A DNA stretch of 63,316 bases, the filler included, from Folioceros fuciformis (taxonomy: Eukaryota), in assembly GCA_049999805.1 (NCBI GenBank). It is 8 parts of 8 records of this genome, joined end to end, with 100 filler letters (N's around TTAATTAATTAA, not from the genome) between each part and the next. Parts side by side here need not be neighbours in the genome. Positions count along the whole stretch, not along the records: positions 25,222 to 34,098 come from JBNGIO010001962.1; 7 more parts are not named here. One strand, 5' to 3'. Below the pieces are notes generated by a model. It worked only from the letters and a program-made list of their open reading frames with translations. It searched no databases and was not told the origin of the DNA. This document shows, piece after piece, positions 1 through 63,316 of this stretch (the stretch's first letter is position 1; each line of letters begins with the position of its first letter). The position numbers and the translations under genes are program-made.

Positions 1-210
1 AAGAAACCGTATCTCACTCATATTATGCGGATCCTCCTCCTCGATGCTCTCAACTACACTCACTTCGCATACAGATTGATCTCTTTGCTTTTCGAGATGC
101 TGAAGAAGTGAAGTGCGAATTCATTCAAATCACATCACAAGGCCATCTCATCTATGCTGTCCCATGATCTCCTGGACTCGCGATCCTAAATTCTAAGTCC
201 CAGATCTAAT

Positions 211-669
211 ATGTCTGCTCTTGACAGCACAGAAGCAGAAACCGAAGATGTAGAACAACACGGAGTCACCACATCCCTAGACAAAACACCCGAACCTCAC
301 GCCACAGGAAGCGAGCATCGAAAGGCCATCAAGAAAAGGTTGAGACCGCCTCCCCCTGCAGAAGCCATAAAGAAACGCAAGTCCAAGAAAAGTTTAGACA
401 CTTACAAGATCTACATCTACAAAGTCCTCAAGCAAGTGCATCCAAACACAGGCATCTCCAGCAAAGCTATGGATATTCTCAACAGCTTCATGTGTGACAC
501 ATTTGATAAACTAGCATTGGAAGCATCGCGATTGGCCCGGTACAACAAGAAGCCGACCATCACGTCTCGTGAAATCCAAACAGCAGTAAGGCTCACCCTT
601 CCAGGAGAGCTTGCAAAGCATGCTATATCAGAAGGAACCAAAGCTGTCACAAAATTTACAAGTGCTTAG
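211..669 (+). CDS. H2B: Histone H2B, divergent variant (intronless, 152 aa)
   Basis: Histone fold [23 protein letters not shown]...[49 protein letters not shown]; atypical acidic N-terminal tail. Confidence 0.96.
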
Positions 670-2643
670 TCTTCTTAGGTTTACTTTCATACATAATAAT
701 TTTGTAGCAAATTCATGTCATTATTGCAGACCTGCATTTAGGATCAACAATAGAAGTTGTTGTATTGTTTGATAGTTAGCTTGATTAGAAAGACAAATCT
801 CTATCAATTTAGAAAAAAACAGTTCAAAATATAACAAAATAATATGCAAAAGCACTAGTGAAAGAAAAAGCATTTAACTTGTTTTCATGAATGTCCAAAA
901 AAGATAAACATGCCTACTTAATTCTATGACTTTTACTGTTTTTTAATATTTTAATAAGTCTACTCATACATTCATCTGGGAATGGAAAGAAAAGGTTTTG
1001 ATTTTATTTTAATTTTAATTTATTTGACTATTGTGTAGTTTGAAACCCATTCTTGTCATTTTGTAGAGAATATTAATTTTATTAATTATGAAATAATAAA
1101 AAGCACAGCTCTTTGAATGAGGCAAAGAAGAAAACTATGACAATGAATGAAAACTATGAACCAAAAGGAAAAAAAAAACCAGGACCTCTAAACAGAAGAC
1201 ATAGTAATTATGGTATCGAGTTAATAAGGATTAATTTAGTTTTAATAATCAAGATGGGATAACTATATATTTAGAGTGATGGCACACGCTGGATAAAATG
1301 AGCTGAAAAAGGACAGTCCTGCCAGATTAGCCAGGTCTGCTGGCTGGCATGAGAGAAGAGTGGGGAACACCCTTCTATCTTCGTTTCCACTCTTTTAGGG
1401 ACGTTTGTTTACTGTAGATATTTCTATTGAGCTATAAGATCTACAGCTGGACTTGGAACTTTACGGGATATTTGGCTCGGCGCTGCCTGCCGTAGAGACC
1501 ATGGATCTGGTCACCGGAGCTGTCGAGGTAGAGCGCCTTGATGGCCTCGGTGTCTTATCTTGGCGTGGAACTTCATCTTGCTGCAGTCTCCAGTTCTCGT
1601 CACTGCACCAAGGGACTTTGATGGATTGGTTGATTTGATGCTTGAAAGCTTGCAATGGATTTGCCTGAGTTTTTGCGCACTGCTCATCTTCATCCTGCCG
1701 CTTCGAGATCTTTCCTCTTCACCTTCGTCGTGAAGCTTCAGTGTCCTGTTGCGTCCTCTTCCTCCTGGTGCGTTCCCGTGGTCAGTGCACATGTTTGGTT
1801 GAAGTGATCTCGCCGGCTCGGTGGCAGGACTGTTGCCCTTGAGGGCGAGCGTTGAGGTCGTCGAAGGAAGAGGAGTTGTCCTTTGAGGATGTCTTGAATG
1901 TGGCGTTTCCGAATGCGGGGGTGGAGCTGTGATCCGCAAATGACGAGTAGCGCTGGCGCTGCCTGAGGATGGCATCCACTGTTACAAACGTGAGAAGCGA
2001 GCTGCTCAGGTTGTCCTGCTGAACGTGCTGCGGGACCGGAAGCAACCGTGGCCCTAGCGGTGTCAGCTTCGATTCTTGATGACTGGAGAGGCGTGACGAG
2101 CTGCGGAAGTAGCCTGGTCTGAATGAGGGCAAGAGAGGTGACTGGGAAGGAGGAGGGGGTAACCTAGGGTTATGCGAAACGGGTCGGAAGTTGTGTTGTG
2201 CCAACGTTTGATCGGCTGACCGAGTCGCTCATCAGTGTCACGGAGTCGATTGGAGCCGGTAGCTTTTCTTGCTGATCGTCAATGCATTTGATGTAAGCAA
2301 TGGATCTCATGGGATTCCCAGGATGGATGGTCTAGGTGAAGGGGGAAATCAGCCAGATTCGATATCAGAGGGCTTTGATCGTCTTCGATGCAAAACCAAT
2401 GCCTCGGAATTAGAGGGGAGGATTGGTGATACACATCCTTGAAACAGAGATGAAAATTGCATCTACCCCAAAGGTGAGGAGAGGACGAGAAAGAAGCAGA
2501 TCCTGGACGTACGTGACAACGATTCGATTCGGGACCGAATCTGTCTGTCTTGTTCGGGACACTGAGCAGACCAGCGCAGGCAAAGGCAAACTCTGCGCTT
2601 GAGAAAAGTCGCAGAATTCGAGACTGGACTCCACATCGATGTC

Positions 2644-3473
2644 CTAGCTTGAAACCTGACGCCGCCATGAGTCCTCCACGATAAGCTCATCTACGCCCCA
2701 GTCCTCGTAACTGCAGCATGAGCGTAAGTTAGGTCTGAACTTGTAACTTGTAAGGAGGGGACCACGACCAAACCAATCAGCACTTCTTCCTTACCTTCCG
2801 TCAGGGAGGTACCGCCGTATGGTGAAAGGAATCTTGCGGTCACGTAGCTCCTTCATGGCAATCTACGAATAGACACAACATCCAACTCGTCACCTCGTTC
2901 TGTGCAGAGCCGACATGACACCTGGATTAGCAGAGTGAAACAATAAGCAATATCTCACCTCCAAAGGATCTGTCTCTCCCTCCAGCTCCACCATCACCGG
3001 GGCATTCATACTGTCACACAGGCAGCAAGAAGTTGAGACGCGCGCGAACACAGAAATCGAAAAGGATTACTGCAAGGCATCCGAGAGACACTGAGCAGAG
3101 CCCATGGCTAACCTACTAACCTAATCTGCAAAGCCCGTGTTCCCAAGACCCGTGCCCGCTCATACTTCGTCATGAACTTGGTGGTCTTTCTTGGCTGATC
3201 GGTCGCAGGTTCTGGCTCCTCCTCTCTGATATCAATGTTGTTGGCAAAAGGATCTTGTGCATCCCCGTTTTCCGACTCCGCCGCTTCCTCGGCATCCTGC
3301 AACGGCACATGTTGAGTCTTGCCAGAAGAAGGAGTCACAAAAATCAAACTTGACGGCCTCCAAGGTGCCACAAGGGAGGACAGCATTCACACCTCCTCCT
3401 CCGGCTCCACCGGTTCATCCTCATAACCAACGTCCCCGCCGTCGAAATCGTTGTAATCTCCATCATCCGCCAT
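2644..3473 (-). CDS. RPB6: RNA polymerase shared subunit RPB6 (147 aa, 5 exons)
   Basis: Exons 3473-3393, 3296-3121, 3010-2959, 2862-2795 and 2710-2644 (all GT-AG) total 444 nt. They read [13 protein letters not shown]...[85 protein letters not shown]. Confidence 0.97.
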
Positions 3474-3544
3474 GTTTGAGTGCGGCAACAGTAGCAACGA
3501 ATTACAGCTTAAAAGCGGTCAGGAAAATTAAGAACCCTCGTACA

Positions 3545-4135
3545 CCGCTGGCTTCTACAACCAGTTCCAGGCCAAGAAATTTGGAAGTATCGAAGACAGA
3601 CTTTATCTACGGCGCAAACTGTTTCCTGTACTAGACTGGAAGCTGCGAGGTGAAGCTCGTACAACGCTGGTTTCTAGAACTAGTTCAGGGCCAAGAAAAG
3701 TGACAGCATAGAAAACAGACACATGTAGGTATGTCTATGGCGCAAGTTGTTTCCTATATTGTACTAGACTGGAAGCTCCGAGGTGAAGGCTCTTGCGCCG
3801 CTGGTTTGTAGAACAAATTCAGGGCCAAAGAAAGTGAGAGCGCAGAAAACAGACTACATATGTCTGTCTGTGCCACAAGTTGTTTCCTATATTAGGAGAC
3901 GAAGTCCATTGCGCAAGTTGTTTCCTACACGCACTAGCAGACAAAGTCTATGGGAAAAGTTCTTTCCTCTGGAGACTGGAAGCTCCGAGGCGAAGCTCCT
4001 ACGCTGCTGGTTTCTAGAACTAGTTCCGGGCCAAGAAAAGTGAAAGCACAGAAGACATACAAAGTCTATGGCGCAAACGAAAACAAACGAGGTCTTTGGC
4101 ACAATTTGGTCTCTGGACTGGAACCTCCGCGGTGA
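3545..4135. repeat. Degenerate tandem repeat (~4 units of ~120-200 bp) upstream of RPB6
   Basis: The core agactggaagct.cgagg.gaagctc...gctggtttctagaactagttc.gggccaagaaaagtga recurs near 3633, 3766 and 3973, with a partial copy near 3545. Confidence 0.8.
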
Positions 4136-5047
4136 TCACATGCTACATATTCAGGGGTTGGCTCTAAGCTGCAGGCTTGGTGGGAAGGCCTGATATAAAC
4201 CCTTGCCGAACTTTGTTCAGGGAAGGCTGAGCAGTAAAGCCTTCGTTTTGAGTCACCTGCCCCTCCTCATCCTCCTTAAACCCTAGCTCCGACAGATCTT
4301 GCTTTCTCATCAAATCTCTGCAGCAAATTAAACAATCATCCAAGCTCTGTACTCAAGGCCAGTGTTTCCAAGCATGCAATCAATTACGGCAGCAGGCTCA
4401 CCTTGACATTCGACATTCCAGATACTTTTTGGATAAGTTTCTGCATCTGCCAGAATCATACTTGTTTTCCTTCAAGCAATCCATGTATTCTGTCATCACC
4501 TGGACAAGATGCCACGTACTTGATCAATACTCAGCGGCCAGCATATCCCACACCACGACAGCCGACGCTTAGCTTGACATCTAATCACTCACACGCTTGC
4601 ACTCTTGCAGGTGATCGAGCGGAAAGACACCTTTCTCTGGAGGTATGGGCTGCAGCCCACGGCCGCCACCGAAGGCCGCCATGCTCACACTGCTACCGTT
4701 GTCCAAACAAAATTAAACTACGTAGTTATTCACATAACACGTCCCATTCTTGCAAGACCTGGTTTATTCCACGGCTTCAGATTCCACACAGAACTTGGCT
4801 ATGGCTGACAAGTCTGTCCTCGATGGCAGCTGCTGCAAAAGAAACGCGCGAGTTTGATCCTAAAATGCGTGCCCTTCACGCCGAGTGGATGGAGTGTAAG
4901 AGTAGGAGTAACGCATGAAACCGCTCGACGAGTTTAAACTTAGCTCAGGTAGATTTGTTCACAATTTTGCCAGCTGATTAGTGTTGGGACTTGGGGTCAT
5001 TTTCGTGAAGGCCTGCTCTGAGAGCACTCCTTCGAGCCTCCAGGACG

Positions 5048-8000
5048 ATGGGGGAGGCCATGGACGCCAGTTTCGCGCTTAATCTGTTCTTAGACGGTTT
5101 CGGAATAGACAGACCCACGCAGGTACGAGGATTATGTTTGCTGGTTTTGGAAGATTTGGTCAGTTCAGACTGCAGCTTTCTAGCTCCGTGTCTGATTTGT
5201 GAGGATGCGCGTCGCTGATTTCTGCTTTGAACATCAGAAGGGTCAGCCTCCTCCGCTGGCTGATGAGGTGATGGACTGTCTGTATCCTTACGACCGAAGC
5301 AGCGAAGGTTTTCTCAGGGTAATTGTTCTCGATGCGTCTGTGTCGACACTCGACCATGGTTCGCGAAGCTAATCGTCCTGGTTTCGTGCAGGCCATAGAC
5401 GGGGGTTGGCTTCCGGTGGATCTTCTGGACGAGATTCCTTGTACTTTTGTCAACGGTTGTGTTGCGTGCGAGGTTGGTGCTGGCGGTTGCCTGTTGCTGC
5501 TTGGACATCTCCTGCACTCTGTTGTGATGAGTTTTTTTTTTTCCTTACATCCTGGCCTTGAGAATTGGTGCATGTTTTCTTGAGTACAGATACGAGACTA
5601 CAGGGACTGTGAGTACTCGGATACTATGCCATTGGACGGCATGAGACGATGGGCTCCCAAACTCAAAGTAGTTGTTCTTCGGCCAGGAATGGAGAATCTC
5701 GTGAGAGACGTCAATAGTATGGCAGATGAAAGTTGGTCATACTCGGATATGTTGGTTGGTCCTACTTCTACTTTCACTGTTTATGTGGAAGCGATGCTAC
5801 TGGATGCCTTGTCAACAGCATCTCCTCATTAGTGTATGTACGGCAGCTGGCTCATGATCTACTACGTTTGGCAGGAACTGGAGTCAAGGATATTGAAGGC
5901 AGTGCGTCCTTCCCTCGATCTTCATCCTTCACGTGCTGTAGCAAGGAAGGCTCACGTTAGCTTCCATGATAAGGTTCGAGAACTTTGTTTCCACATGTCC
6001 AGCAAAATGATGCATTTCGTCGTGGAGAGCATGCTAACGAAATTTGGTTGGTTGGAACCACTCCAGTGGAAACTCAACTCTGGCTGCAGAGCAACCAGGC
6101 GATACAGAACTCATTTTGCTGCAGTCTTAAGCAGACGTCTACGAGCGGCTTCCAGAAAATTGGCTATCCAGTCTGCTGATTATGTTGGATCCAAGACAGT
6201 AATACCTTCCGACATGGACACAGGCAGAGGGTCAAGCGCTTCTCTTCGGCAAGAGAATAAGAGTTCAGAAAATGTGGGTTCTGAATCATGGAATGCAACT
6301 CAACCAGCGGTGGGCACAGGTAAAGGAAGACCTGGAAACGAAGGTTTAGGTTTTACACCAGCAGCTGGATGGCTACCACCTCCTGACCAAGAACAAGCTG
6401 GAGTGTCTGTGCACAGGACATTCCAGGAAATTGGGATTTCTGTTCCTGAAGGAATGCATGGTGCAATGGTACCTCCTACGCCACTGAGGCAAATGTCTGA
6501 TTCACCAAGTTTGAGCACCCCTTCTACACCTGTGACAACAGGAAATTCGGGCCTTGACACCAGTGGAATAGCAATTGGAGATTCTGGTCTTGACACCACG
6601 GGATTAGTTCGTAGTGCATCACTGCTGGGTAAAAGAGAGAGCAGGGATGCCTTAGGGATAAGGTCGGAAAAACGGATGAAGCATGAACCAGTGAAGGGGG
6701 AGAAGGTGCAGCTGCCAAACAAAGCGCATCATAAAGCTGAAGGGAAGCATTCTAAGGATCCACAGGGGAATGAGAAGCATCAGTCTTCCCAGCACCTGAC
6801 AACTGAGAAACTTCATTCTGTTGTTCCTCAGAGAATGGCTAGTATTAGCTCGCAATACGTGAAGCAAGAGGAAGTGTCCATGCATGATGGATATTTAAGT
6901 AACCAGTCAGATGTAAAGGTGTGTCCGGATGAAAACCAGGAACACACAGACTGTGCTGGAGTACAGGAGGAGTACTTGGAGAAGCTAGAAACTGGTGAGG
7001 GTGTTGAACAGCATGCAGCAGTGTCACAATCAGAGTACCTTGAAGATCTGAAGCGGCTAACAGAGGCAGATCCCAGAGTGAAACATCAGGTGATAAAAGG
7101 GCTCCTTTCACGGGGTGGACAGTCGCAGCAGTTTGTATCTCACTCACAGCAGGTTGACGGGAAGCCTGAAAGATCAGAAGTGAAATCAGAGACTATGCAG
7201 ATGAATGATGATAGTACAAATTTTGATGATTTTTGCACGAGGCTCCAACAAGGTGGATTGAAGTGGGGTCAGAAAGCAGATGCACAAGCTATAATGCCTG
7301 GTGGTGGTCACGTACCACCCACCCAGATATCGAATGCTGCAGCTTCTCCACTGATTCTTAATCCCAACCCCATTCTCGGGCCACAAGTGTCTTCATCTGT
7401 CAGTGTCAACCAGATAGCAGAGAAGCCGTTTGTGGATGCTTCATCCTCAAATCTGTTGGGGGTGGGCAGCCTGGAGCAGGCGTCTCACTTTCAAAACATG
7501 CAACAGGCTGTCAGAGCAAGAATAGGTGCTGTTTCGAAACCTTCAGTATCAAATTCAGGAAATGCATCTCCAGTGGGCTCACCAAAGAACCCTGGTAGTC
7601 CATGTCCTGCAGCTGGGCCTCTGGAGCAATCTACCTCTGGACCAGGGACAAAAGATAGTGTTTCTACTCTTGCCTTGCTCGCAGTCATTCGAAGGTCTGC
7701 TCACTTACCCTGCTGGATTTGTATGTTTCTGTTGGGTGTAGTGTCTTCCTTAGTTCGTTAGGCTGCATGTTCATGTGCAGTGTCCTACTTTTTGATGTGC
7801 TGCGAGCCAAGATGTACAGCTTCAGACGTTCAGGATAGATAGATAGATAGATAGATAGGTACGGTAGGCCGTAGTCTCTTGTTTTTCCTATCTTTAGTTT
7901 ATTTGACCTGTTGCAGATTTATGGGAGCCATTTTTTTGTTGAGTTTGAAAATGTGTAGTGGATGGTGACAAAGTTTTGGTCATTAGCTACTAACAATTTT

Positions 8001-10256
8001 TGTCACTAGTCCATCTCAATCTTGTTTGTTACTTTGCGAACCCATGCTTTGTGATGTTTCCAGCCACAATCTGCATACTAAGAAGAAAAAGGTGGAGGAG
8101 GTGTTTCCAATCAGCAATGCAGTACCGCCTTGGCATTCATTGCTGGTTGCTCTGGCAGATGCACCTGATGAACCCAAGGAACTGCCTGGCTCCCGAAGAA
8201 TGGCCACATCTTTAGTTGGTGGTTCAGTAAATTCAAGAAAGAACCGCACGATGGTGTTCCGGCGGATGGAATCTGTTTTTCCAGGTAGATACTCAAACCA
8301 TAGCAACGGATTTTGCGGTTGACATGCTTCCGACATTCATCTTTTGCTTTGCTGGTATGGGTTTGGCTAACGGTAGTGCTTAATGTAGGTCATTCTCCAT
8401 CTGTCCATTACTCTCGGATAAGGTTAGTTATCAGTGGGAGAAGCAAAGATCTTATGGTAGAGGTATCACTCCAATTTGGGGATGAACATGATGAAGAATC
8501 TCCGAATCTTAGTGCCCAGCACCAAGGTTTCTCTTCAGCACCAACTACAGTAAGTCATTTGATGACTTAACTACGTGGATGATTGTTTCGTGTTCTTGAA
8601 TTTCTCTCCATTTATGTTGGGAGTGTTTGTCTGCCTCTGATGCATTTGGTGAGCTCATGTTAACTTTAGACTGGATCTATGCTGCACGATCTGCAGGGGT
8701 TTACGAAGCAGGTTTTCCTCGGTGAATATTCCCTACATAAGGCTGATCTTATTGCCTCTCAGTACACAAGTCTGGTAGGCGAGCAAGGAATGTTGTTTTA
8801 TGCTGCTTGATACTGTGCAATATATGCAATCGTTTGATGAGTTCAGCTGTACGAGATTGTTACGTTTTGTTTGCAGGTTACAAAAGATGGTTATGAACTG
8901 GTGGAGGATGAAATATACGTGGCAGCCAGAAGTGTGGCATCTAATGCTCGTCCAATGCCAGCGGGTGCAACATCGTTGGGGAGTTTTACGGGGCCTGTTA
9001 GTTCTCCTAGATCAACGCTAGGCATGGCTGCCATGGGCGGCAACATGCAGCCATCCTCTCCTGGCTCATTTTCACGCATGCCACCTCCAGGTGGAGCTGG
9101 AATCCGACAATTGCTTGGAAACGACTTGGGTGGGAGCGCAGTTGCACTACAGAAGCAGCCGCAGATGGATGGGACCTCTCAACTGGTACAACAACACCAC
9201 TCTCTAGTGCAACCGCAGCAGCTGCAAAGATCTACAGTCCCAATGTCAGCAAACCAGTTGGCAGCGCAGATGGCTGGACCGACCCACAATCAACAGCAGC
9301 TGAATAGTTCCATAGTCGGACATTCTGCTGCTCACTTGCAGCAGTACCAGTTTTTACAGCACCAACAGCAACATCAGCAACACCAACAACAGCAGAAACA
9401 TCAGCAGCAACAGCATCAGCAGGCACAAATGCTGCAGCATAGGAAACATGTTCTCTATTCCGGTGCTATGGGAATGGGTGCAATGAATGGGATGGCTGGC
9501 ACGAGTGGTGGTGCCCCTGCTGGGATGGGAAATCTAGTGGGTCTGAATGGCATGAATGGTATGTCGGGCATGACATCAATGAATCCTATGACAGGGTCAT
9601 TCATGGGCTTGTCTGGACTCACAAATATGCCGTGCATGAGCTCTCTTGGACCAAATCCTGTTGGGAACTTGATGGCCCAGCAGCTGCGTCCAGGAGCAGT
9701 TCCTTCCCCCCAAACTCTTTCGGCGGCGGCGAAAAATCGCATCATCGCTGCCCAAAGGGCCCGCACAGGAAACGTAGGAGCTGGGCAACCTCCGAGAACT
9801 CCTCTGGATAACATGTCACCCTTAGGGCCCAGTCAGCTGCAAGGCGGGTCAAGAGTGACTATGATGGCACAACCCATAGCGCGGGGGGGTATTGCTCCCG
9901 TGCAACGAACAGCTGGTACAGGGATTGCTTCCCCAAAAAACAATCCAACAATGGCCAGTGTTTCAGGGCAGCCATTTGGAATGAACTCAGCTTCAAATCC
10001 CCAGCAGCTAGGCACACAGCAGCACCTAGGGGGCTCTCAGCCACTAAACTCTTCACTCAATGGAGGCGTATTGGGGTCTTTTGTAGGCGGGCCACAGAGC
10101 CCCCAGTTGAATTCCCAGTCATTGACTTCTGTCACAGGTTTGACAAGCTCTGCCATAGACGTGCAGAATGCAAATCGGGCAAACAGCTTGATGACAGCTG
10201 TGGGGCGTGGAAGGAGACCTTTGTCAACCGTGCAAATGGGACAACCGACTCAATAG
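5048..10256 (+). CDS. PHL: PHYTOCHROME-DEPENDENT LATE-FLOWERING-like / Spt20-domain nuclear protein (multi-exon)
   Basis: Spliced exons read ASFALNLFLDGFGIDRPTQ | LYPYDRSSEGFLR | AIDGGWLPVDLLDEIPCTFVNGCVACE | IRDYRD...PGMENLVRDVNSMADESWSYSDML | ELESRILKAVRPSLDLHP, matching the plant PHL/Spt20 N-terminal region. Long exons follow, including HNLHTKKKKVEE and a Q-rich then M/G/N-rich C-terminus ending at 10256. The start codon is tentative. Confidence 0.88.
7833..7858. repeat. (GATA)n microsatellite in a PHL intron
   Basis: gatagatagatagatagatagatagg. Confidence 0.9.
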
Positions 10257-11250
10257 ACCCACTGAAAGCTTAGTTACGAGAGCAATCGGGACCAGCTGAT
10301 ATCGCACTTGTGCAAAAAAGAGCTAAGGATTGTACGTCTCCCTCTGAATATTGTTTGACTTTGGTTATGGTGTTTGCCTCATCTTCAGTTGCATGGCTTA
10401 TTGACTCCCTATCGATCTGCTTCATGCAAGAAATTCCGCTTTGTAACTCTTGAGGTCATGTGTGTACCATGCAGGTACAAGGACAGAGTTAGGATCTTTC
10501 CGGGTGTCAAAGCCCTAGTGGAAGTTTGTTACGGCATCTCTCGATAAATAGTGAAGTCTTATTCTAAGAGGCGTAACTGAAACTTGAGTACAAGATTGAA
10601 ATAATTTAAACTGGAATTCTGAAACTTGACCACTAACAATGAAGAGGAATGGCAGCTGTGATTCCCATAGTCTTGAACCATGCTTTCGCACGATTAAAGG
10701 TAGTGTGAATATCTCATTCTGTGCTTGTGCGTGGACATCAAATGATCACAGACCAGAAATTGAGAAGAAGTCTATTACAGTCCACCTATTGACTTGAGAC
10801 TCTGTAGATCCTCCTCTCAAGATTTCTCAGAAATGGCTGGCAGGCCGATACATTCTAGAGCAAATTTGCCTTTCAATTGCTCATGTCTTAATGAGCTATA
10901 GATGTTCATATTTATTTGTATTTAGCTAAGCGTTATCGAAGCGCAACGTTGCTAGAAGTCCCTTTAAGGACCCTCATTTTGACCATGTCCCGAGCTCGAT
11001 CCCGGTCCCCCCAAGTGTTAAAAACCATTGGGGGTCCCGGAGCCTAGTGAAGAGTCCGGTCCTGAGCCTCGTTCCCAACAAAACATGGGGACTGATGGTT
11101 CCTGAAAAAGGCCCAGTAATGCTGGGGAGAGCAGCCTTCACAGCAGAGTATATCAGACATTTATATTAATATTTTAATTAATTTATTTGGTATTTATTCC
11201 GTGAAACAACCAAGAGTCGCAAAAAGGCGCGGTTGCAACCAGTTCAGTAG

Positions 11251-11361
11251 GAGGAAAACCGACAAAACGACATTTGATGAGTTGCACAAAAGTGAGAGTA
11301 TGGTTACGAGGAAAACCGACAAAACCAACATTTGTTGAGTTGCACAAAAGTGAGAGTATGC
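11251..11361. repeat. Two-copy ~57-bp tandem duplication
   Basis: gaggaaaaccgacaaaac..acatttg.tgagttgcacaaaagtgagagtatg occurs twice. Confidence 0.85.
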
Positions 11362-13649
11362 TTAGACAAAATTGCATCATCAACCTTGAAGCACTTGTAG
11401 CAATAGTGCCTTCTCGACCTCCTTCTGCTTCCAAGTTTAGGGTTAGAATAATGAAGGAGATCAGTTGGCTGGGGGGGTTCATGATCAACTGGTTTCCTTG
11501 GATATGTAAATGGGTTATGATGCCTCCCCTTCCAAGTGGAGCTTTCTTGATCATCCTAAGCTAGAAGTTCCAGGTCAGGGTAGGTATGAAAATAAAGGGT
11601 TGGTGTGGGTTAAGGTGACTAAGAAATAGTTTATGTGGCGCGAATTTGGAGAGATATTTAGAAAGATATTTAGCGTGTGCTGTGTACGCATATTTTATTA
11701 TTTGTAGCGCGCGTACAGGGCGCTGACTGTCTCATTATACTGCCTGGCATGGCTGCCTTGCAGGCACCTGGTTTCCAGGGAAAACCTTGGGACCTCTGTG
11801 GCCATGTCGCGGGTACATCGTATATAGTGTGTAGAGTGCATGCGAAAGCACCCTAGCTGCAGCCGGCTGGTTGGGACGGTACGTGCCTGAAGCGGGAATC
11901 GTGGAAGGGCAGCAACGCCTGCTGCTTCACAAACGATCCCATGCTCGTGGGCTCAACCGCCAGGAGATGTACACGGTTGCAGCCACAGCCAAATATCTTT
12001 CCTGCCATCTCGTCTCGTCTACGACATAGTGGCAAGTATCAGCAATCAGTACGTGCCCAAAACCCGACCAGGATGTCCCAAATCCCACACAAATCCCACC
12101 CAAATCCCACCCAAATCCATCCCCGTTCCGTTCGTCCTGCCCGTGATCGCGACTCGGATTATGTGCACACATTCCTGACCCACACGCCAGCGGGTCCCTC
12201 TCGTCGGGGCTCCGTTCCCCTTCCACCCGGTGCAGAGCAGGGAAGAGAAGAGAATTGCACTGTACAATGCTTGGGGCTCAGTCTACCTCCGGACACCCGC
12301 CCCAAGGCAATGGAAAACAGGTGCGCAGTGGGGCGGCAACCCGGCAGAAGGGCGCCCAGAAGCAGCCTGGACCCTGCTCCGGGTACCGGGGGGAGGATGC
12401 CAGAATCTCGCGTCCTGCCACGCCGTCCCGCTATTGGCAGATGTATCCGGGGCTGGCAAGACACGACGATGGCAAGAACACGAAGAGGAAGCCGGAGAAG
12501 AATAATGATCTTTATCAAGGTCCACCCAAGTCAAGCCATGAAGGGCCTAACGGACAGTATCATCGCGTAGCACCATACATGATGCGACACTACAATATGT
12601 CCAGCCCAGCTATAAATAGCGGACGGCCGTGAGTGATTGAGACTCGGTAGTCAGGACCTAAGTCGCCCCAGCAAACCGCATGGGGGGAATCGACGAGGCT
12701 TCCAAATCAAGATTCCGACGACGCGGAGGCGCTAGGGCTACTGCTGGGGCTGCAAGGGACAATTGTTGCCGGGCTGACGAGCGTCCAATGCGGCATCCGG
12801 CCCGGGTCTCCCTGCCAGGAACTTTCCACGATTAGCTATGTCAGAGTGACCTAAGAAGATGCACCCCATCGCCATGCGCCATTAGTAAATGCGGTTCTCC
12901 TCTGTCACTCTTGTGCATATACCGAGTTCTCGCATAAGGCGCTGGCACCATAGAGCTTTGCACAGGAGCCTGGGCATCACTGTACTGTGCTCTCGCTTTA
13001 CGTGAAAAACATAGAATAATGACGACTTGGTAATAATGCAGCCCACCGCACCGCTTTCCTGCCCAACAGATGATGGAGGTAAAGCCCACCCCGACTGCAT
13101 GCCGACAACGGTGGGAGCTCCAGGATGTCTCCCTCCTGTAAAGCAGAGAAGCCCAGGGAGACTGAAGGTGAACCCCGACGCGGTGTGCTGTGACTGGGCA
13201 AGACCCGCCGTTACTACCGCTTTCTCGCCGGCTGCACTTGCGGCTTCCGGCTTTTGACCTCTCCTCGGTAGCGGGACCCAGCCCCGGCCTCCTGCTGTCT
13301 GTCTGCTTGTTATCGCTTGCGTCCACCTTACAAATACCCATCGACCTCATTCTCTTTGGCGTGTTCTCAGTCAGCTCTCCACTCCCCAGAGTCGTCAGAA
13401 TTGTCTAGTTCCGTTTCCACTACCACAGGTTAGTCTTGTGAGTCCGAGCGAGCTGCCACACTTCATTACCCTCGTTATCTTGGGGTGAGACAAGGTCGGT
13501 CTTCCGTCTTCATCTCGAGGGTGAGACCATTCGGTATTCTCTATTGTCTTCATAGTGGGCTCACTTCGTCACTCTTCGAAGAGCGGAAGAGGTTCTTTCT
13601 CGGAACCAAAGCATATTTCAAACTTTGTCCGTCGAGCCGCGTGGTCGAG

Positions 13650-14812
13650 ATGGTGAGGATGGAGACGGGGTTGGTGGTGTTGGCGATGTTGGTGGTGTCG
13701 ATGATGGTGCCTGCCGACGCGCAATTGTCTGTGGGGTTCTACAGAAAAGTGTGCCCGCCGAAGGTGAACGTGGAATCGATCATCACCAAATCCATCACGG
13801 CGTCTTTCAAAGCGGACTCTGGGACGGCCCCGGGGGTGCTGCGCATGCACTTCCACGATTGCTTCGTCAATGGCTGCGATGGATCGGTGCTCGTGACCTC
13901 CACTCCCAGCAACACGGCGGAGCGAGACGCTCCGCCCAACAGGTCGCTGCGGGGATTCCAGGCCATCTTTGACGCCAAGACGGCAGTGGAGGCGGCGTGT
14001 CCTGGGAAGGTCTCGTGCGCGGACATTTTGGCGTACGCTGCTCGGGATGTGGTGGCTCTGGTCTGATTATCGATTCCCTACCTCAGCATGTTTCTGCAAG
14101 CGTTGTTGCCGTCATGGCTTACGTACGTGGATTGCTTTCCTGACTGTGGAATGGTGGGATGAATCTGTTTTGCAGTCAGGAGGTCCGAAGTACGCAGTCC
14201 CAGGGGGCCGGAGGGACGGTCTCACCTCTCTCAGCTCGGACGTGACCGGCAAACTCCCCGGCCCGCAATCCACAGTGTCCCAGCTCGTGGATATCTTTGC
14301 GAGCAACGGGCTCGACACCAACGAGATGGTCGCCCTCTCTGGTGAGCGGCCTGGACTCCGGCCGGCATGTCCAGGAGTGCGAGCTTGTTTCTTATGCGCA
14401 GGAAAATTAATGTCTTTTGTGTGAAAATGCAGGGGGGCACACGATCGGAGTGGCCAACTGTGCATCATTCTTCTTCAGGCTCTCGCCTCCGGACCCCACT
14501 TTAAACAGCACGTTGCTTGCAAAACTTCAGCCTCTCTGTCCCACCAGTTCCACCGCAGCCCAGTGGCCCATGGATACGACCAGCACTAAATTCGACAACG
14601 CTTACTACAAGGGCTTGGAAATTGCAGATGGCATTTTCCAGTCTGACCAGAACCTGTTCATCGACAGCTCAACCAACAGCCAGACCGTGTTATTCGCCAA
14701 GTCCCAGGCCGTCTTCTTCTCCAAGTTCGTCTCAGCCATTGTGAAAATGGGCTCCAACGGCGTCCTCACAGGCACAGCAGGACAAATCCGTGCCGATTGC
14801 TCCATCGTCTGA
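13650..14812 (+). CDS. Class III secretory peroxidase (318 aa, 3 exons)
   Basis: Exons 13650-14060, 14176-14341 and 14433-14812. Signal peptide ending ADA-QLSVGFY; distal motif LRMHFHDCFVNGCDGS; VSCADILAYAARD; GRRDG; proximal MVALSGGHTIG; FDNAYY; GQIRADC. Confidence 0.97.
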
Positions 14813-15139
14813 ACACTTTGAATCCTCCTCCTGAATGCATGATTTTGTGACACACCCAAGGACCCCATATCCAATACACCACGATCGCATATGCGTGCTG
14901 TACTGATTTTCTTTCACCCTTAAGTGTAGCCACATTGGAGACGATCCACTCTGAATAGCAGCATCTGGAGTGAGGACACTCTGAGGATGGCCTATCGGAA
15001 CTCTTGACTACGATCCGCGCTCAGAACTGACGTTGCTCAGGTCGGAAATAAAATACTGAAGCTGTATTGATAACGCTATAAGTTGATAGTCACATTTCTT
15101 GACCGTCTTGACTATATATCATAGTTAATCAACGAGGTC

Positions 15140-15292
15140 TTCTGTATTGTCAGGACCCAAGTCTGTGCCACCCATGCCCTGTAATTTCGTCGACACCCTT
15201 GTAGAGATTCTGAAACCGTGCCCATGTTTTGTCGACTTGGACACGACCCATGTTTTGTTGACTTGGACACGACTTGATAAGAACCGAGGCCC
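15140..15292. repeat. Short repeat or MITE-like remnant with internal direct repeat
   Basis: ccatgttttgt(c/t)gacttggacacgac occurs twice (~15221-15273). The motif caacaaaacatggg recurs in the opposite orientation at ~11077-11090. Confidence 0.45.
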
Positions 15293-16671
15293 TTTATCAT
15301 CTGTAGAGACACACTTCGGCATCTCCGACTGATTTCAGTGGGTGGCCAATGGCAGAACAGCACAGCAAGTCGAGCGTATTCCTGAAGAGGCAGACGAAAG
15401 TGGATGGCTGCAAGCTTGCAAAGGTGGCATGCACTTCACGCTCTGAAGGCAACTGAGAACATACTTCCTCTTGGATGACACGTCTCAGGCCTTGAGGCGG
15501 GTGACGTCACATGACAAACTGATATGCGCTTCACATCCTTGCAAGGTGCTTGTTCCTAATCTCAGAACTCGCTAGACTATGCACAGTTCCCAGTCACTGC
15601 GATTACATACAAAATTGAGGCCACAGACGCACACCAGCCGGTGCAGTCAGGGATATTTTGGTACTCTCGTGCGAAGAACGTCCTGGACACTTTGTGCCTT
15701 CGGACAGCGCACTTTCGGACATAGCACTCTCACATTGAGTGCGTGCACCACCCTCTACCGCGCGATGGACCCCATGTGGGGCACCCACAAGAATATATGG
15801 AACTGGTGTTGGCAAACCAGTCCACCTCACAAAGTTGGAACAGGTCCCCTGCAGTACAAGTCCCATCATGGAGCCCCTGATATATCCAGCGGAGTTGCAA
15901 TAAATTTGTGCTAAATCCCCTTTCCGTCCATTTTCGATGCATCTTTATCTATCGTTAACCAAAAAGTGAAATTACTCTGGGCATCATGACGACAAGGCCG
16001 ACGAGCTCTGCCCATCACGTCATCGGAAAAACGATCCATGCGTGAATCCGACCTTCACATTTTTCGAAGCAATCTGCTCAGCACCATCTCGATGACAGAT
16101 ATAGCGACATGAGAAGAACCTGCAGAATCACAGTCGCACGTTGAGGCGGGCGATTGCTTGTACTGAACAGCTAGCTAGCCCTCGTGGTAGGTAGCCCGCC
16201 CGGAGCTTTGGCGCAGACCTGCATGTCCTTGGCCACGTGCGGATCTTTCGAGTGCCAGCCAGCAGATGGAGTTTAAGACATGCTCTTCAGGAGCGCGTTC
16301 CTCTGTCTTCTCGCAGACTGCAGTCGGTTTTATGTGGCTCCCATCAGATCGTTGTGATGGTTTTCTCTCAAACACTCAACAAGGGCGCTTGCCGGGTCCC
16401 AGGGGGAATTCAAGTTGACTCTCCCATTGACGCCATGAGGAGTAGTGCGCTCTATTGAAAGCCACTAGGCTGAATGCTAGTAGGGATCAGCGACAGAAAG
16501 TTCAAAACTGAAAAAAAAAGGAAGAATGCGGAGGTCAACCTGGAGAGCCAGCTATGGTGCCCGTACTCAGCACCATCTGCATCGAACACTCTTGAGGACA
16601 GCCATGGTTTGATCTGGGTAGTGGGGCCCGTGCGGCCAGGACAGCCATTCAGTTACCAGTAGCCTACGCTT

Positions 16672-17684
16672 TTATCCAAACTCGCTGACAAACTTCTCTT
16701 CTGCATGATTGATTACAGGTTGCGTTCATGGGCTTAGCACAACTGTAAACAGGGAAGATATGCATTCTCAGTGGAATGTAAGCGTGAGATTACAGCTCAT
16801 ATTACCTGGAAGCCCTACACCCCTGTTTGCCAAGCCATCAGCTGCCGCATTGCTCTCCTGCCAGACGTATCAGGTAAAACAATATCAATATAAGCACGTC
16901 TTTCGGGGAAGATCATCTATATGCGCTATATTCACGCGACCTACAAGAAGATGAAAACCATGGCTGTTCTCAAGAGTCATCGAAACACCCACCCTAAAAA
17001 CGTGGACGATCTTGCATTTGGCAAACTTCCCTTTGAGCCACTGTGCCTCTTTACACAGAACTGCCAAATGTGGCTTGTTGACTTTCCACTCACCGTTGAC
17101 CTGAAACGGACCAGCACAGTGACGGTCACTATGTCCACACGGACAAACACGGAGCATTAGCACCTTCTCTTCTGTACCGCACCTGTTTGCAGACAAGGTC
17201 CGAATCCCCTTTGACTGTTAGATGAGTGATTCCACGTTCCAGAGCAGCCCTCATCCCAGCAATCAAGCCCCGATACTCTGCCACATTGTTCGTTGTTCTG
17301 CCCAACCCCAGGGACTTCTCAAAGATCTGCCCATGAGCCAGACCAGAACTAAGTTATTACAACAATTGATGCTCCAAGGCCGACGATATGTAGTTTACAC
17401 TTACCACTATGCCACTTGGATCCTTAAGAAGTGCACCAGCACCAGCAGGACCAGGGTTGCCCTTTGCGGCACCGTCATACTCCAAAGTGTACTCGCCCTA
17501 TCATGAGGAGCATCCGTCAGACACAAGGCATGCACTGCATCTCCTTGGTGTCAGAAACATATGCTACCTTATTCTGAGCAAGACATGCTGCTCCAAACAA
17601 TCCCGTACGATGCACCTTGGTCTCTTTTCCGCGTTGAGGCACTTCAGAATCAAAAGGGGGAAGCTGCCTTTTCAACGAGGAACC
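16672..17684 (-). CDS. RNH1: Plant-type ribonuclease H1 (core exons certain; N-terminal exons uncertain, possibly reaching ~18004)
   Basis: Exons 17497-17405 (GEYTLEYDGAAKGNPGPAGAGALLKDPSG), 17326-17183 (GRTTNNVAEYRGLIAG...VKGDSDLVCKQ), 17100-16993 (VNGEWKV...IVHVFR), 16857-16806 (ESNAAADGLANRG) and 16700-16672 (stop). All are GT-AG and in phase, and the D-E-D-D catalytic residues are intact. Confidence 0.92.
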
Positions 17685-18633
17685 CTGCCTGGCCTCTTGA
17701 GCTGGTTCTCAATTACTTGCCACTCAAGCTTTTTCCAAATAAGCCAATTTTGACAAGGAAGAGTTGCTCATACCTGCTTCAGATGGGGAGCTAGGAGCTC
17801 GCGGAGACTCCCCGGCCGAGCGCTCTCTGTGACGTGCAAGTGCACTCAGATTACTCCGGACTCTTCTCGGATCCTGTGGAAGCACAACACATAACCTAAG
17901 GCCCGCAAACGCATGACAGACGATAGGTTGCAACGGCAACATGCACAGCTTACACTGGGATCCACTGTGAAAACGAACAAACTGCTATCCATCCTGTTGT
18001 CCATAGCTCATCAACTTCTCGTCCATTCAGCCCTCGGGTCACCCGCTACGTCAAAGCGAAGTTCCCCAGTTTCTCCCTTCGTTGATGCCGCTGTTCCGGA
18101 TTCCGCAGCCTCGCCGCAGAACCCTTCATTTCTTCGCTTGTCGAATAACTATACGTAGCTCGAACATACGCTGGGAATACAACGGACGACGGCAACCTCA
18201 AGGCACCCGTGACTTTCGCGCTGCCACCTCACCAACGAGACCAGCTTGCTGTGTCCATCGCAACGGAGCCCAAGAGGGTATCAACTCAGGTGCATACAGG
18301 TAGTTCCCCACAATTCATAGCCGATTTGCCCCCATCGTTTGTTTAAAGGCTGCTTGGGTATTAGCAAGACGAATGCAAGTTGAATTTCAGAAGGACGGAT
18401 ACACAAACCCAGCATCTTGTTGCTGAATATTTCTACCCTCTAGCCACCTGGACCATGGTAGGGATCCAGAATCTTTCAACTCTGTACAGATGACTGACGA
18501 GACGTGAATCCGGCATGGATGCAGATATCACAGCCACGGGTCATTTTGCAAAAGGACTCACGACCCTCTATATACATACAAGACAAGAGCGGGGAAGCCC
18601 TGGTGTGCTGAAGCTGGATGCCAAGATGCTCTC

Positions 18634-19336
18634 TCATGAAGGAGGTGGCCCAACAATGATAACCATGTACACAAACAACCCAAGGATGACTCCAACGCCT
18701 GCGTAAGTGAATCTAGGATCTGTCCAAGCACCCAGAGCCGATCTCTCGGTCTTGCGCAACGGATCAATTTCTTCTCTCAAGGGATAGTCAGACCGGGTCG
18801 GCCGGCGACTGACATACTTCTCCATATCGATCTTGAAGGGATTCACTTTCTTCTGCTTACGGTAGCTGGACCAAGCATTGTCCCAGTCCACTGGTGGTGT
18901 CTCACCTGCAAAGAGAGCCCACAGGAATCCATCATCTAAACTGTGACATCCAGGGGACAAGTGGCTGACACAACCTCATGATCACACTGAGAAGCCCCAA
19001 CTCACTTGCCTTTCCCCTTGTCACTGCTGTCTTGTCTATCCGACCCGCTCCCCGACGTCGTAGGTGCCCTCCTAACTTTCCTGCTTGGGGACCGCTCGCA
19101 AAGCTGAATTGCCTGCAGGGTAGCAAGAAGCGTCATATCCCTAGGAGGCCAACCCGTCGAATCCCAAGCTAGGACGTGCGAGGGAGGAAAGAGCATCGTG
19201 AGCGGAGGCCCCGTCTTTCGTGAGCCACGAACTCCAGGCATCGCCAGTGAACAGGGAAGAACGAGGGGCTCACCTGACACGGCTGCACCAAGTGCTGGGC
19301 GGCGGCCAGCCTGCTCCCCACAGCTACGGAGGCCAT
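18634..19336 (-). CDS. Conserved plant protein of unknown function, probably plastid-targeted, with a C-terminal transmembrane helix (145 aa, 3 exons)
   Basis: Exons 19336-19274, 19112-19010 (GC donor) and 18905-18634. MASVAVGSRLAAA transit-like start; VDWDNAWSSYRKQ...YPLREEIDPLRKTERSALGAWTDPRFTYAGVGVILGLFVYMVIIVGPPPS*. Confidence 0.75.
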
Positions 19337-19948
19337 ACCCCTTCCTCAGCCCCGTACCAAGTCTGCGTCTCGCAGAGAGTTGTTGGAGCAGGTCACTACC
19401 AGGGCCCCCGGGGAGGGCTGTTCGTCCTGTGCTCCCCTCTGGCCTGGAGCTTGGCCTGCAACCAAGGTTGTCAGGCACGGCAGCAAACTCCAAGTGAATC
19501 TTGAGCCTCAAGTGAATCTGACGCGAAATCTAGTCACATCGCTGTTGCTTTACACAAGCCCGTAGAACAAATGCAATTGAGAGTTTAAGCTTCCATAAGC
19601 TGGATGGCACTGCAGTAATCGTGTGCGGGAGTATCGACTCAAGCAGGCTCCATGCCGCGGACGAGGGGAATCGCATCTATTGCTTGGAATAGGGCAAGCC
19701 GTGCCCTACTTCTTGCCGAGGGCAAGAGATGGACGTAGGGTAAGGGTCTTCGAGCCCCGCAGGACGCGCTACCTTGCGTGTGAAAAGATTGTTGCATAGC
19801 TGTCCCGAAATTTTCCACGTTAAGCTTTCTTCAACAAACACGGCTGTTCCAAAAGGGAACGATCTACAGTCTGGTCACGATCAACACAAAAGGGAGTCTA
19901 CTCCAATGTTCTTCTGCCGTCACTACACTCATCTAAACTTCACACCAT

Positions 19949-22522
19949 CTACTGCGGCCTGTTGTCTTCATCTCCATGAGCAAACCAGCAATTAGGGCCA
20001 AATCGGCACGTGCCTCTCATCCAATACTGGCAAATCTGTTGTCCGGAAGCGGCTGTGCCTACCGGATCCCGAGCAACAGTGACAATCGATTCCTCGCCTG
20101 AAGTAGTCGGGGCCAAATCCGCCGTCACTAGCCCATCGGTTCTACGCAAGGTTGCCCCACGATTCCTAGGCAGGGATGCCCTGGCCCTAGGGCTCCTAGG
20201 CAAGGCTTCCCTAGAGGGCACTTGGAAGACTGGCACAACGCGCCCAGGCAAGACTGACCCATCGGGCCCATAGTTGAGTAGTGGCCTCTGGGGCCTGTTG
20301 TAAACGACTGGCCCGTTGGGCCCATAGAAGATTGTCCCAGGGGGCAGAGGGAAGCCTTGCGGTTGGGGCCCGGTCAAGAGTGGCAGATAGGGCCCAGGGA
20401 AGACTGGCGGTTCGGGCCCAGGCAAGACCGGCGGGTCGGACCCAGGCAAGACCGGCGGGTCGGGCCCAGGCAAGACCGGTGGGTCGGGCCCAGGCAAGAC
20501 TTGCGGCTCGGGCTGAGGCAAGACTAGAGGGTCGGGCCCAGGCAACGCTGCCCCATCGGGCCGCCCATAGTAGACTACCTCATTGCCCCTTGCCCTTACT
20601 AGCGGAGGGACCCAAGGGACGATGCCCAATCCGGGTGCGACTAATTCACGCATAGCTAACGCATCCATCTCCCGCAAAATGTTCATCTCTTCAATATCAC
20701 ATCTACAGGTCCGCTCCCTGTTTATCCATGGTTCTCCACATTTGTAACAAAACTCGTGGCCACACCTGTCAGTGAGCAAGCAGAAGGCACCATTAGCAGA
20801 TATCTAACAGAAGAAACAGAATGGCACAGCTTCTGTATGTGACACTTGGGATGGATCAAGAACTCACACGCATTTCAAATGAAAGCAACCGTCTACCAAC
20901 TCGATCATGCGATTGCAATTCCCACAACGCTGCCAGTTCAAGTCCTTGGCAAGCTCCAACAGCTTTCCTTCTCCGGCGTATTTGAGGTCATGAGGTAGCG
21001 ATTGATACTCTTCACAGCTCATCAGACCGTGCCAGGGAACTTTGCAAGTAACACAGAAGGATCTAGAGCAAGAGCGGCATTCCATCCTGACGGGGGATCC
21101 AGCTTCTGCACCACTGGTTGAGCTGGCCAGTCCACTGACGTCCACATCCCGTCTCGACATGAGTGCAGAACAATTTGGATATGGACAGTATATCCGGTCT
21201 GCCTCAGGAATGGCTGCTTCTGCCTGTCTCATGCTCAGTTTTTCAAACATACTAGGAGATAAGAGCACTCTGCACTCTTCTGCCGACAGGGTTTTGGTGC
21301 ATTGCACATACGGACACGTTATAAATAGTGGCCTTGCCTCCATTCGGCAACCAGCATGTTGCCTCATACAATTCTCACAGAATGAGTGACCACACTCCTG
21401 CACCACGAACATCTCACTCGAGGATTTGTCCTCCATACATATTTCACATCTCTCCAGCTTCACATCAGATGAAAAAGCACTAGCACTAGCACTAGCACTC
21501 GCACTGGCACTAGCACTAGCACAGGCACTAGCACTGGCACTAGCACTAGCACTAGCAGCACCGCCGTCGACGTCCCTTGTTTCAACAGTTGGACTCTTGT
21601 CCCGCAGTCTTCCTCCTTTGGCAGCCACTTCCGCCAAGCGACATGCAGCAGCGTTGGCTTCCGTAGAGACAAGAACCACTTTAAATGTCCTGAGGTCCCT
21701 TACGTGATCAAAAACCCTCCTCCACTGCTCGTACTCATCCCGAAATTCTACTCTCCGCACACCAGTGAGCTGCCACAATGTCAAAAACTCTGTTAGCAGA
21801 CGGCACAGACATGCATTGTGGCACTGAGCAGAAACACCAGACTGAAGCGATTTAAAGCCACATATATCCAACACTCAAACACTAATTACCTGATCGCACA
21901 CCAGCTCCGAGCACGCATACACACGAACATCCGTAACGTCAACGTCTACGGCAAACTCTAATCCATCAATCAGGGCTAGATAATATGCAACACGAGGTGT
22001 AACATTCCTTCCAACGTACTTGCTCCCAGCGCACGTAACCTGCCCATCGGGATCGACCAGAACCCATCCTATACCAGCAAACTTGTTGTCCAGCACGGTG
22101 CCATGGAAGAACAGTTTGGACGCGTCCGCGTCCGTCGCACGAGAGCTGCCCTTCACCCGAACGGTAGCGGACTCCTCATCCCTATCGCCCTGCTCGGGCC
22201 ACGCTTTCTTCCCTTCTTCTATGATGTTGTCCAAAACTTCCCAGTGACGCAGGCTCTGCTCCGAATTCTCAATGCCTTCCCCCGCGTCCCCAGCAGCTCG
22301 TCTGGAATCCAGGGCTTCCATATCCTCTCCATTTCGCTCATCATTCTGTAAATTAGCCGCCACAGAGACGTGCACGGTTCCAGCTACTCCCTCACCACCA
22401 GCTGCCAAATCGTCTTCCGTCAAATTCTGTTCTCTGGAAGCAACCGGCACCTCCACCTGCAGGCCCTCCTCCAGCATCGTATCCCCCAAACTCACGCGAT
22501 CCATATTCGCCTCCGGATTCAT
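19949..22522 (-). CDS. RBR (RING1-IBR-RING2) E3 ubiquitin ligase, RSL1/RFA-like, with degenerate RNase-H-like domain, Pro-rich repeats and C-terminal CCCH finger
   Basis: Exons ~22522-21890, 21769-20868 and 20765-19949. RING1 CEICMED...CGHSFCENC...CPYVQC; IBR YCPYPNCS...CRSCSRSFCVTCKVPWHGLMSC; RING2 CGNCNRMIELVDGCFHLKCVCGHEFCYKC; CCCH CQYWMRGTCRFGPNCWFAH. The start codon is tentative. Confidence 0.92.
21477..21560 (-). repeat. Coding hexamer microsatellite (GCTAGT)n encoding (AS)n
   Basis: gcactagcactagc... translates to ASASASASASACASASASASASASAS inside RBR exon 2. Confidence 0.9.
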
Positions 22523-22836
22523 CCCAACTGAGGCTGCCACGCTCAGCCTGCTGGCCGTTGTAGAGACCCCAACTGTCAAACTGTGAACTGCTTCCTTAGA
22601 CGCTGGTTCACAGGGCTCCACTGCAACATTGGTTAGTCAGGTTGTGGAGCGTTGGCTCAAGTGGGAGAAGAAATAACTTCTACGTTGCGAATCGGTGGAT
22701 GACGAAGTTCATACACGCAAGGACCTCTCTATGTATGCCCGTTCCATGCATTGGGCGCACGGGGCATACGTAGAGGCGCGTTCTTTCATCTGCCCTTTCT
22801 TTTCGTATCTCTGTCAACCGTCATCTTATTCAAAAC

Positions 22837-22973
22837 ACATACATATATATATACATATATATACATATATATATACATATATATATACATATATATATAC
22901 ATATATATACATATACATATATATATATATACATATACATATATATATACATATACATATATATATACATATA
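22837..22973. repeat. Compound (TA)n/(ACATAT)n microsatellite
   Basis: Continuous AT/AC dinucleotide run. Confidence 0.97.
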
Positions 22974-24960
22974 ATGATTATTTGAATCATATCACATAAA
23001 TTTTGTTCAGATCAAAAACTTATTAGAATTGTGCCAAGTAAGGCTCATGGATTGCTATTGAAGGATAATAACTAATTAATCTAGAAAAGATATAGCACGA
23101 AAGGAAAAAGATATAGCACGAAAGGAAAAGGTGAGGATGAATTTATACAAGACAACCACGGAATAATCAAGAGAGTAGATTTGAGCTTATCACAAGTAAC
23201 TAAATCATGTCATGACGATGTTTTGTCTTGTTTGTCCAGTACCTAACTTGCAATTGGAAAGAACTCTAATGCTCCCACAAAAGTTGTTGAACATAAAGCT
23301 TCCTTGATATGATTGGAGGTCGGAACCAGGCACCCACATGGACTATATTACCAACCTAATTGCCAACAAAACAAGGGATAGGAATTTGATCACACTTGCC
23401 CACATAATGTTTACAATGGTATGGTTTCTCAAGTCACTATTCTTATGGCCTTTGATCTCTTACAAATCAAAGAAGAGTTGTTGTGGGCTTCGGTTGAGGC
23501 ATCACATACTAAACAAGATTGCAAACCTTAAGATCAAGGTTATTTAGGGAAGGAGCACCAAAATCATCTAGACTAGGATGATGATCATGAAGCAAATCTA
23601 GTCTAATTGGCTAATAGACTGCACAAGCATAATTTGAATCAGCACACGCATCTTACCAAGAGATAGATCAAATTGCGGAATATGAAGATTGTCCACAACA
23701 TCTACTAAAAAACAAGGGATGAAAGATTGGAAACCTTGCTATATCTAAATCTACTTTAGATCCCACCCCACGCAAGTTTAAGAGGAAGGACTAGAGGCAA
23801 GTTGGCCTCCTCACGCCTATGGAGAGGGGTAAAGTATTTCAATTAGCACCTTTGTCAACCTTGGGGCCTAGGCTTGGTTAACTCTCTATTCATCTCCAAT
23901 CCTAAGATTATATGTTTTCTCTATAGTAGGCTAGGGTGTAACCATTAAAGTAATTTGTTTTAGGTCCTCATCCAATCCATGTGCCTTTCTACAACAAGAC
24001 CTGTCATAATCTAAACTTTCTTCCACAAAAACATGTGAATAAAAAATATTGGTAATTTGAAATACTTAAAGATAATCCAAGTTATGGTTCACACGTATCT
24101 AGGCTTCGAAAGGAGTTACTTCTCGAAGAGATGAAACTATAGTTTTCTTCTATAGACATGCTACAGTAGACACTTAAACATTTGCAACCCAAAAATAAAT
24201 TGATAGCCTTCCTAGATACAATAGAGAGCGAAAAACAATCTGGATAATGCAATGTTTGCTCTCTACTCTTCCATTGCAACATTTTGGATAGTGCAATGGT
24301 TGCTCCCGGCCTTTCCAATGTAATATTTCCTTTGCACTTTTCTATTGCAAAATCTTGAATAGTGTAATGTTTGCTATGTTCCCATCCATTGTACCATTTT
24401 GAATAATGCAATGTCTACTTTCTATTTTTCCATTCATATATCTAAATATTAATGACATAGGATAGTAAGCTGCTGTGTAATGCCTTTATTTTGATAAGTT
24501 TTATCAAGAGTAAATTATCATAGAACACGGTCTGCACCTAACGGTCGGATTCTGCCATATCGAGCTTCGAATGAAACTATTGGGTAATTTTTGTGGCACA
24601 TACTCATGACTTTGTCAGCTCTCTATGCAACATGTAGAAATGAACCCTAAAATGTTGATGTCGTACTTCCATTTCTTCATGAACGCAATTGCAAACAGCA
24701 AAATTGTGGGTGTGTTACAGCAAAAGTGTTACAACAATGTCATAAGGAAATCAATATTTGAAAAGGTAGATGGCAGCCACCACATCGAAGTTCTTATTAT
24801 TTAATTGAAAAATAAAAGGACAAGTTTAAAAATAAATATGTCGAGCGGGCCTAGGTTTTGGGAAACATGATTAAACATGGATAATTGATTGGGATATCAT
24901 TGTTTCCAAAATGTACGAAACATGCTTTGTGGAATACGACCATTTAGCGTAAATTTTGTC

Positions 24961-25121
24961 AGTAGTTTTAAACTATTGAAATGCAATAGAAAGGTACATT
25001 TTAGCATTAGCATTGCGAGTAGTTTTAAACTATTGAAATGCAATAGAAAGGTACATTTTAGCATTAGCATTGCGAGTAGTTTTAAACTATTGAAATGCAA
25101 TAGAAAGGTACATTTTAGCAT
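24961..25121. repeat. Perfect 57-bp tandem repeat (at least 2.8 copies, running into the gap)
   Basis: agtagttttaaactattgaaatgcaatagaaaggtacattttagcattagcattgcg starts at 24961, 25018 and 25075. Confidence 0.95.
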
Positions 25122-25221
25122 NNNNNNNNNNNNNNNNNNNNNNNNNNNNNNNNNNNNNNNNNNNNTTAATTAATTAANNNNNNNNNNNNNNNNNNNNNNN
25201 NNNNNNNNNNNNNNNNNNNNN
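25122..25221. other. Artificial contig spacer N44-TTAATTAATTAA-N44 (identical spacers at 34099-34198, 38887-38986, 43197-43296, 49605-49704, 54039-54138, 60131-60230)
   Basis: The same 100-bp structure occurs seven times, and the 12-mer places stops in all six frames. Confidence 0.97.
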
Positions 25222-26099
25222 AAATTCTTAGGAATCCTTGGACATTTGTGGAGGACTGTGGAAGGTCGCTGAAGTTGCTGTAAGTTTGCTGGAAGAGCTG
25301 GAAACATTGCTGGAGAAGTGAAGAGAAAATGGTTGAGAAGTTGCTGGAGAATGGAGAAAAAGTGCTGAAGATTTGGATGCGAATCCTGGAGAATTTATGC
25401 AAGATTTTGAGGTGTTTGAGAGCAGTTGTGGGAGTTTGTTGAAGCCCATGAGGGATTGTGAAGGATTTGTTGAAGATTGGTGGTCATTGCTGGAGATTGG
25501 AGCCCTTGGGGGCAGGCCTGTGAGAATAATTGTGAAACAGAGCTCTTGTGTGTGTTTTGTGTGTGAGGGGAGTGTTGCATGAGTGTGTGGGGAGGTATGG
25601 CTGATCCACAAGGCTTCGTTCCCCAAGGATTAACCCTTGCATGTGTGAGGAGCATGGAATAAGCCAGCTCTGTGAGTCTAGAAGGTCTAGGGCAAAAACC
25701 CGCCGCGGCTCTTGCGCCAAAAATAATTAGTTAGGGTTTGGGGTGGGACCCACCACGGTAGTGGAAAGATGGCGGAAGTTGTCGAATAGTAGTTGAGATC
25801 CTCCGGGGTAGTTGAATGGACCCCCTCCCCGGTAGTCGAGGGAGTCTGAGAGGTAGTGCAGAGCCGAGGTAGCTAAGTCGCAACGGAGGTAGCTGAGTCG
25901 CGACAAAGGTAGAGATAGTTGAATGGTAGGTAGACGAGTGGCAGGCAAGTAGAGGCTGATCTTGGGTAGTAACTGACTTTGTGAGAAAACCTGTGTTATT
26001 TGACACAAATCATTCCCTTGGGATTGAATCCTAGTGCTATAACGACATAGAGGGCTTGTGTGGACCTCGCAGTACCCCCGGCTGCAATATTTTCCAGCA
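25222..26099 (-). mobile_element. LTR-like repeat family B, copy 1; abuts and truncates the methyltransferase
   Basis: Shares long blocks with 54139-54931 (e.g. cccttgggggcaggcctg, aataattagttagggtttggg, atcattcccttggga...acgacatagagggcttgtgtggacctcgc.gtacccccgg). The boundary is approximate. Confidence 0.75.
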
Positions 26100-26877
26100 T
26101 ACCAAGGCCGTTATTCCTATACCCGTAGGAACCAAGATAATTGACCACCGTGGGCAAGGTCCTCCTTGGCTGACCTGGTGTGTTGGTAGGGAACCATGGG
26201 GCCCTCTCCTTGGATGTGATAGGTTTGGGGGTATGATTGTCATCCAGCACATCCTGTAGGAGTCGAGTAGGGTCCCGCTGCTGCTCTTGTAAGGCCAAGT
26301 TCAAAACAGTATTTGTCCAATAATTCCTAAGTCTGTGAGCATAGCTGCCCACCTAAGCAGCATCTATGGTGAATGGCTTGCCAATGACCTGCTGAATGAC
26401 ACCCATGTCTTGGCGTAACTGAGGATGAGCATCCAATTGAGCTGGTGTATTTTCCAGCAAGTAAGCCACAGGTGGGTGCTGATCCTGGAGCCATCGAAGT
26501 ACTTGCACCAGATCCCTAAATAAGCTTGAACAGCTGCTGTGCAGCCCTGCTCCTTTCCCAGCTTGGGACAGACCCTGGCACTCCTATCCTGCGATTAGCA
26601 AATCCACAGTCCCAATAGCCTAGATGTGTGCTTGCTGGATATACCAAATGTTCTATGGAAGAGCACTACACATGCTCTTGCTGGCCTGTCGGGGAAATTG
26701 CTGAGGAAGCTGTTGCTGTAGCAATTGCACTCGATGGATTGCAATGTGCCTAACAACTGAGCAGGCATCACAATAGATGTATCTGGAAACAGTAATGCCG
26801 CACTTCAGCACTGCCTCTAGACTAGTGCACAGGCCCCCAAATAGCTCCACCAAGGTAATCCCTTGTGGTGTAGGCTG
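26100..26877 (-). pseudogene. C5 cytosine DNA methyltransferase domain within a retroelement polyprotein (4 in-frame TAG stops)
   Basis: A single frame carries motif I GITLVELFGG, RYIYCD, motif IV VDLLIAG*ECQGLSQAGKGAGL...SSLF (catalytic Cys 26578-26580), motif VI YLLENT and motif VIII DAA*VGSYAHRLRNYWTN. Confidence 0.9.
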
Positions 26878-29800
26878 AGTTAGAAATGCCATGCGGAAGT
26901 GTCTTGCATCAAGTAGATGCTTTACAAAGAAGGATAAACAATCAACTAAGGTTTAGGTTCATAGGTTCTTATACTATGGCTGAGTTACAGACTGGCCGTA
27001 AACTTCAGTGTATTCGCTCCGACAATGCGGGAGAACTCGACAACCATTAGTTTTGCGACTTCTGCGAGCAACGTGGTGTCTTGCGTCAGTTTATAGTGCC
27101 CTACACTTCTGAGCAGAATGGCATTGCTGAGAAGGCCAATGGCGATTTGATGTCCATGGCTCATGCCATGCTGGCACAGTCCCAGCTGCCCAAGTCCTTT
27201 TGGGCTGAGGCTGTGTCTACTACGGTGTACATTAAGAACAGAGTCCTCACCAAGTCGGTTTCTGGCCGTACTCCATATGAGTGTTGGCATGGGAGCAAGC
27301 CTTTCATTTCACATCTTCGTGTTTTTGGTTGCCTTGCCTATGCTCTTGTCCCATCACAGCTTCGCGACAAGCTTGATGCTCGTGCTTGCAAGTTGGTGTT
27401 TGTCGGTTATGGCAATGACTGCAAAGCCTACAAGCTCGTGGACTTGGACTCTCGGATTCCTATCTATGCCCGCACTGTCACCTGTGATGAAGCTAAGATA
27501 GTGCCTACTCTTGCGACGTCATTTGAGCCTCCTCTTGACGTGCAAGATAGTGCTTCCTCTGGCTCGAGCACTCCTCGCTCTTCTGGTGATACTTCTATTG
27601 ATCACTTTGTGCAGCCCTTTACTTTTCCGACTGTTGGTGTTCCTCCTCCTCCTGTGGCTCCTATCCTTCAAGCAATTCTGGTGCCACGAGTTGTTGGTCC
27701 TGCTCCCCAAGTGCAGCCCGCTCCTGAGTCACTTGTTCCTGCTCGAGAGGGGGACATGGAAATAGACCACGAGGTAGTATCTGAGGACCCACGTACGGAA
27801 CAAGGTGATGTTGAACATGTTGATTTTGAACACGTCGTGCCCCATGATTTCCTCAAGCACCTGTCACTCCTCCATCCCCACCTAGGCCCCCGGTTGCTCC
27901 TAAGCGTAGATATCCTACTCGTGTGCGCCAGCCTAGGCATCTTTGGAAGGAACAACCATTTGATATTGAGTTTAATCAAGCTAGCTTGACCTATGTTAAT
28001 TCTTCGAATGCTCTCTATGCCTTAAGTGTTACTGCTGCAGAGGGAGATCCTTTAACCTTACAAGAGGCTTACTCAGGACCCGAGTCAGCCAAATGGAAGC
28101 TGGCTATTGATGATGAGTACAACTGATTACTTAAAAACAACACTTGGACTTCGGTTAGTCTGCCTAAGGGTAGGACCACTGTCAAGTGCAAATGAGTTCT
28201 TAAAACTAAGTTCCAGGAAGTAGAGCCACGAATTCGCTACAAGGCAAGATTAGTAGCTAAGGGATATAGTCATAAAGAGGGAGTGGTTTATCAAGGCGAT
28301 AAGGTTTACTCACCCGTCGTCAAGGCTGCATCAGTTAGAATGCTCCTTGCTTTATGTGGTGAACTAAACTTGGAGATCTATCAGCTTGATGTGTGTACAA
28401 CCTTTCTCTATGGTCATCTTAAGGAAGAGATCTACATGGATCAACCCGAGGATTACGAAGATAAGGCTTGTCCACAAAAGGTGTGTAAACTTAATCGCTC
28501 AATTTATGGGCTTAAGCAAAGCCCACGACTGTGGTATGAGAGAATGGATTCATATCTTAAGAAAATAGGTTTTGTTCAAAGTGAAGCAGATACTAATATT
28601 TATGTGCTATGCAAGGATAGCTCACTTGTTCTAGTTGCACCCTTCGTGGATGACTTAATCATTCCAGGCAATAACGTTGAACTAGTCAACAAGATAAAAG
28701 CTGATCTCAGCAGGGAATTCGAGATGAAGGACCTAGGAAAGGTTAAGTATATCCTTGGCATGCATGTACATAGGGATACCACAGGTGCTATCTATCTTCA
28801 CCAAGGTAGATATGTAGCCACTATGCTCAAACGCTTCAACATGGAGAATGCTAGGGCGTCAACCACCCCAGGTGCGTTTGGAGTCAAGTTCTCATCTGCC
28901 TCATGTCCCCAATATGAAGAAGACAAGAAGGAGATGGAAAATATTCCTTATCGCATGGCAGTTGGCACCCTCATGTTCCTGAGTAATCAGACAAGACCCG
29001 ATATATCCAACACAGTCAACGTTGTTGCCCAGTTCTCTGAAAACCCAGGAAAGGATCACTGGGTTGCTATCAAGCGAATTTTGAGGTACCTTAAGGGTAC
29101 ACCTAATTATGGCCTTTGCTATATGCTAAGCGGGAAGAAGCATCTGCAGCTAACTTGTTATGTAGATGCAGATTGGGCTTCCGATGCAGAGACCCGAAAA
29201 AGTATATCAGCTTATTGTTTTCTAGCCAACTCCTCTGTAGTTAATTGGTCATTTAGAAAACAAGCAGCCATCTCCCTGTCTTCCACAGAGTCTGAGTACA
29301 AGGCACTCATCGAAGCCACTAAGGAGGCTGAGTGGGAAAGGAAGCTTTGTGAAGACTTGGGTATGAAGCAAGAAGGGCCAACAATCTTGCATTGTGACAA
29401 CATGTCAGCAATTGCTTTGGTTGCTAACCCCGTCTTCCATGCACGCACCAAGCATATAGAAATTCAACATCATTATATGAGGGATGCTGCTGAGAGAGGT
29501 ATCGTCAAGGTTCAATATATACCTACCGACGACAACACAGAAGATGTCTTGACCAAGTCCTTGCCTAAGTTCAAACACTGTTTTCACATAGAAGGGCTTG
29601 GTTTGGTGGATTGTAGTAGATACATGACACTAGACAAATCACTTATTTGGTAGGACCTTTCACTACACAAATATTCCGTCACTTAAGTTGATGATACGAA
29701 GCAGTTGGCATGCTTCTCTTCTGGTCACTTGAGTGGTGTTCTACTTTGTGAGATCTTGTAGACTATAGGCTCTACAAGAGTGAGGACTACCGACTCTAGG

Positions 29801-30115
29801 TGATAGCCGTTTTGAAGATGTTTAAAGCTTGGCGTCAACAGCAGTGATCTCCGTTTGTACTTAGGAGCTCTCTTCTAACAGCAACCAGCACGTATCTGAG
29901 AGGGAGAGTTGGAATATAAGGCAGACCACGTGGTTCTATATTTCGTTGGTTAGCCTAATTAGACATAGTTATAAGTGTAGTTAGTTAACTGACAGGTTAG
30001 TCAAAGGGCACACCCCTTCGTAAACTGCTACTTAAGGCCTACCTTTGTATCCACCTAATCAATTTGCTAATATATCATTTTCAATGCATCTGCTTTTGCG
30101 TTAGCAATTCTATCT
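26878..30115 (+). mobile_element. Internally deleted Ty1/Copia insertion (integrase-RT-RNase H, PPT, 3' LTR ~29908-30115) flanked by a GGCTG TSD
   Basis: IRSDNAGE, PYTSEQNGIAEKAN, YQLDVCTTFLYG, YGLKQSPRLWY, YVDADWA, HARTKHIEI; purine tract gagaggggag before ~29908; GGCTG at 26873-26877 and 30116-30120. Confidence 0.9.
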
Positions 30116-33100
30116 GGCTGCCAAGTAATGACGGCCTGTTGGATAGGAGAAACATCTACTGTCTCCCCTGTGGCTAGGTCTGTGAAAGCCTGCTGCAGCA
30201 CTTGCATGACACGAGTGACTGTCCCTGAGCTTGCTGTAGACGCTCCTTGCTAGTTGTGAGAACCCCAGATAGGACCTGAGAGTGTAGCTACGTTCCCAAC
30301 GCATCTTCTTCAGAATTAGGAACAAGAATATCCTCGTCCTCTCCACACTCAGCTAGCCATACTTGAGCGCGATGGTCTAGTGGTAATGAGGGCATTGTCC
30401 CATCCTCCCATGGCTGGATCTGCACCATGCATGCCTGCCGTACCACCAGCGTGGCCTCGGCTGCTTGTGTGGTGCCATGCAAATTCAGGGGCAAGTAAGC
30501 AATGCATTTTCCCCCTTGCTGCCAATATGGCCTATAAAAGGCCTGTTCTATTCAGTTGTCAATGGAAACTCCTGGAGGGAACAAAAATTCCTGTCCCAAC
30601 AGGATGTCATAATTGGTGGCCCTTGTGACTAGGCAGCGCACCATCAAGCTCACCTCATCCACTATGTTGGGCTTCAGAGTAATCTTGACTGGTTGGGTGG
30701 TTTCCCCTTTGACAGGTTCAATCGCTCCTGAGGCTATGCAAATATTCCAGGGAGACGGCTACAGAGCACTCCCTTCCAATCGCAGCCTAGCAGCCAGAAC
30801 CTTCCCTATGATGACTGGTTGTGCTCCCGTGTCCAACAACACAGCTCTGGGCGCAAACCCATTCACCAGCACATGGCTGCCGCGATTGTCCACCAGCACA
30901 TTGCCAATTGTGGCCTTGCGCCGATTTGTGGGCTGTACGACTGGCAAGCCCTGGCTTTCACAAGCCAATGGTGCAGCTTGCACCCTCTTGCCTGCAACAT
31001 GATGCCTATAGCAGCTTCTTCAATTCCCACATCTTGCAGGCTGAGTAAGGGTGTCTTGTGTACCCTCTTCAGCAGCTCCTTGTGTGTTAACACCATAGTC
31101 AAGAATCAGACAGCTTGATCAGGTTTAGGTGTTTTAGACCTATGATGCTGGCTGGAAACTTGGTCAGCCCCTTGTTCCACTTGGTCTCCTTTAGGCAAAT
31201 GATCTATCCCCTTACTAGTATGTTGGACCCTGGTGGAAGCTGCTGGAACGACCTAGGTATCGCAGCCCTAGCACCCTGCTGGCGTGTGGTCACGGCAACT
31301 GTCCCCAAAGCATGTCCCAACCATGTTTGTGGTAGTTGCTCACCAACCCTAGACAGGTCTAATTGCTCTAAGCCTCTGCCATGAGACGACCCAAACCCTT
31401 GCTGCTCCGTGTGTGTTGTGCGGGCTTCCATGACGGGACCATAATCCTCATCAAGTTCGGCTGATGTTTTGTTAGCCACAAGTTCCACCACACTGGCAAA
31501 CTTGGCAGCATTCAAGCTGGCTGCCAACGTGCTAACATGAGTGGTCAACGCTGCCATGGCTGTCTCTAGGGTAGTCAATTTGTCGGCTTGGGCAACCGTC
31601 TTCTGCTAAGCCTTGTTACGCTTGACTTGGCTCTTGCTGACAAGACTCCCTCCTGTAGCTACCCTTGCTGAAGCACTTCCTGAACCACTTGCTCCTGCAG
31701 CAATGTTAGGCTTAGTAGAAGCAGTGGTGGTAACATTGGAACCTATCCCTGTTTTCCACAGTCGTCGTTCCGGATACTTTGAAAAACAGACTACTTCCAC
31801 ATGGTCTGATTTCTGGCAGTGAGTGCAACGTAAAGAGTCAGCACCTACCTTACATGCAGGCAGGAGATGGTCAGCACTGCCACACCTATTACAAAGTGTG
31901 GTAACAATAGCTGCTGCCCCAGCCTTGGCGGGCTTAGCCTCCCTACCCTTGTTGGCAACACCCTAAGTAGTTGCCGAACTACTCTTCCCTGAAAACATCT
32001 GCTGGTAATGGTGAAAGACTTTTGTATGCTGAGAAGCATACGCTGAAAAAGCTAGTTCCTTCCTCTCCGCTTCTTGGTAGACCTGATCTAGTGTGTAATT
32101 GTCCCCATACTTGTCAACCAAGGTAGTAAGCAACTAACAGTGAAACAATGGATTAGTCTCCAAGGCAACCAAAAACTTTTGAGCTGCCTCTTGGTCGGTC
32201 AGCATGCCCGTACCATCTCTTTGCTTCTGCAATCGCTGAAGGCCATCTGGATAGTCTCACCTTTCTTGCGCGCAAAGGCTGCAAGCTCCGCAATCTTCTC
32301 TGGGGTCTTGGTTGGAAAAGCCCTATCCAGATTCGCAAAGAAATCCTCCACGTGGTTGTCATGCTTGGGCACGTCCAACTTGTCAAGAATACCAGCTGTG
32401 GCAGTAGCCATCTCTTGTTGAGTCATGTTTACTATCGTAGGTGGTGGGACTGATGTTGCAATGGTGCCAGCTGCAACCCTTGCTTGGTGAGTGGCCACCA
32501 CAGTAGCCAGCAGACTGCTGTATGCCACTTGTAGGGCTGCCGTGTAAGCAGGGTTAACCTTTTCTACCACCGCCAACATCTCTGGTGCATGAATCTCAAA
32601 CAAGTCCAAAGCTTGTTTGTTTATCAGCGGAAGGCTGGGACAAAAAGACAAAAGTGTTGTTGTAATAAAAGTGTTCAAAAACATTGTGTAAAGTACTTTG
32701 TTTGTATGGGCAACCCTAAGGGTGTGACCCTTGGATATATTCAACCTAAGCAGGTTAAATTGATTAACCCTAACACTCTCTCTTAACCTGCGATGGTTAA
32801 AAGCGAAGCTTAAGAGCTAAGGACTGAAGGACGACTCACACGAACTCCAGCTAGCACCACGTTTCCTCGTGGCGGCCCTTTAGTTGCCATCATTACTTCT
32901 CATGATAACCTTTTGTGCTATGGCATTGATGGCGATCACAGCCTACAGTCTGGCTGTTCATCCAAGCTACAAAAGGCGACTTGGCGCTTAGCAGAAGCAG
33001 AACTTTGACAGATCAATAGGGGCCTTACTTCCAATTGCGGCAGTGCGCTACCACCGTCACCACTTGCACCTACAAGATGGCTTGTAGCAGCTTTGATTCT

Positions 33101-33202
33101 TTGGAGATGGGCAGCAGTAGCATCGAGCGTCTGAGACCTCTGCCACCCAAACAGCTCCAGCTCTATCAGCTCCCTCTGTGATTGGGAAGTCATGGTGGCC
33201 AA
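30116..33202 (-). mobile_element. Decayed gag (two CCHC knuckles) and aspartic protease of the methyltransferase-bearing retroelement
   Basis: CNRCGSADHLLPAC-KVGADSLR-CTHCQKSDHVEVVC at ~31788-31893; VLLDTGAQPVIIG at ~30822-30839; CLVTRATNYDILLG; ends AVITWQP at the TSD. Confidence 0.8.
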
Positions 33203-33204
33203 CC

Positions 33205-34098
33205 AAAGCTGACATAAAGCTGCCGTGGCATCAGATCAAGGTGCTCGAGAAGTGCAACGAACTGGAAGACCTCCTCTCGTCTGCAAAGAAGAAAGCACGG
33301 GAACTAGAGGCGCTACAAGCTATGACACCTGCCGAGGACAAATTGTCATAACCCTTAACACCTGCAGAGTACAGTGCAGTGATGCGGGAGCTTGAAGAGC
33401 TTGGCTACATCCTTCGCTTAGCAACAAGTGAGAGGTAAACATGTCATCTTACAAAACTCTAACATGTGATGCACTCACGACTGGATTCTGAACTTAGGTT
33501 TCATCCACTGAGGGCACCACAACATTGACCTACTGTGAACAGGAGACAGTAAAGCAAGCCCTGTATTTTATGCGGACAGCAAGACCAAGTATGGACTGCT
33601 GCAAATTGGGCAAGGTGCCTTGCCAGCTACCTCCATGAGGACTGAATTAGGTAGGTCACCTACTAGTAATGGGCATGGAAAAAGCCCTCAGCCCAAGGGC
33701 TTCTAAGTGTTTGTAGTGCTTCTTCTTGGACAGACCCTTAGTAAAGATGTCAACAGTGTTTTCATTGGTACTGACATACTGAACTCTCACCATGCCCCTT
33801 TCAGCTACATCACGAACATAATGGTGATAAAGTTCAATATGTTTGGTTCTGGCATGGAACCTTGGGTTCTGGACAAATGCTGTAGCCGACATGTTGTCGC
33901 ATAGCAGAGTAGTTGGGCCAATCTGAGGTAAGTGTATTGCTTCCAAGAATTGCCTCTCCCACTCTAATTCCTTGCATGTGTCTATCAGGGCTTTGTACTT
34001 AGCTTCAGTGGACGACAACGCCAAGGATGTTTGCTTTTTACAAGACCATTTTGTTGAGTTATCGAGCTCTATATGAGCTAAACTCATGTGGTGTTAGT
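33205..34098 (-). mobile_element. Ty1/Copia RNase H end plus 3' region
   Basis: WSCKKQTSLALSSTEAKY...LLCDNMSA...FHARTKHIELYHHYVRD...VDIFTKGL (33656-34087). Confidence 0.9.
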
Positions 34099-34198
34099 NN
34101 NNNNNNNNNNNNNNNNNNNNNNNNNNNNNNNNNNNNNNNNNNTTAATTAATTAANNNNNNNNNNNNNNNNNNNNNNNNNNNNNNNNNNNNNNNNNNNN

Positions 34199-37100
34199 GT
34201 TAATGAAGATGAGAACCTTCACCTTAACTTTTGATCATGCAGGCTTCACACTTACTCAAGTTGGTAGCCAAGATATTGCATGGATAGGGTATCCCCTTTA
34301 GGACACCTACAAACTAGAAGCCATGCAACTAACCGTTTTCCTTGTGATCATGAAAGTGCACTTGCCATACAGACACCTGACAAGATTACAGGCAGTCCCA
34401 AAGAAGCCTACAAGTGGCACCTTCGACTTGGACATCTCAGTAATGCACGGCTCCACCAAGTGGCAAACTCTGACCTATATCTTGAGAAGATTTGCCGTTT
34501 TCTTGATCCGCCCTTTTGCGAGACTTGCGTCCTTGCAAACAAAAGACAAGATATGTTCCCTCATCACCACCAAGATGAGAACAGCTCAATTCTTAAACTG
34601 GTTCACTCGGATATATGTGGACCCATGAGCTCACCGTCCTATGGCGGTGCTCGATACTTTCTCTCTCTTACTGATGACTTCTCGTAGATGTGCTTTACAT
34701 ATCCTCTAGAGTTGAAGAGCCAGACTTTTGACATCTTCAAGACCTGGCTTGCAATGGTTGAAACTCAAACGTCTTGCAGGCTTCGTTGTCTGTGCTTGGA
34801 TAATGGAGGGGAATTTGCAAACCACCTCTTTGATGAGTTCTGCAAGAATAAGGGCATAACTCGTCAATTCTCTGTGGCTTACACCCCACAGCAAAATGGT
34901 ATTGCTGAAAGACTCAATCAAACCCTTCAACGCATGGCCAGGGCCACGTTACGACATGCCAGCCTTGATGTTAGGTATTGGGCTGAGGCCATAGCCTTTG
35001 CCACATATCTGAAGAATAGGCTTCCCTCTCGTTCTATTAACGGGAGAACGCCCTTTGGGCTATGGATGGGTTCTAAACCCTCACTCCTACATCTCAGAAT
35101 TTTTGGCTGCTCAGCTTTCAGCTTTATTCCTGCTGTCAAGCGCAAGAAGTTTGATGATCGGTCTGAAAAACTACTCTTCCTAGGTTATGGTGAAGGCTTG
35201 AAAGCCTATAAATTATATAATCCGGTCATAGGAGCCTTAATCTTCTCACTGGGTTATGGTGAAGGCTTGAAAGCCTATAAACTATATAATCCCGTCACAG
35301 GAGCCTTAATCTTCTCACGCAGGGTTACCTTCTTAGAAGACCCTTTGATTCAGTCGGCTACTTCCACTTCAGCTTCCCAGATATGCATCCATTTGATATG
35401 CGTTCGTCTGACGATGTCCGCTTGGATGCTTCAACTTCCTTACCAATAGACAAGCCTGATTCTTTTTCAACGCCTACTACTATTATTCCTCCAGCTCCAG
35501 CTAATGTAGCCACTCCTCCACCTGAACCCGCTTTGATGTTTGGAGATGTTCCTCTCGTTATGCCAGCAGATCCTCCACCAGTTGAGGAGCTTCCTCCTCC
35601 TAAACTAGTCGTTGTAGATCCTGTGCCCACTCGTGAGCTTCGACCTCAACACTCTCTTCGTGCTCCTACCAGGTTTCAACATACCACCTTTCGTCCTATC
35701 CGAGGCAGTGGGAGTCATGGAGGGGAAGTTCAGGCCAGTAATCCAGTTGAGCTAACTCCCCTGGATCCTGGCAATGCTCTCCCTGCCCCTGCCCTAGAAG
35801 ACGAAAACTCTTCAGGCCATGTTCTTGCTGTAGATTTGCTGGCCTTACCTTCTAGCAACACTTTCTTTGATCACACACCTGATCATATTAGTGAGGTACA
35901 CCAAGCCCTTCTCTCTCGCGTTCGAGCCTCTGAACATATTGTTCCTGTGGACATTGCTCTCTCAGGACCTGAAAGACATGAATGGCTTAATGCTATAGAC
36001 TATGAATGGAAATCTTTAATTCACAATCAAATGTGGCGGTTAGAAGATCTACCTCCTGGACGTTCAGCAGTCTCCTGTAAGTGGTGCTTCGTAAAAAATA
36101 TAATCCTGATGGATCCCTCTCTCGCTATAAAGCCAGATTAGTGGCAAGGGGCTTCAGCCAGAAGCCTTGGGTGGACTATGATCCAGACCTTTATGCTCCA
36201 GTGGTGAGATCCGAGTCCATTCGCTTCGTTCTTGCCCTATTTGCTGAACGTGACCTCATTCTCCACCAAATGGACGTCAGTACAGCGTTCTTATACGGAG
36301 AACTTGAGGAAACAATTTATGTCGCAGCCTGATATGTATGTGGATCCCAAGTACCCCAACAAAGTGTGCAGACTTCTCAAAGCTATATACGGACTTAAAC
36401 AAAGTCCTAAAAACTAGTACAAGAGGATCAATACATACCTTCTCTCCTGTGGTTTTGTTCGAAGCCCATCTGATTCGAATGTGTATAAACTCCACACCAG
36501 TTATGGCTATGTACTCTTGTACCTATACGTGGACGATTGTATCTTGGCCGGTAGCACACAGACAGCACTAGACAAGGTCAAAAACATTCTCAGAAAGGAA
36601 TATGATATAAAGGATGTAGGGGAATTGAAATATGTGTTAGGAGTGCAAATCGAAAGAAACTTACCACAACATGAACTCTGTATACACCAAGAGAAATACA
36701 TTGGCAATATTCTGAAGAGAATGCACCTTGAAAATGCTCGCCCTATTGACACACCCATGGTGACCAATCAACCATTGACTATCATGGATTGTCCACAATC
36801 TGAACAAGATAAGGCTGAAATGCAATCAATTCCATATCGTCAGGCAGTTGGCTTACTTATATATATATATGTTGCTAACTGGACAAGACCTGAGATACAG
36901 TACTCTGTCAATCAGGTCAGCCAGTTCTTACACAATCCAGGAAAAACACATTGGGTAATTGTTAAGCGGTTATACAGATACCTGAAAGGCTCACCAAGGA
37001 TGGGAATTCACTCTATAGGAAAATAAAAAATACCACATACCTTTGATAGGCTACTCAGACGTTGATTGGGGTAGAAACCCCTATGATCGTAGAAGCATTG

Positions 37101-37960
37101 CTGCCTATGTTTTTCTATTGAATGGTGGTGCAGTAAGCTTGTCAAGTAAAAAGATTACTTTCATATGTACTTCTATAGCAGAAAGTGAATACAATGGGCT
37201 CTCCATGGCTGCTAAAGACTTGTTATGGGGACGTTCTTTTCTTGAGAACATCGACTGCTCACAAAGCCAACCAACAGAATTGTACACAGATAGTCAAGCT
37301 GCAATAGCTATGGTGGCTAATCCAAGATTCCATGGACGAACAAAACACATCGAGCTTAGTTATCATTTTATTTGTGAAGTGGTGGAAAAGAATAAGGCTA
37401 GGTTGATAAACATTTCAACATATTTGAATGTAGCCGACGTTCTAACAAAACTTCTGCCTAAATACCAGCACTACAAGCACACAAAAGGTATGGGTATACT
37501 CCCGTGTTTCAACAAGAAGCCTTTGGTGCCGACAACATCCAACTCCGCAAGTGGGTGATCCTTGTGATTTAGCACAGGCACCAGAAGATTGCCCAGATAT
37601 CAGAATAATCTCGGAGTGCTAAGATTCAAAAGTTGCTCTTGATGTTACTGCTTGATTCTTGAATCGTCCCTCACACGCAAATCGTGCATTCTCGATTTTC
37701 CATGATGGAAATGCTTATGCGTGGTGGTTAGGCTATGACTTCGTGGGAGTGGGAGTGTTGGAGTAGCGCACTCGTTACTCCATGTATTAAGGCATATTTC
37801 GTTGTTATGTTTTCTTAAGGTGAAAGGTCATGTCTCCTTACACACACCTCTTCACATGCACCATGTGCATCCGCGTCTCTTCAGTTTCTGACTGCTCAAA
37901 CGATTCTCTCTCTTGTAACACACATTCATTCATATATAATAAAGTGATTCTGTGAAAATT
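34199..37960 (+). mobile_element. Decayed Ty1/Copia element: GAG-pre-integrase, integrase, RT, RNase H, PPT and 3' LTR
   Basis: WHLRLGH, VHSDICGP, DNGGEF, YTPQQNGIAERLN, RYKARLVARGF, YLYVDD, GYSDVDWG, RTKHIELSYHF; PPT tgggagtgggag at 37744-37755, then TGTTGG at 37756. The LTR end is approximate. Confidence 0.92.
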
Positions 37961-38049
37961 ATCGAGACGCCTCATCACACCATGTCTCACTTCTCTCCCT
38001 CTACTCTTCTATTACGGCGTCCACCTCATCACACCATGTCTCACTGCGC

Positions 38050-38700
38050 GCAGAAATGGAATTCAGTAAGCTTCACGACAATTGGATCTTGGTGCAATTG
38101 TGGCATTCACGACACATGCATGGATTCTTAGTTATCCTAGAAGAGGCGTCCCACTAGGACCACTAGACCGTTCAAGAGGCCAAAGCCGAAGGGTCAGGAT
38201 CAACAAGCCCACAGCGCAGATCTTTGTATTCTTTCTCAGGGAGTGGCTTCACTGCCACATTCGTGACACGTACGTGGCCTCCTCCTGGATTAAGACGGGC
38301 GTTCCTGTATCCTGCCTTTGAAGCGTGATATGCTCTATCCTTTTCCCCACCAGGAATGTGCGTCCCTGCAGAGAACGTCACATGGTTAAACGAAGCAGAC
38401 CCCCCTGCTCAAATATTCAGCTATATACTCAACAGCGTGCATCCTGTCCGAGCCCTTGCTGTGTATGCCCCGCGATCGGAGGGGTACAAGTCACCACATC
38501 CTTTGTGGCCAAGCTTTCAAAAACTTTTCGCGCATCGTTCGAGTGATCACGACTTTTTGCATACATATCCACAAGCTTGGTACCCAACACTACGTCATTC
38601 AGCAGTTCTCTATCCACGATCTGTGAGTGCAGCTTCCTGCCCTTCTGCAACGTTATCGCGTGTCGCAGTCCTGTTCATGTGTGTAATTGTGGTTGACAAC
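38050..38700 (-). pseudogene. PLS-class PPR / DYW RNA-editing factor relic
   Basis: GRKLHSQIVDRELLNDVVLGTKLVDMYAKS..DARKVFESLATKDVVT; downstream broken DYW-like FGLLN and ITKN..CRECHNCTK with frameshifts. Confidence 0.75.
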
Positions 38701-38986
38701 TTTTGTTACTAGGGCATGGCAAGTGGAAATGGGGAAACTCACAGGCCTCAACTGCTTGCAGTAGCGTAGGGTACAAAGCTTACAGCTAAATCCGGCTCAT
38801 TCAGATTGAGCTGGTTGAACGCAAGGCCGTCGCCTCCTGGTGATGTTTATGGTGAAGCATACTGGTAACAGCTGATCGCGATGGTCNNNNNNNNNNNNNN
38901 NNNNNNNNNNNNNNNNNNNNNNNNNNNNNNTTAATTAATTAANNNNNNNNNNNNNNNNNNNNNNNNNNNNNNNNNNNNNNNNNNNN

Positions 38987-39678
38987 AGGGTAGAAGACAA
39001 ATCAACGGCTGGAATCTGGAAATCGGGGGGGCGAGCAAGGTCGCAACTCCTGATCCTCCTGTAGTGGCCTTCACTCCCGATGCTCAAGGGTCCCTCCCCC
39101 TACCTGCAATCTAGATCCAAAAGAAGAAGCAGGAGGGGAGATTGAGAAGGAAGGGAGGAAGAAGAGGAGAATGGAGGAGGAAGGGAGGAAGGAAGGGGGG
39201 TGGGGACGCCTACAACCCCTGCCTCTAGCCCTAGCTAGGGCACGGTCTCCATAGCCGTTCAGGCCAGCCAGCCTGACGTTAGACTCTGACATAATATACC
39301 CCATATATTCCCGTTCCTAGGTTCCTCTTATTATTTTATTATTTAATGTTATTCTATTATTATTTGATCATTTAATATTTATATACCTTTAATTAATATT
39401 AAACTAATCACGAGACCTAGACTCAACCTTTCCCGACCCTATGGTTTGGTACCAGACCTAAACCTTCCTAGGTATGGGACCAAACCTATACCCACTCTAA
39501 TAACCAAACCAACTATTTATTGGTTTATTAACCTAATTAGCACAAGAAACAATAGGAAAAATGACCAGAAAATAAAAGAAAATTAGGAAAAATAAGTAGG
39601 AAAAGAAAACCAAACCATACCACTATTAACCATTTTTCAACCAAAACAAACCACTACCCCAAACTTTAGAGGTTCACA
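38987..39678 (-). mobile_element. LTR-element 3' region with probable LTR start at 39290 (TGTCAGAG after a purine-rich tract)
   Basis: 39491-39678 is a close reverse-complement match of 63131-63316. Confidence 0.6.
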
Positions 39679-39679
39679 G

Positions 39680-40820
39680 CTAGCTACCTCAGCAATTGTT
39701 AGAAGAGGATGTTGTTCACCCACGTAGGTCAACTCGCAAGCACACTTTGTCTCCCCTTGAGTGGAACGAAGTTCCTTATGCCATGGAAGGGCATCTACCT
39801 CGTTCATCCATGATATCTCAGGTATATCTAGCAGCCTCAGATCTGGGAGAACCACAAACGTATCAAGAGGCAATATCATCAAAGGACAAGGACGAGTGGC
39901 TTGAGGCCATAAGGTCAGAGTATAATTCATTGATCGAGAATGATAACTGGGTGCTAGAAGACTTGCCACATGGAAGAACACTAGTCACAAATCGTTGGGT
40001 TTTCAAATGAAAGCTCAACCTTGATGGTACCATATCTCGGTTTAAGGCCAGACTTGTGGTGCATGTTTTTTCTCAGTGTGAGGTCATAGACTATAATGAA
40101 ACTTTCTCGCCTGTAGTTCGCTCTTCTTCTGTCAGAACTCTGTTGGCCATTGCTGCGTTGAAGGGATTTCATGTCCACTAGATGGACTTTCAAACAACGT
40201 TTTTAAATGGAGTGCTTGAGGAGACAGTTTTCATGTACCAACCAGAAGGATTCGTCAGCCGAAAATATCCAAACCGAGTTTGCAGGTTGAAGAAGACTCA
40301 ATATGGCTTGAAGCAAGCCCCAAGGGGGTGGAATCGACGTTTGAACAAGTTTCTTTTGCAGCATGGCTTCAAGCAATCAGCAGCACATGGGAGTGTATAC
40401 GTCTACACAAAGGGCAGTGAATTAGCTTACCTGGCCGTCTACGTTGATGACACTCTCATCATAGGTTCTTCTATGCAAATCATGAATGAGATTAAGCAGA
40501 TTCTGTTGTCTGAATTTAAAATGACTGATATTGGATAGTGCACTTTCTTCTTAGGAGTGCAGGTTTTAAATAACAAGCAATCTGGTGACATTGTGTTACA
40601 TCAAAGGCACTATGTGGAGAGGCTTTTGGATAAATTTAACATGAGAGATGCTAAGCCTGTAGCAACGCCGATTGCAGTGGGAGTTATCCTTACACAAGAT
40701 CAGTGTCCTAACAGCTAGGCAGAGATAGATGAGATGGTCAATGTTCCTTATAGGATGCTTGTAGGATGTTTGTTGTGGTTAAGCTCATGAACTAGGCCAG
40801 ACATAGCATTTGTGACTTCA
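39680..40820 (+). mobile_element. Ty1/Copia RT fragment with stops
   Basis: EPQTYQEA, MDFQTTFLNG, YGLKQAPRGWN, AVYVDD, TRPDIAF. Confidence 0.9.
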
Positions 40821-41780
40821 GTCGGGTTTACCAAGATTGATCTGAGATCCTGCTTTCACCAGATCCGGATCAAGGAAGGGGATGAGTCTAAAATAGCCTT
40901 CTGCACAAGACATGGCCACTTCGAGTTCAAGGTCATGCCGTTTGGCATGACAAACGCCCTTGCAACATTCCAATGTCTCATGCAGGACATCTTACAACCA
41001 TTGTTGGGGCACGGAGTAGAAGTATTCCTCGACGATATCCTCATATACACACTTGATCTAGAGACACATTACACCTTGGTCAAAAAGGTCCTCGAGCTGC
41101 TGCGTGCAAACAAGTTGTTGGCCAAAAGAAGTAAGTGTGTCTTCATGAGGTAGGAGTGTGAATATCTGGGCCACATCATTAGTGCAACAGGTATCCGAGT
41201 AGATCCCCGCAAAGTCAAAGCCGTGGTGGACTAGCCCCTACCTCAAGATATCACACAACTATGTAGGTTCCTGGGCATGGCCGGCTTTTACCGCCGCTTC
41301 ATCCAAAGTTTCAGTAAAATAGCTGTTCCCCTGACGGATGCCCTTAGGCACTCAACCACCAAACCCTTACAACAAGGGCTAGAGGCAGTCTAGGCATTTG
41401 AACAACTCAAGCACGCCCTTAGTTCGGCTCCCGTACTGGCGGTGGCAGACCCCCAGGCCCCATACACCCTGCACACAAATGCATCAAATTTTGCTATGGG
41501 TGCAGTACTGTCACAACAAGGTCGAGCTATTGCCTATGAGTCCAGGAAATTGCAAGGGACACAGTTGAAATTACGTTATAGATCACAAAGAGATGTTGGC
41601 GATCACCCACGCTCTCAAGGTGTGGAGGCATTACCTCTTAGGCTAGAAGGTGTTGTGTCACACAGACCACCACTCCTTACAACATTTCTTCTCACAACTC
41701 AACCTCAACTCCAGACAGCGTAGGTGGGCCGAATACCTGGCGGATTTCGACCTCGAGATCAAGTATGTTACTGGGACTTT
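40821..41780 (+). mobile_element. Ty3/Gypsy (chromovirus-like) RT-RNase H fragment
   Basis: [75 protein letters not shown]. Confidence 0.9.
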
Positions 41781-43196
41781 TGTGGTGGCCAAACCCCGGG
41801 CACTGTTTGCCAACGGGTTCAACCTTTAGCGGCCACACTTATCCCATTGTCATTGAGACATTGGGTTTTGTTCCCACGAAGGAACGATGGGGTTCCCAAT
41901 TGCTTTGGATGGAGGGTCGGACTCAACCAACTCGATGACAGATTCGAGGGCTCCCCTCTAGCTCCGATCAGGCATGGGACAATCCTCGCTGTCCAGCAGT
42001 AAACTGCACCTCTCTCAGTGCCCACAAACTCACTCCAGTCACTACAACGACACTAACCTCTCAGATCTGCAACTTTCCTTACTCACTTTCACTCACTCTA
42101 GCACCAACAACTAGCAATCAGCAACGTCACCACTACTTCCTACACATCCCTATTGACTCCCCCTACCCGGTAAGAGTCACTAGACTAACCCTAAAGAAAA
42201 GCATGCCGCCACCCACGATCCTACCAGACACCATGCAAGCACAGTCGGCACTCACTCCAGCCCTGCGAGGAAACGAGAATGATAGATCATGGGAACACAA
42301 CACGAAGAGCACGATCAAGAATTAAAAGAGACCCTACACTTAACCTTGGCCACCACTTCTCAAAGCTTTACCAAACGTTGCACGCATGCACAGCCGGCAC
42401 ACACTGCTGTATGCAAGCAGGAACAACCTGATAGAACTTGCAAAGTAACAACCTGCCTCCTATAGGCTCACCTGATCTTAAAGGAGCCTCTCTCTCTCTG
42501 ACTTCATCTCTCTCTAGCATGAGAAATATTATTTTAATAGAACCACTAGCCTAGCCAGCTGTGACTAGCCACTTATTTAGACTTTCCTAGCACATCTTGC
42601 CACCAATGAGCTGGCCCTACGACCTGCTGACCCTACCACCACAAGTATCTACCACTTCTTAAACTACCCTGAGACTTTGAAGGATGCCTGATCTTCAAAG
42701 TTCTTGCGGACGCCGCCTCTTCCTCGCTGGATGGCCGCCCACAAAGCCTTCCCCTGCAACTGTTCCCCCTTGGTGGCTGAGCTTGGTTCTAGGAGAGGAG
42801 TATGAGCAGTGGGAAAGATAGAGAAGAGGTAGGAAGGAGTGGGATCAGCAGCCGGAAGCTTGCCTGAAAACGGTAGGTTATTCAGTAGAATCAGCTTCCA
42901 GTCGAAGTGGTTCCTCGGCCGTGGAAGATTGACCCCGGGGTGCTGGAATAGGCCCCAAACTAGGAGGAAAAGAAAGCAGGTGAAATAGAGTTGAGTTGGA
43001 ATTTCTGGAATTAAATCCATAAATATAGAGGTAAAAATAGAAAAGGGAAAATTAGGAAAATAAAAAGAAAGAAATACGGGAATACATATACGGTATATTT
43101 ATCAATACATATCTAAACCGTATGCAATACAAGGGGGGTGTTCGTATACGGTCCTTAGAAAAACATTCCAAAGGGGCAAGGGGAGAAAGGAAGCGG
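41781..43196 (+). mobile_element. LTR-like repeat family A, copy 1 (TGTGG start)
   Basis: About 1.2 kb is closely similar to 52850-54038 and the first ~230 bp to 49372-49604; it interrupts the Gypsy RNase H. Confidence 0.85.
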
Positions 43197-43629
43197 NNNN
43201 NNNNNNNNNNNNNNNNNNNNNNNNNNNNNNNNNNNNNNNNTTAATTAATTAANNNNNNNNNNNNNNNNNNNNNNNNNNNNNNNNNNNNNNNNNNNNCCCT
43301 TGAACCGTTCCATACATCAAGTGTTGGCGCAAGTCCAGGAAGGCCATGCACAAGCTTACATTTCACTAGGGTTGTCTTGCAAACATAGCCTAGGTGGCCT
43401 CTGCTGCATATCCTTACACTCTGCCTACCGCTCAGGTTCCTCGTACTCATCCACAGATTAAGCGAACTAAGATCGCCTTTTCTTCTTCCTGTGGATACAA
43501 TATGAAAGGAAATTGGCACACTAAACCCATCAACAGCCCACAAGTAGATGCACTCTACGTATGTGCCTGCCATGTTTGGACAAGGTCATCTCACTTCAAA
43601 ACGCATATCCAAATGATTAGCTAACGTAC

Positions 43630-44570
43630 CTGCTGGGACCCAGGCTTCCATAAGTCCGCACCGTTGCCAGCTTTTAAAGCTTTCTCGTGTAAGGGTGTAG
43701 CAGGCCTGTCATGGGATCAGAGGAAGGTTACCTCAGAAGTCAGACACCTTGTAGGTTTAGACAATAATCTAAAAACCAAGCTCCTCAAAAGTCTCCAGGA
43801 GTGCATGTAGACAAGTGCACGGCATTAACAAAGGTGCAAAACAGATAACCTTCAGCTTCCGCAAAGACCCTGACACCTCCTCTGTTGTATGTACTTGTAC
43901 GGGGTCTGCCACGAACCTACATGAAACATCACCCGCCAACTTACAGTAACTGCTAAAAGGTCACAGCACCCTGACCGTAAAATCGAACAAAAACTTCGAA
44001 AGAAGTACGTACTTGTGCCTGCCGAGAGGTGGGGGACCCAGCACTCTTCTTTTTCCATAGAGACAATGTGCCTTATTTTGTGCCTCTCTTTGACTTCATC
44101 TTGGGTCTCTTACTCATCCAGCATCTCTGACACCCTGCAAATTCGCAAGTTCACTCATTTTAAAGACACATAACATTAATAAACAAGGCCCGGGCTTTGC
44201 CACTTAAAGTATACCTAGCTATATCTTTCCGAATTTTCTTCTGATGCAGCTTCTCTGCTTCAACCCTTAAGGCTTCTCTTCTTCTCTTCTTGTTGTTCAA
44301 ATCCACCCGAGTCAATTTCTTAGCCTTCACAACCCTACACAAAAGTAAACAGTTCAAGAATCCCCAAATTATATTAGAACACTAACTCTCCTTTGAAGTG
44401 AGATTCTTAGTCCCCCACAAGATCATCAAAACAGGTTAACTAAAACGGATGTGTGTCATTCACAACACAAATTCAACAGCAAATCTTGGATGTAATGTAA
44501 CGGATCAAATACCTAGAGGCAGCTTGTGTTGAATCATCGTCATCAAGGTCTACATCAAGAAACAGTGCAC
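43630..44570 (-). pseudogene. NOP53: NOP53 (ribosome biogenesis) intron-containing 3' fragment, disrupted
   Basis: Exons: VKAKKLTRVDLNNKKRRREALRVEAE (44215-44335); 44012-44135 with TAA at 44110-44112 and a frameshift before PPPLGRHK; FVADPVQVHTTEEVSGSLRKLK (43850-43916); ACYTLTRESFKSWQRCGLMEAWVP (43630-43705). Confidence 0.8.
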
Positions 44571-45342
44571 TGTCACAGTGGACGGTTCAACTCCATAAGT
44601 GTTAGTGAGAACTTTAGGAAATGCTCCATAAGCTAGCCTGTGCAAGACCATGGCAAATCCAAGCTCAAGTTGTAGAGGTGGCTTGTCAGACTTCTATTGA
44701 ATGTAAGGTTGCAATCCTTCCACCAAAAGCTTGAAAGTTGTGTAGGCCATCTTGTACTCCCTCCTCCATTGAACATTCAACTGTTCTTGCCCCATAAGGT
44801 GCCAAGCATGCATATGTAACAAACTCCAAGTTGTATTTTGGCATGGAAACTTCCCCCATAATCTCATAAGGTGCTAAGCATGCATACGTAACGAACTCTA
44901 AGTTGTAAACATCCATCATTACTCATCACAACATCATCCCATTATGAGCTCCAAACCACAGGTTGGTCCATACATTCTACACAAAATTTCATGAGAAAGC
45001 CGAATAACATATTAAATAACATGAGATCCATGGCGTCAAGCAAATGAAAACAAGACACAACACTAGGGTTGCTAGGCACACCATCACATGGGCTAGCGCT
45101 AGGCACGCGCTCACAAGAGTGAAGAAAGCAAGGCATACAAACGAAAATGAAGAGGATAAGGGGAGACGAGGCTACGTATCATCAAGAAACGAGGAGACGC
45201 TATTTTTATAGTAGATTCTTATGAACATAAAATCACGGGTCATGGGACCACGGCTCGCCCACCACCCAGTCCTAGGCCTTGCCGTGCAGTACGACAACCA
45301 AAAGATATCGAAAAAGGCAGAATGTGCTCGTTCTTTACAGTG

Positions 45343-45828
45343 AGCCTACGCAGAACGCCGGGTTCCTATGTGAACAGCCTTGAGACCAGCACCAAGCCCT
45401 ATGATCTTCCCTATGAGCCCTACTTAATGGCGGCGGCAACGAGGCTCCTGATCAAGGCGCACGAAGGTGGACTCTAACTGTACTCGGACGGGATTGAGGT
45501 GCTGGAGACGACAAACCCCAATGCGGTGGGCTAAAACAATGCCGTATGGGAGTCAGAGGAATGATTCATTGGTGTAAGCAGTTTGGACAACGCTTTTGCA
45601 ATAAAAAACTCTGCCACGGGAGAACAGCTCGTGTACAACGGTGAATTCTCTATTGAAGAAGTGTTAGGATTGCCTTTTGCAGGTTGGCTTGCGTTCGTGT
45701 CCCTTACCGTGGCCTCTATACCCGTGTTCAAGCTGAATTACCTAGGCTTGCAGACCTCCGGTTTCATCCTGGAAGCATGGACCTTGATCAACGTTGATTC
45801 CATCACCGCTACAGCTTCTGCTGCATAG
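45343..45828 (+). pseudogene. Decayed ORF of unknown family (one frame, 3 internal stops)
   Basis: SLRRTPGSYVNSLET...GL*LYSDGIEVLETTNPNAVG*NNAVWESEE*FIGVSSLDNAFAIKNSATGEQLVYNG... Confidence 0.4.
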
Positions 45829-46187
45829 GCATAGGCGTAGCTGTAGCTGTAGCTTTATTGCCAGTAGGTTCTGCGTACCTTGTTGGTGCTACCAACTTGA
45901 AGCCACTGAGTATCGCATTGGATGAGCATGCTGTCGTGTTGCAAGGTTACTGGTTCTCACTTCAACACATTGTACATTTTGGTATGTGCTCCACAGAACT
46001 TATAACTCTTCAAGTACTGTTTGTTTTGTATTAACATTTATTAGTATTTAATTATATTTTTATTTCATGCCAATTTTATGGTGAATATACCTTAGATATG
46101 TACAATGTGTCGAGATAGGTAGAGTTCCTCTACTTGGCGGGTGAGACCGGATGAAACAACTCACTTAGGCCGCGTTTCCACTAGGTT

Positions 46188-48365
46188 TGTACCAACCAAA
46201 AGACGCCTCGGGATTGGTCTACCTTATTTCATCTGCACCGGCATGCTCATATAGGTGGTCAATATTTGGACGTAGCATATGTGTCAAGTTTGTACCTGCA
46301 CCAAGCGCAGGTACTGAAGGACTGCTAGAGGAGCCACATGGTGAAGAAGGAGAGGAGGAAGCAAGGAGGAGAGAAGAAAGAGAGGTCACACTCTCACAAT
46401 GTCTCATATTGCAAGGGAGCTCAAGGGGGTATTTATACCCTCTAGAAAAGCTCCCTATGAAGCTTCACAAAGAAGCGCACAGGAAGTTGCGCAAGAAGCT
46501 TCCTACGGATTATCTTAAGCTAATCTAAACTAACTACTAACTTAACTAGACACTTAACTAGATACTTAACTAGACACTAGACTAACTAGTTAACTAACTT
46601 AACTAGACACTAATCTTAGACTAAACACATTAGTCTAAGCATATTGGGCTTTAATAACCCTACAACCTCCCACTTAAAGGCCAATTTACCTTCATAGGAG
46701 AGTGGTCTACCTCATGCCCATGAGTGTCTGAGCTTGTGCGAATTGCTTCGTAGAGAGCCCCTTGGTAAGAACATCTGCAGGGTTTTGATTGGTGTGAACT
46801 TTGACAAGCTGTACTCTCTTGTCTTCCAACACCTCTCGAATGAAGTGATACTTCACTTCCACATGTTTGGTCTTCGCATGAAACACCGGATTCTTCGCCA
46901 ATTGGATAGCACTCTGGCTATTGCAATGCAACACTTGCAGCTCAACCTTGATCCCCAAATCTCCCACTGAACGAGCAAGCCACATGGCTTCCTTACAAGC
47001 CTAAGTCGCTACAACATACTCGGCTTCTATGGTAGATAGCGCTATGCACGATTGCAAACGAGATCGCCATGAGATTGTTAGTGCACATGAAGACATAACT
47101 CTGCATAATCAACATCCGTATATCCCACGACAGATGCATCTTCACTACCAAAACATGAGCACAAAGCTTTCGTTCCATTCAAGTACCTCATAACTCCTTT
47201 CACTGCCTTGCCTCCCAATGCTTCCTGCCAGGGTTTGACATAAACCGCTCCCACTACAAAGGCAATGTCAGGACGTGTAGCAATCATTGCATACATCAAA
47301 CTCCCTATAGCTGATGAGTAGGGAACCTTCTCCATTACCGCTTTGTCCTTCGTAGAACTTGGGCAATCTTTGGTCGAAAGTTTCACATATGGAGGCAACG
47401 GAGTGCTCAATACCTTCCCGTTCTCCATGTTGAAACGTTGAAGCACCTTGTTAATGTATTCAGTCTGAGACAGGTAAAGCAAACGCTTTTGTCTGTCTCG
47501 ACAAATACGCATGCCAAGAATATGGCTTGCCTCTCCCAAGTCTATCATGTCAAAGCGAGCATTCAACTTTGACTTCAATGCTGAAATCTCATCACTGTTA
47601 GTCCTAGCAATTAGCATATCATCCACATAGAGGATTATAATCAGCAAGCTTCCATCCTTAGCTTGCTTTGTATAGAGGCAATGATCCTCATCGCTATGCT
47701 TGTAGCCTTGAGAAAGCATAAACAAGTGGAACTTGTAATACCACTCCTTGGGTGCTTGCTTCAAACCATAAAGGCTCTTCTTTAACCTGCACACCTGATT
47801 CTCTTTGCCCTTCTCAATGAAACCCTCTGGTTGCTGCATGTATACCTCTTCCTAGAGATCACCATGCAGAAATGCCAACTTCACATCTGCCTGGACAAGT
47901 TCCATGTCATTCCTCACAACTAGAGCAAGAACACATCGCAAGGTGGTCATTTTGACAATCACTGACATGGCCTCTTGATAACAAGAGGGCTCCCCACAAT
48001 CCGTCAGCATGACATAATCAAGAGATGCAACATACTTGTCAGGAGGACATGAGATCCTTCCTGACCTACGAAGGACTAGCGCCTCGACCAGAGTTGGTTG
48101 CACTCTCTCCTCTTCTACAAGGGGAGGAACTTGTTCCTGCACATCACGACGTTCAACCTGAGCGGGACGGTCAAATCCATTTTCTTGAAAGACCACCCGT
48201 CGCACCTCCACAGTTGGAGTAGGCTTCTTGTGCATCTTGGTCGCATTGAAGAACACGTCATTGCTGCGAACCATCCTCTTGGCCTCTGGATCCCATAGAT
48301 AGTTTCCCATCTCACCAGACTCACCATAGCCAAGAAAAATACATTTTCTTGACTTACCCGCCACC
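46188..48365 (-). mobile_element. Ty1/Copia 3' half: integrase C-terminus, RT, RNase H, PPT and complete 3' LTR 46188-46664 (TGTA...TACA)
   Basis: KCIFLGY, LYGLKQAPKEWY, ILYVDD, TRPDIAF, FHAKTKHVEVKYHFIRE; PPT aagtgggagg at 46666-46675; internal deletions. Confidence 0.9.
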
Positions 48366-48369
48366 TCGT

Positions 48370-49371
48370 GGCCAAGGATCCCAGCTAGCTCCTGCTCGTG
48401 TCATTCATAGGCATGGAACTTGGAGCTGGTAAGGCAAGTGTATGGCCGCGACCAGCAGGAGGAGGGAGGACTGGTGCTGGAGTCCCTGAAGAAACAAGGG
48501 GGCACGGTGGAGGCTGAAGGACTACTCAAACCAGGCACCAAGAAGGAAGCCAACGAGTGGCTGGTCCGCGACATAGCCAACCCTCAGCTGATGGGTCTGG
48601 CCAGGTGGTTCCTATGTTTCCTGCAAGTTCGTAAGCAGGATTATCTATCCGACCAGATCCTCCTGTTTGTGCACGAGGTGGTCAAGGGAAGCAAGGTGGA
48701 CTGGGGGAAAATCCTGTATGCCAGGATGGATGAGGAAAGGCAGAATCTAACCCTGTCCTCTCCCCAACCTTCAATGATTTCTCCCTTTCTAATTCATATC
48801 CACTGCTATGCTGTGGAGTGATTTCTTGCACCCAAGAACCACCCAAGGGGCCACACATTCCCCTATTGTCATTGCAGTCCTATGGTTCGCTCCCAAGGGA
48901 GTGAACTAGTGCCAAAGAACACTACCTATCACACTTCTACCTATCAGTCGGTCTATAGGCCTGTCCATACATTCACAACAAAAAGGCTAAAAGCCTAGCC
49001 TACCCTCTAAGTCAGCTCGCCCAACTCACACTCCTGTTCTTCAATCCTTCAACTCTTCTTGATTCCCACTTCAGCCACTTTCTCCTTCACCTCAGCTCTT
49101 CAAGATTCCCACTTCAGTCCCTTCCTCTTCACTTCAGTCCTCCACCCTCCACTTCAACACACACACCTGCACTTTAGTAGCTCACTCTTCACTTCTATGC
49201 ATTTCACTCCAACTCTTCCTCTCTTTTCTTCAGCCGCCCCCTGGAAATTGGGACACAATGGCTTCACTCCCTACAGCCTCCAAGCATAGTGTGGACACTA
49301 GGACTGGATAGCCCTCCAGCTCACGGTCCTGTTCCTTCACTTCAGCCAGCCTACAAATCATTCAGCCCTTG
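48370..49371 (+). mobile_element. Probable retroelement accessory ORF remnant (48420-48821) plus C/T-rich LTR-like DNA
   Basis: WFLCFLQVRKQDYLSDQILLFVHEVVKGSKVDWGKILY resembles retrotransposon accessory proteins; flanked by TEs. Confidence 0.4.
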
Positions 49372-49604
49372 TGTGGAGGCAAAACCCCGGGCACTGATTG
49401 CCGACGGGTTCCACCTTTAGTGGCCACACTTATCCCACTGTCGTTGAGACATTGGGTTTCGTTCCCACGAAGGAGCGATGGGGGTTCCTTGCTGCTGTGG
49501 ATGGAGGGTTGGACTTGATCAACTCGATGATGGATTCGAGGGCTCCCCTCCAGCTCCGATCAGGCGTAGGACAGGCCTCGCTGTCCGGTGGTCAGCTGCA
49601 CCTC
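49372..49604 (+). mobile_element. LTR-like repeat family A, copy 2 (truncated by gap)
   Basis: tgtggaggcaaaaccccgggcactg...ggattcgagggctcccctccagctccgat. Confidence 0.85.
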
Positions 49605-49704
49605 NNNNNNNNNNNNNNNNNNNNNNNNNNNNNNNNNNNNNNNNNNNNTTAATTAATTAANNNNNNNNNNNNNNNNNNNNNNNNNNNNNNNNNNNNNNNN
49701 NNNN

Positions 49705-50052
49705 TGCAAAAAGCATTCTAAATAGTTAAAGAGATTGTGAAGCAGCATTTTTTGCTTGGCCGCAGGATGTTAGGCTTATTGGGTTGATACAATTTCGGAT
49801 GGAGGAGGAAATTGATCTTATAGTACCCCGTTGGAAATACCAAGGGCACTCAATGGCAGGCAAAGGAAAGGGTTTGTCAAATTATAGGTCTGTGTTATTT
49901 TATGAGCTAATAAGGATTTTGAATTTGATACAAAAGCATAAAAGAAAGAATGTGGGTTTTTTATTGAAAATGTAGACTCACAGATAGATAGTAGAGTTGT
50001 GTTGAGGCAGGATTTTGAAGAAATCAAGTATTATTTGGGTGAACCTATTAAA
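49705..50052 (+). pseudogene. Second C5 DNA methyltransferase fragment of the same family
   Basis: AWPQDVRLI...IDLIVPRWKYQGHSMAGKGKGLSNYRSVLFYELIRILNLIQ, then a frameshift into IENVDSQIDSRVVLRQDFEEIKYYLGEPI; collinear with motifs IV-VI of the 26100-26877 copy. Confidence 0.8.
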
Positions 50053-50199
50053 AGCTATGAAGCGCTATGGTAGGATCGAAGTGAGGAAGCCAGGCAACGG
50101 ATGCTCTTGGGAGCCATGGAAGGAAAGCGTCCTCTCGAGTGTGAAGTAAAAAGGATATTGTTTATTGCTAAAATGAATTGTCTTATACAAAATATTAAC

Positions 50200-52849
50200 C
50201 GGTTATTAAATCGTCTAAACTGTAAATGTGAAAGTACCTGAACAGTTTGTTTTTGTTCTTAACATAATGGCTCCTGCTTTTCTAATACTCCCACTTAGTT
50301 GAAGCATGTTTCAGTTCTAAGGGGAAATTAAGGCCTATAAAAGTACTGATGATGAATGCACGGTTGCATGCATATTGTGACACTCCTACACATGTCTGAG
50401 TTACTCTCCACGATTACTCTCCAATGCTTTCTATAACTAGAGCTATGGCAGTCTTGAATCCTCTAAAGCTGGCGTCTTGGTGCTCTCAATCTTGTGTCTT
50501 GCTTCCTTCTATAGAGCTCTATCTTCTTCTTCCAGCAGCTGTTGCTAGCGTTGATTTGTGTGATCAGCCATGGGTGATGTCACACAAGGCGTGAAGTGCT
50601 TAGGCTGTGACAAGATCTGGATTCCTGTCAAAAAGTTCTTTGAGAGACAGCCATGTCTTCATGCAATGAACTGCCTTGATTCTAACATAATATGTTTCGA
50701 GTCTCCAGCTGGTGTGCCACTTCCTTTGGATAGCTCAAAAGGAAAAATGGCGAGAAGGGTACAAAACTTTGATGATAAGGGCATTCCTCAAAAGGTGTTC
50801 GCAGCTCCAGCAGCCGACTTCCACAAGATGACCTACAAGGAAACTAAAGAGAAGAGCAAGGCAGGCATAGCATGGGTAGCTCTCATGCCCAACCCTGAAG
50901 AGGTGAAGGCCTCCTTGAAGGTCTCCCTTCCTGTGGATTCTAATGATGAGGCCTACATGGAGAAGGAGTGGGGATACAAGCCTGCCAGGACTGTTAAGAA
51001 CATAAAGAAGAAAGGTAACAAGGAAACCTAGCGACATGTGTTCAAGTGCTAGCAGCTGATGATTTGTGGTGCCAAAAACTTATCATCACTATGGGTTTCT
51101 AGCTTTGATAGAAGAGTTTGCCAAAAACGGGTGATGCTAGAAAGGTCTGATGAAGACACTCAGGAAACATAACAAGCTCCCACTGGATGATTAGCCACAC
51201 AAATCTAGTAATGGGCAGTGCCCTTAGTGTCAGCAATAGGAATCTCACAAATGCCAGCAGAAGCAGTGTGCTTCTCATGTAATAGTTTCGAAAGGGCCTT
51301 TGTTAGAAGGTCCAAAACATTGTCTGTAGTAGAAACATATGACACTGTTACCTCTCCTGAATCTGCTGCTTGACGAATGAAATGGTGGCTGATTTCGATG
51401 TGCTTCGACCTTGCATGGAAAACTGGATTTCGGGAGAGTGCGATGATGGATTGATTGTCACAATATAATGGAGTCGGTACTGTCTGGGGTTGCTGTAGTC
51501 CGTTGAGGAAACTTCGTATCCATATGATCTCCTTGGAAGCTTGGGTCATTGCTGCAAATTCGGCTTCCATTGAAGAGAGACATATGGTAGAAAGCTTCTT
51601 GCTGGACCATGAAACAGCTGATGTGCCTAGGAAAGTGCAATAGGCAGCTACACTTTGTCGCATATCAGGATCCCCCACCCAATCCGCATCGCAATAAGCC
51701 GAAAGGTCCAAGCCATGGGAAGACTTGGAAAAACGCAAGCCAAGGCGAGAAGTGCCTTTTAAGTAGCGAAAAATTCTTTTGACAGCAGTCTAGTGATGCT
51801 GGCCTGGATTCTCTAAGAATTGGCTCACAGCTCCCAGTGCACAAGTGATGTCCATGCGGGTCCAACCAAAAAGGTAGATCAGAGAGCCCACAGCTTGACG
51901 GTAGGGAATGTTGGCCATAAACTTTTTCTCCTCATTGATGGTAGAACACTGTTTGACAGACAGCTTTTCACCTAAAGCCATGGGGGTTGCCACTGGTTTA
52001 GCATCAAGCATGTTGAAGCGTTGGAGAAGCTATCTCACAAAGTGTTCTTGGTGGATGTCGATGATGCCTGCAGTCGAATGAAGATGAAACTGGATACCAA
52101 GGGAGAAGGTAAGTTCGCAAGATCAGTCATATCAAACTTAGAGAGCAGGATCAACTTAATTCTAGCCATAAGAGTGGCAAAGTTGCTGAAGAGGAAGTTG
52201 TCATCGACATAAACAGTGAGAATCAAAAAGTCTTCTCCATCCCGAAGAATGTAAACACTCGTGTCAGCATCCAAGCAAGTGAAACCAAGCTCCATCAAGA
52301 GCTTGTGAAAAACTTCATACCAAGCTCGTGAAGCCTACTTGAGCCCATACAGAGTTTTGAGAAGCTTGCAAACCTTGTCCTTCTCAATGATGAAACCCTC
52401 AGGCTGAGTCATGTATATGTCTTCCTCTAGCAAGCCATTGAGAGAAAGGCTGTTCTAATGTCCAGTTGGTGCACGAGAAGGCTGTAATGAACTGCAAGGG
52501 CTAATAGAATGCGAACACAGGTAGACTTGACAACAGGAGCAAATGTTTCATTATAGTCTAGACTTGAAATTTGACTATAGCCCTTGGCCACTAGACGAGC
52601 TTTGTACCTTCCAACAGATCCATCAGTGTTCAGCGTTTTCTTAAAGACCCACTGGCACTGAACAGCCTTTCGACCAGGTGGGAGGTCCACTAACTTCCAT
52701 GTTTTGTTCTGAAGAAGGGACTTATACTCTAAATCTATGGCTGCCTGCCAAAAAACGGCCTCAGGGCCAGCTAAAGCTTCAATGTAAGTTAGAGGTTCGC
52801 CTAGGGAAGCTGTAACACTAAGGACACTAGCTGGAGAGTAAAGGCTGTG
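50200..52849 (-). mobile_element. Ty1/Copia RT-RNase H, long 3' region, PPT (50288-50297) and LTR start at 50287
   Basis: EPLTYIEAL, RYKARLVAKGY, TVYVDD, YCDADW, FHARSKHIEISHHFIR; PPT taagtgggag. The LTR extent is uncertain. Confidence 0.9.
50570..51031 (+). CDS. Intact 153-aa antisense ORF inside the Copia 3' region (unknown; possible C2HC zinc motif)
   Basis: gccATGG start; CLGC...HAMNC; basic C-terminus; lies between the RNase H stop (51205) and the PPT. Confidence 0.55.
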   Translation: MGDVTQGVKCLGCDKIWIPVKKFFERQPCLHAMNCLDSNIICFESPAGVPLPLDSSKGKMARRVQNFDDKGIPQKVFAAPAADFHKMTYKETKEKSKAGIAWVALMPNPEEVKASLKVSLPVDSNDEAYMEKEWGYKPARTVKNIKKKGNKET

Positions 52850-54038
52850 TGTGGTGGCAAAACCCCGGGCACTGTTTGCCAACGGGTTCAACCTTTAGCG
52901 GCCACACTTATCCCACTGTCATTGAGACATTGGTTTTCGTTCCTACGAAGGAGCGATGGGGTTCCTAGCTGCTTTGGATGGAGGGTCGGACTCAACCGAC
53001 TCGATGACGGATTCGAGGGCTCCCCTCCAACTCCGATTAGGTGTGGGACAGTCCTCGCTGTCCAAAAATCAATTGCACCTCTCTTGGTGCCCACAAACTC
53101 ACTCCAGTCACTACAACGACCCTAACTTCTCAAATCTATGACTTCCCTCACTTCACTTCACTCACTCACTCTCTCCAACACCAGCACTAGCAACAACTAG
53201 CAACGACACCACTAGCTTCTACGCTTTCCTATGGACTCCCCCTACCCGGCAAGAGTCACTAGACTAACCCCAAAGAAAAGTATGCCGCCACCCACGATCC
53301 TACCAAACACCATACAAGCACAGTCGGCACTCACTCCAACCTTGCGAGGAAACGAAAATGATAGATTATGGGGACACAACACGAAGAGCACGATCAAGAA
53401 TTAAAAGGGACCCCGCCCTTAACCCTGGCCACCACTTCTCAAAGCTTTACCAGACGTTGCACACATGCACAGCTGGCACACATTGTTGTATCCAAGCAGG
53501 GACAGCCTGAGAGAGCTCGCAAAGTGACAACCTGCCTCCTACAGGCTCATCTGATCTTATAGGAGCCTCTCTCTCTCTGACTTCACCTCTCTCTATCTTG
53601 ATAAATATTATTTTAATAGGACCACTAGCCTAGCCGGCTGTCACCAGCCACTTATTTAGACTTCCCTAGCACATCTTGCCACCAATGAGCTGACCCTACA
53701 GCCTGCTGACCCTACCACCACAAGGATCTATCACCTCTTAGACTATTGTGAGACTTCGGAGGATGCCTGATCTTCAAAGATCTGCGGACGCCGCCTCTTC
53801 CTTGCTGCATGGTCGCCCGCTAAGCCTTCCTCTGCAACTATTCCCCCTTGGTGGTTGAGCTTGCTTCCAAGAGAGGAGTATGAGCAGTGGGAAAGATAGA
53901 GAAGAGGTGGGAAGGAGTGGGATCAACAGCCGGAACCTGGCCTGAAAGCGGCAGGTTATTCAGTAGAATTAGCTTCCAACCAAAGTGGTTCCTCGGCCAT
54001 AGAAGACTGACCCCGGGGTGCTGGAATAGGCCCTGAAC
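52850..54038 (+). mobile_element. LTR-like repeat family A, copy 3, inserted in Copia pol
   Basis: Collinear with 41781-42960. Confidence 0.85.
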
Positions 54039-54138
54039 NNNNNNNNNNNNNNNNNNNNNNNNNNNNNNNNNNNNNNNNNNNNTTAATTAATTAANNNNNN
54101 NNNNNNNNNNNNNNNNNNNNNNNNNNNNNNNNNNNNNN

Positions 54139-54931
54139 ATCTGGAGAGTTGCTGCGAGATTTTGAGGTGTTTGTGAGCGGCTATGAAAGCCTATGGAGAC
54201 CCATGAGAGATTGTGAGGGATTGTGGGGAGTTGTGAAGGATTTGTTGGAGATTGGTGGGCATTGCTGAAGATGAAAGCCCTTGGGGGCAGGCCTGCGAGA
54301 ATAATTGTGATCCAGAGCCCTTATGTGTGTTTTGTATGTGTGTGGAGTGTTGCATGAGTGAGTGGGGAGGTGTGGCTGATCCGCAAGGCTTTGTTCCCCA
54401 AGGATTAGCCCTTGCATGTGTGGGGAAGCATGGAATAACCCAGCTCTGTGAGTCTGGAAGGTCTAAGGCAGAAACCCATGGCTGGAAACCCGTGGCGGCG
54501 CCTGAGCCGAAAATAATTAGTTAGGGTTTGGGGTGGGATCCACCACGGAGGTAGCCGAAGTGGCTACCGGTAGTTGACAGACCACGGAGGTAGCCGAAGC
54601 GGCTACCGGTAGTCGAAAGACAACGGTAGTAGTCCACTGGGGAACGAAGGGTAGCCCAGTGGGCAACCAAGAGTAGTCCAAGGGGGGTAGTCCCTGGAGC
54701 GACTGGGTGGTAGGAGAGTCGTCCGGTGGGAGAAGTAAGGGGGCTGGGTAAGGAGCGAGCACTGGACGTGTGTGCGTGGGTCAGTCGAGTTTAGGTGCTA
54801 ATTGACTTTAGAAGCTAACCTGTGTAGTTTAACACGAATCATTCCCTTGGGATCGAATCCCAGAGCTACAACGACATAGAGGGCTTGTGTGGACCTCGCG
54901 GTACCCCCGGGTACCATATTTTAACCCCACA
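54139..54931 (-). mobile_element. LTR-like repeat family B, copy 2 (terminus TGTGGGG on minus strand at 54931)
   Basis: Collinear with ~25400-26095. Confidence 0.75.
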
Positions 54932-55232
54932 GCGATGCATAAAGCAGGTGAGCTCCCAATGTTGGGGAGCACACTCCGCGATGGTGGAAACGCTCATAAC
55001 TCAGGCGACGCCCGACAATAAGCTCAAGACATCGACGTTCATGAGGAATTGGGTTGCCGGCACCCTAGCTTGTAGTGTGTACATAGACTATGTGGCGCTC
55101 ACAATGTTTCCGCAGGATCGGCACTGTGCAGCAGCTTGGGACACGCGGCGGAGAGTGATGGATAGCCCTGTTATTATTGAGTAAGTGCAATTGGCTGTAG
55201 TGCAATTGTGTGCCAGAGTGTGGAACTTATAG

Positions 55233-55967
55233 TTGCACACTCTGGATGTGTTACTTATGGTTGCACACTCTATGTGTGCACCCATAGTTGCACACCCACA
55301 ATGTGAAACTATTGGCTGTAGTGCAATTTCCTGTTTTAGTAGTGCAACATATTTACTAAACACTGGTGGCAGGCAGCGACAGGGGATATCATATCACATA
55401 TCCCATTCTTCTGCGATCGTGCCGCTGGCAACCGCTGTGTGGGGACTGTTCCGTGGGTTTGGGGCAGTTGACGGTTTTCCCTTGTCTGCTAAATGGAGTA
55501 CTAAAGAACCAACGTATGGGCAGGTACGCGCATGTATGACAGAAGGACAAATTGCGACATTGTGCATGGTTTTGTGCCCTACACGTTTCCCTAGCATCGA
55601 GGAAGGGAAAGAGGGGGAAGGTGCCTACCTCCTCATGCAGGCTGCGTTGCGTGCCCTGTCCTCGGACATGGCTTTGCAGACCAAAAGAATCGGGACTCCT
55701 AAGGCGACGTGGTACTCACTTCATCGGGGTTCATTCAAGGAGCTGATGAAGCTGGCGCTCCTGCAGGCACCTGAGTGCAGCAAACTTGCCTGGGCGCAGA
55801 TACACACAGTGCCAACATCCGTGCTCGGACAAATTCTGCAGAGCGCTGCGCGAGAGCTATCAGCCAGCCAATGGAACAAGGATGTCTGGCTTGCACGTGG
55901 TGCAAAGAAGAGGGCTGCAGTGCGCACAGCCAGTGATCCGCCACGTCAGCGTGGTAGAAGGCGATAG
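55233..55967 (+). CDS. Unknown protein exon in transposon-like DNA (probably spliced to an upstream exon ~54932-55181)
   Basis: 244-codon open frame with protein-like composition in its 3' two-thirds and a basic C-terminus; no family recognised. Confidence 0.4.
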   Translation: MHTLDVLLMVAHSMCAPIVAHPQCETIGCSAISCFSSATYLLNTGGRQRQGISYHISHSSAIVPLATAVWGLFRGFGAVDGFPLSAKWSTKEPTYGQVRACMTEGQIATLCMVLCPTRFPSIEEGKEGEGAYLLMQAALRALSSDMALQTKRIGTPKATWYSLHRGSFKELMKLALLQAPECSKLAWAQIHTVPTSVLGQILQSAARELSASQWNKDVWLARGAKKRAAVRTASDPPRQRGRRR

Positions 55968-56299
55968 GTGATATCACGGGGTGATAGGTAGGACATAGTG
56001 GTACATAACAGGCGATGCCTGATTTTTTCTGTGTAACTTTTGGTGTAGTGGAACCGGTGTTCCACTACACCAAAAGTTACACAGAAATTGCACTAACTTT
56101 ATGTGGAAAGAATGATATGCGCAATTTTGGGTCGCCTTGCTTTTTGAAACTTATGGCGCACGTGACTTTTCCCGCGACCCGGGACTGCATTCAAGAGGAA
56201 GGACAGGGTGACTGACGTTTGAATCCTGCAATGGGCATGCGTTGAGTGTCAGCAGCCAAGTATCCTCTGGCGAGGAGGTCGTCGCATGCCTGATCGAAA

Positions 56300-57018
56300 A
56301 TGGACAAGGCAAGGCTCTTGGAGTGGGCGCAGAAAGGTGGGCAGCAGAATCCCGTCTACCGTCAGAGGCGATCGGGTGCGCCGCATGCGCCCTCGTTTAG
56401 CGCATGCGTTACCGTGTGCTCCGTCACCGCCGAAAGCGGAGAGGGTTTTCGCACTTTGAAGGGCGCCCAGAACGCAGCTGCGAGGTCATTGTGCGAACTC
56501 CTGGAGGGTTTGCTGAAGCAACGCGGGGGTGCAAGGAGGGGACGCGAATGTCGGATTTGCAGCATTGTGTGTACATTTGTTCTTGGCTCATTTTCACTGC
56601 TAATTGTTCTGTGTGTGCTTGTGGAAATCTTAATCTCACACATTCACTGTGTGTGCTTCAGGACATCAGCTACAAAAATACGTTGCAGGAGTACACGCAG
56701 GCCCGTCGGCTTGAATATCCAGAGTACTCGACCACCAGGAGCGGAAAGGAGCATGACCCGATGTACGTGAGCACGGTACGTGTCGACGGAATTGTTATGA
56801 GGGGGGGTTTGGGAGTCACCAAGCGGGAAGCTGAGAACAAGGCAGCAAAGGACGCGTGTGAGGTACTCATTCCTTCACTCACAGGGGTGAAGCGGATAAG
56901 GGAAGATGGTGCTCGTATGTCCATTGACCAATTTGTGAAGCACAAAAATATGGGGGGCGGACTATTTGTATGCTCCAACCGTAATAGCGGTGATGTACAG
57001 TTAGTGCAGGGAGTTTAG
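56300..57018 (+). CDS. Double dsRNA-binding-domain protein (DRB/HYL1-like), 2 exons
   Basis: dsRBD1 KARLLEWAQK..NPVY..SGAPHAPSFSACVTV...GFRTLKGAQNAAA; dsRBD2 YKNTLQEYTQ..YPEY..SGKEHDPMYVSTVRV...TKREAENKAAKDA. Probable phase-0 intron 56567-56661; the donor is tentative. Confidence 0.85.
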
Positions 57019-57449
57019 TAGTAGTGCAGGTAACCACCATTTTGTACTTAGTGTTCATCCATTCTTGGAATGCAAAATAAGGTTGCACTTTGAGAGTGTG
57101 CAACCTAGTACACTACACGATAGTGGAACCTAGTGCTGCACGCTATATATAGTGCATATGTACGCTGTTGTAGCGACATGACGAAGCGGACGAAGAAGGT
57201 CGGAATCGGCGGCAATGAAGCGGACGAAGAAGGTTGGAATTGTCGGCAACTATGGTACACGATACGTTTTTTTTTCTACCTTTTTTATTCATATTCTTTT
57301 TTTTTATTTTTATTTTTAATCCCCGCATGCGCCATATAATATATTTAATGCGCTCGTTCTTTTGTTTTTTGCCATATGCCTATAAGGGGACAATAGGTAG
57401 ATGACGTCTATTTATTTTTTGGGTGCAAGGTCAACAATGGTTTAAGAAG

Positions 57450-57690
57450 TAAGGTACCTAAGTGAATTAATGTTTAAGACAATAACGGTACCTAAGCGAA
57501 CCCATGGGCACCCTAAAACCCTACAGTACCTAAGGGTACATTAGGGTTCCCTTACGTAGGTTAGGGTACCTAATGGTACCCCAAACTACCAATGGGAACC
57601 TTAAGGTACCTCAAACTACCTATGGGAACCTTAAGGTACCTCAAACTACCTATGGGAACTCTAAACTACCATAAAGGGAACCCCAAACTA
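57450..57690. repeat. Cluster of short palindrome-rich repeats including 30-bp tandem units
   Basis: tgggaaccttaaggtacctcaaactaccta occurs 2-3 times (~57593-57670); many ggtacc/ccttaagg sites. Confidence 0.8.
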
Positions 57691-58552
57691 CGAAGAAAAA
57701 GGGTCCCTAAAATGCCCAAGATACTGTAAATCCCTTAAACTATCCTTACCCATTTTCATCAAGGGCTTCAAAGTGTTCATGGCGTGACCGACTAAGCATG
57801 TGGATGAGGACGACGGTACTTCTCACGTTTTCGATTATAAGACCCCGGATGAAGCTGTGGTCTTGTTGAGAGAAACTTCTACCGTAATGGGACGTTCTGA
57901 GACTTACTGCCATGCAAGATAGGTATTAGTTGTGCACACATCTGGTATCATCTTCTCTCATGAGCCGTTTTTTGCAACATTCTACTCTGGTCTTTGACAA
58001 CTGATAGTCTTGAACATGACCAGATGGCATTGATCTTCAAAGCATCAAAAGCAGAACATACAATGACATTCTGGACAAATCCTGCACTCGAAAGGTCAGA
58101 AAATGCAGTACCGAGTTTATGAATGCTCGATATCTCGACTTCTACAACCCAGAAAAAATTGGGTTTTGTATGGGTAGATAAATCTCGTTTAGATCTATCC
58201 GATAGTGTTAAAATGGATTTTACATGACCTCCCTAAGTCCAGAAATCGAGCATTCTAAAAGTAAACGCATATCTATTGAAAACTGCAAAATGCAAAATGC
58301 ATATGAAAAAGCTGCATCATAATGGACGTAGTTGGTAAGCTCAGATTGATGCATACCTAATAAAGATCTCCATGTACATAACACTTGATATGAGATAAAT
58401 TTTAGTTTCTTAGGGATTTTGACTTTGTATGGTTTTACCCCTTTTCAGGTATTTTGACTTTTAAGGGATTTTGACCAAAGGTTGCAAAAAACGGGACAAA
58501 AAGGCTACACAACAGGGTTGAGGATGTGAGGGCACACACATTGATAGATCCA

Positions 58553-58970
58553 ATGGATAATTGTGAGGGCAAACAAGCTGTGACTACAGTACTACAGAGT
58601 AGTTGTACCGAGGACACTCAATAGCACATATGCACAGTTGTTCCACTTTGTTCCTTGTAAATGCATGGTCTCATGGCAACACATTTTGCATAGAAGGGAA
58701 TCGTAGTTATTGAGGTTCACAACCTGCATGGAAGGTTCATGGATGCCATAAATTGGATGCACATACATTGATAGATGCAATGGATAAGGGGGCAAACAAA
58801 CTACGTCAAACTACAGAGTAGTTGTACGGAGGACACTCAAAAGCACATATGCACAAGTCCTGAACTTTTGTGTAGGTTGTGTGTGTTGTTGCAGCAAATG
58901 AAAGGCATGCAACTGTTTTTGGGACACCAATAACGCATGCAACTGTTTTTGGGACACCAATAATGCATGC
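58553..58970. repeat. Direct repeats: ~80-bp pair (58553-58640, 58780-58858) and 30-bp tandem pair (58906-58970)
   Basis: actacagagtagttgtac.gaggacactcaa.agcacatatgcaca twice; catgcaactgtttttgggacaccaataa twice. Confidence 0.8.
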
Positions 58971-59475
58971 AACCTTATCGCCTTTACGATGTCTCTTTTC
59001 AGACAAGCGACCCTCGATCATCGGGGTTGATCCGCTGTCTTGCAACCCGGTGTCCCGTAGCCAGGTATGTGCTGTTTGCCCTCATTCGTTTTTGCCACTA
59101 CTAGTTCTACAACTGAATTGAGGTCATGTTGGCCTTCCACCTCCACCTCCACCTCCACTTCCGCCTCCGCCTGCCGAGCTTCCACCGCCATCAGGTACCT
59201 AAGTGAACTACCAAGGTTGTTCGGTAGTGTGCAACACTCTGGATAGTTCCACACTAATAGTTCCTATATCGTAACTTGTAGTTCACTTGTATGCAACGTA
59301 CACTCTAGATGTGTTACTTATAGTTGCACACTCTGTGTGTGCAACTATGTGAGTGTGTCCCAAAAGTCGCGCAAATTGAGTGTGCACCAATGAGTTCCAC
59401 TCAGCGATTGTGTACCAAAAGTCACGCACAGCGTGTGTGTGACTCTCATCTCTGAGTGCACAATAAAATGAATAT

Positions 59476-60010
59476 TTAGTTCCTATATCGTAAATTCTTT
59501 TGAAGACGACCTGCCCTAGTCTTCGTGCCCGAGGCCGTTGGCGAGCTCAGCGTGGTGTCTAGTCTACGTGCCTCCCTTTCCGCTCGGCGACGTTTCTTTC
59601 TAGACAGGCGAGCCTTGCTCATCGGGGGTGTGGCCGGAACACCTTTCTCTGCCGCCCGTGTCTTGGGTTCCGGTGTGACGTAGCCAGGTGTCGGCACACA
59701 GCCCTCCTTGCTCTTCCGTTTCTTCCTTCTCCTTTGGCGGTCATCATGCTTGCCCTGTACCTGGTCCTCTGTAACCACGACTACTGCCTCCGTGCATACT
59801 TCCTCCTGAGCTTCGACCTCCACTTGGGGAGCTTCCACCTCCCCCGCTGTCAGCTCCTTGCCCTTCTTCCGTTTAGTCCCTCTGTTTAAGCGGTCCTGTA
59901 CCTGGACCGCTACGACTTCTACTACCTGCGTGGACACTAAATCCTGCCCGGCTTCGACCTCCACCTGCGCAGCTTCCAGATCCCCTGCTGTCTGCTCATG
60001 TAAGTGCTTG
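59476..60010 (-). other. Low-complexity K/R/E/V-rich coding-like segment with a degenerate duplicate at ~58970-59200
   Basis: EAAQVEVEA repeats; PGYVTPEPKT...PMSKARLSRKKRR versus PGYGTPGCKT / PMIEGRLSEKRHR. Confidence 0.4.
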
Positions 60011-61391
60011 CGCTGTAAGTTGCCCTGTAAGTTGTGGAATGTTTGGTTGTGTAAGAACAAATACAAGAAGCATAAGTGGAACAGTTGGTTCCACAAACAA
60101 TAGAACACCTTCAAATAGACCCCATACCTGNNNNNNNNNNNNNNNNNNNNNNNNNNNNNNNNNNNNNNNNNNNNTTAATTAATTAANNNNNNNNNNNNNN
60201 NNNNNNNNNNNNNNNNNNNNNNNNNNNNNNGATTGCTTCTTGCCTCCTTTATTATCTTTCCCCTTCCAAGGTCCTTTAGCTTTAGTATATAGGACCTTGT
60301 CGCCTCTGAAGCAAGTGCCTGACTTGCTCCAACTTTAGCTTTGCTCCTCTTGCAGGAGTGCCCCAATAACTTCATTGATGTTCAAGAAAAAGGGTTGACC
60401 AGCTGCTATAGCTTTGAAGGAGTCATGAAGAGCTGAATTCAGACTGGAAACAAAATTCTGGTAGGATGAAGGCAAGCTGGACAGCAGTTGGGCAATCGCG
60501 TTCAAATCAGACATCTTGCTCCCTTGTGCGGCTAGTTGTGCCCGCAGGGTGCGCATCCGAGTGACGTGTGCCCCAACAGAGTCCCCTTCTTTCATCCTCA
60601 AACCATAGAATTCATTTCGTACAGAAACCAAGGTGAGTATGTTGTTAACTTGGTAAGTCTTCGTGAGCTGATCCCAAACTTCAGCAGCTGTCTCTAGAAA
60701 GTACACTTCAGTTACTGTCACTTCATCAAGTCCAGACAGTAAGATAGCAAATGCGACTTTGTTCCCGTTCTTCCACTTCTCAATCTCATCAGCTGACCCT
60801 GGTGGATTTGTTTTTGCAAAATCAGGAAGGGAGCCATCTATATACTCCTAGACATCATGAGCATTGAGGTTAGCTTTCATCCGAGCTCTCCAGCTCTCAA
60901 ATCGTGATTGCTTTCCATCAAATCGATCCTTCTCCTTAAACTCTCATGAGTAACTATACCTTATTGCAGGATTAGCTGAAGAAGGATTAGTCGCCATAGT
61001 TTTGATGTTGCTCACAGATGGTATGGATGGGTTGGTGTATAACCAGGAGAAGACATCTTCCTCTGAATCACTATCACTGTCAGCAGGGGACTTCATCATA
61101 GCCTGGACTACAAACGAGGACCAAAAAAGTACGCTCGGGAGGAGGCCAACCCAAAACTGAAGCGGTAAGCCAAAAGTGGAAGTTAGGTCAAAAGGAGTCG
61201 CAAAATAAAATAAACCAACTTAACCCTAAAAAACTATGTCCCATGATAATAACTGACATAACTGCTTGTACTTGCAAGTGGACGTGGAGGGAATAGACCT
61301 ATAGGCTGTAGACACCTAGAGCTCTACAGGTTTGACAGCTAACAACCGTTTTTCTCACGAATGTTCGTCTGAATCTACTGAACAGGAAGCT

Positions 61392-61919
61392 TCATAGACA
61401 GGCCCAAAAGATTTGTGAATTCCACTCATGCACTGATCCACCATTCTCTTGAGATGGAGCCTTAGGTGGGAACGTTGTTGGCACACATAGAGCAGCCACA
61501 GGTGGGTGAACTGAATAATCATGTGCTCCTTCTCCAGAATCACCATGAACTCCAAGAAGAGTTGTAATCACTGAAGAAAACTGCTGCAAGGCCACTGCAA
61601 CTTGTTCCAGTGCAGATTTGATGAAGAGCAGCCCAATTCCTGTGTTGGAAGAGACTTGCTGCAAAAGAGCCTCAATCTCCTTTTGTTTGTCATTGAATTT
61701 CCTGTCAAAATCAATGCTTGACTCCCTGTTAAAATACTGACATCCTGAGTGGTGGTCGCAGGTGTTATTTCTTCTACTCGACTCACCGCTACTCGAAGAC
61801 TGTCTTAAAGAAGAGGAAGGGCTACGACATGACAAACCTTGTAGCATAGAAAAATCTAGAGAGGGGGTGTTTTCCCCAACATTGGGTACATGGTACCTGT
61901 TTATATTTTTCCGAGGCAT
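61392..61919 (-). CDS. Intact 175-aa ORF between the PBS and gag of a Copia element (unknown)
   Basis: ATG to stop, same sense as gag; Ser-rich then helical (DKQKEIEALLQQV...ALEQVAVALQQF). Confidence 0.5.
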   Translation of the reverse strand: MPRKNINRYHVPNVGENTPSLDFSMLQGLSCRSPSSSLRQSSSSGESSRRNNTCDHHSGCQYFNRESSIDFDRKFNDKQKEIEALLQQVSSNTGIGLLFIKSALEQVAVALQQFSSVITTLLGVHGDSGEGAHDYSVHPPVAALCVPTTFPPKAPSQENGGSVHEWNSQIFWACL

Positions 61920-62138
61920 TTCAGAGTAGTGGATAGTTAAGGAATAGGCTGCTCAGATCCATTATAAACACTAAAAGTGCTCTACGCAAGTTGGCGAAGA
62001 AGAATTTTCAGCCAATCTCTACCTTCATATTTCGTGAAGGTGGAGGTAGGCTGAAAAACCCTTCCTTCACTAGCTATGCCTAGCACATTGTGTCTAAAGT
62101 GGATAGATTACAGCGGAAGACTCAGAGCATCAAACCCT

Positions 62139-62150
62139 GCTATGATACCA
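62139..62150 (-). promoter_or_regulatory. Primer-binding site (tRNA-iMet type)
   Basis: TGGTATCATAGC, one mismatch from the canonical TGGTATCAGAGC. Confidence 0.85.
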
Positions 62151-62329
62151 TGATACTAAACTTTCTAACATAGAACACAAAAAGAATGTTGTATATTAAA
62201 AGTAAAACTGTTCAATAAACAATAGTCTTATATAGTCTTAAGTAAACCCTAGGTTAAACTAACTAGCCTAACCTGTGAGGTTAACTAACCAAGGGTTAAC
62301 TAACTAGGGGTTAACCAAACCCTAACACA

Positions 62330-63316
62330 CAGAGCTCGGAAGAGGAAACCCTGACCAGCAGGAAGTGGAAGGCGGGAGCAGGCCGGAGGACCCTTGCCAA
62401 GAAAAGAAAGATAGGTGGACGAGTCACCAAAGTCTCGGGGGAATCAGCACAGTAGGAGGTTGTCCAGGAGTGGGCCAACAAGGAGTTGGAGGCACCTTAG
62501 GAAAAGATGCCAGAAGAGGAAGCGGACCCGGCTGAGGTGGTGGGTGAGTTAGGGCAAGTTCAGGAGGAGGGACCCTTCCCAGGATGGGAAGGAATTTTTA
62601 GGGGTGTCCCTCTGGTGACCAAGCTGCAGGTGAAGGACCTGGCTAGAGTGCATGCGCTATTGGGGAGATAGATCTTGGATAGGAGTATGGCTCTTGGGAG
62701 TGAGTCACAGCAGGTGGACGTGCCTGGCCTGACTACGGCGATGGTGCACGCTCAGGGGGCCATGTTGGACCAGGCTGCCAGGGCACTGACCTGGTTGAGT
62801 ATGCAGGGGGAGAAGGAGACCAAGGCCTAGGGGAAGCTAGTCAAGGCCGAAGCGAGTCAACAACAGCTGGAAGAAATTCGGCAGATCTTGAGCGCTACCA
62901 AGGAGCAAGCAGAGGTGCACGCCCGCCAAGCTTGAGAAGAAGAGCAGACGCTAAAGGAGCAACAGGAATCGCTCTTGGCTCAGGTGAGAGAGGCCCATGG
63001 GACTAACCAGGAAATGCAACAGGAATTATTGAAGGCCCAAGAATAGGAAGCGTCTGCTATGGAGAAAGTGCAAAAGCTGGCAAACAGATACAAGTAGGAA
63101 TGGGACGAAGCCTGGAGCAGAGTGAAAGGTGTGAACCTCCAAAGTTTGGGGTAGTAGTTTGTTTTGGTTGAAAAAGGGTTAATAGTGGTATGGTTTGGTT
63201 TTCTTTTTCAACTTATTTTCCCTAATTTTCCTTGATTTTCTGGTCATTTTTCCTATTTTTCTTTGTGCTAATTAAGTTAATTGACCAGGAAATAGTTGGT
63301 TTGGTTATAAGAGTGG
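62330..63316 (+). mobile_element. Decayed coiled-coil (E/Q-rich) retroelement accessory ORF plus AT-rich tail shared with 39491-39678
   Basis: Purine-rich coding-like DNA with several TAG stops; 63131-63316 is an inverted match to 39491-39678. Confidence 0.5.

Follow-up and report, generated by a model that had tools for sequence, protein, structure and literature searches.

The locus analysed here raises the question of whether a plant retroelement has carried a DNA methyltransferase of its own within its polyprotein, or whether unrelated fragments have come to lie side by side. It is found on the minus strand of a 63,316-nucleotide stretch of Folioceros fuciformis DNA (assembly GCA_049999805.1), hereafter the window, and since the window consists of contigs joined through 100-base spacers, its true genomic context is limited to positions 25222-34098. 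An earlier sequence-only reading had proposed a retroelement lineage encoding its own methyltransferase, and the gag-protease-methyltransferase order that we found in the family (P0002 and L068) bears this out. We consider it highly probable that we are dealing with a dead copy, interrupted twice, of a Ty3/Gypsy-type 'Gypsy-DNMT3' element, in whose polyprotein a Dnmt3-like C5 methyltransferase directly follows the protease.

Parts and decay of the window copy

Similarity to the relatives begins at position 32681; none was found from 32681 up to 33202, nor between the N-terminal ORF (32936-33235) and the related polyprotein P0002. The first homologous stretch is the gag core (32238..32681, minus strand), which is stop-free and matches residues 44-180 of P0002 (tblastn, 36% identity over 149 residues). 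The C-terminal part of gag and the nucleocapsid region follow on the same strand (31525..32238) with a tblastn match to P0002 residues 181-410, in a reading frame that differs from that of the gag core in the stop map and with three in-frame TAG codons (32136, 31965 and 31608). The two CCHC zinc knuckles reported earlier at 31788-31893 were located by translation at about 31783..31893 (minus strand), where the pattern CX2CX4HX4C occurs twice, with the letters CNRCGSADHLLPAC and CTHCQKSDHVEVVC, and aligns with the knuckles of P0002 and P0010.

The aspartic protease of retroviral type occupies 30471..31088 (minus strand), shares 41% identity with P0002 residues 649-854 and contains three in-frame stops (31022, 30761 and 30554). 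Its AVLLDTGAQP was found near 30822-30851 on the minus strand, as expected from the LLDTGA previously placed at about 30830. A weakly conserved linker (30116..30470, minus strand) connects the protease to the methyltransferase and ends in ...QQAVITWQP at 30116-30120, so that the translation reproduces the AVITWQP ending read before. The Dnmt3-type C5 cytosine methyltransferase itself (26095..26877, minus strand) runs from motif I through motif VIII into the target-recognition region, of which only part is present, and lacks motifs IX and X. It is 44% identical to P0002 residues 950-1213 and is interrupted by four in-frame TAG codons (26655, 26622, 26586 and 26355). The sequence-only reading had suggested profile searches of the joined frame; with the stops read as X, these recovered PF00145 (27.8 bits against a cut-off of 22, E 2.1e-6; 17.7 bits for a 76-residue piece of the methyltransferase alone) and the protease families PF13975 (31.4 bits against 28.2) and PF13650 (28.6 against 24.3), whereas zf-CCHC stayed below threshold for the knuckles (E 0.075, with no family at E 0.01).

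Between the linker and the methyltransferase lies a nested Copia-derived insert (26878..30115, plus strand) of 3238 bases, recognised from its ORFs and depth. It contains the C-terminal part of an integrase, an RT-RNase H ORF (28196-29653) and a 3' non-coding tail, and is not a whole element, as its coding part begins inside the Copia integrase. Both copies of the GGCTG target-site duplication that had been described were located (left, 26873..26877; right, 30116..30120), and the 5-base site is present once in an uninterrupted paralog contig. Deleting 26878-30120, which is the insert and one GGCTG, removes 3243 bases (3 x 1081) with frame 0 on both sides, and translation picks up again with TPQGITLVELFGG at 26877. 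Across this join P0002 reads LVTWTPPKEGLTLLELFGG and the window VITWQP followed by TPQGITLVELFGG, equal in length residue for residue. The insert has a depth of 400-1100 in the DNA runs, compared with about 12 for unique contigs. Other copies have loose ends at 26972, and the first 94 bases of the insert are of unclear origin. The termini show an inverted match at 11 of 15 bases, and the insert start has no similarity to its 3' region. A reading of 26878-26990 as the start of a Copia LTR is unsupported, as its local score of 24 falls below the shuffle mean of 26.6.

Altogether ten in-frame stops (eight TAG and two TGA) were found within the homologous stretches. The reading frame changes in the linker between 30288 and 30249, where a frameshift near 30220 had been noticed, and a paralogous contig has one letter more or fewer at 30223; at least two further frame changes occur, near 32238 and between 31204 and 31088. 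The CpG observed/expected ratio is 0.22 in the methyltransferase part as against 0.68 in the genic region 1-22600. The methyltransferase homology stops at 26095 after ...NNGLGML, while the relatives continue with EPxAxERERAMGF and LLGxAMDxN. Because of the ten stops, at least three frame changes, the strong CpG loss and the cut by another repeat, the window copy cannot work, and its methyltransferase domain is a relic rather than a working enzyme.

The cutting repeat, 'family B', is unrelated to the element, occupies 25386..26093 (minus strand) and probably continues as far as 25222, where the contig ends. A second copy in the window (54141-54922) is 80-84% identical and has a different flank. 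The earlier statement that RT and integrase are cut off by an LTR family holds for the cut, with the boundary at 26093/26094 ahead of motifs IX and X, RT and integrase; as an LTR, the repeat is putative. The head of the repeat (about 25962-26093) is very high-copy, with a depth of 3525 in the bin 25814-26109. A candidate motif IX (ALGFNPKG) at 25996-26093 was rejected because the stretch lies within repeat B and the sequence flanking that repeat's second copy is unrelated, and an intron at 26094, considered as the reason why the similarity to P0002 ends there, was rejected because the relative P0022 reads directly on. The repeat was also considered and dismissed as a tRNA-derived element, with no ARAGORN genes and no Rfam matches over the whole window. 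A 24-base word of repeat B was found in none of 80 relative loci, a zero that the expected density makes uninformative. Both ends of the window copy are cut by other repeats and contig ends, no direct repeats of at least 80 bases were detected in the LTR search within 20000-40000, and no RT of this family was found elsewhere in the window. A second and more decayed retroelement methyltransferase fragment (49739..50049, plus strand), covering motifs IV-VI, lies at the start of another contig; it matches P0002, P0010 and ORF1 of L068 by tblastn at 32-41% identity and has no Pfam match.

Class and catalytic features of the methyltransferase

The motifs occur in the canonical, non-permuted order: I LVELFGG, IV IAG-stop-ECQGLS, VI LLENT and VIII GSYAHRLRNYWTN. 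This agrees with the motifs I, IV, VI and VIII recognised in the sequence-only reading, as does the absence of introns in the methyltransferase part. In a sequence search against solved structures, the best 29 of 55 matches were DNMT3A/3B/3C (E 7e-8 to 9e-4), and M.HhaI (0.013) and the plant DRM 4onj (0.038) were also found. The domain of the apparently intact relative L068 was modelled with a pLDDT of 90.4, and the Foldseek matches listed for it were all DNMT3A/3B/3C (best E 5.7e-19, TM 0.83 on target), so that by prediction it folds like DNMT3A/3B. These host de novo enzymes are therefore the best matches in sequence and in predicted fold, and they share the motif order including the AHRxRxxWxN motif VIII. 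Unlike them, the retroelement domain lies inside a polyprotein, lacks PWWP and ADD parts, has the motif IV ECQ where PCQ is usual (ECQ is common to twelve of the eighteen rows of its clan) and reaches about 21-23% identity in structural alignments.

The alternative that survives best concerns what the domain does in live elements. It may not methylate DNA at all, and may instead methylate the element RNA or serve as a binding or structural module; we regard this as unlikely, although it keeps a real share of the probability. The motif IV Glu in place of Pro in most of the clan is in its favour, and so are yeast experiments reported by de Mendoza et al. 2018 (PMC5890265). KnitGypsy-Dnmt3 of Klebsormidium nitens, the sole streptophyte element methyltransferase tested there, gave no methylation in yeast, a result that the authors call inconclusive, and no methylated DNA was obtained there with SymbioLINE-Dnmt either, RNA methylation being raised by the authors for the LINE case. 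On the other side, 30 relatives all retain the catalytic Cys of motif IV, the ENV Glu and the RxR arginines, and the predicted fold best matches DNA-bound DNMT3A/3B. In addition, the SymbioDIRS-Dnmt3 domains of Symbiodinium methylate CG de novo in yeast and are the only such enzymes reported to do so (PMC5890265).

Relatives, junctions and the position of the domain

The 1214 aa of P0002 match the window colinearly from gag through the methyltransferase. Its close relative P0022 continues into RT and RNase H, and P0281 also reads through into RT. In L068, gag, protease and methyltransferase are followed by a stop and then by RT, RNase H, integrase and a PHD finger in the same frame, while in P0265 RT, RNase H and integrase lie directly behind the methyltransferase. 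L068-like elements have a TAG-CAG-TTA site, a candidate for read-through. The whole element in the relatives is thus gag-PR-DNMT-(stop or none)-RT-RNase H-integrase-PHD. Their Pfam order (PF00078, PF17917/17919, PF17921, PF00665) is of Ty3/Gypsy type, which makes the earlier label 'Gypsy-related' right; for the window copy, which has no RT, integrase or terminal repeats, the membership rests on these relatives. The comparison supports the gag-protease-methyltransferase order as a trait of the family rather than a chance neighbourhood.

At E <= 0.001, 19 related polyproteins were found among 2024 candidates and 14 among 8000 candidates, and the library representatives number 1590, 505 and 167 at E <= 1e-3, 1e-10 and 1e-30 respectively. 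Over the whole domain no relative exceeds 43-45% identity, with short fragments reaching 55%, and a search of a protein atlas with P0002 gave no usable match. In 176 proteins, the methyltransferase was observed between RNase H and integrase (106), after the protease or before RT (17) or alone (53). The domain tree of 121 rows, which does not include host DNMT3, DRM, CMT or MET1, contains one branch (SH-aLRT 98) that splits the 17 'after protease' rows and the window from the 103 others. The position of the methyltransferase therefore splits the tree into two clans, with the window in the rarer one, and this clan is shown to occur only in polyproteins with the domain between protease and RT. 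The methyltransferase gave a median dN/dS of 0.37 and RT-RNase H one of 0.39 (1367 pairs, 53 loci), with 0.42 for the linker and 0.49-0.70 for shifted-frame controls, a modest selection signal.

In metagenome contigs, related stretches number at least 388. Three of the four loci examined in a multi-copy metagenome family (L027, L041 and L080) have split direct repeats of the form A1...B1-A2-B2, and one metagenome contig of this A-coding-B-A-B family carries a PPR-E-DYW gene. Such genes are a land-plant hallmark.

P0010, P0023 and P0029 end soon after the methyltransferase, and L068 has its stop between methyltransferase and RT; both observations would fit an element of gag, protease and methyltransferase only, non-autonomous or split, that never had RT behind the methyltransferase. 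The window copy's own 3' part is unreadable, since a foreign repeat cuts it inside the domain. Nevertheless, RT, RNase H and integrase stand right behind the methyltransferase in L068 and P0265, in the former in the same frame, and P0022 and P0281 read into RT, which leaves an RT-less element improbable and a complete Gypsy-type element the better reading.

It is more improbable still that a pile-up of transposons has placed an unrelated gag-protease fragment beside a decayed host DNMT3 gene or a retro-copy of one. The region is indeed a mosaic of nested repeats, and the window copy has no RT to link its parts. However, the P0002 junction has the same length, the other 17 rows of the clan all adjoin protease or RT, the domain has no PWWP, ADD or introns, and an independent contig crosses the join, so that this explanation is already close to refuted. 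The contig comes from X4, another study of the same species, whose description as RNA data is a guess of the sequence index. It has 1359 letters, is about 91% alike and covers 26321-26873 and 30132-30915 with the insert skipped, and the site is thus contiguous in a paralog. Between its two aligned parts are 19 letters, about four above the expectation for a clean join in a hand count, and the X4 paralog may therefore be out of frame there.

At the right junction, contigs of runs X1 and X2 span 30043-30347 with 0 differences; the left junction (26877/26878) is absent among the contigs listed. Stretches without cover were seen in the X3 run and in parts of X4, no RNA run is listed among the sequencing runs containing the locus, and a single, unexplained contig joins 32775 to 25988, linking repeat B to gag in another copy. 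An artefact of fragmented short-read assembly, which the short contigs (4-9 kb) ending in repeats and the missing left junction might suggest, is very unlikely given the right-junction contigs of two runs, possibly the assembly's own data, and the X4 contig joining the same flanks, which is the sole independent point.

Known elements and possible role of the family

The closest described system is KnitGypsy-Dnmt3, termed 'streptophyte Gypsy-DNMT3' in bioRxiv 10.64898/2026.05.21.726589. According to PMC5890265, it is likewise an intronless, non-rearranged Dnmt3-type domain in a Gypsy-type polyprotein of a streptophyte host, and its A-coding-B-A-B repeats recur in the window's relatives L027, L041 and L080. 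This likening rests on the published description; the differences are the host, here probably a land plant, and the dead, truncated state of the window copy. SymbioDIRS-Dnmt3 also has both the A-coding-B-A-B layout and a Dnmt3-type domain within its retrotransposon Pol, but belongs to dinoflagellate DIRS elements with a tyrosine recombinase and was acquired independently according to its authors (PMC5890265).

The RT-RNase H-DNMT-integrase-PHD polyproteins, some of which carry the names Chlamydomonas eustigma or Haematococcus lacustris in their sources, have a methyltransferase of the window's family (34-43% identity) and share the Gypsy backbone and the PHD after integrase with the window's relatives. 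They differ in carrying the domain between RNase H and integrase, on the other side of the branch that splits the layouts; no published description of them was found in the literature. The EpiLTRs of Cymbomonas and Euglena are also LTR elements with a cytosine methyltransferase and a chromatin reader, whereas their methyltransferase is sister to DNMT4 and, accompanied by an adenine methyltransferase and a chromodomain, occupies the 3' end of pol (bioRxiv 10.64898/2026.05.21.726589). Our literature search found no characterised land-plant retroelement methyltransferase, and a plant LTR survey contains 0 occurrences of the word 'methyltransferase', in line with the earlier remark that no such case was known. 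The streptophyte cases in print so far amount to one alga, Klebsormidium, and the element here is of the same kind, probably with a land plant as host. This placement follows a peroxidase exon, for which the best 120 matches lie at 48-64% identity; those that bear names are all angiosperms, with no close one among them. An RBR ligase compared with a protein atlas narrowed the host to Streptophyta, and the Pfam families of further host ORFs were of no diagnostic value.

In live elements the enzyme would be translated together with Gag and protease, and in Gag-like amounts where a stop follows it. The protease may then free the enzyme, which could methylate reverse-transcribed or freshly integrated DNA of the element itself, with CG as the most likely target, so that the copy would resemble host-methylated rather than foreign DNA; we put this forward tentatively, as somewhat less than an even chance. 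Methylation of the own cDNA is a published hypothesis for such elements. The PHD finger on the integrase probably guides integration through the reading of histone tails. More broadly, and again only as a possibility that we hold below even, Dnmt3-bearing Gypsy elements might form a group that is ancient and widely distributed in the green lineage. It would have two fixed layouts, one with the methyltransferase behind the protease and the other with it between RNase H and integrase, each including a PHD-tailed integrase. The 'after protease' clan would then have persisted into land plants and be multi-copy, recently active and still transcribed there, with a leaky stop, where present, giving Gag-like amounts of an enzyme that puts host-like CG methylation on new DNA of the element.

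Being a fossil, the window copy is of value as a pointer to this family. Plants silence their transposons by way of DNA methylation, and a plant transposon with its own de novo methyltransferase would invert the logic of that silencing: its new copies could pass for gene-body-like methylated DNA, or it could upset the methylation patterns of the host. The family would also offer compact natural Dnmt3-type domains, and if elements of the same kind live in land-plant genomes in hundreds of copies, some of them transcribed, they would provide a natural system for testing what an element gains from self-methylation.

Reading frame of the element and reality of the join

The retroelement polyprotein is encoded on the minus strand, where similarity to relatives starts at 32681 with the gag homology. 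This is followed by two CX2CX4HX4C knuckles (~31783-31893), an aspartic protease (AVLLDTGAQP) that exceeds the Pfam cut-offs for PF13975 (31.4 bits) and PF13650 (28.6 bits), and a poorly conserved linker ending in ...AVITWQP at 30116. The methyltransferase frame resumes with TPQGITLVELFGG and extends from 26877 to 26095, with motifs I, IV, VI and VIII in canonical order and four TAG stops in the same frame. In-frame stops were read as X when the protease and methyltransferase stretches were scored against Pfam, and the latter gave 27.8 bits for PF00145 against a cut-off of 22. The CCHC knuckles, the LLDTGA protease and the C5-methyltransferase motifs described in the sequence-only reading were all recovered, as was the PF00145 match that it had anticipated.

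The linker is separated from the methyltransferase by an insert of Copia origin (26878-30115, plus strand), in which an RT-RNase H ORF accompanies the C-terminal part of an integrase. The GGCTG duplications attributed to its flanks are present at 26873-26877 and 30116-30120, and excision of the insert together with one GGCTG copy shortens the sequence by 3243 bases (3 x 1081) and leaves both flanks in frame 0, in agreement with the in-frame join that had been claimed. The observation made from the sequence was confirmed and its interpretation supported.

The join of linker to methyltransferase is real, since three observations agree on it: colinearity with P0002, a contig that skips the insert, and exact contigs over the right junction. 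P0002, a related database polyprotein of 1214 residues, is colinear with the window through gag, knuckles, protease, linker and methyltransferase, and at the join reads LVTWTPPKEGLTLLELFGG where the window reads VITWQP followed by TPQGITLVELFGG, with an equal residue count. A contig of 1359 letters (~91% alike) from X4, a run from another study under the same species label, matches 26321-26873 and 30132-30915 and omits the insert. The 19 letters between the matched parts are site sequence carrying the 5-base target once, and by hand count they exceed the clean-join expectation by about 4, so that this paralog may be out of frame at the insertion site. Zero-difference contigs in two DNA runs (X1 and X2, possibly the assembly's own data) span the right junction over 30043-30347, and the left junction was not spanned by any contig among the matches listed. 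The coding part of the insert starts inside the integrase, other Copia copies part company left of 26972, and the first 110 bases show no resemblance to the 3' region of the insert. The two ends of the insert pair as inverted repeats in 11 of 15 positions. This is most simply read as a Copia element that inserted, duplicating 5 bases of its target, and subsequently lost its 5' part.

Decay, truncation and setting

The window copy is a fossil. Ten in-frame stops were found in the stretches aligning to relatives, eight of them TAG and two TGA; both are stop codons arising from C-to-T decay, so the absence of any other stop is as expected from decay of methylated cytosines. The CpG observed/expected ratio is 0.22 in the methyltransferase part and 0.37 in gag-protease, against 0.50 for the Copia insert and 0.68 for the genic 22.6 kb. 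Changes of reading frame lie near 32238, within 31204-31088 and within 30288-30249, the last corresponding to the linker frameshift previously placed near 30220; length differences of a single letter from the X4 paralog occur at 32235 and 30223.

The domain is broken off at 26093/26094, after ...NNGLGML, by an unrelated repeat (repeat B), at a point where relatives run on into the region of motifs IX and X (ERERAMGF, LLGxAMD). A second copy of this repeat (54141-54922) is 80-84% alike, has an unrelated flank and adjoins host genes; the repeat gave no tRNA match and no Rfam match. Estimated from summed depth relative to unique contigs (~12 in X1), the element is present in roughly 5-10 copies at a likeness of at least 90%, the Copia in tens of copies and the head of repeat B in some hundreds, X1 depth summing to 3525 in its bin 25814-26109. 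The segment 25767-25987 is missing from many copies of repeat B. In one X1 DNA contig, gag at 32775 runs directly into the repeat head at 25988 (shorter side 59 letters), so repeat B abuts gag in another copy too; a preferred target, a chimeric contig or coincidence could account for this joint.

Seven 100-base spacers (44 N, TTAATTAATTAA, 44 N) occur at 25122-25221, 34099-34198, 38887-38986, 43197-43296, 49605-49704, 54039-54138 and 60131-60230. The window is thus a chain of separate contigs in which adjacency across spacers is meaningless, and since the element lies wholly inside the contig at 25222-34098, sequence outside those points provides no context for it. Host genes for histone H2B, a class III peroxidase and an RBR ubiquitin ligase occupy the first 22.6 kb, and the remainder of the window is mostly Copia and other repeats. 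The best 120 of 5000 relatives of the peroxidase exon show 48-64% identity and include no close relative, the named ones all being angiosperm class III peroxidases, and the protein-atlas clusters nearest to the ligase carry the label Streptophyta. On these grounds the host is taken for a streptophyte and probably for a non-angiosperm land plant. The ligase gene (19949-22636, minus strand) spans three consecutive ORFs, which together encode an RVT_3 (RNase H-like) domain, the RBR/IBR core and a CCCH finger.

Among the repeats, another Copia element has a 69-base tandem duplication (35175-35312, plus strand; 91% alike) within its integrase. The Gypsy remnant at 40818-41775 (plus strand), which encodes RT-RNase H, shares just 32-37% identity with the RT of L068, an apparently intact relative on a metagenome contig, so it belongs to another lineage and does not supply the missing half of the element. 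A second, more decayed retroelement-type methyltransferase fragment was found at the start of another contig (49739-50049, plus strand); its motif IV reads RWKYQG, meaning that the catalytic Cys is replaced, and the Pfam scan of this fragment gave no match.

Enzyme class and family layouts

The 29 best solved structures by sequence are all DNMT3A, 3B or 3C, with M.HhaI and a permuted plant enzyme scoring far lower. The L068 domain was modelled from an alignment of 30 rows (pLDDT 90.4, pTM 0.87), and the structure matches listed for this model were likewise all DNMT3A, 3B or 3C (best E 5.7e-19). The catalytic Cys, the ENV Glu and two motif VIII arginines are invariant in all 30 rows, and within the window's clan 12 of 18 rows, the window among them, carry Glu where Pro usually precedes the catalytic Cys in motif IV (ECQ versus PCQ).

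The matches of the window domain are polyproteins rather than host enzymes, with 19 at E <= 0.001 among 2024 longer candidates. A 1.84-billion library yielded 1590, 505 and 167 representatives at E <= 1e-3, 1e-10 and 1e-30 respectively, the best full-domain identity to the window being 43%. When 176 of these proteins were classified using the domain pieces of L068, 106 had the methyltransferase between RNase H and integrase (typically RT-RH-DNMT-INT-PHD), 17 had it after the protease and/or before RT, and in 53 it stood alone; both domain orders are backed by Pfam scans. The PHD finger behind the integrase is common to both layouts.

Among the polyproteins of the window's type, P0022 (82% identical to P0002) has the order methyltransferase, linker, RT, RNase H with no stop between methyltransferase and RT. 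In L068 a gag-PR-DNMT ORF of 1369 residues is followed, after one TAG, by a same-frame RT-RH-integrase-PHD ORF of 1047 residues. This TAG is succeeded by CAG TTA (5083-5091 of L068), which would fit the CAR-YYA motif that follows leaky stop codons of plant viruses and hints at programmed read-through.

The domain tree of 121 rows, which excludes 53 proteins lacking any flanking domain and another four matched over fewer than 230 positions, separates the 17 'after protease' rows and the window from all 103 'between RNase H and integrase' rows by a branch with SH-aLRT 98. P0002 and P0022 are the rows nearest to the window, at 45% identity. This division means that the enzyme either moved within the polyprotein a single time or was acquired twice from closely related sources, two alternatives that a tree lacking an outgroup does not distinguish. 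The two clans by enzyme position and the size of the family go beyond the literature searched.

Metagenome relatives and proposed role

Metagenome contigs scanned with a P0022-led alignment gave at least 597 pattern matches, at least 388 of which encode a relative. Among the best 80 of these relatives, only two loci have a coding-strand ORF of at least 600 residues, and most copies are therefore decayed. Direct repeats flank the coding span in nine of the 38 loci of at least 12 kb (analyst's filter). Three of the four loci examined closely (L027, L041 and L080) consist of A1, a leader of at least 1.2 kb, the coding region and B1-A2-B2, with A copies 87-92% and B copies 86-94% alike; the L027 element spans 5558-14882. 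Relatives with these ends carry a DDE integrase, and the ends are split direct repeats like those of DIRS elements, not plain LTRs. De Mendoza et al. (PMC5890265) describe the same A-coding-B-A-B layout for KnitGypsy-Dnmt3 and DIRS elements.

Across 1367 pairs of 53 loci, the methyltransferase has a median dN/dS of 0.37, compared with 0.39 for RT-RNase H and 0.42 for the linker; shifted-frame controls gave 0.49-0.70. These values suggest that the methyltransferase is under constraint equal to that on RT, although the signal is modest because most differences post-date insertion. Genes of the PPR-E-DYW class are a land-plant hallmark, and an intronless one (L027, 17148-18536, plus strand) lies 2.3 kb from a methyltransferase-bearing element, so this metagenome family very probably resides in a land-plant genome.

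Retroelement cytosine methyltransferases of Symbiodinium and Klebsormidium nitens were reported in 2018 by de Mendoza et al. (PMC5890265); two SymbioDIRS-Dnmt3 domains conferred de novo CG methylation in yeast, while the Klebsormidium domain gave no methylation there, a result that the authors regard as inconclusive. A 2026 preprint (bioRxiv 10.64898/2026.05.21.726589) still gives the known case as 'streptophytes (Gypsy-DNMT3)' and adds DNMT4-like domains in Cymbomonas and Euglena. The words 'methyltransferase' and 'PHD' are absent from a plant LTR-element survey (PMC6317226). The window element is a fossil of a known element kind, and the probable land-plant hosts of the family go beyond the literature searched.

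In X4, guessed to be RNA, the element is covered in part (12 of 30 bins), with no coverage of the far more abundant Copia insert or of repeat B, a hint of current transcription of the element. Histone tails, which chromodomains read in chromoviruses, are probably also the target of the PHD finger that follows the integrase. In live elements the enzyme would be produced together with Gag and protease and released by the latter, and it would then act on the element's own cDNA or fresh insertion, as hypothesized in PMC5890265.
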